Source: an uncultured Acidobacteriaceae bacterium
GTDB taxonomy: Bacteria; Acidobacteriota; Terriglobia; Terriglobales; Acidobacteriaceae
Direction: 5' to 3'
NCBI GenBank assembly: GCA_964609355.1
Contig: CAZSUK010000497.1
Location: 1-52,551, forward strand
DNA: 52,551 bases
Part shown: positions 1-52,551 of the stretch, one piece after another
How positions within the stretch are numbered: the stretch's first letter is position 1
Layout: each line of letters begins with the position of its first letter
The notes under the pieces: generated by a model
What the model was told of the DNA's origin: nothing
The model's database searches: none
The model's input: only the letters and a program-made list of their open reading frames with translations
Position numbers and translations under genes: made by a program

Positions 1-17
1 ATTGTGACTTTGCATCC

Positions 18-2201
18 ATGAAGAATGCGTTTTGGGTCCCGTGGTTGATTCTGGTGGCTACTCGTTGTGTGGCCCAGAGCACCGCGCCTACCTGGTCGCA
101 CCAGATTGCTCCGCTGGTCTATAGCAACTGCACCACCTGTCACCATCCCGGCGGTGCGGGCCCGTTCAGCCTATTGACGTATGAGGATGCGAGGCGTTGG
201 GGCCAGCTCATGGCTGCCGTGACTGCCTCGCGTTATATGCCGCCCTGGCTGCCGGAAAAGGGGTATGGCGACTTTGCTGATGAGCGGAGACTTACTAACG
301 AGCAGATAGCGTTGATTGCCAAGTGGGTGCAAAGCGGAATGCCGAGGGGTGACGCGGCCACCGCGCCGCCCCCTCCCACGTACAGCGAGACGTGGCAATA
401 TGGCAAACCCGATTTGATCCTGACCGTGGAGAAGCCGTTCACCTTGGCCGCCTCTGGAACCGATGTCTTTCGCAATTTCGTTCTGCCCTATCCGCTCAAA
501 CAGACGCATTACATTCGAGCCATGGAGATCCGCCCAGCCGCGCCGCAGATCGTTCATCACGCCAACCTCCTCATCGACCGCACAGCATCGTTCCGCCGTT
601 CTCACCCGGAGCAATGGAAGGACGGGGTTCCTGGGATGGAGCTTGAGGTGGATGCGGGAAACGAGTTCGATCCCGACAGCAATTTTCTATTTTGGAAGCC
701 GGACACCCCGGTTTTGGTTGAACCAGACGGCATGCCCTGGAGACTCGATCCCGGAAATGACCTGATCCTCAACATGCATCTCAAACCTTCCGGCAAGTCT
801 GAGTCGGCTGCGGCCGAAATCGGCCTTTACTTCACTGATCAACCGCCATCGAAACAACCCATGCTGCTGCAGTTGGAGCACGACCTTGCGCTCGACATTC
901 CGCCTGGCGAGCGCGACTTCCTGGTCCAGGATGCCTTGCGGCTACCAGTCGATGTGGAGGTTCTTGGTATCTATCCCCATGCGCACTATCTGGGCAAGCG
1001 CATGGAGGTGTGGGCGACGCTGCCCGATCAACAGAAGAAATGGCTGATCGTGATTCCCAATTGGGACATCGACCGGCAGTCGGTCTACCGTTACCGCACC
1101 CCGGTGTTTTTGCCGAAAGGCTCGATCGTTCACATGCGCTATACCTATGACAATTCCTCCGCAAATGCGCACAATCCTCATGCTCCGCCGGTGAGGGTGA
1201 AGGCAGGAAATCGTTCCGAAGATGAAATGGCGCATCTTTGGCTGCAGGTGTTACCGGTGAATACGCCCGCTCACTCGCCCGATCCGAGATTGTTGCTGGA
1301 GGAGGCATGGATGAGGAACTGGCTGGATAAGGATCCGGGCGACATCATCCCGCTTTATAACCTTGGATCCTCGCTGGCCGGCCAAGGCAGGTATCAGGAG
1401 GCCATCGCCGTTTACCAGCACGCGCTTGCCTTGCATCCTGGGGACGAGCGGATCCTGAATGAGTTCGGCGCCGCGCTTGAGAACTCCGGAGATTGGCACC
1501 AGGCGCAGAAGGTCTTCATGAACGACATTGCCGCCCATCCGGAAACCTGCAATGCGCGTTTCAACCTGGCCAGTTCCGACTTGAAGCACGATCAGGCGAG
1601 TGATGCGGAGCGGCAGTTTCGAACCATGCTCGCACAGTGTCCGGCAGATGCACCGATGCACAGCGGGCTTGGGCTCGCTTTGGAAACCGAGGGCAACACT
1701 GAGGCCGCGGAGGCCGAACTGCGCGCAGCCCTACAGATCGACGAAAACGACTTCACCGCTCTTTTCAACCTGGGAGATCTTGCCCTCAGGGCGAATCAAC
1801 CTGAGAAGGCGGTGGGGATGCTTGAGGCTGCTGTCAAGCAGCGGCCCGGCGATGCGGATGCACACCAACAGCTGGCGACGGCCTATGCGTTATCGGGCCG
1901 TGTCTCGGATGCGGCGGTTCAGTTGCGCGAAGCGATCCGTCTGTCGCCGGCAAATCCCGACCTGCACTCACTCTTGGCGCAGGCTCTAGCCGGCACAGGG
2001 CAATTTGAGCAGGCGATTGCGGAACAAAAAGCAGCCCTTCGCCTGCGACAAAACAACGCTGATGACTGGAATGATTTGGGAGTGTTGGAAGCGAGGGCAG
2101 GCAAAATAACCGAAGCCCGCGAAGATTTCCTGCACGCACTGCGACTGGTTCCCGATCATGCGCAGGCGCGAAACAATCTGCAACATCTTCCGCCTGCTTG
2201 A
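18..2201 (+). CDS. Secreted multidomain protein: N-terminal c-type haem motif, copper type II (PHM/DBH-like) monooxygenase-like core, C-terminal TPR repeats
   Basis: ATG at 18 with a hydrophobic signal-like N-terminus. CTTCH (CxxCH) lies at nt 129-143. His/Met ligand pattern is spaced as in PHM/DBH copper sites (IVHHANL, NMHLKPSG, YPHAHYLG, VHMRYTYD). The last ~290 aa are TPR-like repeats. Confidence 0.8.
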   Translation: MKNAFWVPWLILVATRCVAQSTAPTWSHQIAPLVYSNCTTCHHPGGAGPFSLLTYEDARRWGQLMAAVTASRYMPPWLPEKGYGDFADERRLTNEQIALIAKWVQSGMPRGDAATAPPPPTYSETWQYGKPDLILTVEKPFTLAASGTDVFRNFVLPYPLKQTHYIRAMEIRPAAPQIVHHANLLIDRTASFRRSHPEQWKDGVPGMELEVDAGNEFDPDSNFLFWKPDTPVLVEPDGMPWRLDPGNDLILNMHLKPSGKSESAAAEIGLYFTDQPPSKQPMLLQLEHDLALDIPPGERDFLVQDALRLPVDVEVLGIYPHAHYLGKRMEVWATLPDQQKKWLIVIPNWDIDRQSVYRYRTPVFLPKGSIVHMRYTYDNSSANAHNPHAPPVRVKAGNRSEDEMAHLWLQVLPVNTPAHSPDPRLLLEEAWMRNWLDKDPGDIIPLYNLGSSLAGQGRYQEAIAVYQHALALHPGDERILNEFGAALENSGDWHQAQKVFMNDIAAHPETCNARFNLASSDLKHDQASDAERQFRTMLAQCPADAPMHSGLGLALETEGNTEAAEAELRAALQIDENDFTALFNLGDLALRANQPEKAVGMLEAAVKQRPGDADAHQQLATAYALSGRVSDAAVQLREAIRLSPANPDLHSLLAQALAGTGQFEQAIAEQKAALRLRQNNADDWNDLGVLEARAGKITEAREDFLHALRLVPDHAQARNNLQHLPPA

Positions 2202-2211
2202 ACGAACGCAG

Positions 2212-2691
2212 TCAGCCTGTCGCACGGCTTCGTTCGACCAGGGCGCGCAGTTTTCTCAGTCCACGAAGAATGGTAACTCTCTCGGTATCGCTTGCTGCGC
2301 GCAAAGCTTCTGCCAGCGGGGTGATGGCGAGTTCTGGCATGCGGTTCGCCAGGAAGTCACGCACCTCGCTCGAAGGGGCGATCACGCTCGCGCGGCCATC
2401 GCTTTCATCCCTGCGGCGGATGACCATTCCCCGGGCCTGCAAGCGATCGACAATTCCGGAGACAGTTGAGTGCGCCAGGCTGACCTGCGCACTCAACTGT
2501 TTCAAGCTCAACCCCTGTGACAAGACCAGGGCATGCATCACCATCCGTTGCGGGCCGGTAAGATTCCCACGCGCGAACTCCGTTTCCAGCGGCTCGCGCA
2601 ACCTCTGGCGAATGACGTTGAGGTGCTGGTCCATCTCTTGCGCCAATTTGACCAAAGACTCGTCAGGGGAAGAAGCCTGCTGTTTTTTCAT
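2212..2691 (-). CDS. MarR family transcriptional regulator
   Basis: 159 aa with a winged-helix pattern typical of MarR (LSLKQLSAQVSLAHSTVSGIVDRLQARGMV). Its start abuts the stop of the upstream ICMT-like gene, so they form an operon. Confidence 0.85.
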   Translation of the reverse strand: MKKQQASSPDESLVKLAQEMDQHLNVIRQRLREPLETEFARGNLTGPQRMVMHALVLSQGLSLKQLSAQVSLAHSTVSGIVDRLQARGMVIRRRDESDGRASVIAPSSEVRDFLANRMPELAITPLAEALRAASDTERVTILRGLRKLRALVERSRATG

Positions 2692-3264
2692 TCAGAAGAG
2701 GTAAGGGACCAGCGCTTTCACTCGCTGCTGATAGCTGCGATACTCGGTGCCGAACTCCTCCAGCATAAATCGTTCTTCCATGCTCGACTTGAGCCACATG
2801 GCGAGAAAAAAGACGCCCACTCCGACAAGGCCGCGCACCTTACTCACAATGACTGCTACCCCGAGCAGAGCGAGCAGGAGGCCGCTGTAGATGGGATGGC
2901 GCACGACGGTGTAAGGGCCCTGGCGAACCAGGGTATGTCCCTCTTTTACGCTGACAGCTGCGCTCCAGTTCCCACCCAGCTGAAGGCGGGCCCAGATGGC
3001 GAAGGAGACCCCTATTAAAACCAGAAAAAGCCCAACCGCGCCGGTGATGTTGGAAGTTGGAGCAAAGGACAACGCAGTCCATCCGGAGTGGAAGTAGTCG
3101 GTGAAAACCAGGCTAAAGGCAAGCGACCCGAGCCCTATTTCCAGGACCCGGGAGCTGAGGGGCTGGGTGCGAGCGTCCGGCTTGGTGGTGAGCAGCCCGA
3201 ACAGCCAAACCGCACCCAGAAAAAACCAAAGATCACAGGCGGCTTTGAAGTAATTCAAGAACAT
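2692..3264 (-). CDS. Isoprenylcysteine carboxyl methyltransferase (ICMT/PEMT-like) family membrane protein
   Basis: 190 aa, multi-TM, with the C-terminal signature VVRHPIYSGLLL...E..L..EFG..Y..Y typical of the ICMT/PEMT methyltransferase family. Confidence 0.85.
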   Translation of the reverse strand: MFLNYFKAACDLWFFLGAVWLFGLLTTKPDARTQPLSSRVLEIGLGSLAFSLVFTDYFHSGWTALSFAPTSNITGAVGLFLVLIGVSFAIWARLQLGGNWSAAVSVKEGHTLVRQGPYTVVRHPIYSGLLLALLGVAVIVSKVRGLVGVGVFFLAMWLKSSMEERFMLEEFGTEYRSYQQRVKALVPYLF

Positions 3265-3282
3265 CGCACGCTCCCTTCGCAG

Positions 3283-3316
3283 ATACGTCGTATACGACGT
3301 ATCGTATACGACGTAT
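3283..3316. promoter_or_regulatory. Palindromic operator candidate in the divergent promoter region
   Basis: Perfect 20-bp palindrome ATACGTCGTATACGACGTAT at 3283-3302. The 14-bp unit TCGTATACGACGTA is directly repeated at 3288-3301 and 3302-3315. A perfect TATAAT lies at 3314-3319. The site is 20-50 nt upstream of the ICMT-MarR operon start. Confidence 0.45.
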
Positions 3317-3365
3317 AATAGCCCCGACCGGGCAGCCGATGCAAGCAGGCATCGCCAGCGGTCAG

Positions 3366-3391
3366 GACGTGATAGAAAGACGTGATAGAAA
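3366..3391. repeat. Perfect 13-bp tandem direct repeat (GACGTGATAGAAA x2) overlapping the start of the next ORF
   Basis: Copies at 3366-3378 and 3379-3391 are identical. They share the GACGTRATA core with the upstream palindromes. Confidence 0.6.
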
Positions 3392-3771
3392 ATGGGGACG
3401 CATCGGTAGCCGCGGAGGTCGACGTGAAAATATTGGACCGGGTACTAGGTTGCATCCTGATCCTGGGCGGCATTGGCCACACCTTCGGATCGCTCCAGTT
3501 TTACAAACACGATCAGCTAACGTTACTTTGGTCTCTCTCCTTCAGCCTGTTCATCTTTTTGCTGGGCACCCTCAATCTCGTACGCGCCGGGCGTCCGGAA
3601 GATACAACCCTGGCCTGGATATGTCTTGTCGCCGGCCTTTGCCACATCGCTGCTACGTTGCGCTTCGGCGTGCTGATCGGGAACCTTTTCGATTTTCGTG
3701 TGGTGCTCTTTATCGTGGTCACGCTTGGCCTTTGTGCGATGAGCGTACGCACTATCGTCAGCAATCGATGA
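3382..3771 (+). CDS. Small integral membrane protein, function unknown
   Basis: 129-aa ORF with about 4 hydrophobic helices. GTG start is uncertain (in-frame GTG at 3424 and TTG at 3433 are possible). The overlapping 3339..3776 frame is Arg-rich and looks non-coding. Confidence 0.55.
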   Translation: MIENGDASVAAEVDVKILDRVLGCILILGGIGHTFGSLQFYKHDQLTLLWSLSFSLFIFLLGTLNLVRAGRPEDTTLAWICLVAGLCHIAATLRFGVLIGNLFDFRVVLFIVVTLGLCAMSVRTIVSNR

Positions 3772-3802
3772 TGTGAGATCTTGAATACGCTAGCGAGGCG
3801 AC

Positions 3803-4648
3803 ATGAAATTTGGAGTCAACACCTTCATCTGGTCGGGAACCTTTGATCCATCCAATTTCGGCTTGCTGCCTACGATCAAAGAGGCAGGGTTTGACGGGGT
3901 CGAGATTCCGTTGCTAAGGCCGAAGGAGCTTCAAGCAGCCAGCATCCGCAAGGCCGTCGAAGCCAATGGTCTGGAAACTAACTGCTGTACTGCCCTGGTA
4001 GACGGCCACAGCCTGATCAGCGACAGTCCGGATATCCGGCGGCGGACCCAGCAGCATCTCCGAGACGTAGCCAAAGCCGCAGCGGAGGTGGGTGCGAAGA
4101 TTGTTTGCGGACCGCTCTACAGCCCGGTCGGCTATCTGCCTGGGCGGCGCCGAACCGGCGACGAATGGAAGTGGGCGGTCGAGGGCTTTCAATCGGTCGG
4201 TGAAACGCTCGCTGCCCACCAGGTGACTTTCGCGATCGAACCACTGAACAGGTTTGAAACCTACTTTCTGAACACCGCCGCGGATGCAGCCCAGTTGGCG
4301 AAGGAAATTGGCCATCCGAATATCGGCATCCTGTTCGACACCTTCCATGCCAACATCGAAGAGAAAAATATCGCTGCAGGATACACCACCGTCGGGCCGT
4401 ATTTGAAACATGTTCATACCTGTGAAAACGATCGCGGCATCCCAGGATCTGGGCATGTGGAATGGAAGGAAGTATTCCAGGCGCTCCGTTCCCTCAACTA
4501 TGATGGCTGGCTGACCATTGAAAGTTTCGGTTTCGCGATCGGCGATTTGAGTGCTGCTGCGTCTATATGGAGAGACATCGAACGCACTCCCGAGTCCATT
4601 GCTTTTGACGGGGTACGTTTTTTGAAGCACCAGGTAGCCGAGTCCTGA
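3803..4648 (+). CDS. Sugar phosphate isomerase/epimerase (xylose isomerase-like TIM barrel)
   Basis: 281 aa with typical AP_endonuc_2/TIM-barrel motifs (GFDGVEI, FAIEPLNRFE, LFDTFHANIEE, HVHTCENDRG, ESF). Confidence 0.85.
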   Translation: MKFGVNTFIWSGTFDPSNFGLLPTIKEAGFDGVEIPLLRPKELQAASIRKAVEANGLETNCCTALVDGHSLISDSPDIRRRTQQHLRDVAKAAAEVGAKIVCGPLYSPVGYLPGRRRTGDEWKWAVEGFQSVGETLAAHQVTFAIEPLNRFETYFLNTAADAAQLAKEIGHPNIGILFDTFHANIEEKNIAAGYTTVGPYLKHVHTCENDRGIPGSGHVEWKEVFQALRSLNYDGWLTIESFGFAIGDLSAAASIWRDIERTPESIAFDGVRFLKHQVAES

Positions 4649-4677
4649 TCTGTGTATTCTAGATACCGGAGATTTGA

Positions 4678-6414
4678 ATGACCCAGGTAACCCGCTCACC
4701 CAAGGTGTACGACGTTTGTATTATCGGTTCGGGAGCCGGCGGCGGCACCGCTGCCAAAGTCCTCACTGAGGGTGGTTTGAACGTTGTCATGCTGGAAGCG
4801 GGGCCTCTGCTGAATCCCCGCAAAGACTACAAAGAGCATGTGTGGCCGTATGCCCTGCCTCATCGCGGAGCAGACATAGGCGGCCGCGCCCGCCACGAGT
4901 TGAACGGCGAGTTCCTGGCTCCCAATGGTTTCTGGGAAATCGAAGGTGAGCCCTATACCACCGCTCCGGGGTCGAGCTTTCGCTGGTTCCGCTCCCGCAT
5001 CGAAGGCGGCCGCACCAATCACTACGGGCGCATCTCTTTGCGCGTCTCACCGGCGGATCTGAAGGCCCGCTCCAGGGACGGGCTGGGGGATGACTGGCCG
5101 ATTACCTACGAAGAACTCGCGCCCTATTACGACAAGGTCGAAGAGTTTATCGGTGTCTTTGGCACCAAAGAAAATCTTGTAGACGCTCCCGACGGGGTTT
5201 TCCTTCCGCCTCCCAAGCCGCGCTGCACCGAAACCCTGGTCAAGAAAGCTTGCGATCATCTCAATATCACCTGCATCCCCTCGCGTATGGCCATGCTGAC
5301 GAAGTCAGTCAATGGGCGCGCTCCCTGCCACTACTGTGCGCAGTGCGGACGAGGATGCATCAGTGCATCGAACTTCAGTTCCAGCCAGGTCATGATTCCA
5401 CCGGCGCACGCCACCGGGCGTTTCACGCTGATCCCCAACGCCATGGCGCGCGAGATCCTGGTCGGCAAAGACGGCAAGGCGCAAGCCGTTTCCTACATCG
5501 ACAAGACAACCTCGAAAGAGATGCGGGTGAATGCGCGCTCGTTTGTGGTAGCCGCCAGCGCTTGCGAAACTGCGCGCCTGCTGCTCAATTCGCGCTCCGC
5601 ACAGTTTCCCGATGGGTTGGCGAATTCATCCGGCACGCTTGGCCGGTACCTCACCGATTCTGTGGGTACCAGTCTCACCGGATATTTCCCTCAACTGGCC
5701 GCGGTGGCGCCGCATAATCACGACGGCATCGGTGGGATGCACATGTACATGCCGTGGTGGAAGGGAGATCGCAAGAACGATTTTCCGCGCGGCTATCACA
5801 TCGAGTTTGGCGGAGGACGCCACATGCCCGGGGTCGGGCAGTGGGATGGAATATGCAGCCACTTCGAGGGGTATGGATCGTCGTTGAAGCAAAACGTCCG
5901 CAGCATGTATGGCACCTTCATAGGATTCGCCGGGCGTGGCGAGATGATTCCCAATCCCGATACTTACTGCGAAATTGACCCCAAGGTGGTTGATAAATGG
6001 GGTATCCCCGTGTTGCGCTTCCACTTTGCCTGGAGCGACCACGAAATCAAGATGGCTAAAGACATGCAGGAAACGTTCACCGCCATCATCGAAGCGGGAG
6101 GTGGGACCGTCTTAGGCGGGGGCAGTCGGGACCCGGAAATGTCTCAGAACGACGTGGCCACGGGCGGAAGGCCTTACGGAATCTCCGAAGGGGGAGAAAT
6201 CATTCACGAACTGGGAACGGCGCGCATGGGGGACGATCCGAAGACTTCGGTACTGAATAAGTATTCCCAGGCGCACGACGTCAAAAATTTGTTTGTTGGC
6301 GACGGTGCGAGTTTTGTAACCGGCCCCGATAAGAATCCCACGTTGACCATCACGGCATTATCGTGGCGAATGTCGGACTACCTGCTCGATCAGGCTAAAA
6401 AAGGGGAGATCTAA
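4678..6414 (+). CDS. GMC family FAD-dependent oxidoreductase (gluconate 2-dehydrogenase flavoprotein-like)
   Basis: N-terminal Rossmann motif DVCIIGSGAGGG, 578 aa. C-terminal GMC signature (HELGTARMG ... NLFVGDGASF). A small Tat subunit gene follows 1 nt later. Confidence 0.9.
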   Translation: MTQVTRSPKVYDVCIIGSGAGGGTAAKVLTEGGLNVVMLEAGPLLNPRKDYKEHVWPYALPHRGADIGGRARHELNGEFLAPNGFWEIEGEPYTTAPGSSFRWFRSRIEGGRTNHYGRISLRVSPADLKARSRDGLGDDWPITYEELAPYYDKVEEFIGVFGTKENLVDAPDGVFLPPPKPRCTETLVKKACDHLNITCIPSRMAMLTKSVNGRAPCHYCAQCGRGCISASNFSSSQVMIPPAHATGRFTLIPNAMAREILVGKDGKAQAVSYIDKTTSKEMRVNARSFVVAASACETARLLLNSRSAQFPDGLANSSGTLGRYLTDSVGTSLTGYFPQLAAVAPHNHDGIGGMHMYMPWWKGDRKNDFPRGYHIEFGGGRHMPGVGQWDGICSHFEGYGSSLKQNVRSMYGTFIGFAGRGEMIPNPDTYCEIDPKVVDKWGIPVLRFHFAWSDHEIKMAKDMQETFTAIIEAGGGTVLGGGSRDPEMSQNDVATGGRPYGISEGGEIIHELGTARMGDDPKTSVLNKYSQAHDVKNLFVGDGASFVTGPDKNPTLTITALSWRMSDYLLDQAKKGEI

Positions 6415-6415
6415 C

Positions 6416-7006
6416 ATGAGCGTATCCCGGCGCGATGTTTTGAAGTCTTTGAGCATGGGGGCTGCGGCAACCTCGGTTTTGCGGGTTATCCCTTTGCAGG
6501 CGGCTGAGTATGCCCACCACATGATCAGTACCGAGAAGGCGGAAAGCAAGGCTGGCGTGTACACGCCAAAGTATTTCCCGCCGTCTCAGTATAAAACGCT
6601 GCAGGCGTTATGCGAGAGGATCTTTCCCGCGGACGCTAACTCCGGCGGAGCGATTGAGGCTGGAGCTCCGGAGTTTATCGACCTGCTTACCAGCGAAAAT
6701 CCGCACTATCAGTTGACGCTGGGTGGCGGTTTGATGTGGCTCGATTCGACGTGCACGGATCGATTTGGAAACGCCTACCTCGACTGCACTGCGCAGCAGC
6801 AAACGGAGATGCTGGATTGCATTGCCTATCGTAAGAACGCAGTGAAGGATGCGACTTTGAGCCAGGGGGTCGAATTCTTTTCGTTTTTGCGTAACCTGAC
6901 TGCGGACGGGTTCTTCACCAGCAAGATTGGCATTCAGTATCTGGGTTACATCGGGAACGGATATTTGGCGGAATTCCCAGGCTGTCCGCCCGTTCCAGGC
7001 GTTTAG
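6416..7006 (+). CDS. Gluconate 2-dehydrogenase subunit 3-like protein with Tat signal
   Basis: Twin-arginine leader MSVSRRDVLKSL, 196 aa. It starts immediately after the GMC flavoprotein stop, the usual pairing for this family. Confidence 0.85.
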   Translation: MSVSRRDVLKSLSMGAAATSVLRVIPLQAAEYAHHMISTEKAESKAGVYTPKYFPPSQYKTLQALCERIFPADANSGGAIEAGAPEFIDLLTSENPHYQLTLGGGLMWLDSTCTDRFGNAYLDCTAQQQTEMLDCIAYRKNAVKDATLSQGVEFFSFLRNLTADGFFTSKIGIQYLGYIGNGYLAEFPGCPPVPGV

Positions 7007-7094
7007 CTTTCTCTAGAAGGGTACGAGCTTTAGAGGGCGTGCAAGTGCCGGAAAGGAGACCGCAGGTCCCTCTCCCCCGTTCTCACACTGCACA

Positions 7095-7859
7095 TCAGAG
7101 GCGTCTCTTGAGCCAGGTGAGGCCTTCAGAGGTCCCACCCTTCGGGCGGTATTCGCAGCCGATCCATCCATCGAAGTCGAGTTCGTCTATCAAATCGAGC
7201 ACGTAGTCATAATTCAGTTCCCCGTGATCGGGCTCGTTGCGTGCGGGCACACTCGCAATCTGGATGTGGCCGACGCTTTTCTCCGCCAGGTACTTCCGCA
7301 GCTTCATGCTCACGTCCCCTTCCACAATCTGGCAGTGATACAGATCCATCTGCACTTTGAGTGCGGGGTTGCCCACCTCATCGACAATCGCGTGGGCTTC
7401 GTCCTGCCGATTCAGGAAATAGCCGGGCATGTCACGGCAGTTGATCGGCTCGATCAGCAGTTCAACCCCTGCGGGCTGCGCCAGCGCAGCCGCCCAGGCC
7501 AGGTTGGCGACGAAGGTGCTTCGCGAGCCAGGCCCTAGCCCGGCCATCACATGCACATGCTGGCAGTTCAGTATTTGCGCATAGTCAATGGCATTATGTA
7601 TAGCGGTGCGAAACTCCGCCTCCCTGCCCGGGAGGCTAGCCAGTCCTCGTTCGCCCGCGGCCCAGTTTCCCGGCGGGGCATTGAACAGTGCCTGAACCAA
7701 TCCATGCGATTGCAGCCATGCCGCCAATTGTTGCGCGGTATACTCGTAGGGAAACAGATACTCTACTGCCGCAAATCCGTCTCTGGCGGCCGCGGCAAAA
7801 CGGTCAGGGAATGCATATTCCCCATACATAAAGCTTAAATTTGCGGCAAAACGCAACAT
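7095..7859 (-). CDS. otnI: Hydroxypyruvate isomerase family protein, likely 2-oxo-tetronate isomerase
   Basis: 254 aa, Hyi-like TIM barrel ([12 protein letters not shown]..., EYLFPY, LIEPIN, MDLYHCQ). It is the last gene of a denD-otnK-otnC-otnI string. Confidence 0.75.
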
Positions 7860-7870
7860 CAGCGGGACTC

Positions 7871-8527
7871 CTACCAGGAAGCGCCAAAATGCTGGCGTAA
7901 CTGCTGTATCTGTTGAGGAGTGAGCGGCTCCGGTTTACAGCCGGAAAGGAGCCACAGTCGCGCGGTTTCTTCCAGCTCTTCGAGCGCAGCCATTGCGCTT
8001 GCGGGGGTGGAGTGCCAAACGTTGGGACCCAACCGGTCCAGCATGACAGCGCGGATGGGTGTGCCCTGTCCCCGCATCCCCTCGATTGCCTGGGCGACCA
8101 GATCGCCCACCGCCGGGTCTCCCGGCCGGTGATATTCGATCAGTGGCACGTGACCCACCTTCATCACGAAATAAGGCGTGAGCGGCGGCAGAATATCCTC
8201 TCGCTTCCACACTCCAGCCAGCGTTAGCGCAACCAGGTGGGTTGAATGGGTATGGATGACACAGCCGGCGTTCGCATCAGCAGTATAGATGCGACGATGC
8301 AGAGCCAGAGTCTTGCTGGCACGATCGCCGCTTACCTGCACCCCGTCTCCACCAACCTTGGCAAGCGCCTCCGGCTCGAGGAAACCCAGGCACGCTTCCG
8401 TGGGGGTGATGAGAAATCCATCCGGCAGACGAACACTTATATTTCCCGCAGTGGAGTGGACATAGCCGCGCTCGAAGAGAGAGCGGCCAACGCGACAAAT
8501 CTCCTGCCTCAACTCCAATTCGTTCAT
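7871..8527 (-). CDS. otnC: Class II aldolase/adducin family protein, likely 3-oxo-tetronate 4-phosphate decarboxylase
   Basis: 218 aa, class II aldolase N-terminus ([14 protein letters not shown]...FLITPT) and metal-site His (VIHTHSTH). Sits between the kinase and isomerase genes. Confidence 0.75.
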
Positions 8528-8530
8528 AGT

Positions 8531-9763
8531 TCAGGCCACAAAGGCGAAGGCTTTCGAGAAAAAGTCAGGCGATCCAAAGTTACCCGATTTCAAAGCGAGG
8601 TGAAGTCCACCCGCATAACACCAGGGCACTCCGGGATCAATCTGCGGGCCGATCTGCAGTTGCGTAATCCCCAGAGCCTGCACGCAAACACCTGCTGTCT
8701 CTCCTCCCGCGACCACCAGGATGCCCACGCCGCGCTCTATGAACGCGCGCGCCAGGGCGGCCATCGTCTGTTCAATCAGGGGCGCATTGGCGGGATTGAC
8801 CCGTTCCGGCCCGGCGGTTGAGTAGACGAGCAAAGGTAGCCCAGCTTCCATCTGCCAACAGGCATCCGCCCACGCCAAAGCCTTGGCGATCTGCAGCTCG
8901 AGATCTGCGCTGGGCTGCAATGCGTAGGCCTCGCCACCACTGCGAAGGAAGCGCTCCACCTGCACGTTGGTCGTAGACGAGCAACTTCCGGCGAGGATGG
9001 CCTTTCGTCCGCGCGCCGGTGGCAGGGTAATTGGACTCCCTGGGAGGAAACCCCAATTCCGCGGCAGGCCGCTGCCGAGTCCGGAACCGGCAGTAAGAAA
9101 CGGTGAATCACGCAGCGCTTCGGCAAGTCTGCCCAGATCGTCGTCGCTCAGCGCATCCACAATCGCGATGGAGATGCCTTCGGCTTTCAGCTCATCCATC
9201 CGGCGGCGGATCGCCTCCGCCGATTGCGCCACCGTTCGATAGTCGACCAGTCCCACCTTGCGTCCTTTGGGCGGATTCAGTTGCGCCTGCAGTACCCGCA
9301 CCAGGTTGGCATCGGTCATGGGTGTGAGGGGATGATGGCGCATGCCGCTATCGGAGAGCAGAGTATCTCCAAGAAACAGGTGTCCATGAACCACGGTCCG
9401 CCCGTTCTCAGGAAACGCCGGGGTTGCACTGCTGAAATCACAACCCAGTTCGTCCATGAGCGCTTCGATGACCGGTCCGATGTTGCCCGCTGCGGTGGAA
9501 TCAAAGGTGGAACAGATCTTGAAGTAGATCTGGCCGGCGCCCTGCTTGCGCAGCCAACGGCAGGCATCGAGGGAAAGCTTGACGGCAGCGGCGGCGGCCA
9601 CGGTCCGCGACTTAAGCGCGACCACGACAGCGTCCGCGTCTATTTGTTGACTTGGTGCCGGAACATCTACGCTTAAGACCACCCGCATGCCGGCACGCAC
9701 CAGGTTGTTAGCCAGGTCGGTAGCGCCGGTAAAGTCGTCCGCGATGCAGCCCAAAACAATCAA
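8531..9763 (-). CDS. otnK: Four-carbon acid sugar kinase (DUF1537 family), likely 3-oxo-tetronate kinase
   Basis: Family N-terminus LGCIADDFTGATDLAN. The longest ORF runs to 9856 but would overlap denD by 92 nt. A TTG at 9763, one nucleotide after the denD TGA, gives the canonical N-terminus. Confidence 0.8.
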   Translation of the reverse strand: MIVLGCIADDFTGATDLANNLVRAGMRVVLSVDVPAPSQQIDADAVVVALKSRTVAAAAAVKLSLDACRWLRKQGAGQIYFKICSTFDSTAAGNIGPVIEALMDELGCDFSSATPAFPENGRTVVHGHLFLGDTLLSDSGMRHHPLTPMTDANLVRVLQAQLNPPKGRKVGLVDYRTVAQSAEAIRRRMDELKAEGISIAIVDALSDDDLGRLAEALRDSPFLTAGSGLGSGLPRNWGFLPGSPITLPPARGRKAILAGSCSSTTNVQVERFLRSGGEAYALQPSADLELQIAKALAWADACWQMEAGLPLLVYSTAGPERVNPANAPLIEQTMAALARAFIERGVGILVVAGGETAGVCVQALGITQLQIGPQIDPGVPWCYAGGLHLALKSGNFGSPDFFSKAFAFVA

Positions 9764-9764
9764 C

Positions 9765-10730
9765 TCAGACTGCCTGTTCTTTCTGATACTGGCGAATGAT
9801 GGAGAGGAAGTCGGGATCGGCCGAAAGGCCCAGCCTCCGTGCCCGGGCGCTTCCAAAAGCAGTAGGCCAACCGAAGATCATCCTGGAGACCGCCGGGTCT
9901 TGTTGAAATTTGACTCGTTCCCGCGCAGTGCGGCCGCCTGCGGCTTCCAGAGCATCCAGCATCTCGCGCACGCTCACCGTCAGCCCAGGCAGGTTCATGG
10001 CAGTGCGGCTACCCCACACGTCCGGCGCGGCTTCGGCAGCCGCAACCAGGCCTTCGATTGTGCGTTGCGGCGAGGCGACGGCGGCGAGTGCCTCGGGCGG
10101 TACCGGGCAGATTGCCTGCTGCCCATTTAACGGCTCGCGGATGATGGAAGAGAGAAATCCAGACGCGGCGGCGTTGGGGCGGCCTGGACGCACCGTTACC
10201 GTCATCAGGCGCACGCTGCGTCCGTCGATCAAGCCCCGCCGGCTATAGTCCGCAACCAGCTGTTCGCACATGAACTTCTGAATGCCGTAGGAAGTTTGTG
10301 GAACCGGCAAGGTCTCATCGTGGATCACCCTGGGCAAGGGGAGGTCGACATCGCCGCCGAAGACGGCCACGGAACTGGAGAAGACGAGCCGCGGTCTTCC
10401 GCATTCGCGTAATCCGTCCAGCAGAGCGCGCGTGGTATCCAGGTTGGAACGCAGGCCCAGATCGAGATCCGCTTCGCACTCGGCTGAAACTGCCGAGGCG
10501 AGGTGAAACACCAGGTCGGGACTTTCACGCGGAATCTCGTTGCACTGGTCCAGCAAGGCGCCGGTCCAGACACGCACCCGCGGATCGGCGGCCACGTCGG
10601 CTGGGGGCGGGACCAGGTCGGCGAGCACAAGGTTGACAAACCGGTCGCCTGAGACATGGCCACGCCCAAGCAGATTACGCGCCAGCCTGCTCCCGAGAAA
10701 TCCCGCTCCACCCGTGATAAGCACCTTCAT
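9765..10730 (-). CDS. denD: NAD-dependent epimerase/dehydratase-fold dehydrogenase, likely D-erythronate dehydrogenase
   Basis: MKVLITGGAGFLGSRL Rossmann start at the ATG at 10730. The 27-aa upstream extension of the ORF would overlap the divergent gene start. First gene of the otn string. Confidence 0.7.
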   Translation of the reverse strand: MKVLITGGAGFLGSRLARNLLGRGHVSGDRFVNLVLADLVPPPADVAADPRVRVWTGALLDQCNEIPRESPDLVFHLASAVSAECEADLDLGLRSNLDTTRALLDGLRECGRPRLVFSSSVAVFGGDVDLPLPRVIHDETLPVPQTSYGIQKFMCEQLVADYSRRGLIDGRSVRLMTVTVRPGRPNAAASGFLSSIIREPLNGQQAICPVPPEALAAVASPQRTIEGLVAAAEAAPDVWGSRTAMNLPGLTVSVREMLDALEAAGGRTARERVKFQQDPAVSRMIFGWPTAFGSARARRLGLSADPDFLSIIRQYQKEQAV

Positions 10731-10797
10731 GGTGAACAGGTTACCATCGTTGTCGGGCCCAGCTTCCTGTGCATCACAGCTAGGAGAGGTGTTGTCT

Positions 10798-11271
10798 ATG
10801 CGTAAGTCCATTTTGTCTCAACCAGCAGCGGATGCCTCTTTGCCCTCCGCTCGTGAGTGGCTTGATCTGCAGGAACTCGCCAGTGTCGAGATCTCGTCAG
10901 AAGACGCGCAGCATCCATTCGAGAACGCACTGCCGGGAGGGAAGGGTGGAGGCTGGAGGGCGGCTGTTCCAGGCCCGCAAATGATCCGCTTGAACTTCGA
11001 CCATCCGCAGGCGATCCGGCGGATTCGTCTCGAATTTCGCGAAGCGAATCGAGAGCGGTCGCAGGAGTTTGCCATGTTCGCGACTTCAGGGACGGATCAA
11101 AAAAAAGAAGTCGTTCGCCAGCAATGGACATTCAGCCCGGGCGGTTCGGCTGTCGAGGTTGAAGACTATTCGGTGGATCTGCCCGCGGTTGTGTCCCTGG
11201 AGTTGAAGATTGATCCCGGTCGCCATGACCATCAGGCCATCGCTACGCTCGAGTCCATTTCGATCGCATAG
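10798..11271 (+). CDS. Conserved hypothetical protein (possibly galactose-binding/discoidin-like fold)
   Basis: ATG at 10798 preceded by AGGAGAGG, 157 aa. The longer ORF from 10540 is antisense to denD and Arg/Ser/Pro-rich. A strong hairpin follows the stop. Confidence 0.6.
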   Translation: MRKSILSQPAADASLPSAREWLDLQELASVEISSEDAQHPFENALPGGKGGGWRAAVPGPQMIRLNFDHPQAIRRIRLEFREANRERSQEFAMFATSGTDQKKEVVRQQWTFSPGGSAVEVEDYSVDLPAVVSLELKIDPGRHDHQAIATLESISIA

Positions 11272-11275
11272 AAAT

Positions 11276-11302
11276 GCCGGCTGACACTGGATGTCAGCCG
11301 GC
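11276..11302. terminator. Bidirectional stem-loop terminator between convergent genes
   Basis: Perfect 11-bp stem GCCGGCTGACA / TGTCAGCCGGC with a 5-nt loop. It lies 4 nt after the stop at 11271 and 12 nt before the catalase stop at 11315. Confidence 0.6.
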
Positions 11303-11314
11303 CCCGACGCTTAT

Positions 11315-12187
11315 TTATACTTCGACGGTTGCGTTTTTGGCTGCCTTGGCATTCACTTTGTCGTGCAATGCCGCTTGCTTCGCGCCCACACCATTGGTGT
11401 ACTCTCCGACCGGTGTGGAATCAATAGGAGAGGTTTTCTCTGTGCCTGGTTGCGGATCGTAAGGCTCTACATCGAGACCGGAGCCGCCCTTAATCTCCGA
11501 CTCAACAGTGACCAGGCCGTTCCCATGATTCCAGGGGCCGACGAAATCACTCTCGCCGTATTGGCTCTCACCCGTGGATGCGTTAAAGAACTGATCAACC
11601 AGGTTTGGTGTGGGTTCGATGATACCAACTGCAAACTGAGGCTTCTCCATGCTTTCGAGGGCCGCAGTGAATGCGCGCATGTGGGTGATTTCTCTGGTCA
11701 TCAGAAATTGCAGAGCCTGTTTGGACCCTTGATCCTGGGTAAAGCTGATGAGACGTTCGTAAACGATTTTTGCTCGTGCCTCGGCGGCAATGTTGCTCCG
11801 CAGATCCACAGCTACATCGCCGGTGATTTTTAGGTAGTTCGCCGTCCAGGCATTGCCCATAGAGTCGAACAGCGAAACGCCGCCGCCGCCGGCGATCGCT
11901 ACCAGCGGATCGGCTTCTGCGGCTTCGCGGCTGCTCTTCATCGGCTTCAAGTGCATTCTGATAAGGGCGCCGACTACTTCCAAATGGCTCAGCTCTTCTG
12001 TGCCGATGTCCATCAAAAGATCTTTGCGCGCGGCATCTTCACAATTGAGGCCCTGAATGGAATACTGCATGGCTGCTGCCAGTTCTCCATTAGCGCCGCC
12101 AAACTGCTCCAACAACATTTTCCCGAACTTCGGATCAGGTTCACCGACGTCGACTGTATACATAAGCTTTTTTACATGGTGGTACAT
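11315..12187 (-). CDS. Manganese (non-haem) catalase
   Basis: 290 aa. N-terminus MYHHVKKLMYTV...DPKFGKMLLEQFGGANGELAAAMQYSIQG and EELSHLE/ITHMRAF motifs are characteristic of dimanganese catalases. Confidence 0.9.
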   Translation of the reverse strand: MYHHVKKLMYTVDVGEPDPKFGKMLLEQFGGANGELAAAMQYSIQGLNCEDAARKDLLMDIGTEELSHLEVVGALIRMHLKPMKSSREAAEADPLVAIAGGGGVSLFDSMGNAWTANYLKITGDVAVDLRSNIAAEARAKIVYERLISFTQDQGSKQALQFLMTREITHMRAFTAALESMEKPQFAVGIIEPTPNLVDQFFNASTGESQYGESDFVGPWNHGNGLVTVESEIKGGSGLDVEPYDPQPGTEKTSPIDSTPVGEYTNGVGAKQAALHDKVNAKAAKNATVEV

Positions 12188-12333
12188 GAGTTCTCCTTAG
12201 GATGACGCAGGTTTTCTGCAGGTGTTTCGTTCGACAGTTCGGCGTGCCACCATCTACAGACTTACCTGTGTGAGTCCCAAACGGTACGTGGAGTTGTATG
12301 CTTCGTGCTCGACGTTGCTGGCGGACGAACAAT

Positions 12334-12380
12334 GAGTGGGTGGCCCAGGTCTCGCGTTTGCGACCCCGGCCACCCCACTC
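12334..12380. repeat. REP-like imperfect palindrome (GAGTGGGTGGCCCAGGTCTC ... GGCCACCCCACTC)
   Basis: Outer arms at 12334-12345 and 12368-12380 are complementary except for one extra C. The core CCCAGGTCTC is shared with elements at 16323, 21828 and 46544. Confidence 0.4.
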
Positions 12381-12510
12381 AAAAGCCGGGCTGGGGGGCA
12401 GTGGCGCTATCGCTGGAGCGGAGCCGAGGTGCTTCGGCATTCTTGAGCCCTTAAAGTAAAGCCTCCTTGGGATTGATAAAGAGGCCGGGCATAGATATAA
12501 CCAATTCTGG

Positions 12511-14067
12511 ATGCAATACACACGGCGTGAAACGCTTAAATTGCTGGGCTATTCGGCAGCCTGGGCACGAACCAGAGGTGTGTTTGCCGATACAGCCAAC
12601 CTACCCATCACACCAGGGCCCTTCAAAGCGACGCGAGCATCGCTCGATACGTACCGTGTCCCGGACTGGTTCCGCGATGCTAAGTTCGGGATCTGGTCTC
12701 ACTGGGGACCGCAGTCCGGTGTCGAGGACGGGGATTGGTTCGCGCGCAACATGTATATCCAGGGAACTCCGCAATATGAGTACCACCTCAAGGCGTACGG
12801 ACATCCATCCAAAACGGGCTATAAAGATCTGATCCCGTTGTTTAAGGGAGACAAGTGGGATCCCGACCATCTGATGGACTTGTACGTGAAAGCAGGCGCG
12901 AAGTACTTCGTCAGCATGGGTGTCCACCACGACAACTACGATATGTGGAACTCGAAGTATCAGCCTCGTTGGAATGCGACCGCGGTTGGGCCCATGCGTG
13001 ACATCGTTGGTCTTTACAAGCAGGCCGCACGCAAGCGGGGACTTCGTTTTGGGGTTAGCGAGCATCTCTCCAATAGTTTTGACTGGCTCGCTCCCGCGCA
13101 CACCAGTGATACCAGCGGTCCCTTGGCGGGGGTGTCCTACGATGGCACCGATCCAATGTTTGCCGATCTCTATCACAATTACACTCAGATGCCTCACGAC
13201 TTCGCGCAAACAGCGAAGGCTATGGGGCGGGTCGCACCCGACGAGTGGAAGATGGAGTACTTTAACCGCATCAAGGATCTGATCGACCAGCACCAGCCCG
13301 ACCTGCTTTACACCGATGGCGGCATCCCGTTCGAAGAATATGGTCTGGCTACCGTAGCCGAGGTGTACAACGTGAGTGCGGAACTCCATCAAGGAAAGGT
13401 GGACGCCGTTTATTGCAGTAAAACCCCCGGTGATTGTGCGGTGGGTACCTGCATTGTTGACCATGAGCGAGGCGTTTCCGATGCCATTTCTACCCAGCCT
13501 TGGCAGACGGATACCTGCATCGGGGTCTGGCATTACAAACGCGGCCAGGTATACAAAACTCCCAAGAAAGTGATCGATCTGCTGGTCGACATCGTCAGCA
13601 AGAACGGTAATCTGCTACTCAACTTTCCTCTGCCCAACAGCGGGGAATTGGATGCCGAGGAGATGCATGTACTCGAAGGCATCACGGCGTGGATGAAGGT
13701 GAACAACGAAGGCATCTACAGCTCGCGTCCCTGGACCATCTATGGTGCCGGACCATCGACCGAAGTAACGGTTCCGCAGACCGGCTTCAACGAGGGCAAG
13801 CAGCCCCCATTGACAGCGGAGGACGTGCGCTTCACGACCAAGGGCAAAGTTCTCTACGCCTATGTCATGGGTACGCCGGCAAATGATGTGGTCATCAAGG
13901 CGCTGGGAACGAGCAGTCCGCAGGAGCCGGGAAAAATACTCAACGTAGAAATGCTGGGACACCAGGACAAGCTACATTGGAAGCAGGACAAGCAAGCTTT
14001 GCAGGTTCGCGTGCCGTCAGCCAATATGTCTGACATCGGCGTCACCTTCAAAGTCACGCTGGCCTGA
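12511..14067 (+). CDS. Alpha-L-fucosidase (GH29) with Tat signal
   Basis: Leader MQYTRRETLKLL. GH29 hallmarks (FGIWSHWGPQS, KAGAKYFVSMGVHHDNYDMWNS, LYTDGG), 518 aa. Confidence 0.9.
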   Translation: MQYTRRETLKLLGYSAAWARTRGVFADTANLPITPGPFKATRASLDTYRVPDWFRDAKFGIWSHWGPQSGVEDGDWFARNMYIQGTPQYEYHLKAYGHPSKTGYKDLIPLFKGDKWDPDHLMDLYVKAGAKYFVSMGVHHDNYDMWNSKYQPRWNATAVGPMRDIVGLYKQAARKRGLRFGVSEHLSNSFDWLAPAHTSDTSGPLAGVSYDGTDPMFADLYHNYTQMPHDFAQTAKAMGRVAPDEWKMEYFNRIKDLIDQHQPDLLYTDGGIPFEEYGLATVAEVYNVSAELHQGKVDAVYCSKTPGDCAVGTCIVDHERGVSDAISTQPWQTDTCIGVWHYKRGQVYKTPKKVIDLLVDIVSKNGNLLLNFPLPNSGELDAEEMHVLEGITAWMKVNNEGIYSSRPWTIYGAGPSTEVTVPQTGFNEGKQPPLTAEDVRFTTKGKVLYAYVMGTPANDVVIKALGTSSPQEPGKILNVEMLGHQDKLHWKQDKQALQVRVPSANMSDIGVTFKVTLA

Positions 14068-14076
14068 AAGGTTTCC

Positions 14077-15612
14077 ATGCGACTCAAGTTGTTGATCACT
14101 GCTTTCTTGCTCGCCGGGGGTGCAACAGCCTGGGCCCAGGGAGTGACTAACTCCATGCTCCTCCAACCGCCCGCGGACAGTTGGCCTCAGTACAACGGGA
14201 CGTATAACGCTCAGCGCCACGCGAAGCTGAAACAAATTACTCCCGAGAACGTGGGCACGCTCTCTCTTGCGTGGGCCTTTCAAACCAGGCTGCCGGGGGA
14301 AATCAAGTCCACTCCGCTGCTGGTCGATGGAGTGATTTATTTCACCACTGTAGACAATGTCTGGGCAGTGGATGCGCTTTCCGGCCACCAATTGTGGCAC
14401 TACAACTATCCGCCAGGTCCAGGTTTGCACATTGGCAGTCGCGGTGTGGCGATGTACAAGGACCAGCTCTATTTTTTGGTTCCTGACGGCCATCTGATTT
14501 CGCTGAATGCCAAAGATGGCACCGTGCGATGGAAGGTGACCATCGCAGACGTCACCAAGGGATATTGGACCAGCATGGCCCCGCTGGTGGTGGGGAATCA
14601 TGTGATGGTTGGTACCTCCGGTGATTTCGACAATCTGGTTGGGTATATCCGGTCGGTTGATCCTGAGACCGGGGAGACGCAGTGGCAGTGGAACGCTACG
14701 TCGCCCCTGGGAACTGCCGGGGCAGCCACCGGCGGCAACAGCTGGATGACTGGGACCTACGATCCCGATCTCAACCTGGTGTATTGGGGGACAGGAAATC
14801 CTACCCCTGTGCTTACCGGCTCAACTCGCCCCGGAGACAATCTGTATACCTGCAGTATCGTTGCTCTCAATCCGGAGACAGGAAAACTGGCCTGGGCTTT
14901 TCAACCCTCCCCGCATGATACCCACGATTGGGATGCCGCCGAGACGCCCGTGCTGGCGGATGGAATGTTTCAAGGCAAAGAGCGGAAGATGCTGTTGCAG
15001 AGTTCGCGCAATGGTTATTTTTTTGTGCTCGACAGAACCGATGGCAGCAGCCTGCTCACCGTGCCGTTTGGACCGGTTAACTGGGCACTTGGAGTGGACA
15101 AGCAGGGCCGTCCGATGCCCAATCCGGCCAAGGAGCCGGCGCCCGATGGACGCCTGATTGCGCCAGATGAGAGCGGGATGGCGAATTTTCGTTCTCCCAG
15201 CTTTGACGTAAAGAGCGGGCTATTCATCGTTTCCGCCCATCCCAGTTACAGCATTTACTTCGCCAAGCCGGCGGATGGCACCTACGGCTGGGCAGGTGCT
15301 GATTATGGCTTGTGGGGCAAGGGAGTTATCGAGGCAATCGACTATCAGACAGGAAAGATTCGCTGGACGCATGAACTGGGGCATGGGACGCCGAGCGCAG
15401 GGGTCTTGACGACTGCCTCGGGGCTCACCTTCACGGGAGACACAGAGAGCAACATGCTTGCTCTCGACACCGGTACGGGTAAGACGCTTTGGCATGCCGG
15501 CACCGGGGGAAGGGTGGAAACATCGCCCATCACTTATGAACTCGGCGGGCGGCAGTATCTATTAGCCGGCAGCGGCGGCGTCCTGTTTGCCTGGGCACTT
15601 CCTGAATCGTAA
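14077..15612 (+). CDS. PQQ-dehydrogenase-like eight-bladed beta-propeller protein, secreted
   Basis: Sec leader MRLKLLITAFLLAGGATAWAQG. Repeated W-motif blades (VWAVDALSGHQLW, LISLNAKDGTVRW, VALNPETGKLAW, AIDYQTGKIRW, LALDTGTGKTLW). Starts 9 nt after the fucosidase stop. Confidence 0.85.
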   Translation: MRLKLLITAFLLAGGATAWAQGVTNSMLLQPPADSWPQYNGTYNAQRHAKLKQITPENVGTLSLAWAFQTRLPGEIKSTPLLVDGVIYFTTVDNVWAVDALSGHQLWHYNYPPGPGLHIGSRGVAMYKDQLYFLVPDGHLISLNAKDGTVRWKVTIADVTKGYWTSMAPLVVGNHVMVGTSGDFDNLVGYIRSVDPETGETQWQWNATSPLGTAGAATGGNSWMTGTYDPDLNLVYWGTGNPTPVLTGSTRPGDNLYTCSIVALNPETGKLAWAFQPSPHDTHDWDAAETPVLADGMFQGKERKMLLQSSRNGYFFVLDRTDGSSLLTVPFGPVNWALGVDKQGRPMPNPAKEPAPDGRLIAPDESGMANFRSPSFDVKSGLFIVSAHPSYSIYFAKPADGTYGWAGADYGLWGKGVIEAIDYQTGKIRWTHELGHGTPSAGVLTTASGLTFTGDTESNMLALDTGTGKTLWHAGTGGRVETSPITYELGGRQYLLAGSGGVLFAWALPES

Positions 15613-15709
15613 CTATCTCTGTCCGTCAGTCTGCGACCTGGGGCCGAAAAAGTTCCCCCTTGTGTACTTACGCTGGCCTAGGTAGGCTGGTTGGCACCGG
15701 AGGAAGAGG

Positions 15710-16234
15710 ATGCAACGGACAATATTAGCGTGTGCGATGGCGGGGTTGATGGTTTCGGGTGCGGCCCTGGGGCAGGGAAGCTCGATTCCCAGTGAATTGC
15801 AAGGGAACTATGCTCGCCTCAAAGCGAACATCCTGAAAGCGGCAGATAAGATGCCGCCAGAAAACTACAGCTTTAAGCCCACGCCGGATATTCGGACCTT
15901 TGCGCGTGTCGTGAACCACGTGACGGAGGCGCAGTTGCACATTTGCGGTGCAGCTAATAACACCGATCCCAGCGCGCTGGCGAAGGTGCCGCCGGAAACG
16001 GCGGATAAGGCGGCAGTCGTCGAGGCTCTCAAGGCATCCTTTGCCGAATGTGACAAAGCGTATGCAGGCCTGACCGATGCCAACATGACAGATATGCTCC
16101 AGGCCGGGCCAATGGGGAAACGGTCACGATTGGGGCTGCTTTGGGGGAACGTCGCCCATGACAATGAGCAATACGCGACCCTGTCGCTGTATCTCCGTTT
16201 AAAGGGTCTGGTTCCGCCGAGTAGTGAAAAGTAG
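15710..16234 (+). CDS. DinB family protein with signal peptide
   Basis: 174 aa, N-terminal hydrophobic leader. DinB-like four-helix pattern with conserved His residues (VNHVTEAQLH ... VAHDNEQY). Confidence 0.75.
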   Translation: MQRTILACAMAGLMVSGAALGQGSSIPSELQGNYARLKANILKAADKMPPENYSFKPTPDIRTFARVVNHVTEAQLHICGAANNTDPSALAKVPPETADKAAVVEALKASFAECDKAYAGLTDANMTDMLQAGPMGKRSRLGLLWGNVAHDNEQYATLSLYLRLKGLVPPSSEK

Positions 16235-16322
16235 CTCCCTCGTCCCCCGTCAGTGAGTCCCGCGAACTCAAGACTGAGTGGGTAAACCTGGGTTTTCCTG
16301 GCAAATGGATCCTGGCCGGAAC

Positions 16323-16350
16323 ACCCAGGTCTCAAAAGCGAGACCTGGGT
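16323..16350. repeat. REP-like perfect hairpin (ACCCAGGTCTC-AAAAGC-GAGACCTGGGT)
   Basis: 11-bp perfect stem with a 6-nt loop, between convergent genes. A degenerate partial copy lies just upstream (16276-16309, ACCTGGGTTTTCCTGGCAAATGG versus ACCTGGGTTTCTCCTCGCAAATGA). Confidence 0.55.
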
Positions 16351-16423
16351 TTCTCCTCGCAAATGAGTTATTCGTGCCCGCTCCCGGAAAAGAAACTGCA
16401 CACTCTAAACCCCTGGTGGAACC

Positions 16424-17545
16424 TTAAGGTTTCTTCTTCTTCTCAGGCTTGCTCTCAGGCTTGGAATCATCGCCAGCTTCCGTCTTCGCGGCCACATTGT
16501 TACAAGACTGATTGATCGGCTTAACAGCAAGTTTCAGGGTGGTATACGCCACCCCCGGCAAGACATCTTGTGCTCGAGACGCCACCGGAAGATTGTCCTT
16601 TGCGGTGCCCTTACGGATAAGATAGCCCCCCTTCACCATGAGATTGGGCATCTCGTGGCTAAGCTGGACCGTATCCCTCTTTGCAACCATGACGTAGTCG
16701 CCGCTGAGCAAGCCGATGTAAGTGTCTTCGCGCATGGGATCAGCAAGTGCCTGTTGCGTCGCCACGGCGGTGGTCAGATTTCCGTTCATCACAAAGCGGG
16801 TGCGATCTTCCCAGTAGCCGAAGGCGGCACTAAAGGCGCTTAGGGCAGGCACGCTGACTGCCGGCAACACAACCATCGGCGCCACCAGCTTGGCTCCAGT
16901 GATCATGACCTTCAATATCCTGACGAATTGTGCGTCGTTAGGGGGCTGACTTACGTTCACGGCAAGCTTGCCTGTACCCTTGGTGAGCAGAATATTGCTG
17001 GTCGCGCTAAGTGCCTGGTCGGATTTGAATCCAAGGTCTTCGAGCGATATCTTACCGGCGACCCCGGGCTTGATAGACGCGATCGCCGTCCAGGCGAGGG
17101 GCGCAAGCAAATTCATAAAAGGGTGGACCTGGGTAGCGTCGATGCGCATTTGTTGATCCTTTTGCTTGTCACTGGCCGACGGGGGCTGGTAATGGGAAAG
17201 CTCAATATTCAAGTTCACATCGCCGTCATGATCGAGCAGTTCCGTCTTCTCAATCTCGGTGGCATAGCGAAGTTTTTCCTCGTCGGCCTTATAGTGCAAA
17301 TACTGTGTTTCCGCATCTGGATCCTGCAAACCGGCAGACCCTGCGCGTGCTCCTTGCTTGTAGCCTGGGCTGCTGGTATTTACGCTATCGAAGAAGCCAT
17401 TCCAGAATTCGTAGGCATCGTGCGGCGCCTCGGCACTGGAGACGTCGTACCGTTCCAACGCAGAAGCGGAATCTGCATCAAACATTGCAGAGGCAAAGGC
17501 CAAGGCGAGCGCGTTGCCCGAGAAAGTCCGGCGGGAGATCGACAT
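16424..17545 (-). CDS. Orphan exported protein (Tat-type leader), function unknown
   Basis: 373 aa. Leader MSISRRTFSGNALALAFASAMF. Long internal hydrophobic stretch (GAKLVAPMVVLPAVSVPALSAFSAAFGYW). Lys/Pro/Glu-rich tail ending KPESKPEKKKKP. I recognise no family motif. Confidence 0.7.
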   Translation of the reverse strand: MSISRRTFSGNALALAFASAMFDADSASALERYDVSSAEAPHDAYEFWNGFFDSVNTSSPGYKQGARAGSAGLQDPDAETQYLHYKADEEKLRYATEIEKTELLDHDGDVNLNIELSHYQPPSASDKQKDQQMRIDATQVHPFMNLLAPLAWTAIASIKPGVAGKISLEDLGFKSDQALSATSNILLTKGTGKLAVNVSQPPNDAQFVRILKVMITGAKLVAPMVVLPAVSVPALSAFSAAFGYWEDRTRFVMNGNLTTAVATQQALADPMREDTYIGLLSGDYVMVAKRDTVQLSHEMPNLMVKGGYLIRKGTAKDNLPVASRAQDVLPGVAYTTLKLAVKPINQSCNNVAAKTEAGDDSKPESKPEKKKKP

Positions 17546-17622
17546 AGAGAACTCCTAAGTTTCGCTGAATGGGGCCGATGCAGAGGGGAAGAAAACTCAT
17601 AGCAGCATACTCCAAAGCAGAC

Positions 17623-17650
17623 TGAGCGCGCTCACATTCCGTGCTACAAT
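17623..17650 (+). promoter_or_regulatory. Candidate promoter/operator of the caspase gene
   Basis: Perfect 12-bp palindrome TGAGCGCGCTCA at 17623-17634, followed by TACAAT at 17645-17650, about 30 nt upstream of the ATG at 17681. I found no good -35 element. Confidence 0.3.
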
Positions 17651-17680
17651 TCGGCGATTTTCTCTGCGGAGCTCATATCT

Positions 17681-20011
17681 ATGTCTGCCTGGCGGGTTCT
17701 CCTTGCGGTTTTCTGCCTATTCGCGCCGATGCTCCGGGCACAGCAGAAGTATGCCCTGCTAATCGGCATCGACACCTACCAGCCGCCTAATACGGTAATA
17801 AAGCCTCCTCCCGGAGTATCCAGCGGACGTTTCGCCCCGGGCGCACCGCTTTTCACCAATCTCGCCGGTCCGACCAATGACGTTGCTTCCGTGCGCCAGG
17901 TGCTCACCAGCGCAAAATTCGGCTTTCCCAATGACGACCAACACATTCACCTGCTGGAAAACGGTGAGGCGACGCGAGTGGGCATCCTGGCGGCGATGAA
18001 CAAATATTTAATTAATGAGCCGCAGAAGGGAGACATTGTTGTCCTCTATGTCGCCGCCCATGGGTCCTTGCGAGTTAACACAAAATCGAAGAAGCAAACC
18101 TTCGATCTTGGGGGTAAGCCCACCCCACTCGATAACACCATAGTGCCCGCGGACGCTTATCTGGGTGCGGAGGATGTTCGCGACCGCGAAATGGCTCGCA
18201 TTTTCAACCAGGCTTTGGACAAAGGAATTCGCCTGACCGCCATTTTCGATACCTGCCATTCAGGGGGCACAGCGCGTGGGGCGCAGAGCGGGCCCAGGAT
18301 GGCGGCGCGCATGCTGGCCTACGATCCCCGGGATATCGCGGAGCCTCCTGACGTCGATGCCGGCGGCACACCGGTGATCGCACCGGAAGACCGCAGTGAC
18401 AATTCCGCCCTGATCCTGGCGGCAACACAAGTTGACCAGAAGGCGATGGAGCTGGCGGATGCTTCACCCCCGCACGGCGCCTTTACCCTGGCGTTGATCG
18501 ATGCATTGCAGGCGCTGCCGGCTAATATTCCTGCGGTCGATCTTTGGAAGCGGGTGCAGGTGGGCCTGGAAGTTGAGGGCATAACCGATCAGCAACCGGT
18601 GCTCGACGGAACCAAACGGCGAAAACAGCAACCGCTGTTCGGTGGAGAAGCCGATACCGGCAAAGTGCGGGCGGCGGTCCAACAGGTGCAGGACCAAGGA
18701 GTGATCCTAGACATCGGCGCGGTGTCAGACATCGGCATCGGCAGCGAGTTCGTATCCATTCTCCCGGCTGCAGGCGAGAAAGTAGCCCTCCGCATCACGG
18801 AGGCCGAGGGTATCGATCGCTCCAAAGCTACAGTGGTTTCTCCTGCGGGCGCGAAGGTGGCTGCCAAAGATGTCTTTGAATTGGCAAAATGGGTCCCCGC
18901 CAAAAAACCGAACCTGTACTTCTGGGTGCCTGTCTCTCAGTTGACCCAGGCGCAGATTACCGCTGCGGTGAGCGAAGCTCGATTGTCGGGTGTCCGTCTA
19001 GTGAATGATCCGACCCGCGAAGCATGGAGCTATCTCATCAGCTGGGATGGTTCGCAGTGGACTACGCAGAAAGCCGGGGTCCGCGGCGCAGATCCGCTCG
19101 CAGCAACCCTGACTGCAGACCTCATCAAGCGCAAGTTACCAAAAGACGCAGTGGTGTGGCTCAACCTGCCTCCGGCAGCGGAGGTGAGCACCCCGTTGCT
19201 GAGGAACGATCCAACCAGCGCCGCGCAAACTACCGCGAGCGAAGTCCAGGCGATGTATGTTCTGGCAGGCACGGTCACGGAAAGCGGCCCTGCGTATACC
19301 TGGTACAACCGGGGCGAGTTGATTGCCGGCCGCCAGACACCGGCGGGTTACGGAAACGGCTGCTCGGCGGATTCTCCCTACCCCATCCGTACGGAATGGG
19401 CTTCCGGTGTCGATACGGTAGCTACGCTCACCCAGTTTGCGGCCGGGCTTGCCAAGCTCAACGGATGGGTCCAGCTACTGCAATCAGGCGCAGCCGGCGG
19501 CGGCTCCGATTATCCCTACCACCTCTCCCTGCTGCGTGAAGCCGACAGTACGACCGCGGAGGACAAGGGAAAAACCCATGCCGACGATGTTTACCAAATC
19601 ATGCTCCAGGCTCGCGGAGATACGCGGGCTGATCCACGTTGGGTCTATGTGTTGGCGATTGATTGCCAGGGAAAGGGAGACTTGATGTTCCCGCAACAGG
19701 GCGGCAACAATCGCTATCCCCTGGAAGCCGGCAGGCTCGACCAGATTCGGCTGCCTGGCGCAAGGTTTAAAATCTCGCCTCCATTTGGAACCGACACCTA
19801 TGTACTTTTGTCGACGTCGACGCAGCTAGCCAATCCTGACGCGCTGAGCTTCGAAAGCGTGACTCGGGGTCCGCTCAAAGAACCGTCTTCACCGGTCGAG
19901 ATGCTGCTGATTTCTACCAGTGCGGGAGAGCAGGGAGCCACCTTGGAGACGCCTACGGACTGGGGAGTGGAATACCTGCAGATGCATAGCCAGCCGGAAA
20001 AAGCACCGTGA
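17681..20011 (+). CDS. Secreted caspase-family (peptidase C14) protein with a long C-terminal extension
   Basis: Sec leader MSAWRVLLAVFCLFAPMLRAQQ. Caspase fold with YALLIGIDTY and the His/Cys dyad VVLYVAAHGS ... AIFDTCHSGG. About 480 further aa, whose end (WVYVLAIDCQGKGDLMFPQ...YVLLSTS) resembles DUF4384 from memory. Confidence 0.85.
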   Translation: MSAWRVLLAVFCLFAPMLRAQQKYALLIGIDTYQPPNTVIKPPPGVSSGRFAPGAPLFTNLAGPTNDVASVRQVLTSAKFGFPNDDQHIHLLENGEATRVGILAAMNKYLINEPQKGDIVVLYVAAHGSLRVNTKSKKQTFDLGGKPTPLDNTIVPADAYLGAEDVRDREMARIFNQALDKGIRLTAIFDTCHSGGTARGAQSGPRMAARMLAYDPRDIAEPPDVDAGGTPVIAPEDRSDNSALILAATQVDQKAMELADASPPHGAFTLALIDALQALPANIPAVDLWKRVQVGLEVEGITDQQPVLDGTKRRKQQPLFGGEADTGKVRAAVQQVQDQGVILDIGAVSDIGIGSEFVSILPAAGEKVALRITEAEGIDRSKATVVSPAGAKVAAKDVFELAKWVPAKKPNLYFWVPVSQLTQAQITAAVSEARLSGVRLVNDPTREAWSYLISWDGSQWTTQKAGVRGADPLAATLTADLIKRKLPKDAVVWLNLPPAAEVSTPLLRNDPTSAAQTTASEVQAMYVLAGTVTESGPAYTWYNRGELIAGRQTPAGYGNGCSADSPYPIRTEWASGVDTVATLTQFAAGLAKLNGWVQLLQSGAAGGGSDYPYHLSLLREADSTTAEDKGKTHADDVYQIMLQARGDTRADPRWVYVLAIDCQGKGDLMFPQQGGNNRYPLEAGRLDQIRLPGARFKISPPFGTDTYVLLSTSTQLANPDALSFESVTRGPLKEPSSPVEMLLISTSAGEQGATLETPTDWGVEYLQMHSQPEKAP

Positions 20012-20014
20012 GTG

Positions 20015-21757
20015 TTACTTTACGAATTTCAGATTGGTATCGCCGTAGAGTACATAAGCCAACGCGGTAGGGTTGCCCGTATCCTTATAGACCTCGCGTC
20101 GCGTGCGCTCCAGGGCCGCGCTCACATCCACTGGGCCGCTAGCCAGCCCATCTTGTACCAGCTGATAAAAGTGCACTGAGAATTTAGCTGCTACCTGGTC
20201 GTTGACTGGCCATAGTGCGCCAATATATCCAATGGCGCCCTTGCTCAGGACCGCGGGACCGAAGCCATCCACGAAGTTGCCGCTGCGCGTCGCATTTCCG
20301 ACATCGCATGCATTGAAGAAGAAAAAAGTATGGCTTAACGGTGGACTTTGCGCCATCGAGCGCCACGATGTCACGTCCAGAGCTCCATCTTCCAGTAAGA
20401 TCTCAAACTCATTGTTGGCCGCATCCAATTCTCCGTGTCCTGCAAAATGAACAATGCCTTGAGGCGGATTTTGAAAGAGTGCTTTCAATGCATTCCTGTT
20501 TCCGTTGATGGCGCTGTAGCCGCTTAGCCGGGCAAGCTGCTGGGTCTCTTCTGCCTCCCCATCCAGCGATCGACTGCCGGTGTAGTGCGGCGCAATCACA
20601 AACGTATGAGGAATATTCTCTGAGTACGGAGGGTTTTGCGTCATTGCCCCACCACTGGTATCCCAGCGAGCCACAGAATAATCCAGGCCAAGAAAGTTCT
20701 GTTCATCAGTGCCGTCTTCCCGTACCGGCCGCATCAACTCCCACGGTATGTCCGGCTGGTCCGATTCAATCTGAATGGTACGAAACAGCTTGCCCCGTGC
20801 GGCGATCGTTGCCCAAAAAGCCCTTTTGAATACGTCGGGCGCATAGTGCTGATAGAGCACCTCCCCGAACCCTTTTGCGTGTTCGCTTACGCGGTCGGGA
20901 GCAATCAACTGGGATCCACGCCCGGCACTCGCAGGCGAATGTTGTGCGAGCCACTCTGGAAAGCCGGTTAAATCCGGTAACTTGCCCGGGGGAAGATGAA
21001 AGTATGGGGAAAAGATGAATACGTTGTTATCCCTGATGAAGACCAGCAGGTCTGGTTTGGGCACCGTGTTGTCGAGAGCTCCAGATGCATTGCCGACCGA
21101 CGCCGCCGTGGTTGCCATTGGTCTGCTGGGAGGTTCCGCAGCCTGCTGGGGCGTAGTGGGGATGACGTGAACATCCCGGCTGATGAACGCCAGGTACGCA
21201 TTGTTGTAGCCAAAAGTGGCCACCAAATGGATCACGCCACTGGCCGCGGCCGCAGGGCTGGCTTTGACAACAAAGGTGGCCGCGGTGGCATTACCGTGGC
21301 GCGGCAACTCGATACTGGTCATTCCCGTTCCGTGACTAAATACCAAGCCGTCTCCGGCCAGAGTCACGTCCAATTTCCAGCTCTGCTGTGGGGTGGCCGG
21401 CAGGGTGAACACCAATTTGCCCTCAGGAGTCGAATCTCCATTGAGGATTTCTGCGTTGCTTAGCTTCTGCTCCGTCAGCGAAACAACGACGGTGAAGTCC
21501 TGGCCCGCGGCTACAGATTCCGGACTTAGGAGCAAGGGATATGTTTCCACCCGCTCTTGTGCCGGTGTGGAATCTGACTGGGTTACCGGGACCTTGCTTG
21601 GGGTGGCAGCCGGCGACCTGGTATCCATCGATACGTCATTGCCGATGGAGTTTGTGGAAGGAGCTCGCGTGTTGACCGTAGGACTACGCCCAAAGACAAG
21701 CCAAAGCGAAATGGCCACACCAGCAATCGCCAGCCAGTATTTCTTTTCAAGAGCCAT
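20015..21757 (-). CDS. Membrane-anchored CHAT domain (caspase-fold) protein
   Basis: N-terminal TM helix (KKYWLAIAGVAISLWLVFG), S/T/P-rich linker, beta-rich module. C-terminal CHAT-like domain with IVHFAGHGELD and FFFFNACDVGN (His/Cys dyad). Confidence 0.8.
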   Translation of the reverse strand: MALEKKYWLAIAGVAISLWLVFGRSPTVNTRAPSTNSIGNDVSMDTRSPAATPSKVPVTQSDSTPAQERVETYPLLLSPESVAAGQDFTVVVSLTEQKLSNAEILNGDSTPEGKLVFTLPATPQQSWKLDVTLAGDGLVFSHGTGMTSIELPRHGNATAATFVVKASPAAAASGVIHLVATFGYNNAYLAFISRDVHVIPTTPQQAAEPPSRPMATTAASVGNASGALDNTVPKPDLLVFIRDNNVFIFSPYFHLPPGKLPDLTGFPEWLAQHSPASAGRGSQLIAPDRVSEHAKGFGEVLYQHYAPDVFKRAFWATIAARGKLFRTIQIESDQPDIPWELMRPVREDGTDEQNFLGLDYSVARWDTSGGAMTQNPPYSENIPHTFVIAPHYTGSRSLDGEAEETQQLARLSGYSAINGNRNALKALFQNPPQGIVHFAGHGELDAANNEFEILLEDGALDVTSWRSMAQSPPLSHTFFFFNACDVGNATRSGNFVDGFGPAVLSKGAIGYIGALWPVNDQVAAKFSVHFYQLVQDGLASGPVDVSAALERTRREVYKDTGNPTALAYVLYGDTNLKFVK

Positions 21758-21827
21758 GTTAGTGCGGGCAATATATCACCCTCACCGCTTGGTGAGAAGA
21801 TGCCATGGTCATGGCCGCCCAAATATA

Positions 21828-21855
21828 GGTGGGTGACCCAGGTCTCAGCGAGAAC
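21828..21855. repeat. Degenerate REP-like element (GGTGGGTGACCCAGGTCTCAGCGAGAAC)
   Basis: Shares GTGGGTGRCCCAGGTCTC with the 12334 element. The right arm has decayed (GAGAAC instead of GAGACC). Confidence 0.35.
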
Positions 21856-21862
21856 TTTGCGC

Positions 21863-22810
21863 TTATAAAATCGTGATCTTACCGTCAGGCGTCTTGGTGA
21901 AGGCGTGAAGCGTGTTGCCATTCTGATCGAGATGGCGCAAGGTCATCAGTCGTTCGCTTACCGAAATATGGCTGAACCCATACACCGTCTTTGCGTAAGG
22001 TCCACGCTGCGAAGGGTCAATCTTGAGCGTGTATAAGTCGGCTCCGGCGCCTCCGGAAAGGAAATGGCTGGTTGGATGACCTTCGAACTCCAGGTGCTGC
22101 ATGTCATGGTCATGGCCGGCCATGTATAAGTCGACATGATATTTGCGGAATAGGGGGTCCCAATCACGAATCAATACGGGATGGTCTCCGTGGGGACCGT
22201 CGGAGAGGACCGGATGGTGCGCGATGACAGCCAGAAAAGGAGTTGTTCTGGAGCGCTTCAACTGGGTTTCAAACCAGGCAAGCTGTTCCGCTTGTTGCTC
22301 TGGTGTCAGCGTAAAATCGCGCCCAGACTTTTCCTTGCCGTCCGTGCGCGGCATATTGCTGTCCAGCGCCAGAAACGTAACCGTTGGATCTTTGGCGGGA
22401 AACTCAAAGCGATACCAGCGCGCCGGCATCGTCCAGCGGCTTCGTCCGTTGCGTGCGTACTCGAGCTCGGCATCGACTTTGCTTTCAGGGTAGTACTGAT
22501 AATCGTGGTTTCCCAGTACCGCATAGGCAGGGCAGGGAAAATCCTGGGCCGGGTACAGGTCTTCGAAGTGTGTTTTCCAACGCGCGGAACCGGCGCCTCC
22601 GGCCAGTTCGCCGTACCAGTTGTCGCCGAGCATCAGCAGCGCCTGGGCCCGAAGTGAATGCCGTTTGGCATACGCCCGCAAGCCCGCGGCTACCTGTACT
22701 TGTGCCGCGTCGTCCTCGTATCCCCAATCCCCAAGCGCCAAAATGTGCGCAGCAGCCGGGTCCGCCGGCACAGCGCGAGCGAGAGTTCGAAAAGATCCCA
22801 GGCCGGTCAA
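21863..22810 (-). CDS. Purple-acid-phosphatase-like metallophosphoesterase (N-terminal Tat leader interrupted by an in-frame TAG)
   Basis: Full PAP motif set: LALGDWG, MLGDNWY, VLGNHDY, VIAHHP, MAGHDHDMQH. The open frame starts at the TTG at 22810. The same frame continues upstream to the ATG at 22885 through a TAG at 22829-22831. Confidence 0.8.
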   Translation of the reverse strand: MTGLGSFRTLARAVPADPAAAHILALGDWGYEDDAAQVQVAAGLRAYAKRHSLRAQALLMLGDNWYGELAGGAGSARWKTHFEDLYPAQDFPCPAYAVLGNHDYQYYPESKVDAELEYARNGRSRWTMPARWYRFEFPAKDPTVTFLALDSNMPRTDGKEKSGRDFTLTPEQQAEQLAWFETQLKRSRTTPFLAVIAHHPVLSDGPHGDHPVLIRDWDPLFRKYHVDLYMAGHDHDMQHLEFEGHPTSHFLSGGAGADLYTLKIDPSQRGPYAKTVYGFSHISVSERLMTLRHLDQNGNTLHAFTKTPDGKITIL

Positions 22811-22943
22811 TGCGCTAAAGGCAAAACTCTAGCGCAGAAAGCGCCGGCGGGTCAGGGCGTCAGCAGGGGAACGAAGCACGGCCATACACGGGATTTATAC
22901 CATCCCCGTGCGAATGGAGAATAAACTGCCAACGGCGGGGCGA

Positions 22944-23909
22944 CTAGTCCCCCGGCGGCTGATCTGGTTCACGCCGGTGCCAGCGGTAAGCGGCCACCGA
23001 GTTTTTCCAAAAGAATTTTTCTTCGGCCACAGGGCCTTTGGCCGCGACATAGTTGCGCACAATCGAAAAGGTTTCCTCGTAGGTTGCATGGTGGTCGCTG
23101 TTGGGCCAGTCGCTGGCGTATAAGACGTGGTCTTCGCCGAAGACATTCCAAAGCTCCTCCAGCCTGTCGTGATTAAAGCTCGGGGCCACCGGAGCTGTCT
23201 GTTCACTGTGCGCGAGAGCTACCTCAGATAGCTTGACGAAGACGTTCTTGTTTTTCGCCAGCTGTCGCAGGACCGACCAATACTCGTCGCGCGTTGCTGC
23301 AGGCACTGCCGCACTTGGCAGGTGATCGATCACGATCCGCAACTCAGGGATGTGGTCCGCCACGCCGGAGATCGCGCGAATAAGGTTTACATCGGGATTC
23401 GCACTGTCGAGCACCAGGCCCTGGTCGGCCAACATCTTCAGCCCAGGAAGGAATTCCGGTTTCTGCGCATCTAGGCCTAAGTCCCTTCCCCACAAATTGC
23501 CGTAGCGTATGCCCAGAAACAGCGGATTGGCATGCAGCCGTTCCAGGTCCTTTTGATACGTATCCGTTCCCGGAACCAGGTCGCCGACGATGCCTACAAT
23601 GATGGGATGGTTAGCGGCTACGCGTAGCACCCAGTCGTTATCGCTGACCAGGGGGCTGGCCTCGACCACGACGGCACCCACCACTCCGAACGGCCGGGCA
23701 ATGCGGGCATACCGCCCAGGCAGGGCAGCTTTGTAAAGCGCCGTATCGGTCTTTTCGGGCCAGGGGATGCCCCCCGGACGGCTGGGATCGAACAGATGAA
23801 TGTGGGTGTCGATAATCGGGGTTTTTCCTGGAAGCGCATGGGTGACCTGCGTGGCAGCCCAGCACCCGGCGATCGAAGCACCGAGGGAGAGAAATTCGCG
23901 CCTCTGCAT
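22944..23909 (-). CDS. Amidohydrolase family (amidohydrolase_2-like) protein with Tat signal
   Basis: Leader MQRREFLSLGASIAGCWAA, metal-binding IIDTHIHLFDP, 321 aa. Confidence 0.85.
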   Translation of the reverse strand: MQRREFLSLGASIAGCWAATQVTHALPGKTPIIDTHIHLFDPSRPGGIPWPEKTDTALYKAALPGRYARIARPFGVVGAVVVEASPLVSDNDWVLRVAANHPIIVGIVGDLVPGTDTYQKDLERLHANPLFLGIRYGNLWGRDLGLDAQKPEFLPGLKMLADQGLVLDSANPDVNLIRAISGVADHIPELRIVIDHLPSAAVPAATRDEYWSVLRQLAKNKNVFVKLSEVALAHSEQTAPVAPSFNHDRLEELWNVFGEDHVLYASDWPNSDHHATYEETFSIVRNYVAAKGPVAEEKFFWKNSVAAYRWHRREPDQPPGD

Positions 23910-23999
23910 GGATCACCTCTCGAAGGCCCGAAGCTTCGCCCCGACCCTGTCACGGTATCAGATGAAATGCTTTAGAATTCTCCTTTCTTTGGAGGAGCT

Positions 24000-24797
24000 T
24001 TGCAAAGACGCCATTTCCTGACTTCATCCCTGGCTGCAGCGGCGGCTGCGTTGACCTCGAGCGACTCTCACGCGCAGACGCCTGCCCCCAAGGGCCGCGA
24101 GTACTACGAACTGCGCAAGTATCGGCTGCGTTCAGGGCCGCAAACCAAACTGCTGCAAAGCTACCTGGAAAATGCGCTGATTCCCGCGCTCAACCGAGCC
24201 GGCTTCTCGCCCATCGGCGCGTTTAACCTCGACATCGGCCCGGAAACCCCGGCGACCTATTTACTTATTCCTTCCACCTCTCTCGAGTCACTCGTAACGG
24301 CCGAGCTCCAGATGGTAAAAGATGAGGAATTTATGAAAGCAGCGGCGCCCTTCTGGAACGCACCGGCGGCCGCGCCTGCTTTTGAACGAATAGAAAGCTC
24401 GCTCATGATCGCCTTCGAAGGCTGGCCCAAGTTGGTCGTGCCACCCGTGACCGCACAGCACGGAAAAAGAGTTTTCCAGCTCCGCACCTACGAAAGCCCG
24501 AGCAACCAGGACCACGTCGTCAAGGTGGAAATGTTTCACAAGGGGGAGTTTGAAGTATTTGCCCGTGCCGGTTTCTGGCAGGTGTTCTTCGGTGACACCT
24601 TGATCGGACCTCGCCTACCCCAGTTGACCTACATGGTCGGTTACCCGGATCTTTCTGAGATAGACGTGAAGTGGGATGCGTTTCGCGCCGATCCGGAATG
24701 GAAGAAGCTGTCTTCTTTGCCCAGGTACAGTTCCGAATCGATTGTCGATACCATTTCCAACCTGGTGCTCAGGCCGGCATCATTTTCTCAGATATAG
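24000..24797 (+). CDS. NIPSNAP family protein with Tat signal
   Basis: TTG start at 24000 preceded by GGAGGAG. Leader (M)QRRHFLTSSLAAAAAAL. Two NIPSNAP-like halves (YYELRKYRL..., VFQLRTYES...). Confidence 0.8.
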   Translation: MQRRHFLTSSLAAAAAALTSSDSHAQTPAPKGREYYELRKYRLRSGPQTKLLQSYLENALIPALNRAGFSPIGAFNLDIGPETPATYLLIPSTSLESLVTAELQMVKDEEFMKAAAPFWNAPAAAPAFERIESSLMIAFEGWPKLVVPPVTAQHGKRVFQLRTYESPSNQDHVVKVEMFHKGEFEVFARAGFWQVFFGDTLIGPRLPQLTYMVGYPDLSEIDVKWDAFRADPEWKKLSSLPRYSSESIVDTISNLVLRPASFSQI

Positions 24798-24806
24798 GGC
24801 TAAGCT

Positions 24807-24908
24807 GTTTCGCAATTGGTGTAGCCCGCAGCGACAGGCCTTGTCGTGGTTTTCTCTCAAGGAAAACCACTCCTCCCGATCTTTGCCAGACCGCCGTAAT
24901 TGCGAAAC
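24807..24908. repeat. Nested inverted repeats in a convergent intergenic region
   Basis: Outer 11-bp perfect arms GTTTCGCAATT (24807-24817) and AATTGCGAAAC (24898-24908). Inner 8-bp hairpin TGGTTTTC/GAAAACCA at 24847-24869. Confidence 0.4.
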
Positions 24909-24912
24909 TGCT

Positions 24913-25896
24913 CTATTCATCGAGCCCGAGCTCTTTGATGCCTTTGCCGCCGTGTTTCTTCAGGTCCGCCAGCAGCCCTTCGTCTGACAGGTCAAGCGTG
25001 TGGGAGTGCTTCCAGTCATGGCGCACCACGTCATGCAGGCGGTCAACGATGTGCTTGTCAACCACCTCGATGGCCAGCTCGCGCCGGCTGCTAAAACTAC
25101 CGGGGGCCAGGTTGATCGATCCCACGATCGCCTTTTCTCCGTCGGCCAGGAGCATTTTTGCATGAAGCTTAAGATGCTTCAGTTTGCGTACTTCGACGCC
25201 CACGTCATTGAGGATCCGTAACCCTCCGACGCCTTCCAGCAGTTTTTCTTTCTTGAGCGTGTGCGGAGGTCGCGCCATCGCATGCACTTTAACTCCGCGT
25301 GTTTTTGCCCGCACCAGGTGTTCGATGATCATCTGGTCCTGATACCGTTCATTCTGTAACCACAGCGAATGCTTGGCATCGTCAATGAACTGGGTAATCC
25401 GTTCGCGGCCATTTCCGCGGCACCAGATCAGATGAGCGCTGTTTCCGGAAGCAAAGTTCTGGCGGCTCCAGTCGGCTTCAAAGCACTCGATGATTTCCGC
25501 AACTTCATGCGGCTCCGTGGTGATGATCGCGTAGTCGCGCGTCTCGGTTAGGTTTTCACTTTCCCAATTCAGCGATTTCACGAACGCCGTAGCGCTGTCG
25601 ATCACCATGGATTTTTCATGGGTGATGTCGAATTCCGGATTGCTATCCAGTACCTGGACCCCGGCCGCCTCTAATGCGGCGCGGCTTTCTTCGTTCTCAG
25701 AAACACCATTACGGCGCTTGGGGTTGAGCATGATGCGCACCTTCACACCCCGGTGCTGCGCTTCCACTACCGCCGCGAGTAAGGACGGATCGGTGAAGAC
25801 GAACATTTTGATGCGCAGTGACTCGGTCGCGCGATGAATTGCGTCCAGGATCGGCTTTGCGGAATCGTCTGGTAAAACAAGCAGACTACGGGACAT
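24913..25896 (-). CDS. Phospholipase D-like protein with two HKD motifs (cardiolipin synthase/PLD superfamily), soluble
   Basis: 327 aa with two HxK..D motifs (THEKSMVID and LHAKMLLADGEKAIVGSINL). No TM segment. Starts 8 nt downstream of the ABC exporter stop. Confidence 0.85.
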   Translation of the reverse strand: MSRSLLVLPDDSAKPILDAIHRATESLRIKMFVFTDPSLLAAVVEAQHRGVKVRIMLNPKRRNGVSENEESRAALEAAGVQVLDSNPEFDITHEKSMVIDSATAFVKSLNWESENLTETRDYAIITTEPHEVAEIIECFEADWSRQNFASGNSAHLIWCRGNGRERITQFIDDAKHSLWLQNERYQDQMIIEHLVRAKTRGVKVHAMARPPHTLKKEKLLEGVGGLRILNDVGVEVRKLKHLKLHAKMLLADGEKAIVGSINLAPGSFSSRRELAIEVVDKHIVDRLHDVVRHDWKHSHTLDLSDEGLLADLKKHGGKGIKELGLDE

Positions 25897-25904
25897 CTGC
25901 GCCT

Positions 25905-27767
25905 CTAAAGAGCGGCCTTCGCCGGTGATGTATCGAACTGTACACTATACAACTGGGCGTAGGTACCACCCAAAGCCAGTAGCTGGTCGTGCGTGCCTTG
26001 TTCGGACACCACCCCGTCTTTCAGCACAATGATTTTGTTCGCGTCGCGGATGGTACTCAGCCGGTGCGCAATGGTAAGTACCGTCCGGCCTTTCATCAAT
26101 CGTTCCAGCGCCTGGATGACCAGTCTCTCCGACTCCGTATCCAGCGCCGCCGTTGGTTCATCCAGGATCAGGATCGGATTGTTGCGGATGATGGCGCGAG
26201 CGATTCCTATGCGTTGCCGCTGGCCGCCGGAGAGAGTATCGCCGCGGTCCCCGACGAAGGTGTCATAGCCATTCGGCATGCGGGCGATGAATTCGTCTGC
26301 GTTCGCCAGTTTTGCCGCCTCGATGATCTCGTCATCGGTCGCGCCGGCACGGCCGTATGCAATGTTGTCTCGTACAGTCCCGCGAAAGAGAACTGTCTCC
26401 TGCAGAACATAGCCGATTTGGTCACGCAAATTCTGCAATCGATAATCGCGAACATCGATGCCGTCTACCAACACAGCGCCGGCGCTGGGATCGTAAAAGC
26501 GGGGAATCAGGCTCATGATGGTTGATTTGCCTCCGCCGGTCGGACCCACCACGCCGATCATTTGTCCCGGTTGAACAGTGAAACTCACATCACGCAGCAC
26601 GGGACAGCTTTCGTCGTACGCGAAAGCCACGTGATCAAAGGCGATTTCACCCTGGATTACCTTCTCGCTGGGCTCTGCCTTTTCCGGGAGGATGGAGTCG
26701 GCGTCAAGAATGGTTCGAATGCGTTCCACCGCGACGGCCGTCTGCGCGATGGAGTTATTCATACTCGCCAGGTCTTTCACCGGCTTGAAAAATGAACCCA
26801 GGTAAGAGAGAAAGACAGTCAACTCACCAGCGGTCATTCCGCCCGTGAGGATCAGGAGTGAGCCACGCCATAGTACGAACGCAACACAAAAAGAAACGAT
26901 AATGGCAACGATGGGCGAGAGCAGGGCCTTGACTTGGCGCGCTTTAAGGGCGGCGGCCACAGTTGCCTGGCTGACGACCGCAAGCGCTTGCTGTTCAAGT
27001 TCCTGGCGCCCGAACGCGGTGACCACTCGTATCGATTCCAGGTCCTGCTGCACTACGGCCACTATGTTGCTTTGCTGCTTGCGTACTTCGTGGGTCGAGC
27101 TCTTGACTGCCTTCTTGAACCTTGAGGCCAGCAGCAGCAGCAAGGGAGTGATCGCAACCGCGATCAGGGTGAAATCCCAGTTGAGAAAAAACATCACGAC
27201 CAGCATTCCCAAGATCGTGAACATGTCGACCAGGATTCCGAGTGTGGCAGAGGAGGCGAAGTTCTGGATGGTGAGCACGTCGGCGGTAATGGTGCTCAGC
27301 AGAACGCCTGACTGATGAGTGTCGTAGTAGCGCAACGACAGGTACTGAAGATGATGGTAGGTGCGCATGCGCAGGTCATTCGCCACCCACTGCCCGACGC
27401 TTTCGGTGTAGTAGTTAGCTATGTAGGACCCGGCAGCGTTCAAGACAGCAATCAAAATAACGGCAAGGGCCGCGATCTCTGCAAGATGGGCCCGGTGAGC
27501 ATGGGCGAGCAAGGGCTTGATTAGATGGCCGATCCAGGGATCAAGTTTGCGGCCGACGACCACGTTGTCGATGATGATTTTGAGTGGCCATGGCGCCGCC
27601 AGGGTCATGGTGCTCTGGACCAGCATGGCCACCAGAATTATGGCCAAACTACCCCGATAGGGGCGGAGCAATCCCCGAATGAGGGGCATCATGCCCGGGT
27701 CATTGGGGTCTTTTCCGCTATCCTGGTCCATGGGCCCGTCAACCACTCTGGTACACCTCTCACGCAA
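25905..27767 (-). CDS. ABC transporter permease/ATP-binding fusion protein (MsbA-like exporter)
   Basis: Six-TM N-domain plus an NBD with Walker A GPTGGGKST, signature LSGGQRQR and Walker B ILILDEPT. The start may be the ATG at 27731 rather than the TTG at 27767. Confidence 0.9.
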   Translation of the reverse strand: MRERCTRVVDGPMDQDSGKDPNDPGMMPLIRGLLRPYRGSLAIILVAMLVQSTMTLAAPWPLKIIIDNVVVGRKLDPWIGHLIKPLLAHAHRAHLAEIAALAVILIAVLNAAGSYIANYYTESVGQWVANDLRMRTYHHLQYLSLRYYDTHQSGVLLSTITADVLTIQNFASSATLGILVDMFTILGMLVVMFFLNWDFTLIAVAITPLLLLLASRFKKAVKSSTHEVRKQQSNIVAVVQQDLESIRVVTAFGRQELEQQALAVVSQATVAAALKARQVKALLSPIVAIIVSFCVAFVLWRGSLLILTGGMTAGELTVFLSYLGSFFKPVKDLASMNNSIAQTAVAVERIRTILDADSILPEKAEPSEKVIQGEIAFDHVAFAYDESCPVLRDVSFTVQPGQMIGVVGPTGGGKSTIMSLIPRFYDPSAGAVLVDGIDVRDYRLQNLRDQIGYVLQETVLFRGTVRDNIAYGRAGATDDEIIEAAKLANADEFIARMPNGYDTFVGDRGDTLSGGQRQRIGIARAIIRNNPILILDEPTAALDTESERLVIQALERLMKGRTVLTIAHRLSTIRDANKIIVLKDGVVSEQGTHDQLLALGGTYAQLYSVQFDTSPAKAAL

Positions 27768-27926
27768 GGATGGGGTTTACCATACTCTAAACGTTCACCC
27801 GCCCCGCTGTCTCCGCTTTCCCGCGGGCTTCGGAAGCCAGGATAACCGTCGATTCCCAGGTTTTATTTGTGGTCGAGAAGTCAGGTTTTAGAGGTTTGCG
27901 GAAGAGTCAGTGCGTCTGGCGGCCGA

Positions 27927-29261
27927 TCAATTCGAATCAAATTGCAATTCGGACGTATCTGCACCCGTGCCTGACCGCCGCATTACAAAATAGAGGGCCA
28001 AGCCGACCGCGATCCATAATACTCCCAGCAATTGCGCGCTATGGCTCAGGTTTAGCCAGATGAACAGGTCGATCAGCAGACCAGCCAAGGGCACCACCAA
28101 CGCCCCCGGCGCCTTGCTTTTGCCGCGGATGGCGTAATGCACAATCGCCGCCAGGTTCACGCCCATGAAGGCGATAAAGGCTCCAAAATTGAGCAATTCC
28201 GCGCCTTGCCCGTAAGTCATAAGGAACACTCCGGCCAACATGCACGTGCCCACCAGGAGGACGTTATTTCGTGGGATACCGGTGCCAGGATGGATTGCAG
28301 CGAAGAAGCCCGAAGGCAGAGCCTTCCCGCGACCCATTCCATAGAGCAGCCGCGACGCACCGAACTGGCTTGCGATACCCGAACCCATGTTCGCGATCAG
28401 CAGGGTTGCATTCAGAAGCTGAAACAGAAACTTGCCTCCCACGCGCATCGCCACGTGGACGTAGGCTGTGTCTACCATGGATTCTGGGTAGGGCGTACGG
28501 AAGGGCCATGCGAGTTGGGCCACGTAGACTTCGATTGAGGAGAGCACTCCGACGATAAGACAGGTAAAGACCGTTGCCAGCAAAATGTTGCGCCTTGGGT
28601 TCTCTACCTCCTCTGACATGGTCGAAATCCCATCGAATCCCATGTACGTCAAGACCGCGACCGATGTCCCTCGAAACAATCGCGACGGGGAAAAGGTCGC
28701 CGGATCGTAGAAGGGAAGAAGCCACTGACCCGCCACAGGCCGCACCACGAATGCTATATAGCGCACCGCGTACGCCAGAAATATGACCAACACGATGCTC
28801 ATGCCGATGGTCAGGATTGTATTTACCCGGCTTGAGGCTTGCACTCCGCGCAAGTTCAGCGCCGTGAATATGAGAACGAATGCCACGGCCCAGGCAGCAT
28901 AAGGGACACCCGGCAATACATTTTGCGCGGCGGCGCTGCACCAGATCGCACAGATGATCGGGTTCAGCAGATAATCCATCAGCATGGACCAGCCCACTAC
29001 GTAGCCCAATAAAGGGTGTAGCTCTTTGGCAACATAGGTATATGCCGAGCCGGCGCTGGGATAGACGCGTGCCATTCGCCCATAGCTCACCGCCGTGAGC
29101 AGCATTGCAGCCATGCCGATTAGGATGGTCGTCACGACTTGGCCGCCGGCTACATTGCTGACGACCCCGTAAATACCCATGGGTGCGATCGGCTGGATGA
29201 TCACGATGCCGTACAACACCAGATGCCGCAGCTTCAGGGATCGCCGCAGTCCTGTTGGCAA
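27927..29261 (-). CDS. APC superfamily amino acid/polyamine permease
   Basis: 444 aa, about 12 TM, N-terminal LKLRHLVLYGIVIIQPIAPMG typical of APC permeases. TTG start, since there is no in-frame ATG/GTG upstream before the stop. Confidence 0.85.
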   Translation of the reverse strand: MPTGLRRSLKLRHLVLYGIVIIQPIAPMGIYGVVSNVAGGQVVTTILIGMAAMLLTAVSYGRMARVYPSAGSAYTYVAKELHPLLGYVVGWSMLMDYLLNPIICAIWCSAAAQNVLPGVPYAAWAVAFVLIFTALNLRGVQASSRVNTILTIGMSIVLVIFLAYAVRYIAFVVRPVAGQWLLPFYDPATFSPSRLFRGTSVAVLTYMGFDGISTMSEEVENPRRNILLATVFTCLIVGVLSSIEVYVAQLAWPFRTPYPESMVDTAYVHVAMRVGGKFLFQLLNATLLIANMGSGIASQFGASRLLYGMGRGKALPSGFFAAIHPGTGIPRNNVLLVGTCMLAGVFLMTYGQGAELLNFGAFIAFMGVNLAAIVHYAIRGKSKAPGALVVPLAGLLIDLFIWLNLSHSAQLLGVLWIAVGLALYFVMRRSGTGADTSELQFDSN

Positions 29262-29476
29262 TCCTGTTCCCGCCTCTGCCGTTACTGATCCTGTTGCCTT
29301 GTCCAGCGGATACCTCTTTCCCTTATGCGGCCTGGTTGTCTGCTTAATTCCCGGGTCATGACCAATTCAGCGAGGTCGAATACGTTAGAGATGTTCGGAA
29401 AGGCTAATGGTATGCGAGCGGGGATTGTCAGTCCAATCGAACAGGCAAACACAATGGCATAACTTCTCGGCCAACT

Positions 29477-32400
29477 TCATTTGGCAGTGGCGATCAGGTG
29501 GAAGATCTGGGCTCCATATTTTTCTACAATTCCCATTCCTACGCCCGGCACAGCGAGCAAGTCAGAGTCGCTCCTCGGGCAAGTGCTTGCTATATTGCGC
29601 AACGTGCGATCACCAAAGATGCGAAAGGCGGGCATTTTTCTCCGCTTGGCCTCGGTCAATCGCCAGGCACGCAATGCTTGTTCCAGGCGCGCCTGGCGCT
29701 CCGGTGGAGGCGCATCTGACGCTGTTGCCGCGGCGGCACGTTTTTTGGCGCGTTTTGGAGTGGCTCCCGGAGCGGCTGCATCTCTCATCACGAACAGGTG
29801 GGCCTGACTCTCATTGAAGTTGAGTCCTGCGGGCAAAATGCTGACGTTCCGGTAAGGGATGCGCTTGCCTTGCGTCTCGAAAACGGCATCGGTAAACGAC
29901 AGCAGTTCTGCCCGGGCCATGGCCCCCAGAACTTCTTCGAAGGTATCCCGGCTGAGGTCGTTATCGGGATAGAGGTCGGTGTGCAGCTTTCCCGTGGATC
30001 GGGCAGGAACAGATCGCAGTTTTCTAAGAATGCGATCGAAAGCGATTTTTTCCGCATGCGTCGGAGTGCGAAACTTTTGTGCAACGCAGTTAGCCGGCTC
30101 GCAAAAGTCGCATATTCCGCATCCCTCAGCAGTGTCTGACGTATCCCCGAAATGGTGAACAAGTGATTTCATGCGGCAGTGGTGGCCCTCCGCGAAGCGG
30201 ATAATCTCCTCCAGCTGACTCTGCTTCTGATCGGCCTGCTGGGTATAGGAAGCTCGCCAACTGTTTACGCCAAGGCTTACATTCTCGGCAAAATCCACCA
30301 CCGCGCCTTTGTGAATCCACAGCTTCTCCAAGGCTTTGTCGAAGATGTCTTCATCCATCTTCGCCAGCTTGCGCACTGCTTCCTTGGGTTGGGATTGGCC
30401 GGAAAGCAGGGTAAAGATGCGGTCCAGCAACGCAACCGGAGGATAATCTCGCCCGAAGAAGAAGTCATGGGTGTGGCGATCCGCATAGGAGTACATCAGA
30501 ATGGCGCGGCTGGGCTTTCCATCCCTGCCTGCGCGGCCTATTTCCTGATAGTAACCCTCCAGACTGCCTGGAAACGCAGTGTGAATCACCGTGCGGACAT
30601 CGGCTTTATCAATGCCCATGCCGAAGGCCGTGGTCGCTACCATGACATCCGCCTTACCTGCCATGAACTGTTCCTGCACCCGCCGCCTTCGTTGGGCGTC
30701 GAGCCCGGCATGATAGCCGGCCACGCGAAAGTCGCGTGCCCAGGCGCCTGCGAGAGCCTCGGCTTGTTTACGCGTGGGCGTGTAGACAATGGCAGGACGG
30801 TTGACGGCCTCACGCAGGATGGCATGCGCCAGCCCGGGCCGATTGGAGGGCAGTGCCTCCACAATCTCGATACCGATATTTTCCCGGCGAAACCCGTGAA
30901 TGAACTGCTTGATGCCGCTCAGCCCCAGCTGGGCCGCGATGTCTTTCTGTACCAGGGGAGTGGCGGTTGCAGTAAGAGCGAGTACCGGCGCGGGGCGAAA
31001 GCTCGGCAGATACTGGCCCAGCATACGGTAATCGGGACGAAAGTCGTGGCCCCATTGCGAGATGCAATGCGCTTCATCGATGGCGATCAGCGCAGGCTTT
31101 CGTTTGGCCAACATCTCAGGAAAACCGGGCACGCGAAGCCGCTCGGGAGCGATAAACAGGAACTGAAGGTTGCCCTTTATGTAGTCGATACAAGCCTGCC
31201 GGGAGCTCTCACGGTCGCGGCCGGAGTGGATGCACTCGGCCGACAGGCCGAGATCCTTGAGCTTGCGCACCTGGTCGTCCATCAAGGCGATCAGCGGGCT
31301 GATTACCAGCGTCGTCCCGCCACGCGCCAGGCCCGGTAATTGATAGCAAAGTGATTTGCCTGATCCTGTGGGCATCACCAGCAGCGCGTCTTCGCCTGCC
31401 GTCACGGCCTGGCACACCGCCTGTTGGTTTGGGCGAAAACTGGAAAATCCAAAAACACTTTTGAGCAACTCGCTGGGGCTGGCGTTGCTGGGGATTGCTT
31501 TCGGAGCGGGAGTTTCTTGCGGGGCAGCGTTCACTGGTGTGGTTTCGCTCACCCGGCCCACGACCGAGCGCACGTATTCACTAATCCGTTCCAGAAAAGG
31601 ATCCAGTTGTGCTTCGCCATGCTGGATGCGGTTCAGGAACGCTTCCCATTGCCCGGTCATCGCCGGGCTCTTCACTTCTGGATGTACTACCTCGATCAGG
31701 TGGATCCCTTTTTCCGTGGCTTCGAGGCTCTTGCCTGTCCTAATGACGTAGGCGCGCTTCAAAAGCACTTCAATGATGGCTGCCCGGGTGGCTGGTGTTC
31801 CGAGGCCGGTCTCCTTCATGGCATCGGAGAGTTCTTTTTCATCCAGACTTTTGCCGGCGGTTTGCATAGCCGTCAGGATCGTGGCGTCGGTGAACCGTTG
31901 GGGAGGGCGGGTCTTCTTCTTTTGCGCTTCGACCTTGGTTACTGTCTGTGGCTGGCCCTGGGCGAGCGTCGCTGGCAGCGCCTGGTCGGTTACCTCGGCA
32001 TCTCTCCCCTGCTCTCGTCTGCGGGTGTCCGCGCCGGGATCGAGAATCTTCCAGCCTGCCTGGCGCACCACTGTTCCGGTAGTTCGGTACCGGTCCACCA
32101 CCGCTGCACTGCGGATGGCTGTAATCACCGTGGTTACTTCCTGCAGGTAGTCGTTATGCCACAACATGAGCAGGCGCCGGCAGACCAGGTCGTAAATCTT
32201 GCTTTCCTCATCCGAGAGCCGATCAGGCTGTTGCTTAACCGCGGTGGGAATAATGGCGTGGTGATCGCTGACCTTGGCGTCGTCGACATAGCGCTTGCCC
32301 AGAGTGCGCTCGCCTGTTCCCGGAGCCAATTGTTGTTGATAGGGACCGGAAATGGCCTGCACGATTTTAGGGAGTGTTTCCGCGATATCTGTCGAAAGAT

Positions 32401-33394
32401 GACGGCTGTCGGTGCGGGGATAGCTGATGAGTTTGTGCTGCTCATAAAGCGTCTGCGCCAGATCAAGCGTTTTTTGCGCGCTGAAGCCATAGAGACGGTT
32501 GGCATGCCGCTGCAGGTCAGTCAGGTCATAGAGCAATGGCGGTGGCGTACGCACCGTCTCTGAGCTGAGCGTCTCGATGGCGGCGTGGCCGGTTTTCGCC
32601 CGCGCTATGATCTGCTCGGCTTCCTTTCCATCGGCGGCCAGTCGACTGCTTTCGTTGGTCTTGACGTCAGGCCGGAACCAGGTGCCGTCATACGTTTCGG
32701 TCAGTGCTGTTGCCTGGAAGGTGGCGACCACGTGCAGGTAATCCTCGGGCACGAAGCGTCGTAACGCGAGTTCACGGTCAACGATCATGGCCAGCGTCGG
32801 AGTTTGCACCCGGCCGACAGACAGCTCTTCGTTGTAGACGATTGAGTAGGCGCGCGACAGATTCATGCCTACCAGCCAATCGGCGCGGCTGCGTCCGCAG
32901 GCAGCGTCGGCCAGCCGGTCATACTCGCTGCCAGGGCGAAGGCTCGCGAATCCTTTCCGGATCGCATCCGGCGTCAGTGAGGAGATCCACAGCCTGCTGA
33001 AGGGTTTTTCACTTTTGACCGCTTCGTAGATGTAGCGGAAAATCAGCTCGCCTTCACGCCCCGCATCCGTGGCGCACACGATCCGCGAAACGCGCGGAGA
33101 GAGAAGTATCTTTTGCACTACTTCAAACTGCTCTTTGCTGCGCTCGTAGACCACTAGGGGCCATTGATCGGGGAGAATGGGCAGCGACTCGAGTCGCCAC
33201 TGCTTCCACTGGGGATTCATCTGGTGGGGCTCAGCCAGCGCAACCAGGTGCCCGATGGCCCAGGTGACCACGTATCCATTGCCCTGCAGATAGCCGTTCC
33301 CCCGCTTGTCGGCCCCTAATACACGAGCAATGTCACGCGCCACCGAGGGCTTTTCCGCCAGAACTGCGATGGTGCCGGATTCCTGTTCACTCAT
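29477..33394 (-). CDS. Fusion protein: type IA DNA topoisomerase III (N-terminal) and RecQ-family helicase with HRDC (C-terminal)
   Basis: Single 1305-aa ORF. Residues 1-~610: TOPRIM (IAVLAEKPSVA), CATDAGREGE, active-site Tyr in LISYPRTDSRHLS (Tyr325), TPATRAAIIE. Residues ~612-640: Pro/Ala/Ser linker. Residues 641-1305: RecQ motif 0 FRPNQ, PTGSGKS, DEAH, LTATAT, YYQEIGRAGRDG, Cys cluster CRMK...CGICDFC, C-terminal HRDC (AFRIFGDRTLRNIA...LLAVPGVG). Confidence 0.9.
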   Translation of the reverse strand: MSEQESGTIAVLAEKPSVARDIARVLGADKRGNGYLQGNGYVVTWAIGHLVALAEPHQMNPQWKQWRLESLPILPDQWPLVVYERSKEQFEVVQKILLSPRVSRIVCATDAGREGELIFRYIYEAVKSEKPFSRLWISSLTPDAIRKGFASLRPGSEYDRLADAACGRSRADWLVGMNLSRAYSIVYNEELSVGRVQTPTLAMIVDRELALRRFVPEDYLHVVATFQATALTETYDGTWFRPDVKTNESSRLAADGKEAEQIIARAKTGHAAIETLSSETVRTPPPLLYDLTDLQRHANRLYGFSAQKTLDLAQTLYEQHKLISYPRTDSRHLSTDIAETLPKIVQAISGPYQQQLAPGTGERTLGKRYVDDAKVSDHHAIIPTAVKQQPDRLSDEESKIYDLVCRRLLMLWHNDYLQEVTTVITAIRSAAVVDRYRTTGTVVRQAGWKILDPGADTRRREQGRDAEVTDQALPATLAQGQPQTVTKVEAQKKKTRPPQRFTDATILTAMQTAGKSLDEKELSDAMKETGLGTPATRAAIIEVLLKRAYVIRTGKSLEATEKGIHLIEVVHPEVKSPAMTGQWEAFLNRIQHGEAQLDPFLERISEYVRSVVGRVSETTPVNAAPQETPAPKAIPSNASPSELLKSVFGFSSFRPNQQAVCQAVTAGEDALLVMPTGSGKSLCYQLPGLARGGTTLVISPLIALMDDQVRKLKDLGLSAECIHSGRDRESSRQACIDYIKGNLQFLFIAPERLRVPGFPEMLAKRKPALIAIDEAHCISQWGHDFRPDYRMLGQYLPSFRPAPVLALTATATPLVQKDIAAQLGLSGIKQFIHGFRRENIGIEIVEALPSNRPGLAHAILREAVNRPAIVYTPTRKQAEALAGAWARDFRVAGYHAGLDAQRRRRVQEQFMAGKADVMVATTAFGMGIDKADVRTVIHTAFPGSLEGYYQEIGRAGRDGKPSRAILMYSYADRHTHDFFFGRDYPPVALLDRIFTLLSGQSQPKEAVRKLAKMDEDIFDKALEKLWIHKGAVVDFAENVSLGVNSWRASYTQQADQKQSQLEEIIRFAEGHHCRMKSLVHHFGDTSDTAEGCGICDFCEPANCVAQKFRTPTHAEKIAFDRILRKLRSVPARSTGKLHTDLYPDNDLSRDTFEEVLGAMARAELLSFTDAVFETQGKRIPYRNVSILPAGLNFNESQAHLFVMRDAAAPGATPKRAKKRAAAATASDAPPPERQARLEQALRAWRLTEAKRRKMPAFRIFGDRTLRNIASTCPRSDSDLLAVPGVGMGIVEKYGAQIFHLIATAK

Positions 33395-33519
33395 TTTGCT
33401 TCTCTCAGTCTAATCCCTCCTCGCAGAGGAGGCCTTGTGGGCGCCTTTGCGGCGGCGGCGCCAGTGGAGGGACCAGCGGTTCTACTGTTGCGGCAACATG
33501 AGAAATGTTTTAATCAACT

Positions 33520-34731
33520 GTGGACGTTTCCCTCGATCAGATAAGAAAAGCAGAACAGCGAATTCGCGATTTCATCTACTTCTCCCCCTGCCAGCTCTCG
33601 GCGGCTCTTTCCGAAGTGACCGGCCAACAGGTGTACCTGAAGCTGGATAACCTGCAGCGGACCGGCGCCTTCAAAGAACGCGGTGCGCTGAACCGGATTC
33701 TGCTCTTGAGCGATGACGAAAAGCGGCGCGGAGTCGTCGCCGCCAGTGCGGGCAATCACGCCCAGGCCGTCGCCTACCATGCCACCCAGCGCGGCGTAGC
33801 GGCGCGTATCGTCATGCCGCTCATGACCCCGCTGGTGAAAATCTCAGCAACCCGTGGATTCGGGGCCGAGGTGATCCTCCAGGGAGCAAATTACGATGAG
33901 GCATGTGTGGAAGCACTCCGCATCTGCGAATTGGAGGGGATGACTTTTCTGCATCCTTTCGATGACCATGCGGTCATCAATGGTCAAGGCACGATCGGTC
34001 TTGAATTACTGGAGCAGGTGCAGGGCCTCGAAGCCGTCGTCGTGCCAATCGGCGGCGGTGGGCTGATCAGCGGTGTGGCCTGTGCATTGAAAGAAGCCAA
34101 CCCGGCGATCCGCGTTGTGGGTGTCGAAACGGAGCGTCTTCCTTCCATGCTGCGCGCGATTGAGAACGGAAGCCCGGTCACCCTGCCGGCGGAAGCCACG
34201 ATTGCGGATGGCATTGCTGTGCGTCGCGCAGGGGATCTCACTCTGCCCCTGGTGAAACGATTTGTCGACGAGATCGTCACCGTCGATGAAGAGGAGATTG
34301 CCAACGCCATCATGGTTTTGCTGGAAAGAGAAAAAACCCTGGCGGAGGGTGCGGGAGCCGTGGCGCTGGCGGCCCTGCTACAGAAGAAGACCTCACTGAA
34401 AGGGCAACGAACAGCGGTTTTGGTCTGCGGCGGAAACATCGATGTAAGTCTCCTGGCCAGGATTATCGAACGCGGCCTGGTGAAGGATAGCCGGCGGGTG
34501 CGCATCCGGGTCCATCTGGCGGACCGGCCCGGTGCTCTCCATCAGCTGACAAAGATCCTCTCCGATCAGCGTGCAAACATTGTCGAAACCTTACACAACC
34601 GTGCCTATTACGGCGTCAATTTGGGCGATACCGTCATCGACATCACGCTCGAAACGCGCGGCGCCGCGCATATTGTCGCGATTGGCGAAGCACTTGAGGC
34701 CGAGGGCTACCGATATGAGCGTATCCAGTAA
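33520..34731 (+). CDS. ilvA: Threonine ammonia-lyase (threonine dehydratase), short form with one regulatory domain
   Basis: GTG start, 403 aa. PLP-lysine motif [24 protein letters not shown] loop and a C-terminal ACT-like domain. Confidence 0.9.
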
Positions 34732-35917
34732 ACCAATGCAGGAATTTATGCGGCTGAAGCGCCTTCCGCCGTATGTCTTCAACATCACCGGCGAACTGAA
34801 GGCTGCTGCCCGGGCGCGCGGAGAAGACATTATTGACTTTGGTATGGGCAACCCTGATGGCGCTACGCCCAAGCACATCGTCGACAAGATGATCGAAGCA
34901 GCGGGCAAGACCGCGACCCACCGCTATTCTTTGTCGAAGGGAATTCCAAGACTGCGCAAAGCAATTTGTAATTGGTACCTCAAACGGTATGGGGTTGAGC
35001 TTGATCCGCTCATCGAGGCAATTGTGACCATAGGTTCCAAAGAAGGAATCGCTCACCTCTGCCTGGCCACGCTCGACCGCGGGGATGTGGTGGCGGTGCC
35101 CAGCCCCAGTTATCCAATTCACATTTATGGTCCGGTGATCGCGGGAGCGAACGTTCGCGCCATCCCGGTGCACAGCACCGATGATTTTCTAGCGGAGTTG
35201 GAGCATGCCGTCCCTCTGATGTATCCACGTCCGAAAATGCTGATTCTGAATTTTCCTGCCAATCCCACCACGCAGTGTGTGGACCTGGCATTTTTCGAGC
35301 GAGTCGTCGCTCTCTGTAAAGAATTCCAAATCTACCTGGTGCATGATCTGGCCTATGCTGACATCGTTTTCGATGGATATCGTGCGCCGTCAATCCTGCA
35401 GGTACCGGGAGCGAAGGAGATTGCGGTCGAGTTTTTCACTTTGTCGAAGAGCTACAACATGCCCGGCTGGCGGGTGGGTTTTATGGTGGGCAATCCTGAG
35501 ATGGTGGCAGCCCTGGGCCGGCTGAAGAGCTATTTTGATTACGGAACGTTCACGCCGATTCAGGTGGCTTCCATCCTCGCCCTGGAAGGTCCGCAGGAGT
35601 GTGTGCAGGAAATTTGCGACAACTACCGCAAGCGGCGGGATGTCCTCGTTAAGGGATTGAATCAACTGAACTGGCAAGTGCCATTGCCCAAGGCCACGAT
35701 GTTTGTTTGGGCATCCATCCCGGAGCGGTATAAAGCGATGGGCTCGCTTGAATTTTCCAAAAAACTCCTGACCGAGGCCAAGGTCGCGGTCAGCCCTGGC
35801 GTCGGATTTGGGGAGCACGGGGATGAGCACGTGCGTTTTTCGCTGATTGAGAACGAAGAACGAACCAGGCAGGCACTGCGGGGCATCAAGCAGATGTTCC
35901 AGCAAGAGAGCACCTAG
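34715..35917 (+). CDS. Class I/II pyridoxal-phosphate aminotransferase (alanine transaminase-like)
   Basis: RLPPYVF N-terminus, PANPT, PLP-lysine motif [19 protein letters not shown] at 34715 has GAGGG 8 nt upstream and overlaps the ilvA end by 17 nt. The ATG at 34736 is an alternative. Confidence 0.85.
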
Positions 35918-36021
35918 AGCACTCAGTCCGTCCTGATTTTTCCAGCGGAGCCCGCTCACCAAGGCGGTGATGCGGGCCTGCCGGGACTCTTCGGTGCCCA
36001 TGATTGTTGCAAAATCAGTTC

Positions 36022-36465
36022 TCAGCTGTTGGTGGGAACGCCAGACTGATTTTGTTGTCTTTTCGCACGGCGATCCTGCTTCATCTGCTCGTACTGCTGC
36101 CGTTGCGTATCCGTCAGGATTGCTTCGATCTTACTATTGCTGTCGCGCGCAATACCGTGAAGCTGTGCCTTTCTATCTGAAGGAGCAAGGTTGGTGTTGC
36201 TGCGCACATCCTGTACCCGCTGATCGCGGTCGGCGAGGATTGGTTCAATCTTTGCTGTTTGATCGGATGACAGACCTAGTTTCCTTGCCATCCTCTTTGC
36301 CTGGCGTTGAGGGTCAGGAGCCTTGTGCGGCTGGGTGGAAGACGCGTCCGAAGTGGGTGTAGAACTTACTCCCGCAGTTGTCTGATCCTGTGCAAGCAGT
36401 GAGTTTGCGGTTAAACCAGCGAGCAGTACAAAGCCGAGAAGAGTTGAAGGGAAACTGATTCGCAT
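36022..36465 (-). CDS. Periplasmic Spy/CpxP-like (LTXXQ-motif) protein
   Basis: Start chosen at MRISFPSTLLGFVLLAGLTANSLLAQ (signal peptide). Helical, Q/R/D-rich body with repeated L(S/T)xxQ motifs (LSSDQTAKI, LTDTQRQQY). The longer ORF to 36645 adds a non-protein-like extension. Confidence 0.6.
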   Translation of the reverse strand: MRISFPSTLLGFVLLAGLTANSLLAQDQTTAGVSSTPTSDASSTQPHKAPDPQRQAKRMARKLGLSSDQTAKIEPILADRDQRVQDVRSNTNLAPSDRKAQLHGIARDSNSKIEAILTDTQRQQYEQMKQDRRAKRQQNQSGVPTNS

Positions 36466-36727
36466 ATAAACCTTTCTGGAGATATCTAATTCCTTCATCC
36501 TGTTTAGAAAAACACCAGAAGAACAGTGATGTTGCGCGAGAGGTATGCGAGTCAAGCGGTAGAGCCGATGCTTGCATCCGCCCCTCCCCTGGCTCCGCTT
36601 TCCGGCATTGTTCACTTCTGGACAAGGATCTCCGAATCCGGACAAAGTGTCTTACCAGACCGGAATCCCTGTGCAGCTATAGTCCTTGGAATGAAGCATT
36701 CTCGGCTGGCAAAGTTCGGAAGTAAAC

Positions 36728-39241
36728 GTGCACTGTAAGGGCCGCAACCAGCCTTGCGCACGGAGGTTTTCCTTGGGCACTCTGTTTCAGGACATTCGGT
36801 TTGCGTTTCGTCAGCTCAGAAAAGCTCCTAACTTCGCCGCCGCCGCGGTGCTGACGCTGGCCCTTGGCATTGGCGCCAACACAGCCATTTTCAGCCTGGT
36901 GAATTCGCTTCTGCTTAAGCCGCTCCCAGTGCTTGATCCGCAGCAGATTGCAACCCTGGCTCCCCGCGAAAACAAAGGACCCTTGCAACTGGGGCTTTCC
37001 TGGAACGAATACAAGGAGGTGCGCGCGCAAAGCACACGTTCCTTCAGCGATCTTCTTGCCTACACCATGAGCATTGACGGTCTGGCAGTAAATGGGCAGA
37101 AGCCGGACCGGATTATGACCACGTACGTCAGTGGCAACTTCTTCGAGGGGTTGGGACTGAAGCCCGCTGCCGGGCGCCTGCTGCTCCGCAGCGAAGGAGA
37201 GGTTCTGGGTCAGGATCCCGTGGTCGTTCTTGGCTACCAGTACTGGCAGGAGAGGTTCAACGGCGATCCTAATGTGGTGGGGCAAATTGTCACGTTGGAT
37301 CGTCACCCGGTGACGATCGTCGGCGTGGCGCCGAAAGACTTCTTCGGCATGAATCCCTTTCTAACCATGGCAGCCTACCTGCCTTTGTCGGAGCTGCCCC
37401 TCGGCGGCACGCCTGCCGATGTGATCAACAACTGGCAAAACAGGATGTTCATCGTCAACGGGCGTCTGCGTCCCGAAGTGAGTCTGAAACAGGCGAACGC
37501 CGCCCTGAACGTAATTGCTCAAGGCCTGAACCGGCTGCACCCGGAGTTTGAAAAGAAGCTCACCATAGAGGCGCACCCGGAACCGCAACTGCGCATCAAT
37601 CCAGGCGACCCTAACACTATGTACATCATCGCGGGCCTCTTTCTATCGCTCGCCGTGATGGTGCTTCTGCTGGCGTGCGTGAATGTCGCGAACCTGGTGC
37701 TGGTGCGGGCCACGGCCCGCGAGCGAGAGATGGCGATCCGGTCTGCGCTGGGAGCCAGGCACACGCGTCTGGTTGCTCAGATGATCACCGAGAGCGCGTT
37801 GCTGGCGCTGATGGGCGGAGTGATGGGCGTGGTTCTGGGCATGTTCGCCAACAATGCCCTGAGCCATCTCGACCTGCACACAGATCTTCCGCTCAGGTTT
37901 AGCTTTGCCTTCGACTGGCGCATCTTCTTCTACTCCTTTGCGATTGCCATGCTGGCAGGAATCGGGGTGGGGCTTGCGCCTGCGCTGAACCTTGCCCGGG
38001 CGAATGTGAACGCAGTGTTGCACGAAGGGAGTCGGGGCGTGACCAGCGGGCGCCACTGGCTTCGCGATGGACTGGTTGCCGTGCAGATTGCCGGTTCCCT
38101 GGTGTTGCTGGTGGTCGCTGCCTTGTTTGTGCGCAGTCTCTCGGCGATGCAGACGATGGACTTCGGTTTCAAGCCAGATCACGTGCTGAACTTCGTCGTT
38201 GACTCTAATGAGATCGGGATGAACGATGCCGAGGCCCGGGAGTTGACCGCTCGCATTGCAGCCCGCCTCCATCAGCTCGACGGAGTGAACTATGTGAGCC
38301 ACGCAAACACGCTTCCATTTAGTTATTTCAACAATGGCGGCGACCGGATGATCATCGATGGAGCCGCAGTTCCCGAGGATCCCAACGATACAAATGCCGG
38401 TATCAATGTTATTTCGCCAGAATACTTCAGCGTGATGGGCATAAATCTCTCCCGCGGACGCGCGTTTACTGAAGCTGACAACGAGCAGGGCAGAGATGTA
38501 GCCATTGTTAGCGAAAGTACGGCCAGGAAGTTCTGGCCCAAGCAGGATGCCATCGGCCGCACGTTCCGTATGGCAAGCGCGAAAGACCGCACAATGGTGA
38601 TAGTAGGGATTGTCTCCGACGTGGAATTCCAGCTCTTCGGTGGCGCCAAGTCGCAGCCCTTTTTTTACGTACCATATGCTCAGCACGTGAAAGGGAACAG
38701 CCTGATGGTATTCCAGTTAAAGGCTGACGGGGATCTCTTATCGCTTATGCCTGCGGTCGAGAAAAGCGTCCACGCACTGGCTCCCCAACTGCCGGTCTTT
38801 CAGATGCAAACAATGCGCCAGGGACTTTACACGATGAATGGACTTCTGCTGTTTCAGCTTGCTGCTTCATTGGCGGCGATTATGGGAGCGCTGGGATTGA
38901 CGCTGGCAGTGATTGGTCTTTACGGAGTGGTCTCTTATGCGGTTGGCCGGCGGGTGCGCGAGATCGGCGTGCGGATGGCGCTTGGGGCCAGCCGTGGCAG
39001 TGTGTTTCGTATGATCTACCGGCAATCGGTCGTCATTATCGCGGCCGGCCTGGGAATTGGCTTGGCTTTGGCCTTATTGGTGGCACGCGCGGTGGGCAGT
39101 CTGGTCGTTGTGAGTGTCTGGGATCCGGGGACATATTTGCTTGTGGCGGTGGTCCTTGCCTTGGCGGCGCTCGCCTCCTCCTTCTTGCCTGCGCGGCGTG
39201 CGACCGCGATCGAACCAATGGTCGCGCTGCGCGAGGACTAA
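36728..39241 (+). CDS. ADOP-family duplicated FtsX/MacB-type ABC permease
   Basis: 837 aa. N-terminus LFQDIRFAFRQLRKAPNFAAAAVLTLALGIGANTAIFS and two MacB_PCD/FtsX halves. C-terminus ends EPMVALRED as in this family. GTG start is uncertain. Confidence 0.85.
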   Translation: MHCKGRNQPCARRFSLGTLFQDIRFAFRQLRKAPNFAAAAVLTLALGIGANTAIFSLVNSLLLKPLPVLDPQQIATLAPRENKGPLQLGLSWNEYKEVRAQSTRSFSDLLAYTMSIDGLAVNGQKPDRIMTTYVSGNFFEGLGLKPAAGRLLLRSEGEVLGQDPVVVLGYQYWQERFNGDPNVVGQIVTLDRHPVTIVGVAPKDFFGMNPFLTMAAYLPLSELPLGGTPADVINNWQNRMFIVNGRLRPEVSLKQANAALNVIAQGLNRLHPEFEKKLTIEAHPEPQLRINPGDPNTMYIIAGLFLSLAVMVLLLACVNVANLVLVRATAREREMAIRSALGARHTRLVAQMITESALLALMGGVMGVVLGMFANNALSHLDLHTDLPLRFSFAFDWRIFFYSFAIAMLAGIGVGLAPALNLARANVNAVLHEGSRGVTSGRHWLRDGLVAVQIAGSLVLLVVAALFVRSLSAMQTMDFGFKPDHVLNFVVDSNEIGMNDAEARELTARIAARLHQLDGVNYVSHANTLPFSYFNNGGDRMIIDGAAVPEDPNDTNAGINVISPEYFSVMGINLSRGRAFTEADNEQGRDVAIVSESTARKFWPKQDAIGRTFRMASAKDRTMVIVGIVSDVEFQLFGGAKSQPFFYVPYAQHVKGNSLMVFQLKADGDLLSLMPAVEKSVHALAPQLPVFQMQTMRQGLYTMNGLLLFQLAASLAAIMGALGLTLAVIGLYGVVSYAVGRRVREIGVRMALGASRGSVFRMIYRQSVVIIAAGLGIGLALALLVARAVGSLVVVSVWDPGTYLLVAVVLALAALASSFLPARRATAIEPMVALRED

Positions 39242-39328
39242 TTCATTTTGTTGGGCAGTTCCCGCTGAATGAGCATGGTTGAAACGTGAACTTGAGAATG
39301 AAAACGAGGAAAAATCCCACGTCTATGG

Positions 39329-42300
39329 TTAATGGAAGTCGTGGGAACGCACTTCGAGGTTGTGGAAGGCCAGCGGTTGGATGCGTTTTGCCTTAACGTG
39401 AATGACGCCGTCCTGATTCTGTAGCGCACCTTCCACCAGAACAAATTTGCTGCGCGTGACTACGACACGCTCCCGTTCATAAAGATCAGGAGTGATGATG
39501 ACGTTGGCAATGCCGGTTTCATCTTCCATGGAGAGAAAGATGAAACCCTTAGCCGTGCCGGGGCGCTGTCTTGCAATGACACAACCGGCTGCGCGCACAT
39601 ATTCGCCATCCTTGTAATTGCGCAGTTCCGAGGAGCTCAGTACCTTCATCGCATGCAGCTCTTTACGCCGATAGTACAGCGGATGATGTCCCACAGTCAG
39701 ACCGGTACCGGAGTAGTCCGCACTCAGCCGCTCCTCCGTAGTCATCTGCCGAAGCGGGGAAGACACCTGATGTCCACGATGCTGCTTTAGCAAAGGCCCC
39801 ACTGGCCTGACCGCTTCTTCTACCTGCCAAACAGCGTCACGCCGATGATCGATACCGTCAAGACTATTCAGAGCGCCGATGCGGGCTAACAGGGTAAGCT
39901 CTTTACGCTGCAGCAGAGGTACCCTGCGGGATAGATCTTCCGCTGAGCGGAAGAGGCCTGACTGACTGCGGGATGCGACCATCGCTTCTCCCACGTCCTG
40001 CCTTAAACCTTTGGCATACATCAGGCCCATGCGCATGGCCCGCTCGCCATTGCTTTCATGCTCGATCGTGCACAGCCACTCGGATACCTGCACATCAATG
40101 GGACGTATGCGCAGGCCATGACGCTGTGCATCTTTTACCAATACAGCAGGCGCATAAAAACCCATCGGCTGATTATTAAGAATGGCGCAGGTAAATGCGG
40201 CCAGATAACGCACCTTGAAGTAAGCGGAAGCATACGCAATCAACGCAAAACTGGCCGCATGCGATTCAGGGAAGCCATAAAGCGCGAAGGAAGTAATATT
40301 CTGGATTATGTTTTCCTGGGTAGTTGCATCGATTCCATTCTTGGTCATGCCGCGGCGCAACTTCACTTCCAGTTGCTCCATGCGCTGCCAGGAACGCCGC
40401 ATGCCGACAGCACGGCGCAATTCTTCTGCTTCTGCGCCGGAAAAATCAGCCACGGTCATGGCCATGCGCAAGAGTTGTTCCTGAAACAGGGGAACCCCCA
40501 ATGTCCGCTTGAGCACTGGCTCGAGCGATGGATGGGGGTAGGTTACCTCCTCCTTTTTCTGCCTCCGGCGCATGTAAGGGTGCATCATCTTGCCCACGAT
40601 AGGCCCGGGCCGGATGATGGCTACCTGCACCACTAGGTCATAGAATTTTTCCGGGTGATTGCGCGGCAACGATGCCATCTGCGCCCGGCTTTCCACCTGA
40701 AACATGCCCACCGTATCGGCACGCTGCAGAGTTTCATACACTACCGGATCCTGAGGCAATTGCGCCAGGTCGGCAGGCTCATCGTAATGCTGCGCAGTCA
40801 GGACAAGAGATTCCTGGATCACTGCCATCATGCCCAGACCGAGCAAATCCACTTTGATGATCCCCAGGTCAGCACAGTCTTCTTTATCCCACTGCACCAC
40901 GGTTCGGCCAGGCATGGAGGATCGTTCCAGCGGCACCACACGCTCCAGCTGGCCCTGGCATATCACCATACCCCCGGAGTGTTGACCGAGATGCCGCGGC
41001 AAATCCTGAATACGCATGCAGAGCTCGAGAAATTTGCGGATATGCGCGTGCTCCACGTCGAAACCTGCATGAAGAAAAGAGTGTTCCAGGGTGTCTTTTT
41101 CCCCCTTCCACTCCCACTGCGACACCAGGCTCGAGAGGCGTCCGAGTGTCTCAGGATCGAAGCCCATCGCCTTTCCCACTTCACGCGCGGCCGACTTGCC
41201 GCGATAGGTGATCACATTCGCAGTAATGGCGGCTCCAAGTTCTCCATACCGCTGATAGATGTACTGAATCGCCTGTTCGCGTTTATCACCGGAGGGAAGA
41301 TCAAGATCGATGTCAGGCCATTCTCCGCGGCTTTCGCTTAGGAAGCGCTCAAAAAGCAATTCCATCCCCACCGGATCGACCGCGGTTATTTCGAGCGCGT
41401 AGCAGACGGCGGAATTGGCTGCACTGCCACGCCCTTGTATCAGGATGTCGTTTTTCTTGCAATATTCCACCAGGTCCCAAACGATCAGAAAATAGCCGGC
41501 AAAGCCTAGTTTCTCAATCAAGGCCAGCTCATGCTCCACTTGCTGTTCAGCTTTTTCGAGCAGCTTGCGATTGTGTTTGGAACCATAGCGCTTCAAGACA
41601 CCTTCTGCCGTACGGCGACGCAGAAAGCTATCCATCGTTTCACCCTGTGCTACCGGATAGCGGGGAAATTCATACCCTAGATCATTCAGCTCAAATTCCA
41701 GCCGCTCAGACAATGCCAGGGTGTTCGCGATGGCCCGGGGAAGATCGCTGAATCTGGCCGTCATCTCCCGTGCATCACGCAAATAGCGTTGTTGATTCAC
41801 GGTGAGCAAACGGCCTGCATGTTCCAGGTCAGTGTGGTGCCGTACCGCGGTAAACACATCGAGGATTTCCCGATCATAGGCAGTTGCATAACGAACGCCA
41901 TTCGTAGCCAGTAGCGGCAGTCCCATTTGCTCTGCAATGCGGATGGCAGACTGGTTTCGCCATTCTTCCTCGCGCTCCCCATGACGCTGAAGTTCGATGT
42001 AAACATTTTGCTGCCCAAAGAGTCGAACCAGCTTTTCCGTAACCTTAACTGCTTCTGATTCCCCTCCACGTATCAGTGCCGACGCCAGAGGGCCTTCCTC
42101 TCCGCCAGTCAAACAAATCAGACCAGGCGAGAACTCTTCCAGATCATCAAGCGTGGCCGCGCCTTCACACTTGGTGGTCTCCCGCATTTTGAATCGGGTA
42201 ATCAGTTGGCAAAGATTTTGATACCCGGCGCGCGAAGCACATAGCAGCGGAATACGAGCAGGTTCCGGCACATGCTGATGTGGCAACCATGCAGGTGGTG

Positions 42301-42535
42301 TAAGCCGTCTTCCCAGACTGGATACTGCGATTTCTGCTCCAATATGGGCGCGCACCCCATGCTTGCCGGCAAGGGTATGAAACCGAGCCGCGCCGTAAAC
42401 ACCATTTCGATCCAACAACGCCATGGCCGGCATAAGGAGTTCGGCTGCGCGCTGGATAAGATCTTCGGGCAGCGACGCTCCCTCAAGAAAGCTGAAAGCG
42501 CTGGCTGCATGCAACTCCACATACTGCTCAGTCAT
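39329..42535 (-). CDS. dnaE2: Error-prone DNA polymerase III alpha-like subunit DnaE2 (ImuC)
   Basis: 1068 aa. PHP N-terminus YVELHAASAFSFLEGAS and a Pol IIIa core. Overlaps imuB by 8 nt, in the classic imuA-imuB-dnaE2 order. Confidence 0.95.
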   Translation of the reverse strand: MTEQYVELHAASAFSFLEGASLPEDLIQRAAELLMPAMALLDRNGVYGAARFHTLAGKHGVRAHIGAEIAVSSLGRRLTPPAWLPHQHVPEPARIPLLCASRAGYQNLCQLITRFKMRETTKCEGAATLDDLEEFSPGLICLTGGEEGPLASALIRGGESEAVKVTEKLVRLFGQQNVYIELQRHGEREEEWRNQSAIRIAEQMGLPLLATNGVRYATAYDREILDVFTAVRHHTDLEHAGRLLTVNQQRYLRDAREMTARFSDLPRAIANTLALSERLEFELNDLGYEFPRYPVAQGETMDSFLRRRTAEGVLKRYGSKHNRKLLEKAEQQVEHELALIEKLGFAGYFLIVWDLVEYCKKNDILIQGRGSAANSAVCYALEITAVDPVGMELLFERFLSESRGEWPDIDLDLPSGDKREQAIQYIYQRYGELGAAITANVITYRGKSAAREVGKAMGFDPETLGRLSSLVSQWEWKGEKDTLEHSFLHAGFDVEHAHIRKFLELCMRIQDLPRHLGQHSGGMVICQGQLERVVPLERSSMPGRTVVQWDKEDCADLGIIKVDLLGLGMMAVIQESLVLTAQHYDEPADLAQLPQDPVVYETLQRADTVGMFQVESRAQMASLPRNHPEKFYDLVVQVAIIRPGPIVGKMMHPYMRRRQKKEEVTYPHPSLEPVLKRTLGVPLFQEQLLRMAMTVADFSGAEAEELRRAVGMRRSWQRMEQLEVKLRRGMTKNGIDATTQENIIQNITSFALYGFPESHAASFALIAYASAYFKVRYLAAFTCAILNNQPMGFYAPAVLVKDAQRHGLRIRPIDVQVSEWLCTIEHESNGERAMRMGLMYAKGLRQDVGEAMVASRSQSGLFRSAEDLSRRVPLLQRKELTLLARIGALNSLDGIDHRRDAVWQVEEAVRPVGPLLKQHRGHQVSSPLRQMTTEERLSADYSGTGLTVGHHPLYYRRKELHAMKVLSSSELRNYKDGEYVRAAGCVIARQRPGTAKGFIFLSMEDETGIANVIITPDLYERERVVVTRSKFVLVEGALQNQDGVIHVKAKRIQPLAFHNLEVRSHDFH

Positions 42536-44042
42536 ACAACGCCTCTACCAGCCAACCTTCCTGCATAAGATCTCGTGTCAGGCAGCAGCAGAGCCTGCAT
42601 TCATTATTTGCATCATCATGGCTCCTCGCCACAACATCCCATTGTTCCAGCGACCATAAGGAAGGTTTCCACCAGTCTCCGGCAGACGACCATGGCCCGT
42701 AAGCACATTCGACGGTGTAGCGCTTTTCTCTGAAGATGAATGAGTGCGGTTGTCGATCGCGTACTGTCACGGTCACATTTTCCGGAGGCCGCAATTGCCG
42801 TACAGCAAGACGCTGACTGGGGGATTTTCTGCTTTCGGCAGAAGCTGGAACAGCAAATGGTTCCACCTGAAAAGCGTCCTGGCGGTGAGTGTCCTTTAGT
42901 ACCGCCTGACCTGCGCAGCCTTCTCCCACGATCGCGTGGATTCGAGCCAGGGTTACATCCAGCCGCATAGGCTCTGGTATCTGGGGAGAAAAAAGTCCGA
43001 GTTGCACTTTGCTGGTGCTGCCCGGTTGTGCGCTCAAGCAGAGAGACAGGATTGCAGCCTGTGGAGGGTGCGCCTGCAGATCCAGATGGATCAGCTTCAA
43101 ACATAGCTTACGGTCGGTATTTGGCAGTGCGGGCCTTACTGTGTGGGAATGTGTTGTTCCCCCCTCAAGATCCAGGTCGAGTGTAATCGAGGCCAGCGCC
43201 AATATGCGCGATTGGGCGCGCACAATGAGCTGATCGAGCATCACTCCCACGATAAAAAGCAGAGAATCGAGTAGCTCCACGGGCGCGTCGAACTCCATTC
43301 TTTCTTCGAGAGCGAGGCCGGGCTCAACCGCAGTAAACAAATGCGGCAATTCTCCGCGCGCCAGCAGGCGCAGTTCCTCGCCTGCGTGCCCAATCCGGGC
43401 AATCAATTCTGTTTCTTCAAGATTTCCCAGTTCTCCCAATGTCGTGATGCCCCACATGGAGAAGGTTTCCGCATGTTCCAGCGAAAGATCGAGAACCGTG
43501 AGTGGTAACGGCGCGAGGGCAGTCCTTTCCATTCCTCGGGGCACTACCCGAATACCTGTACCCGAATGCCCGCGTGCCAGGCACCTGGCAGCACGAACAT
43601 TGCTGCTGATTGCAATCGATGCCCGTACGCCAAGTGCCTTTGTTCTTTTCAGAAGGTTTTCACCCAATGCATCAGGAGAACCGAAAAATTTTTCGGTACC
43701 GGTAATATCGATCACGCAAGTAAAGCAACCGTCACTGCTTTGATCTTCCATCCGGGGAGAGAAAGAGCTGGCGCACTCGAGCAAGGCTGCATGCGCTGCT
43801 GCCTCCTCGCCTCGTGAGCGTTTTAAAACGACGGCGGTGGGAAACATCTCCATTTCCAACTTTGTCATTTCTGGTGCTATTCCCAGCGTCCAGGCCAAAC
43901 GGTTGAGGGAGCACACCTGCTCGAACGGTGGTTCGCCATCCAGCACAGCAATCGGCTTGCGTTGCAGTTCCGCCCTCAAGCGCAGCAGTGCCTGCAGGGG
44001 AAATTCCTTTGCCAGCAGGCAAGCGTAGCGGGGAGCAGTCAT
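42528..44042 (-). CDS. imuB: ImuB, Y-family polymerase-like protein of the mutagenesis cassette
   Basis: N-terminus MTAPRYACLLAKEFPLQALLR, ~500 aa. The ATG at 44042 forms an ATGA overlap with the imuA stop. The longer ORF to 44075 is less likely. Confidence 0.85.
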   Translation of the reverse strand: MTAPRYACLLAKEFPLQALLRLRAELQRKPIAVLDGEPPFEQVCSLNRLAWTLGIAPEMTKLEMEMFPTAVVLKRSRGEEAAAHAALLECASSFSPRMEDQSSDGCFTCVIDITGTEKFFGSPDALGENLLKRTKALGVRASIAISSNVRAARCLARGHSGTGIRVVPRGMERTALAPLPLTVLDLSLEHAETFSMWGITTLGELGNLEETELIARIGHAGEELRLLARGELPHLFTAVEPGLALEERMEFDAPVELLDSLLFIVGVMLDQLIVRAQSRILALASITLDLDLEGGTTHSHTVRPALPNTDRKLCLKLIHLDLQAHPPQAAILSLCLSAQPGSTSKVQLGLFSPQIPEPMRLDVTLARIHAIVGEGCAGQAVLKDTHRQDAFQVEPFAVPASAESRKSPSQRLAVRQLRPPENVTVTVRDRQPHSFIFREKRYTVECAYGPWSSAGDWWKPSLWSLEQWDVVARSHDDANNECRLCCCLTRDLMQEGWLVEALYD

Positions 44043-45076
44043 CGTTGGCCTGCCCAAACACTTTTTACCTGCCATTGTGCTGTTTGCACGCTTTGCGGCT
44101 GCTTACGCAAGGGCAATACATTGCCCTGGGCAAAGCGCTGCCGGGCCAACTCCGCACGATGTTCGAGGCCGGTGAAGATGGTCCCATCTTTGCCCAGCAC
44201 GTTTCCTTTTCCTGGATCAACAGGATCAAGACGAAGCACCAGGCCGGCGCTGTTCCTGGAGCAGGCGTGTTGCGTTATCAACAACACATTCGATTGCAGG
44301 CGTTCGGCTGCTGCACGAAAGCGAAACCATGTTGCTAGGGGCACACGCAGGGCGTACTCCGCGTTCAGGCTGCCGATGTCCAGCACAATGCAACTGAAGC
44401 CACCTGCCTGGAGTAGTAGATCGCATACCCGAAGCCCCTGTTCCAGCCGCGACCAGGATTTGCGTTTAGGAGCCGCTTTTATTTGAGAAGAAGGGAATGG
44501 TGTGAGCTGTGGGCCTTGTTGCTTTGGAATTAGCCGCTTAGGGAGTGGCTGCGTTGTAGGTTGTTCTTCCGCGCAGCAGGGAGCTGCAGTCAGCAAATTG
44601 CTGACAGCATCAGAAAGGCCGTTCGCTTCCATTCGGGGATGGGCTCCACCTGCCGGGGGTAATCCCGGTTTTCGGTTGGGCGGTTTTTCAGCCATGCGCA
44701 ATCCCCGTACAGGCGATGGCGCAATCTCTGTGGATCGGCCGCAGCGTATCCAGAGCAGCCGGGAGAGGTCTACTCCCAGGGACGCCGCTGATTCAGGGTG
44801 CAATGTATCCGAAACGTCTACCCAGGCGCAGACCTTGCCTGCCTGGGTCAGGTTGGCTACAAAGGTGAGTGCGAGTGAGGTTCGTCCGGAACATTCCGGT
44901 CCAACAATCTCGCTGAGGGCCCCAACTGGGAATCCGCCATGCAATAGTTCATCAATCTCCCGAATACCCGTGGGAGCAACCGTGTAGGCTATTTTCGGCG
45001 AGGGAGTGAGCGCCGAAGGGATCCTTTTCGCCAGGTTAGCTTCGATTTGGGCTCGCAGGTGTTGGGCTGTCGGCAT
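44039..45076 (-). CDS. imuA: ImuA-like RecA-fold protein (translesion synthesis cassette)
   Basis: IREIDELLHGGFPVGALSEIVGPECSGRTSLAL (RecA/SulA-like, Walker A Lys replaced by Arg). First gene of the cassette. Carries a low-complexity insert in the middle. Confidence 0.8.
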   Translation of the reverse strand: MPTAQHLRAQIEANLAKRIPSALTPSPKIAYTVAPTGIREIDELLHGGFPVGALSEIVGPECSGRTSLALTFVANLTQAGKVCAWVDVSDTLHPESAASLGVDLSRLLWIRCGRSTEIAPSPVRGLRMAEKPPNRKPGLPPAGGAHPRMEANGLSDAVSNLLTAAPCCAEEQPTTQPLPKRLIPKQQGPQLTPFPSSQIKAAPKRKSWSRLEQGLRVCDLLLQAGGFSCIVLDIGSLNAEYALRVPLATWFRFRAAAERLQSNVLLITQHACSRNSAGLVLRLDPVDPGKGNVLGKDGTIFTGLEHRAELARQRFAQGNVLPLRKQPQSVQTAQWQVKSVWAGQR

Positions 45077-45196
45077 AGCGGATCTTCGCCTTATTTTCGC
45101 CCATGCCTGATGAGATGTACCAGACCCCCTCTGTGGGAAAAGTCTTTAGGGTTATGAAAACAAGGCGCTTATAAACTTAGCGCTGCAGTTCTTTCT

Positions 45197-45228
45197 ATCC
45201 TGTTCCCTGCATGATGTTGAAACAGGAT
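45197..45228. promoter_or_regulatory. Inverted repeat ATCCTGTT-N16-AACAGGAT in the imuA / glycosyltransferase divergent region
   Basis: Perfect 8-bp arms at 45197-45204 and 45221-45228. Function unknown and it matches no LexA box class I know. Confidence 0.25.
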
Positions 45229-45321
45229 GGCTCTTGAGACCGTCTTATGAACAACATGGCACATTCTGGCTTCATCTCAGGCTTAAGAGATAATGAATCG
45301 ATGGCAAAAAATAGAGGCTGA

Positions 45322-46524
45322 ATGATCCTTAGTTTTTTTCATTTCACGATATTAGGGATGGCTGCTATCCCGTTGATTTACTACTCACTTGCGTTGTTCA
45401 GCGCGTGGCAGTTCTTTCGTCAATCGCATAAAAGTGCCCCCTCGAATAGCTATACCCCTCCGGTGAGTAATCTGAAGCCCATTCGTGGACTGGATCCGGA
45501 TGCTTACGAAAATTTCGCCAGCTTCTGCCGCCAGGATTATCCCGAGTACGAGATTGTGTTTTGCGTTGGCGATGCTTCTGAACCTGCACTGCCAGTGATC
45601 CAGAGGCTCATTCGTGACTTTCCTGAATGTCAGATCCGGGTTTTGATCGGCTCCGGGAGGGTAGCTACCAACGATAAAGTCGCTAAGCTGGCTCGACTAT
45701 CTGCAGAAGCAAAATACGAAACTGTGGTGATGAGTGACAGCGATGTGCGCGTGCAACCGGACTACCTGCGCACTATTGTTGCCGGGATGGCGGATCCGAA
45801 GGTGGGAGCGGTTACATGCTTTTATGCCCCCGTACCCAGCGAAGAGAAAACCTTCGTCCAGCGCGTGCAATCGGTTGGCATGCTCTCTGATTTTTATGCT
45901 GGTATTTTGGTAGCCAGACAATTGGATGGAGTTAAGTTCGCCCTGGGTCCGACGATCGCCACCACGCGAACGCGTCTTGCCGGCTTTGGCGGCTATGCGG
46001 CTATTGAAAACCGCCCGGCGGACGATCTGCTCGTAGGACGTTTGATCGCAGAGCAAGGCTATGAAGTGCAGTTACTGAATTATTCGATTCAGACTGTATC
46101 GGACTTTCATTCGTTGCGCGACCTGTTTCTGAAGCGACTGCGTTGGACCGTGGTCATGCGCATCATGCGTCCCTGGGGACACCTGGGGCTGATTTTTACT
46201 CTTGGGTTGCCGTGGGCTTTGGCGGCAATCTTTGTTCAACCCACTCCAGAGATAATCTTTGCCTATCTGAGCGCATACTTCGCATTCCGTATCGCCATGA
46301 TGGAAGTGATTGGAAGATGGGGATTGAAGCAGCCAGGCATCTATAAGAAACTATGGCTGCTTCCAGTCTGGGACTTGCTCGCGACCAGCATATGGCTGGC
46401 AAGTTTCACTCGCAACAGCATTCGCTGGAGAGATGGCTACTACTACATTCGCAATGGCGAGTTAGTTCCGGTGGATCCTTCGGCGGCCATTCGTGCAGCT
46501 GAGAAGGCTCCGGAGCGGGTTTAA
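45322..46524 (+). CDS. Membrane glycosyltransferase, GT2/GT21-like (ceramide glucosyltransferase / HpnI-like)
   Basis: 400 aa. N-terminal TM, PVSNLKPIRGLDP, QDYPEYEIVFCV, DKVAKL, MSDSDV (D.D), RLRW (Q/RxxRW-like). Hydrophobic C-terminal half. Confidence 0.8.
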   Translation: MILSFFHFTILGMAAIPLIYYSLALFSAWQFFRQSHKSAPSNSYTPPVSNLKPIRGLDPDAYENFASFCRQDYPEYEIVFCVGDASEPALPVIQRLIRDFPECQIRVLIGSGRVATNDKVAKLARLSAEAKYETVVMSDSDVRVQPDYLRTIVAGMADPKVGAVTCFYAPVPSEEKTFVQRVQSVGMLSDFYAGILVARQLDGVKFALGPTIATTRTRLAGFGGYAAIENRPADDLLVGRLIAEQGYEVQLLNYSIQTVSDFHSLRDLFLKRLRWTVVMRIMRPWGHLGLIFTLGLPWALAAIFVQPTPEIIFAYLSAYFAFRIAMMEVIGRWGLKQPGIYKKLWLLPVWDLLATSIWLASFTRNSIRWRDGYYYIRNGELVPVDPSAAIRAAEKAPERV

Positions 46525-46543
46525 CCTAAGACCTACCTCATAC

Positions 46544-46608
46544 CCACAAACATGTGTGCCCCACGTCTCGCTCGTTCTTGGTGAGACGTGGGGCACACAT
46601 GTTTGTGG
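46544..46608. terminator. Very long perfect hairpin (26-bp stem, 13-nt loop) between convergent genes: bidirectional terminator and/or REP-like element
   Basis: CCACAAACATGTGTGCCCCACGTCTC (46544-46569) is the exact reverse complement of 46583-46608. The inner part (GAGACGTGGGGCAC) is a variant of the recurrent GAGACCTGGG core. Confidence 0.7.
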
Positions 46609-46632
46609 CTGATCGATGTACTTAGCCGAAGT

Positions 46633-47892
<1,260 letters not shown>

Positions 47893-47929
47893 TTAACCAT
47901 CTATCTTACTGTGATAGACGACGTGGAGA

Positions 47930-49861
47930 TTAAATAGGAGTACCGGCCGCTTCGCTTACCAAAACCGGCACCTTTCGTGGGGATCCTGAAGTCGACTGAA
48001 TGTGCCATTTCTTCATCCACAGGAACAAGATCATCAAGCCCCAGAGGTGATATCCAAGATTGGCTCGTCTATCGAGGTGGAGCTGCATCAACCTTTCGAT
48101 GGTGTCCGCGCGGAAGAGATCTGCGTGCTCAGAAAGGCCTTCCTGCAAAGTGTCCAGCATCAGTGAACGCAGAGAGCCGCGGAGCCACTGATGCGCGGGA
48201 ATGTCGAAGCCAACTTTTTTGCGCTGAAGAATCGATGCGGGCAGTTTGTCCTTCATCAATTCCTTCAGGACGAACTTTTGCCGCGAGCCTCGCATCTTCA
48301 GCGAGTCCGGCAAGGTGGCAGCAAACTCAACGATGCGGTGGTCAAGGAAAGGGGGACGCACCTCAACTGCATGGGCCATGCTCATGCGATCTGACTTCAC
48401 CAGAATGTCGTCCGCCAGATAATACTTTTGATCGAACGCCAGATATGGGTAGAGGCTGTTACTGGCCGCAACCGAATCGGCCAGGCCAGCCAATATGTTG
48501 TCCATCGATCCGGGGAGAGGATGCCGTAACAAGGCTGCTTTAGCGTCCTCAGAGAAGGTTCCATTCCAGTGCACATGGGCCTGTTCGGGCCGCATCAGGC
48601 TGCCCTCGAGAAAGCGCTTCAGCTTGTATTCGAGGCTGATCTTTTCGTCGGAGACTGGCCATAAGCGTAGTCCGGTAAGGGCCGCTCTGATCGCCGCCGC
48701 GGGCATGGTCCGCGCAGTGCGGGCAAGCTGGTTGGCGCGATACGTGAGGTATCCGGCAAAGATCTCATCGGCGCCCTCACCGCTCAGGGCGACGGTCGCG
48801 TGCGTCTTGCACATGCGGGATAGAAACCAGACCGGCAATGCCCCTGCATCTGCGCTCGGCTCATCGGAGTAATAAGCGAACTGCTCGATTGCGCCCTGCA
48901 GATCTTCCTGGGGGTTCAAATCAAACTGCTCGTGCTCTGTTCCGTAGTGCGAGACCACCCGCTGAATATGCTCGGTCTCATCAAAGCTGCGGCCGTTGAA
49001 TGAGATGGAGAAAGTCTTCAGTCGAGCATGATTGGTGCCGGCCGCATAATGCAGGATGGTGGATGAGTCGACTCCGCCGCTGAGCCAGACTCCCAGTGGT
49101 ACGTCGGAGAGCAGGTGCTCGCGTAAGGACTGCTGCAGCAGAGAGTCCAGTTCCTGCTTTGCACTCTCCAGGTCGATGACGCGCGGCGTGGAGTCGGGTA
49201 AGCGCCAATAAGATTCTGTGCGCATCCGTCCGTCATGCCACTCACACCAATGGCCAGGCGGAAGCTTCTCCACTCCATCCACCAGTGTCCAGGGGCAGGG
49301 AACGTAGTTCAAAGAGAGATAGCAGTCAAGCCCTTCCAGGCTCAGGCGGCGCTCTACTTCGGGGTGGACAAGGATGGCCTTGAGCTCAGACCCAAAGAGC
49401 ACGTCCTCACCATACTTCGCGAGGTAAAGGGGCTTGATTCCCATGCGATCTCGAGCCAGGACAAGGCGCCTGGTCGACTTGGTCCACAGGGCAACTGCGA
49501 ACATACCCCTTAAGCGGGCAAAACAGGCGGTGTCCCATGCCAGGTAGGCATAAAGAACTGTCTCGGTATCGCAATGGGTAAGAAACTTGTAGCCGAGAGA
49601 CTCCAGCTCAGGGCGTAGTTCAAGGTGGTTATAGATTTCTCCGTTGAATACGATGACCGTGTCGCCATCGCTCGAAGTGATCGGTTGATCGCCTGCAGCC
49701 AGATCGAGAATCTTCAAGCGAGTGGCGCCCATACAACACAGGCGCGAGGAGAAAACTCCCTGCTGGTCAGGCCCTCGATGAGTCAGGGTCGCGGTAGCGG
49801 CGCGAATCCTGTCGGGGTGAGAAGCCCAGCTTTTCTGGGTAAAGCCGGCAATGCCACACAA
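47930..49861 (-). CDS. asnB: Asparagine synthase (glutamine-hydrolysing), AsnB family
   Basis: MCGIAGF Ntn start and the SGGVDSS PP-loop, 643 aa. Confidence 0.9.
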   Translation of the reverse strand: MCGIAGFTQKSWASHPDRIRAATATLTHRGPDQQGVFSSRLCCMGATRLKILDLAAGDQPITSSDGDTVIVFNGEIYNHLELRPELESLGYKFLTHCDTETVLYAYLAWDTACFARLRGMFAVALWTKSTRRLVLARDRMGIKPLYLAKYGEDVLFGSELKAILVHPEVERRLSLEGLDCYLSLNYVPCPWTLVDGVEKLPPGHWCEWHDGRMRTESYWRLPDSTPRVIDLESAKQELDSLLQQSLREHLLSDVPLGVWLSGGVDSSTILHYAAGTNHARLKTFSISFNGRSFDETEHIQRVVSHYGTEHEQFDLNPQEDLQGAIEQFAYYSDEPSADAGALPVWFLSRMCKTHATVALSGEGADEIFAGYLTYRANQLARTARTMPAAAIRAALTGLRLWPVSDEKISLEYKLKRFLEGSLMRPEQAHVHWNGTFSEDAKAALLRHPLPGSMDNILAGLADSVAASNSLYPYLAFDQKYYLADDILVKSDRMSMAHAVEVRPPFLDHRIVEFAATLPDSLKMRGSRQKFVLKELMKDKLPASILQRKKVGFDIPAHQWLRGSLRSLMLDTLQEGLSEHADLFRADTIERLMQLHLDRRANLGYHLWGLMILFLWMKKWHIQSTSGSPRKVPVLVSEAAGTPI

Positions 49862-49878
49862 ATCGGTAGTACCTCGTG

Positions 49879-49987
49879 TCCCGGATTTCCTACTTCGCGC
49901 TGCTGGCAGCGACTACGTGTGCGGCTCTCCTTAAAGAGAGCCGCATGAAATTCATCAGCGCCACGGTTCTCGACTGGAAATCCGGGA
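49879..49987. repeat. Nested inverted repeats in the asnB / EamA divergent region
   Basis: Outer 12-bp perfect arms TCCCGGATTTCC (49879-49890) and GGAAATCCGGGA (49976-49987). Inner hairpin TGCGGCTCTC/GAGAGCCGCA at 49920-49945. An adjacent perfect 10-bp hairpin GGAGAAAGGC-TTG-GCCTTTCTCC lies at 49985-50007. Confidence 0.4.
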
Positions 49988-50091
49988 GAAAGGCTTGGCC
50001 TTTCTCCAATCTATAGTTATATCGCAAACCCGCCGGTCACCTCGTCGTGGACGCTGGGTCCAGCTAGTACAATCGATGCTGACGGAAGTGA

Positions 50092-50538
50092 ATGAAGTCT
50101 CAAAAACCACTGCATCTTAAGACGTTTTCGCTGATCCTGGTGATGGTCATTGCGGGCCCCCTTGGGAACGTTTTGCTGAGCAAGGGAATGAAGCAGACAG
50201 GCTCGCTGGCATGGTGGCCGCTAAGCGAGGCACTCCACACCGTAGTCCGCGTCCTCTGTACCGGCTCTGTCTGGCTGGGAGTCGCGTCTCTGCTCACCTT
50301 TTTCCTGGCCAATATTTTGGTCTTATCCTGGGCGGATTACAGCTTCGTACAGCCGGCTTCGTCGATCGCCTACGGTGTTTCCGCGCTGCTCGGCTATTTC
50401 ATGCTGGGGGAGCCAGTCTCACCCTTGCGGTGGACAGGCATTGCCATTATTTGCCTGGGTGTATTTGTGGTTGGGCAGTCGAGCCCGCAAAGCCATCCCA
50501 GCCCGCAAAGCCCGCTGCAAAGTTTGGAGCGCACTTAA
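50092..50538 (+). CDS. Small EamA-like (DMT superfamily) membrane protein, half-size
   Basis: 148 aa, 4-5 TM, single EamA-type domain. Ser/Pro/Gln-rich tail. Confidence 0.7.
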   Translation: MKSQKPLHLKTFSLILVMVIAGPLGNVLLSKGMKQTGSLAWWPLSEALHTVVRVLCTGSVWLGVASLLTFFLANILVLSWADYSFVQPASSIAYGVSALLGYFMLGEPVSPLRWTGIAIICLGVFVVGQSSPQSHPSPQSPLQSLERT

Positions 50539-50539
50539 C

Positions 50540-50914
50540 TTGGTCGAGGTCATTCTCTTTACTCTGATCACTGTGGCCGGCACTTGCGGGGAGTTGTGCG
50601 TTTCCCGGGCCATGAAGGCGGTGGGAGAAGTAAAAGATTTTCGCCCCTTGTCGATTGCCAGGGTTATTCTTCGGGCACTGCGCGTAGGCTGGATGTGGGC
50701 AGGAGTTGGGATGATGGCACTGGCGTTTTTCTCCCTGCTGGGTGCGCTTTCTTTTCTGAACGTAAGCTTCGTGGTGCCGGTGACCGCCCTGAGCTATGTC
50801 GCCGGTGCGTGCGGAGCAATGTTTTTCCTGCGTGAGCGGGTCAGCCGGCGACGCTGGGCAGGTGTTTGCCTGGTCGTAATCGGGGTCGCCCTGGTGTTTT
50901 TGGGTAAACAATGA
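50540..50914 (+). CDS. Second small EamA-like (DMT superfamily) membrane protein, half-size
   Basis: TTG at 50540 directly after the TAA of the previous gene, 124 aa, 4 TM. The longer ORF from 50375 overlaps the previous gene out of frame. The ATGA overlap at 50911-50914 couples it to the next gene. Confidence 0.6.
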   Translation: MVEVILFTLITVAGTCGELCVSRAMKAVGEVKDFRPLSIARVILRALRVGWMWAGVGMMALAFFSLLGALSFLNVSFVVPVTALSYVAGACGAMFFLRERVSRRRWAGVCLVVIGVALVFLGKQ

Positions 50915-52149
50915 GCACTTCTGCGCCAGTTCGCGGCACCCAAAGTATTGCCCTCCGCGAGATAATCTTGCTGGCCATCGACTCGTTTCGTCTGAACCAG
51001 GTTCGCTTCGCCCTGACTGCCCTGGGCATGGTGATCGGGACCGCCTCCCTGATCCTGGTGGTCACCATCGGGCTCTCGGGGAGGAGGTACGTGCTCACCT
51101 CGATTCAAAACATCGGGACCAATCTCATATGGGCAGAGTACGCCGGGCTGTCGGATGCCAGTATCGCGTCGGTGCGCGATTACCTGACGGTCGCCGATAT
51201 GGATGCGGTGGAGCAGCAGGTTCCCGGCATCCAGGAGGCATCGCCGGTGCTCAATCTGCACCAGTTCTTCACCAGCGGCGGGGGCAAGGAGCGCGATGTC
51301 CTGATCCTCGGGGTGAATCCGGAATATCCCAACATTCGCCGGCTTTATCTCATCGCCGGGCGCTTTTTCGATCAGCAGGACTCGTTGACCCACAGCCATG
51401 CCGCGCTGGTCACGGAGAGGTTCGCCTTGACCCAGTATGGCAATCCCTCCGAAGCGGTGGGGAAGACATTGGCCATCTCCGGGGTGCCATTCGCCATCAT
51501 CGGCGTTTTTCGGGAGCGGGTGGCGACGTTCGGGCAGTCGGAAATCGTCGATGAGACGGTGCTCATTCCATACACCGTAGCCCGTTACTTCACCGGAACG
51601 GACGCGGTCAACCAGATCTACTTTTCCATGACCGATTCGGGCAGTGTTCCCTGGGCGACGCTGGCAATCAAGAAAGCTATCAAGGCAAGGCATCGTCCCG
51701 AATCCGTGTATGACGTAGGTGATTTATCCGAGGTGCTTTCGATGGCCGGCAAGACGGCGACTGCCTTCAGCATCGTGCTCCTGCTGTTTTCGCTGGTGAC
51801 CTTGCTGGTGAGCGGGGTGGGCATCATGAACATCATGCTGGCCACGGTACGTTCTAGGATTCGGGAGATAGGGATTCGCAAGGCCTTGGGGGCGACCTTT
51901 CGGGAAATTCAACTGCAATTTCTGGCCGAGGCAGTGCTGATCTCGCTTAGTGGAGGTGTGGTGGGCACGGTGCTGGCGATGGCTTTGCCGCTTTTGGTGG
52001 CATTTTTTACCGACTACCGGCTGCAGGTTTCCTGGCTGTCGGCGGTGCTTGCGATTATGGTTTCCTGTGCTGTGGGGGTGGCTTTTGGGACCTTCCCGGC
52101 GGTGCGGGCCGCGCGCATGGATCCTGTAGAATCACTGAAATACGAATAG
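50911..52149 (+). CDS. ABC transporter permease, MacB/FtsX family (single copy)
   Basis: 412 aa. N-terminal TM (FALTALGMVIGTASLILVVTIG), periplasmic MacB_PCD-like domain, C-terminal FtsX 3-TM bundle (REIGIRKALGATFREI). Confidence 0.85.
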   Translation: MSTSAPVRGTQSIALREIILLAIDSFRLNQVRFALTALGMVIGTASLILVVTIGLSGRRYVLTSIQNIGTNLIWAEYAGLSDASIASVRDYLTVADMDAVEQQVPGIQEASPVLNLHQFFTSGGGKERDVLILGVNPEYPNIRRLYLIAGRFFDQQDSLTHSHAALVTERFALTQYGNPSEAVGKTLAISGVPFAIIGVFRERVATFGQSEIVDETVLIPYTVARYFTGTDAVNQIYFSMTDSGSVPWATLAIKKAIKARHRPESVYDVGDLSEVLSMAGKTATAFSIVLLLFSLVTLLVSGVGIMNIMLATVRSRIREIGIRKALGATFREIQLQFLAEAVLISLSGGVVGTVLAMALPLLVAFFTDYRLQVSWLSAVLAIMVSCAVGVAFGTFPAVRAARMDPVESLKYE

Positions 52150-52154
52150 CCGGC

Positions 52155-52174
52155 GTGCAATTTTTCTATTGCAC
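52155..52174 (+). terminator. Short hairpin after the permease gene (weak terminator candidate)
   Basis: GTGCAAT-TTTTCT-ATTGCAC, a 7-bp stem 6 nt after the stop. There is no downstream T-tract, hence the low confidence. Confidence 0.3.
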
Positions 52175-52311
52175 TGGTCGAATTCGCGGTATATCCTAAA
52201 AGAGCGTCGAATACGATTTTGGTTCTCAGCTCGTTCTGCTTTAGGAGTCCGCACTACCTGCAGATACCCCGATTGAATTCAGCGTCATCTCGTTACTAAG
52301 GAAGAAACACA

Positions 52312-52512
52312 ATGGAACAAGGTACAGTGAAATGGTTCAACGATGCCAAGGGGTTCGGCTTTTTGAGCCGTGCAAATGGTGAGGATGTTTTCGTGCACCA
52401 CACAGCGATCCAAGCAAACGGCTTCCGCACTCTTCAAGAAGGCCAGGCGGTTCAGTTCAACGTAACCAAAGGCCCTAAGGGTTGGCAGGCAGAGAACGTT
52501 CAGGTTCTGTAG
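52312..52512 (+). CDS. Cold-shock protein (CspA family, CSD)
   Basis: 66 aa: [15 protein letters not shown] (RNP1) and VFVHH (RNP2). Preceded by AAGGAAG and a ~160-nt upstream untranslated region. Confidence 0.95.
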
Positions 52513-52551
52513 TCTGTAGTCAGCTTTAAGCAGGAAGAGGCGGCTCCAGGT

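What the first reader, a model, noticed from the sequence alone, without database searches (positions are those of the whole stretch)
16424..21757. Neighbourhood of exported caspase-fold proteases (C14 plus CHAT) with an orphan Tat protein
Three adjacent genes all carry export or anchoring signals.

- 16424-17545: a Tat-leader orphan protein.
- 17681-20011: a Sec-leader peptidase C14 caspase with an intact His/Cys dyad (AAHGS, DTCHSGG) and a ~480-aa extension.
- 20015-21757: a single-TM-anchored CHAT protein with an intact dyad (HFAGHG, NACDVG).

Characterised prokaryotic caspase-like/CHAT proteases act in the cytoplasm. Examples are gasdermin activation, the type III-E Craspase and other conflict systems. 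Here two different caspase-fold enzymes sit together, and both are predicted to face the periplasm or exterior.

This suggests an extracytoplasmic proteolytic module, either a cascade or a protease plus substrate/zymogen. I do not recognise it as a described system.

Caveat: the three genes are divergent or convergent, not an operon. Functional linkage rests on adjacency only.
Basis: partly seen in the sequence, partly recalled or inferred. Interest (0 to 1): 0.72.

Follow-up and report, generated by a model that had tools for sequence, protein, structure and literature searches.

The report
Exported caspase-type proteases around a Tat-exported partner
A soil Acidobacterium encodes a previously undescribed, widely conserved gene cluster in which an uncharacterised protein exported by the Tat pathway is almost always accompanied by one or more exported caspase-family proteases, which suggests controlled protein cutting outside the cytoplasm, although nothing has been tested experimentally.

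Summary
The "orphan" is not an orphan. It belongs to an unannotated family (at least 649 clusters at 90% identity, 301 at 50%) whose twin-arginine leader is kept in 73 of 76 members, down to 21% identity.

In 80 species-level Acidobacteriaceae genomes, this "hub" protein has a caspase-fold protease gene beside it in 79:
- The long Sec-exported C14 protease is present in 72. In 63 of those it lies directly upstream on the same strand (median gap 72 bp).
- A CHAT protease is present in 50, from two non-orthologous lineages.

At 37-38% hub identity the same partners recur in shuffled order. The window shows a rearranged version with the C14 gene inverted, and four close relatives have lost that gene.

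The window's own CHAT type is linked only in its clade plus one other locus, and its membrane topology is unresolved. More distant hub relatives have no protease neighbour.

The hub model (pLDDT 78.6) matches no solved fold and is not gasdermin-like.

Best reading: an envelope protease-plus-target module. The linkage is shown. The cleavage is inferred. I rate it a new variant of a known kind, of moderate interest.

The parts
16424..17545 (-). Hub protein: a 373-aa Tat-exported protein of an unannotated family. It is the constant element of the cluster.
   Evidence: ORF. At least 649 homolog clusters and 301 clusters at 50% identity. No Pfam, NCBIfam, PADLOC or PDB sequence match. AF2 model pLDDT 78.6 with no PDB fold match. 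dN/dS 0.13-0.18.
17459..17545 (-). Twin-arginine leader of the hub (residues 1-29, MSISRRTF...ASA|LE).
   Evidence: R5 and R6 are at least 96% conserved. RRx[FLIVM] is present in 73 of 76 members, down to 21% identity. The Pfam TAT_signal model hits 11 members weakly.
17006..17068 (-). Hub loop, residues 160-180 (PGVAGKISLEDLGFKSDQALS). It is conserved in sequence but modelled with low confidence. It is a candidate recognition or cleavage loop with Lys165.
   Evidence: pLDDT 46 and 35 for the blocks 161-180. K/R at position 165 in 62 of 76 members, L171 in 72, F173 in 65. The role is inferred only, because the loop is also conserved in members without protease neighbours.
16811..16927 (-). Hub hydrophobic, highly conserved segment (residues 207-245). 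It includes the invariant Pro228.
   Evidence: Kyte-Doolittle 19-residue window up to 1.99. P228 in 76 of 76, P223 in 72, A234 in 73. Modelled as helix-strand-helix.
17546..17680 (.). 135-bp spacer between the divergent hub and C14 genes.
   Evidence: Sequence. No promoter-like match above chance. In 63 other genomes this spacer is replaced by a co-directional C14-to-hub gap with a median of 72 bp.
17681..20011 (+). C14-long: a 776-aa Sec-exported metacaspase-like protease with a roughly 465-aa C-terminal extension.
   Evidence: Pfam C14 49.1 bits. 592 homologs, about 800 aa, with the same architecture. Best solved relatives are the metacaspases Yca1, AtMC4, AtMC9 and TbMCA2. dN/dS 0.11-0.13.
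17681..17740 (+). Sec-type signal peptide of C14-long (residues 1-20).
   Evidence: Its form (basic n-region, hydrophobic core, small residues before Q/T, then RALLIGINTYQ) is conserved in about 70 homologs.
17747..18613 (+). Caspase (p20/p10-like) domain, with His127 (18059-18061) and Cys192 (18254-18256) in D-T-C-H-S-G-G.
   Evidence: Pfam. H127, C192, D67 and D190 are invariant in 28 sequences. The alignment to Yca1 covers the ND and FDSCHSG motifs. Codons were verified.
18614..20008 (+). C-terminal extension of C14-long, including a weak DUF4384 match (19634-19822) and invariant Cys561 and Cys662.
   Evidence: DUF4384 E = 7e-4, below the cut-off here, but a precomputed Pfam hit in many homologs. 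C561 and C662 are invariant. No PDB sequence match.
20015..21757 (-). Window-type CHAT/C25-like protein, 580 aa, with one N-terminal TM helix. It is a lineage-specific accessory protease.
   Evidence: Pfam CHAT 71.1 bits and C25 38.4 bits. Only 97 homologs. Found beside the hub in 15 of 80 loci. dN/dS 0.11-0.19.
21689..21739 (-). N-terminal hydrophobic helix of the CHAT protein (residues 7-23). Orientation unresolved.
   Evidence: The helix is conserved in 13 of 15 clade members (12-residue hydropathy maxima 2.7-3.8), and one ORF lacks it. Flanking charges are ambiguous. Relatives have cleavable leaders or N-in anchors.
20027..20752 (-). CHAT catalytic domain, with His441 (20435-20437) and Cys484 (20306-20308).
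   Evidence: Pfam. Motifs verified and conserved in 13 distant relatives.

Best explanation
The real unit is a conserved envelope module built around the 373-aa Tat-exported 'hub' protein.

Shown:
- The hub family keeps a twin-arginine leader.
- In Acidobacteriaceae the hub gene is almost always next to at least one gene for an exported caspase-fold protease. Most often this is the long Sec-exported metacaspase-like C14 protein encoded immediately upstream. Often there is also an exported TPR-CHAT protein, a second small C14 protein, or (in the window's clade) a TM-anchored CHAT/C25-like protein.
- The window carries a rearranged version in which the C14 gene is inverted.

Inferred:
- The hub and the proteases meet in the periplasm or at the cell surface.
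- The proteases cut the hub to process, activate or remove it. The C14 enzyme is predicted to cleave after Arg or Lys because both S1-pocket aspartates are kept.
- The most plausible cut site is the conserved flexible loop around Lys165.
- The different proteases are alternative or partly redundant inputs rather than an obligatory cascade.
For: Linkage:
- 80 species-level genome loci were fetched through the hub.
- C14-long is adjacent in 72 of them, and L012 keeps only a 48-aa remnant.
- C14-long is on the same strand directly upstream in 63, with a median gap of 72 bp.
- A CHAT ORF lies within 10 kb in 50.
- At least one caspase-fold neighbour is present in 79 of 80.

Shuffled but retained partners at 37-38% hub identity:
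- L090 has hub, then C14-long (39.5% identical over 822 aa), then a 518-aa protein, then C14b.
- L088 and L089 have hub, then TPR-CHAT.
- L094, reached from the protease side, has C14 followed by the hub.

Redundancy:
- Four genomes lost C14 but keep CHAT followed by an intact hub.
- The hub in L012 still has dN/dS 0.15.
- Three hub paralogs have only TPR-CHAT.

Export:
- The Tat motif is present in 73 of 76 hubs.
- Sec-type leaders are conserved on C14-long and on TPR-CHAT, the 468-aa protein and C14b.
- C14-long has two invariant cysteines in its extension.

Active enzymes:
- The dyads are invariant.
- C14-long resembles metacaspases and retains the ND and D-x-C motifs.
- All three genes are under purifying selection.
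Against: - No cleavage, interaction or export has been observed.
- Hub relatives at 30% identity or less have no protease neighbour where flanks are available (L086, and the short contigs L085 and L092). So the hub has a function of its own.
- The Lys165 loop is conserved in those members too.
- The Lys-rich tail is not specific to linked members.
- Two of three C14-long homologs sampled independently lack a hub neighbour.
- A window-type CHAT relative sits alone.
- RR leaders are common on ordinary enzymes in this window, so Tat export in itself is not remarkable.
- In the window's clade the C14 gene is inverted and has sometimes been lost, so coupling there may be loosening.
Confidence: 0.5

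Rival explanations
1. The hub is not the substrate. It is a regulator, inhibitor, scaffold or anchor for the exported proteases, whose real targets lie elsewhere, for example envelope proteins or proteins of competitors or phages.
For: - The hub is the most conserved component: 55% identity across clades where C14-long is about 45% and the window-type CHAT about 35%.
- The proteases vary around it.
- The TPR repeats on the CHAT partner suggest assembly of a complex.
- The conserved flexible loop could be a binding element.
Against: - Many hub relatives exist without any protease neighbour.
- Some C14-long genes have no hub.
- The hub has no similarity to any known protease-inhibitor fold.
Confidence: 0.2
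2. One reading: C14, CHAT and the Tat protein form a specific three-part cascade, in which one caspase-fold enzyme activates the other and that one then cleaves the third protein.
For: - All three genes are adjacent and under purifying selection in the window's clade.
- The window-type CHAT appears again next to the C14-hub pair in one distant genome, L058.
- Multi-protease clusters (C14-long, C14b and TPR-CHAT together) recur in 12 loci.
Against: - The window-type CHAT is absent from 65 of 80 loci and stands alone elsewhere.
- C14 is dispensable in four close relatives.
- One whole clade (L017-L030) has only the C14-hub pair, with no CHAT within 10 kb.
- The CHAT topology is unresolved.
Confidence: 0.12
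3. The genes are co-located without any direct biochemical relationship. These would be exported proteins of a shared regulon, for example envelope maintenance or extracellular protein scavenging, and gene order is preserved by co-regulation and descent.
For: - All 80 loci come from one family-level lineage, so part of the conservation is inherited synteny.
- The selective regime resembles that of the neighbouring metabolic genes.
- The surroundings are metabolic genes (fucosidase, PQQ dehydrogenase), not defence islands.
Against: - The flanking genes change completely between clades while the hub-protease adjacency survives.
- The partners are retained through reordering at 37-38% identity.
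- Non-orthologous CHAT lineages were recruited to the same position.
- The gaps are short and co-directional.
Confidence: 0.15

Closest known systems
Metacaspases and orthocaspases (MEROPS C14B; for example yeast Yca1, T. brucei MCA2, Arabidopsis MC4/MC9, cyanobacterial orthocaspases)
   Same: C14-long has the p20-type domain with a His-Cys dyad and the D-x-C-H-S-G motif. It keeps the ND aspartate, so Arg/Lys specificity is expected. These enzymes are its best solved relatives (E = 9e-15 to 4e-9). DUF4384 is a known accessory domain of bacterial orthocaspases (PMC6426788, PMC7475262).
   Different: C14-long has a conserved cleavable Sec leader placed directly before the catalytic domain, and a roughly 465-aa conserved extension with two invariant cysteines. 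Its gene is coupled to a Tat-exported partner gene. None of the characterised enzymes is periplasmic or has such a partner.
Bacterial gasdermin plus caspase-like protease operons
   Same: The gene logic is shared. One constant non-enzymatic protein is encoded next to one to several variable caspase-fold proteases (C14, or CHAT with TPR repeats), and in gasdermin systems the protease activates the partner by cleavage (established knowledge of that system).
   Different: The hub is not a gasdermin. It has no PADLOC or Pfam match and no structural match to any PDB entry. All components here carry export signals, whereas gasdermin systems act from the cytoplasm. The locus is not in a defence island, and the genes evolve slowly.
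Type III-E CRISPR Craspase (TPR-CHAT Csx29 with gRAMP, cleaving Csx30)
   Same: The TPR-CHAT architecture of the accessory protease seen in 36 of 80 loci, and the idea of a CHAT protease acting on one dedicated neighbouring protein.
   Different: No Cas genes are conserved in the flanks. The TPR-CHAT proteins here have signal peptides. The window's CHAT has no TPR repeats and is only 24% identical over 107 aa to the TPR-CHAT type.
Secreted clan CD proteases (gingipains C25, clostripain C11)
   Same: They are caspase-hemoglobinase-fold cysteine proteases that work outside the cytoplasm. The window's CHAT protein passes the Pfam C25 cut-off (38.4 bits against 23).
   Different: Gingipains are exported by the type IX system through a C-terminal domain (PMC4804311). 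No such domain was found here, and the match to C25 covers only the catalytic core.
Predicted exported prokaryotic caspase homologs from in-silico surveys
   Same: N-terminal helices that are probably signal peptides, and an inferred extracellular location, were noted for a subset of prokaryotic metacaspases (PMC3501461). Tat-like leaders were noted on cyanobacterial pseudo-orthocaspases (PMC6426788).
   Different: Those surveys looked at single proteins. Neither survey, in the passages retrieved by keyword, mentions a conserved partner family or a multi-protease exported cluster. In the present case the Tat leader is on the partner, not on the protease.

Membership tests
Peptidase C14 (metacaspase/orthocaspase type) | Match to the Pfam Peptidase_C14 model above its gathering score | tested here: met
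   49.1 bits against a cut-off of 21.4, residues 23-311. PDB metacaspases match at E = 9e-15.
Peptidase C14 (metacaspase/orthocaspase type) | Catalytic His-Cys dyad in the canonical motifs | tested here: met
   His127 (HGS) and Cys192 (DxCHSG) are invariant in 28 homologs. Codons verified.
Peptidase C14 (metacaspase/orthocaspase type) | Acidic S1 pocket giving Arg/Lys specificity | tested here: inconclusive
   Asp67 (ND) and Asp190 (DxC) are invariant and align with the corresponding Yca1 motifs. That these residues line the pocket is taken from published metacaspase structures. Specificity itself was not measured.
Peptidase C14 (metacaspase/orthocaspase type) | Proteolytic activity | not testable with these tools
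   Needs enzyme assays.
CHAT domain proteases | Match to the Pfam CHAT model above its gathering score | tested here: met
   71.1 bits against a cut-off of 24, residues 336-561.
CHAT domain proteases | Conserved His and Cys of the caspase-hemoglobinase fold | tested here: met
   HFAGHG (His441) and NACDVG (Cys484) verified. Present in all 13 distant relatives read.
Tat (twin-arginine) substrates | N-terminal S/T-R-R-x-F-L-K-type motif, then a hydrophobic stretch and an A-x-A site | tested here: met
   MSISRRTF...ASA|LE. RRx[FLIVM] in 73 of 76 family members, with R5 and R6 at least 96% conserved.
Tat (twin-arginine) substrates | Actual Tat-dependent export | not testable with these tools
   Needs reporter fusions or tat mutants. 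No dedicated predictor (TatP, SignalP) was available.
Bacterial gasdermin systems | Partner protein has the gasdermin fold or family signature | tested here: not met
   No PADLOC or Pfam match for any of 76 members. No PDB sequence match. Foldseek against the PDB gave a best E of 0.21 and TM of 0.17 or less.
Bacterial gasdermin systems | Adjacent caspase-like protease gene or genes | tested here: met
   79 of 80 loci.
Bacterial gasdermin systems | Cytoplasmic components without export signals | tested here: not met
   Leaders are conserved on the hub, C14-long, TPR-CHAT and C14b.
Type III-E Craspase | TPR-CHAT encoded next to gRAMP/Cas7-11 and a CRISPR array | tested here: not met
   No such conserved ORF cluster among the flanks of 80 loci. 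No Cas hit beyond a chance-level E = 0.006. The window CHAT lacks TPR repeats.
Gingipain-type C25 peptidases | Match to the Pfam Peptidase_C25 model above its gathering score | tested here: met
   38.4 bits against a cut-off of 23, but only over the catalytic core, residues 412-577, and overlapping the stronger CHAT match.
Gingipain-type C25 peptidases | Type IX secretion C-terminal domain | not tested
   No Pfam domain was detected after the catalytic core. No specific CTD model was run.

The most novel reading that the evidence does not exclude
The hub is a latent membrane-active effector. In this reading it is folded in the cytoplasm and exported by Tat so that its conserved hydrophobic segment (residues 207-245) stays buried. 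A periplasmic caspase-fold protease then cuts the conserved flexible loop near Lys165, and the hub is released to insert into a membrane. That would be an extracytoplasmic functional analogue of the caspase-gasdermin switch, built on an unrelated, previously unseen fold, with TPR-CHAT, C14b or CHASE2-type proteins supplying envelope-side sensing.
Probability: 0.1. Interest if true: 0.85.

Novelty: new variant of a known kind. Interest (0 to 1): 0.55.

Why it matters
Every bacterial caspase-fold system characterised so far (gasdermin activation, Craspase, type IV Thoeris and similar) works inside the cell.

This is a widespread, slowly evolving cluster in a dominant group of soil and peat bacteria. 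In it the proteases and their constant partner all carry export signals, and the partner belongs to a family with no annotation and no recognisable fold.

If the proteases do process the hub, regulated caspase-type proteolysis would extend to the bacterial envelope. It would also give a first functional handle on an unannotated protein family (301 clusters at 50% identity) and on the many signal-peptide metacaspases that surveys have listed without any known function.

The prediction is directly testable: mix the mature C14 protein with the hub and look for a defined cut.

Tried and rejected
- **Shallow AF2 run.** The 26-sequence alignment gave pLDDT 41 and was unusable. It was replaced by a 76-sequence alignment.
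- **Gasdermin, serpin or pore-former fold for the hub.** Rejected. Foldseek against the PDB found nothing. BFVD gave only one uncharacterised giant-virus protein. Sequence profiles against the PDB, Pfam, NCBIfam and PADLOC found nothing.
- **Lys-rich C-terminal tail as the metacaspase target.** Rejected. The tail also occurs in unlinked members and is missing from the linked L094 hub.
- **Inverted repeats flanking the inverted C14 gene (a possible invertible switch).** None at the boundaries. The orientation is fixed within the clade.
- **Promoter and terminator scan of 16100-22000.** Chance level.
- **Positive-inside rule for the CHAT anchor.** Ambiguous.
- **Pfam and PDB searches on the C14 extension, the CHAT N-terminal half, the 468/518-aa protein and the N-terminal region of C14b.** Nothing above threshold.
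- **Literature searches for a described exported caspase/CHAT cluster or a Tat-linked caspase partner.** None found.
- **'JGI: membrane protein YgcG' names on some hubs.** Not followed up. None of the 76 members matches any Pfam family other than TAT_signal. I suspect the names come from the low-complexity tail.


Full report
**1. Observation.**

The three ORFs are present exactly as described.

- **Hub, 16424-17545 (-), 373 aa.** It begins MSISRRTFSGNALALAFASAMFDADSASA|LE and matches no Pfam, NCBIfam or PADLOC family.
- **C14, 17681-20011 (+), 776 aa.**
  - It matches Pfam Peptidase_C14 (49.1 bits, cut-off 21.4, residues 23-311) and, weakly, DUF4384 (residues 652-714).
  - It carries AAHGS (His127) and DTCHSGG (Cys192).
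- **CHAT, 20015-21757 (-), 580 aa.**
  - It matches CHAT (71.1 bits) and, over the same core, Peptidase_C25 (38.4 bits).
  - It carries HFAGHG (His441) and NACDVG (Cys484) and has one N-terminal hydrophobic helix.

The hub and C14 genes are divergent, 135 bp apart. The C14 and CHAT genes are convergent, with 3 bp between their stop codons. The closest public genome is an uncultured Acidobacteriaceae MAG (L005, 93-98% protein identity across the neighbourhood).

**2. The 'orphan' is a conserved family with a genuine Tat leader.**

- A homolog search returned at least 649 clusters, mostly from Acidobacteriaceae and Terracidiphilus metagenomes.
- An exhaustive profile search found 301 clusters at 50% identity, 100 of them at E of 1e-30 or better.
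- In a 76-sequence alignment reaching 21% identity, Arg5 and Arg6 are at least 96% conserved, and RRx[FLIVM] occurs within the first 40 residues in 73 of 76 sequences.
- No histidine or cysteine is conserved across the family, so a redox cofactor is unlikely.
- RR leaders are also present on several ordinary enzymes in this window (positions 6416, 12511, 22944, 24000). Tat use by itself is therefore unremarkable here.

**3. Neighbourhood conservation.**

I fetched 80 species-representative genome loci through the hub, with 10-kb flanks.

- **C14-long.**
  - tblastn finds a full-architecture homolog next to the hub in 72 loci, and L012 keeps only a 48-aa remnant.
  - In 63 loci it lies directly upstream on the same strand, with a median gap of 72 bp (range 9-190).
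  - Only the window's own clade (nine loci) has the C14 gene inverted.
- **Loss of C14.** Four close relatives (L006, L009, L016, and L012 with the remnant) have lost C14. They keep the CHAT gene 120-296 bp upstream of an intact hub gene.
- **Other flanking genes.** The window's other neighbours (fucosidase, PQQ dehydrogenase, DinB, metallophosphoesterase and so on) are shared only within that clade. The hub-protease adjacency therefore outlives ordinary synteny.

Clustering of all flanking ORFs revealed further recurrent genes downstream of the hub in other clades:
- A roughly 1040-aa TPR-CHAT protein (Pfam CHAT E = 1e-44 to 1e-51). It lies 18-96 bp after the hub in about 16 loci.
- A 440-500-aa protein with no Pfam match, plus a 417-aa second C14 protein (C14b, Pfam E = 7.5e-20). 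Where these are present, the TPR-CHAT gene follows them.

All of these carry classic cleavable leaders.

Tally over the 80 loci:

| Caspase-fold neighbours of the hub | Loci |
|---|---|
| C14-long only (seven of these on truncated contigs) | 24 |
| C14-long + TPR-CHAT | 20 |
| C14-long + TPR-CHAT + C14b | 12 |
| C14-long + window-type CHAT | 10 |
| C14-long + C14b | 5 |
| Window-type CHAT only | 4 |
| TPR-CHAT only | 3 |
| C14-long + TPR-CHAT + window-type CHAT | 1 |
| None (L070, a short contig) | 1 |

So 79 of 80 hubs have at least one caspase-fold neighbour. The window-type CHAT and the TPR-CHAT are not orthologous: they share 24% identity over 107 aa of the catalytic core.

**4. Deeper divergence and reciprocal tests.**

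- At 37% hub identity, L090 has hub, then C14-long (39.5% identical to the window protein over 822 aa), then a 518-aa protein (42% to the 468-aa family), then C14b (44%). A CHASE2 protein is encoded divergently.
- At 38% hub identity, L088 and L089 have hub followed by TPR-CHAT with no C14, next to transposase and integrase genes.
- At 30% identity or less, the one member with long flanks has no caspase neighbour: L086 reads SurA-like, hub, fucosidase. The short contigs L085 (hub, then an MFS transporter) and L092 (ParAB, bactofilin, hub) show none either.
- From the protease side, one of three independently chosen C14-long homologs has a hub directly downstream (L094, E = 1e-95 to the hub profile). 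L093 has none, and L095 has a tandem C14.
- A Terracidiphilus relative of the window-type CHAT (P0318) stands alone among resolvase, DUF3987 and HTH_17 genes.

The linkage is therefore a property of one large hub subfamily. It is not obligatory for either protease family.

**5. The proteases.**

- **C14-long.**
  - His127, Cys192, Asp67 and Asp190 are invariant in 28 homologs that span 45-92% identity, as are Cys561 and Cys662 in the extension.
  - The best solved relatives are metacaspases (Yca1 9e-15; AtMC4, AtMC9, TbMCA2). The alignment covers the ND and FDSCHSG motifs.
  - By published metacaspase structures, those motifs supply the acidic S1 pocket, so cleavage after Arg or Lys is expected. 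This is an inference.
  - The Sec-type leader is conserved in form in about 70 homologs and is followed immediately by the catalytic domain.
- **Window-type CHAT.**
  - Its flanking charges do not decide the topology.
  - Relatives P0304, P0305 and P0321 have cleavable leaders.
  - P0318, P0309 and P0313 have N-in anchors.
  - P0304 carries a CarboxypepD_reg domain.
  - A few relatives show no leader at all.
  - Outside-facing is likelier but unproven.
- **Selection.** Pairwise dN/dS is 0.13-0.18 for the hub, 0.11-0.13 for C14 and 0.11-0.19 for CHAT, against 0.06-0.31 for two neighbouring genes. dS is saturated for the more distant pairs. All three are functional genes and evolve like ordinary genes rather than like fast-evolving conflict genes.

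**6. The hub's structure.**

- With the 76-sequence alignment, AlphaFold2 gave pLDDT 78.6 and pTM 0.78. The fold is a mixed beta/alpha fold.
- Foldseek found nothing in the PDB (best E = 0.21, TM of 0.17 or less).
- In BFVD it found only one uncharacterised Hokovirus protein (E = 5e-5, TM 0.34).
- Two features stand out:
  - A loop at residues 160-180 is more conserved than the family average (consensus P-D-K-A-G-K-L-S-L-Q-Q-L-G-F; K/R at position 165 in 62 of 76 sequences) yet has the lowest confidence in the mature protein.
  - A hydrophobic, very conserved segment at 207-245 includes the invariant Pro228.

**7. Mechanism.**

- **Shown.**
  - There is a conserved, often operon-like association between a Tat-leader protein family and exported caspase-fold proteases.
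  - The catalytic residues are intact and the genes are under purifying selection.
- **Inferred, about 0.5.** The proteases process the hub in the envelope, probably at the Lys165 loop, and different proteases act as alternative inputs.
- **Rivals.**
  - The hub is a regulator or scaffold of the proteases (0.2).
  - The genes are co-located without any direct interaction (0.15).
  - The window holds a strict three-enzyme cascade (0.12).
- **Most novel reading not excluded, about 0.1.** The hub is a latent membrane-active effector released by cleavage, an envelope-side analogue of the caspase-gasdermin switch.

**8. Comparison and novelty.**

- The enzymes are members of C14 (metacaspase type) and CHAT.
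- The system is not a gasdermin system, not a Craspase, and not a gingipain/T9SS system (see the membership tests).
- Exported metacaspases have been predicted before in surveys (PMC3501461). Tat-like leaders have been noted on pseudo-orthocaspases, and DUF4384 is a known accessory domain (PMC6426788, PMC7475262).
- I found no description of the hub family or of this cluster.
- I rate it a new variant of a known kind (a caspase-fold protease plus a dedicated partner gene), of moderate interest.

Noticed in passing
window 29477-33394 (-): A single 1305-aa ORF fuses a type IA topoisomerase (Toprim plus Topoisom_bac, residues 11-601) to a RecQ-type helicase (DEAD, Helicase_C, RecQ_Zn_bind, HRDC). 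The topoisomerase is N-terminal, which is the reverse of the domain order in reverse gyrase.
   Followed up: no
window 39329-45076 (-): Three consecutive genes look like an imuA-imuB-dnaE2 damage-inducible mutagenesis cassette: a RecA-fold 345-aa protein, an IMS/Y-family-like 515-aa protein, and a 1068-aa DNA polymerase III alpha homolog.
   Followed up: no
window 18-2201 (+): A 727-aa protein with a signal peptide, many TPR repeats and a CxxCH motif (NCTTCHH) close to the N-terminus. This may be a haem-binding exported TPR protein.
   Followed up: no
window 6416-7006, 12511-14067, 22944-23909, 24000-24797: Four further proteins in the window start with RR-type leaders: gluconate 2-dehydrogenase subunit 3, alpha-L-fucosidase, an amidohydrolase and a NIPSNAP protein. 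Tat export seems to be used widely in this genome.
   Followed up: partly
L031 11150-12616; L090 11993-13549 (and 15 other loci): A 440-520-aa signal-peptide protein with a proline-rich linker and no Pfam match is conserved between the hub and the small C14b protease. It is 42% identical between distant clusters and has no assigned function.
   Followed up: partly
L088/L089 128-7687: The hub and TPR-CHAT pair in this lineage lies directly beside IS481- and IS21-type transposase genes, a phage-type integrase and a ParA gene. This hints that the pair can move horizontally.
   Followed up: no
L090 6324-7766 (-): A CHASE2 sensor-domain protein and a 324-aa signal-peptide protein are encoded divergently from the cluster of hub, C14-long, 518-aa protein and C14b.
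   Followed up: no
L096-L098 (gene at 9001-11076 in L096/L097, 5882-7957 in L098): A Terracidiphilus relative of the window-type CHAT is found on at least 24 contigs among resolvase, DUF3987, HTH_17 and DUF3800 genes. This looks like an integrated mobile element.
   Followed up: no
hub model m30ed0fa7c9fe (window 16424-17545): The only structural neighbour in any library searched is an uncharacterised protein of the giant virus Hokovirus HKV1 (A0A1V0SF49; E = 5e-5, TM 0.34-0.38, 11% identity).
   Followed up: no
L005, L022, L023, L027, L046, L050, L062 (C14 gene region): In several long-read MAGs the C14-long gene is split across frames or truncated. These are probably indel errors from long-read assembly rather than pseudogenes, but this was not resolved.
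   Followed up: no

Follow-up and report, generated by a model that had tools for sequence, protein, structure and literature searches.

A predicted topoisomerase III-RecQ helicase fusion protein that recurs across soil bacteria

Introduction

The cooperation of RecQ-family helicases with topoisomerase III in catenation, in the resolution of converging forks and in the dissolution of double Holliday junctions is well established (Harmon 1999; Suski & Marians 2008; BLM-Top3a-RMI), and this literature bears out the partnership assumed in a sequence-only reading of the locus described here. In E. coli, RecQ and Topo III, working with SSB, belong to the same two enzyme families as the halves of our fusion, but they are separate polypeptides from unlinked genes, whereas the fusion is one chain. 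To our knowledge, no stable direct complex of the two E. coli proteins is known. Listeria monocytogenes links the same functions through adjacent, co-oriented recQ and topB genes 23 bp apart; these nonetheless encode two proteins, with recQ preceding topB, opposite to the fusion, and the RecQ is an ordinary one of ~590 aa.

Physical coupling of a RecQ-family helicase to a Topo III-type enzyme is found in the eukaryotic Sgs1-Top3-Rmi1 and BLM-TOP3A-RMI1/2 complexes. As in the fusion, the topoisomerase is held N-terminal of the helicase core and an HRDC domain is present. The eukaryotic coupling, however, is non-covalent, runs through the disordered N-terminus of Sgs1 or BLM and requires the OB-fold protein RMI1, while that of the fusion is covalent.

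Reverse gyrase, which a 2020 PNAS paper regards as the unique helicase/type IA fusion, likewise places an SF2 helicase-type ATPase and a type IA topoisomerase in a single polypeptide. Its helicase is N-terminal and its topoisomerase C-terminal, the reverse of the arrangement described here. The helicase is also minimal, without the zinc-binding, winged-helix and HRDC domains of RecQ, and is tightly coupled through a latch. Reverse gyrase is limited to (hyper)thermophiles.

Results

The window, a 52,551-nucleotide stretch of DNA from an uncultured Acidobacteriaceae bacterium, carries on its minus strand, as do all features given below, a single ORF of 1305 amino acids (29477..33394, stop codon included). 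It begins with ATG and contains no internal stop and no N, confirming that both enzymes lie in one unbroken frame. The Pfam families Toprim, Topoisom_bac, DEAD, Helicase_C, RecQ_Zn_bind and HRDC all matched, much as anticipated from the translation; the RQC model did not. A Pfam search of the antisense ORFs opposite the gene matched no family. Together the data support a covalent fusion in which a flexible linker connects a Topo III core, complete and apparently active, with a complete RecQ.

The TOPRIM domain (aa 11-139; 32978..33364) was defined by Pfam (Toprim, E 2.8e-10), by alignment to E. coli Topo III and by residue invariance. It holds the catalytic Glu14 within AEKPS and the acidic motif T-D110-A-G-R-E114-G-E. 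The acidic residues reported earlier are thus largely in place, Glu14, Asp110 and Glu114 being present and invariant, but the second Asp of the DxD motif is a Gly (TDAGREGE), which is invariant across the fusion family and normal in stand-alone TopB genes too. Domains II-IV of the type IA core follow (aa 157-601; 31592..32926; Pfam Topoisom_bac, E 1.3e-110), with the active-site Tyr325 in SYPRTDSR (32420..32422) aligned with Tyr328 of E. coli Topo III. The positions first given for this tyrosine and for the DEAH box of the helicase proved exact.

The protein scores over the cut-offs of the NCBIfam topB models, and residues 5-606 of E. coli Topo III (PDB 1d6m/1i7d) align with the N-terminal half (E ~2e-94). 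Because the alignment reaches residue 606 of 653, only a short C-terminal tail has been replaced: the linker and RecQ stand where E. coli Topo III has residues 607-653. The sequence-only reading had stressed the missing zinc-ribbon tail; we too found no zinc ribbon, but its absence is unremarkable, since E. coli Topo III likewise has none. An acidic loop at aa ~510-531 (MQTAGKSLDEKELSDAMKETGL; 31802..31867) can be aligned, across a single 1-residue gap, to the decatenation-loop segment of E. coli and has its length, although its sequence is unlike that of E. coli and some fusions are missing a loop at this position. In eukaryotes it is RMI1 that gives a loop to the Top3 gate, whereas the topoisomerase of the fusion has its own; the Pfam search found no RMI1-like domain in the protein.

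The helicase half is a full RecQ, as had been proposed from its Walker A, DEAH, motif VI arginines, zinc-binding cysteines, winged helix and HRDC; Pfam and alignment identify these elements, except for the winged helix, which comes from the AlphaFold2 (AF2) model. Lobe 1 (aa 654-812; 30959..31435; Pfam DEAD, E 4.7e-26) holds motif 0, Walker A (GSGKS, aa 677-681), the DEAH box, located in the translation at aa 773-776 (31067..31078), and the aromatic-rich loop HCISQWGHDFRPDY. Lobe 2 (aa 860-959; 30518..30817; Pfam Helicase_C, E 1.1e-21) carries motif VI as QEIGRAGRDG with Arg954 and Arg957. The zinc-binding subdomain (aa ~1046-1100; 30095..30259) was placed by alignment to residues 361-404 of E. 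coli RecQ and by Pfam (RecQ_Zn_bind, 1051-1098, E 7.7e-09), with Cys1073, Cys1092, Cys1095 and Cys1098 as invariant ligands. Beyond it the AF2 model and Foldseek place a canonical RQC-type winged helix with a beta-hairpin (aa ~1113-1186; 29837..30058), then comes a disordered basic/Ala-rich linker (aa ~1207-1226) and finally the HRDC domain (aa 1234-1301; 29492..29695; Pfam E 7.1e-19, and AF2).

Residues 14-344 of E. coli RecQ align with the helicase core (E 1e-88), and the AF2 model of aa 636-1305 (pLDDT 89.1, pTM 0.75) matched the C. sakazakii RecQ core on DNA in Foldseek (4tmu; E 4e-33, TM 0.76), with 576 alignment columns against a 511-residue catalytic core; BLM was matched as well, over 705 columns. 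The half nevertheless scores 490 bits against a curated cut-off of 640 in the RecQ equivalog model. It contains an extra winged-helix-like insertion (aa ~987-1041; 30272..30436), seen as an insertion of ~65 aa in the alignment and as confident AF2 secondary structure, in which three helices are followed by two strands. The insertion bears the motif KLWIHKG, is conserved family-wide and is not found in the RecQ of E. coli, C. sakazakii or D. radiodurans. By these sequence characters the half is a distinct RecQ subfamily, in a clade separate from E. coli RecQ, and its substrate preference may differ from that of the E. coli enzyme.

Between the modules lies the Pro/Ala/Ser linker already noted from the sequence, SETTPVNAAPQETPAPKAIPSNASPSELLK, at aa ~616-640 (~31475..31549). 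It is about 25-30 aa long (6 Pro, 5 Ala and 4 Ser in 30 residues), is not conserved and is probably disordered: its pLDDT is below 50 in the full-length AF2 model, though that entire model is poor (pLDDT 51) and unusable for reading a helicase-topoisomerase interface. The equivalent linker in 153 fusions is of low complexity and varies from 13 to 249 aa (median 40), as would suit a tether rather than a rigid interface.

The linker is also where an artefact would show, had an assembly or sequencing error merged adjacent topB and recQ genes through a frameshift or a chimeric join. Separate adjacent recQ and topB do occur in some bacteria, such as Listeria, but in reversed order relative to the fusion. 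GC3 is 0.69 and 0.65 in the two halves and 0.59-0.69 in neighbouring genes, and this alike composition is uniform over the junction. The window ORF has no stop or frameshift at the linker, and hundreds of independent assemblies, from varied pipelines and phyla, show the same in-frame junction. The same frame runs across the junction in ~240 independent clusters among the matches listed, and we therefore conclude that this is a true gene. Conservation of the junction refutes the artefact reading, to which we attach practically no credence.

These ~240 clusters (90% identity) came from JGI, ENA, NCBI and Logan assemblies; the fusion is also present in at least 40 distant representatives at 50% identity and in species-representative genomes of several phyla. 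Its hosts, mesophilic soil and water bacteria, include Acidobacteriota (Terriglobia/Acidobacteriaceae and Bryobacterales/Solibacteraceae), Myxococcota, among them the cultured Archangium lansingense, Bdellovibrionota including Oligoflexus, and a Zetaproteobacteria MAG. By its recurrence in sequence databases, then, fused Topo III-RecQ is widespread in soil bacteria, and the initial impression of a rare architecture does not hold. Among 25 fusions that are only 34-74% identical, both modules keep their catalytic residues without variation (E14, D110, E114, Y325, R327, K680, DEAH 773-776, R954, R957 and Cys 1073/1092/1095/1098), and the present protein has lost none of them. One distant member, P0206, has a degenerate helicase and an intact topoisomerase.

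In neighbour-joining trees the topoisomerase halves of the fusions form one clade, separate from stand-alone TopB; the RecQ halves likewise group in a single clade, distant from E. coli RecQ, and the branching order resembles that of the topoisomerase tree. One clade per half and similar branching indicate that the modules have evolved together since one fusion, and suggest a single old fusion event. Acidobacteriaceae, Ktedonobacteraceae and Polyangiaceae also have RecQ-type helicases that stand alone (loci L010-L018, L020-L022 and L033). Over aa ~636-1300 these show 45-57% identity with the RecQ half and share its extra insertion, zinc-binding, winged-helix and HRDC domains, but they have no topoisomerase module; a stop codon stands 7-29 codons upstream, and topB is absent within ~4 kb. 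Because they nest inside the fusion clade, these relatives may be products of fission or duplication.

The gene is surrounded by chromosomal housekeeping genes, its neighbours including a permease, an ABC exporter, a PLD-like protein, a PALP enzyme and an aminotransferase. Elsewhere, fusion genes lie on Mb-size chromosomal contigs, and synteny shifts as divergence grows. This setting argues against a role in a mobile element or in anti-phage defence, such as that of DpdF in the Dpd 7-deazaguanine DNA-modification system or of a plasmid/ICE-type TopB. Such a role is hinted at by a PADLOC model labelled DpdF (PDLC02865, 1499 positions), which covers the entire protein at 1625.8 bits, and by the abundance of stand-alone TopB on plasmids (at least 5000 records, with 3886 conjugative among the matches listed). 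Against these, the curated NCBIfam DpdF model gives 221 bits under a cut-off of 550, none of the ten neighbouring proteins matches a Dpd component or forms a defence system, and among 72,556 plasmids and 50,697 phages no record carries the fusion at 80% coverage or more. Other PADLOC 'DpdF' models, of plain RecQ length (610-611 positions), match the fusion too, so that the PADLOC DpdF model set looks over-inclusive. Neighbours, plasmid and phage search and DpdF score largely refute membership in such systems, and we consider it very improbable. The mislabelled PADLOC HMM itself rests on this fusion architecture.

Discussion

It is likely that the gene encodes a genuine chromosomal bifunctional enzyme in which RecQ, by unwinding, feeds the Topo III tethered to it, serving decatenation and the dissolution of recombination intermediates. 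Architecture, intact motifs, conservation, co-divergence and chromosomal context were computed; from them we infer all enzymatic activities and their coupling. The RecQ module would bind forked, gapped or Holliday-junction DNA through its winged-helix and HRDC domains and translocate 3'->5' on ATP, unwinding the duplex. This would yield the single-stranded DNA that the tethered type IA topoisomerase must have as its substrate, the chemistry expected from E. coli, where RecQ-made single strands support strand passage by Topo III. Tyr325 would cleave one strand and let another strand or duplex pass through the gate, for a net ATP-stimulated decatenation or catenation. The enzyme would be expected to act on converging replication forks and hemicatenanes, and to resolve double Holliday junctions without crossover. 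A covalent tether would stand in for protein-protein recruitment, which relies on SSB in E. coli and on the Sgs1/BLM N-terminus with Rmi1 in eukaryotes, and would hold the topoisomerase N-terminal to the helicase core, matching the position of Top3 on Sgs1/BLM. The label 'dissolvasome', given to the protein in the first reading, names a function that we infer.

A long, floppy linker would also allow the two activities to be co-expressed with no mechanistic coupling. Two housekeeping enzymes might have been fused for co-expression or stoichiometry, each half acting on its own substrates. The length, variability and probable disorder of the linker fit this, as do the intact topoisomerase beside a degenerate helicase in P0206 and the stand-alone relatives nested in the fusion clade, whose existence means that the helicase can function alone. 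Yet the fusion has been retained over several phyla while its halves co-diverged with invariant catalytic residues, the two enzymes are experimentally established partners, and the neighbouring recQ and topB genes of Listeria indicate that selection has favoured their joint expression and function. We regard independent activities as unlikely.

The opposite extreme would be an enzyme that works as reverse gyrase does, its topoisomerase driven by ATP under tight coupling. The helicase would then gate the topoisomerase so that linking number shifts in one direction, by supercoiling or active relaxation, and its targets would not be recombination or replication intermediates. The shared chain of SF2 helicase and type IA topoisomerase invites this comparison, mixtures of RecQ and Topo III reportedly alter plasmid topology (Harmon 2003), and the conserved extra winged-helix insertion could act like a latch. 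The domain order, however, is opposite and the helicase is not of the reverse gyrase kind, as had been recognised: the reverse gyrase model TIGR01054 gives 117 bits under a cut-off of 472, over the topoisomerase part only, and the helicase is a full RecQ with zinc-binding, winged-helix and HRDC domains rather than a minimal module. A non-conserved linker of 13-249 aa is hard to square with a fixed inter-domain gate, and the hosts are mesophiles. Such an enzyme seems distinctly unlikely.

The tethered pair that we favour is therefore a common one that has gone by other names. Databases call the fusion 'DNA topoisomerase 3' or 'RecQ family helicase'. A full-text literature search found no paper describing or characterising the architecture, in keeping with the earlier statement that no such enzyme was characterised; of the possibility that this is a common, characterised family, the first half is borne out and the second is not. 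No earlier description or test of a natural Topo III-RecQ fusion seems to exist. An engineered Top3-Sgs1 fusion, reportedly, was studied by Bennett and Wang in PNAS in 2001. The Topo III-RecQ fusion of these bacteria would be its natural counterpart.

One reading frame encodes both enzymes

The fusion gene (window 29477..33394, minus strand) is a single frame of 1305 codons that opens with ATG and contains neither an internal stop nor an ambiguous base. Six Pfam domains follow one another along it: Toprim (aa 11-139), Topoisom_bac (aa 157-601, E 1.3e-110), DEAD (aa 654-812), Helicase_C (aa 860-959), RecQ_Zn_bind (aa 1051-1098, 36.6 bits against a cut-off of 25) and HRDC (aa 1234-1301, 68 bits against 23.8). 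The single uninterrupted Topo III-RecQ polypeptide that a sequence-only reading of this DNA had proposed is therefore what the frame encodes, and the positions given in that reading are exact, with Tyr325 of SYPRTDS at nt 32420-32422 and DEAH (aa 773-776) at nt 31067-31078. The Pro/Ala/Ser-rich linker that it placed between the halves lies at about nt 31475-31549. Base and codon composition are alike in the two halves and also match those of the flanking genes. The antisense ORFs of 131-386 aa within the fusion gene gave no protein-family matches.

Upstream of the start codon, at a distance of about 12 nt (window 33407..33412, minus strand), is a hexamer that looks like a -10 box, and a similar hexamer occupies the same position in the Acidobacteriota orthologues at loci L001, L002, L003, L004 and L008, with the variants TAGACT, TAAACT and TAAAAT. 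This element might mark a very short leader; equally, it could be a piece of the ribosome-binding region (GAGAGAAG). A simple scan for promoters and terminators performed no better than on shuffles.

The topoisomerase half belongs to the TopB subfamily

The topoisomerase half (query 12-615) aligns end to end with residues 5-606 of the 653 in E. coli Topo III (E about 2e-94; PDB 1d6m, 1i7d). Taken alone, it scores 711.8 bits against NF005829 (cut-off 597) and 614.9 bits against TIGR01056 topB (cut-off 515.75). Glu14 (AEKPS), Asp110, Glu114, Tyr325 and Arg327 are invariant in the fusion family, and Tyr325, in SYPRTDSR, aligns with ITYPRSDCR of E. coli Topo III in the YPR(T/S)D motif of domain III. 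With the TopB cut-offs passed and these residues invariant, the earlier claim of a complete Topo III core, including the TOPRIM acidic residues and Tyr325, is well founded. Judged by sequence, this half is a TopB-subfamily type IA topoisomerase, for which single-stranded DNA cleavage and decatenation are predicted.

Glycine replaces the second aspartate of the TOPRIM DxD motif (TDAGREGE), a change that could be taken as the mark of an inactive topoisomerase. We rule this out, because the same glycine occurs in almost all of the stand-alone TopB proteins that we retrieved from Burkholderiales, Bacteroidota, Bacillota and others, a sample biased toward glycine in that the search pattern GREGELIFR itself contains it; DxG thus characterises the subfamily and does not point to inactivation. 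A loop of equal length aligns with residues ~502-519 of E. coli Topo III, which we take to be the decatenation loop of Li et al. (2000). It is acidic, and its sequence is not conserved with that of E. coli. An acidic loop at this position is typical of this TopB subfamily and is missing from some fusions: those at locus L009 and in the retrieved protein P0148 lack the 16-residue loop aligned to this segment (LQ----KIGLGTA), which is thus not universal in the family.

Pfam found no zinc ribbon in the fusion ORF. The suggestion that the usual zinc-ribbon tail is missing therefore stands as an observation, but it is weakly informative because E. coli Topo III also lacks a ribbon; it follows that the RecQ module takes the place of no more than the final ~50-60 residues of a stand-alone TopB.

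The RecQ half is complete and carries a winged-helix-like insertion

The helicase core aligns with residues 14-344 of E. coli RecQ (E 1e-88). FRPNQ (motif 0), GSGKS (677-681), DEAH (773-776), the aromatic-rich loop HCISQWGHDFRPDY and QEIGRAGRDG are all present and invariant, and the Zn-binding subdomain, with Cys1073, 1092, 1095 and 1098, aligns with E. coli RecQ 361-404. The alignment to E. coli RecQ also reveals, after helicase lobe 2 and before the Zn hairpin, an insertion of ~65 residues that is absent from the RecQ structures of E. coli, C. sakazakii and D. radiodurans.

An AF2 model of aa 636-1305 built from a diverse alignment is confident (pLDDT 89.1, pTM 0.75). It folds the insertion (window 30272..30436, minus strand; aa ~987-1041) as a winged-helix-like unit of three helices followed by two strands, with the conserved motif KLW[IV]HGG. 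After this unit come the Zn hairpin, then a canonical winged helix with its beta-hairpin (aa ~1113-1186), a disordered stretch (aa 1207-1226) and, at the end of the chain, the HRDC domain that Pfam also places there. The RQC domain has no Pfam match in the fusion ORF, yet its winged helix is present in the AF2 model, and the Foldseek alignment spans the whole catalytic core of 4tmu and 1oyw. Foldseek superposes the model on DNA-bound RecQ cores (4tmu, E 4e-33, TM 0.76 on target) and also matches it to BLM, HRDC included. Every part of the complete RecQ described in the sequence-only reading (motif 0, Walker A, DEAH, Arg finger, Zn-binding cysteines, winged helix and HRDC) was found. A model of aa 1-1200 from 54 close homologues (mean pLDDT 51, pTM 0.30) is not usable for docking.

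The protein passes the subfamily model TIGR00614 recQ_fam (387 bits, cut-off 219.8) and does not reach the strict RecQ equivalog TIGR01389 (490 bits, cut-off 640.2), and is therefore a RecQ-family member rather than a canonical RecQ orthologue. The shortfall is consistent with the RecQ half forming a separate RecQ subfamily.

A widespread family of in-frame fusions

A search of 5.8 billion proteins returned, among the matches listed, 120 clusters at 69-97% identity, every one of which carries both topoisomerase and helicase Pfam domains and 116 of which cover 99-100% of the query. Named members of the first listed clusters belong to Acidobacteriaceae, Terriglobia and Ca. Sulfotelmatobacter, several of them on contigs of Mb size. 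Exhaustive HMMER searching of 1.84 billion representatives at 50% identity brought in a minimum of 40 more fusions, all full-length and 32-56% identical. A second word-index search, started from one of them, P0121, gave 119 more clusters among the matches listed, all with both domain types; those with names are mostly Myxococcota (Anaeromyxobacter, Archangiaceae, Myxococcaceae), and the cultured Archangium lansingense carries its fusion on a 13.5-Mb contig. A further scan, with one genome sampled for each species, also had complete in-frame fusions among the matches listed, from Solibacteraceae, Bryobacterales, Bryobacter, Oligoflexus (Bdellovibrionota), Polyangiaceae and an unclassified proteobacterium. 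A Zetaproteobacteria MAG representative (P0179) bears the database name 'RecQ family helicase'.

When 25 fusions with 34-74% identity to the window protein are aligned, no catalytic residue of either module varies, and the loss of catalytic residues that could have pointed to a degenerate fusion did not appear. Nor is there a frameshift or stop at the linker, where the in-frame junction recurs across the family. A conserved family of full-length, in-frame fusions in many clusters and phyla, with invariant catalytic residues, excludes frameshift or misassembly as an explanation. One distant retrieved protein, P0206 (1193 aa, 32% identity), retains an intact topoisomerase half (AEKPS, ATDAGREGE, YPRTDS) and has lost helicase motifs I, II and VI, with no GKS and with 'VESAEK' instead of DEAH; from its sequence, it is apparently a fusion with a dead helicase.

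Origin of the fusion and its stand-alone relatives

In 153 fusions the stretch from the last conserved topoisomerase motif to RecQ motif I varies in length, which gives a linker of 13 to 249 residues with a median of 40. The linker is low in complexity and its sequence is not conserved, and together these properties are the signature of a flexible tether. Neighbor-joining trees, each with a single outgroup, place the fusion topoisomerase halves in one clade apart from all stand-alone TopB proteins sampled, and group the RecQ halves likewise in a single clade, which a long branch separates from E. coli RecQ and whose branching order is broadly similar to that of the topoisomerase tree.

Stand-alone relatives of the RecQ half (loci L010-L018, L020-L022 and L033) share 45-57% identity with it, extra winged-helix insertion included. 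They occur in Acidobacteriaceae (Pseudacidobacterium, Granulicella, Edaphobacter), Ktedonobacteraceae and Polyangiaceae, have a stop codon 7-29 codons upstream, and have no topB within about 4 kb. One Polyangiaceae MAG, JAVTWR01, carries both a fusion (L019) and a stand-alone paralogue (L022). Because the stand-alone genes nest inside the fusion clade in the neighbor-joining tree, their sequences suggest products of fission or duplication that followed the fusion. Our working hypothesis, as the simplest reading, is that one old fusion would have spread both vertically and horizontally, with occasional fission or duplication; we hold it as no firmer than that because both trees are neighbor-joining trees with a single outgroup.

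A split topB-recQ operon was considered as a precursor and set aside, given that no topB lies within about 4 kb of the stand-alone RecQ genes and given the opposite gene order of the pair in Listeria. In Listeria monocytogenes NZ_LR134400.1 (L083 8980..12929), recQ (8980-10752) and the Topo III gene (10776-12929) lie side by side in the same orientation beside guaB, with 23 bp between them, and probably form an operon; recQ precedes topB, the reverse of the order in the fusion. The record is labelled 'plasmid 3' and is probably a chromosome fragment, since it is 594 kb long and carries housekeeping genes. The adjacency of the two genes provides independent genomic evidence for a functional link between them.

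Genomic neighbourhood

The window is ordinary chromosomal DNA and carries genes for a Mn catalase and a fucosidase, for enzymes of sugar metabolism, and for transporters and proteases. The genes nearest to the fusion gene encode an amino-acid permease, an ABC exporter, a PLD-like protein, a PALP/ACT enzyme and an aminotransferase. Their order is kept in an 83%-identical relative (L001, on a 3.6-Mb contig) and lost in a 72%-identical relative; the fusion gene therefore stands alone, outside any conserved operon.

Some neighbours merit description in their own right. About 6 kb from the fusion gene lies a complete imuA-imuB-dnaE2 mutagenesis cassette (39329..45076, minus strand), made up of an imuA-like gene with a RecA fold (44039..45076), imuB of the Y-family/IMS type (42528..44075) and dnaE2, an error-prone Pol III alpha (39329..42535). 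At a similar distance, L001 has an imuB-like fragment and a dnaE2-like Pol III alpha gene. Comparison of the 200 nt upstream of eight fusion orthologues with the region upstream of the window's cassette found no shared LexA-like palindrome, and SOS regulation of the fusion gene was rejected on that ground. A caspase-like protein with a Peptidase_C14 domain (17681..20011, plus strand) adjoins a convergent gene for a CHAT/Peptidase_C25-like protease (20015..21757, minus strand), and in L001 and L002, too, the relatives of the fusion gene have CHAT proteins beside them. The ABC exporter is followed downstream by a PLD-like protein with two HKD motifs (24913..25896, minus strand; PLDc_2, E 1e-43), which matches the PADLOC DrmC models only weakly; the exporter and PLD-like pair is conserved beside the fusion gene in L001. 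As listed mechanically, the ORFs for PALP/ACT (33520..34731) and the aminotransferase (34571..35917) share 161 nt (34571..34731), and the true start codon of the latter is probably further downstream, as its Pfam match begins at residue 86.

A role in 7-deazaguanine DNA modification (Dpd) was also considered. The PADLOC 'DpdF' model PDLC02865 (1499 positions) matches the whole fusion protein at 1626 bits, and it appears to have been built from Topo III-RecQ fusions. The fusion scores 221 bits against NF041063 DpdF, where the cut-off is 550, and no Dpd component was found among the ten flanking proteins or in the Pfam annotation of the neighbourhood. Two other PADLOC 'DpdF' models of ordinary RecQ length, PDLC02864 and PDLC02861 (610-611 positions), score 445-521 bits on the RecQ half. 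The Dpd assignment is rejected on these grounds: the NF041063 score, the missing Dpd neighbours and the RecQ-sized models. The PADLOC DpdF set looks over-inclusive and could give misleading single-gene hits, with PDLC02865 probably capturing housekeeping Topo III-RecQ proteins. Searches of 72,556 plasmid and 50,697 phage records yielded stand-alone TopB only and no fusion, and an origin in defence or mobile elements was likewise rejected, there being no Dpd neighbours and no plasmid or phage fusions.

Discussion

RecQ-family helicases and Topo III act jointly from E. coli to humans, and their pairing underlies Bloom syndrome. We know of no stable bacterial RecQ-Topo III complex. The literature bears out the established partnership that the sequence-only reading invoked: in E. 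coli the two enzymes cooperate in DNA catenation and decatenation and in the resolution of converging forks, and BLM or Sgs1 with Top3 and RMI1 dissolves double Holliday junctions. In the single chain described here, the RecQ module would unwind DNA at forks, gaps or junctions, and the type IA topoisomerase tethered to it would receive the resulting single strands for strand passage; the covalent link would take the place of recruitment mediated by SSB or RMI1.

The arrangement resembles the Sgs1/BLM dissolvasome in that a RecQ helicase is physically coupled to Topo III, here covalently within one ORF, and in that the topoisomerase lies N-terminal to the helicase core, as Top3 lies at the N-terminus of Sgs1/BLM. 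It differs in that the RMI1 OB-fold subunit of the eukaryotic complex was not found with the fusion: Pfam detected no RMI1/OB-fold domain in the ORF, nor was one seen in the adjacent genes. By analogy with the eukaryotic complex, we infer double-Holliday-junction dissolution as a predicted activity. An engineered Top3-Sgs1 fusion was reportedly studied by Bennett and Wang (PNAS 2001).

Reverse gyrase is described in the literature as the unique helicase/type IA fusion, a view that the present family contradicts. One rival reading is that the fusion is a tightly coupled enzyme of the reverse-gyrase kind, with which it shares a helicase joined to a type IA topoisomerase. The domain order is opposite, however, as had been claimed: the helicase-like module of reverse gyrase is N-terminal and its topoisomerase C-terminal, and the reverse gyrase model TIGR01054 matches the topoisomerase part only, at 117.5 bits against a cut-off of 471.7. 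A second rival is that the chain may hold two independent activities that are merely co-expressed. The variable linker, with its signature of a flexible tether, speaks for this second rival; the Listeria gene pair, with its evidence for a functional link, speaks against it.

A more far-reaching interpretation, which we find about as easy to doubt as to believe, is that the window protein is the founding example of a large, ancient, unrecognised natural family of single-chain RecQ-Topo III enzymes in mesophilic bacteria (Acidobacteriota, Myxococcota, Bdellovibrionota and some Pseudomonadota). Such enzymes would carry out dissolution and decatenation independently of RMI1 and SSB, the conserved extra winged-helix insertion would hold the helicase against the topoisomerase gate or a second DNA arm, and the family would join reverse gyrase as the second natural fusion of a helicase with a type IA topoisomerase, and as the sole one whose helicase is a true RecQ.

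Known partners have often become fused in the course of evolution. The RecQ-Topo III partnership is known already and the sequences are public under uninformative names, so this is not a new kind of system. What is new is an unrecognised natural single-chain enzyme, Topo III-RecQ by sequence, that occurs in at least four phyla, has RecQ-subfamily features of its own and has a predicted function. The sequence-only reading knew of no characterised enzyme with this architecture and allowed that it might already be a common, characterised family. Common in databases it is; of its characterisation, or of any description, we found nothing in the full-text literature, whose coverage takes in few subscription journals and leaves a prior mention possible.

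For specialists in topoisomerases and RecQ helicases, the protein offers a notable and immediately usable minimal model of coupling, whose function is predicted. A natural fusion is a minimal system, contained in one polypeptide, in which to study decatenation, double-Holliday-junction dissolution and the coupling of helicase to topoisomerase, should it possess these predicted activities, and a chain that would act free of RMI1 and SSB should suit single-molecule work and cryo-EM. Hundreds of database entries called only 'DNA topoisomerase 3' are predicted to be bifunctional. Moreover, the fusion provides gene-fusion evidence, of the Rosetta-stone type, for a RecQ-Topo III partnership in bacteria.
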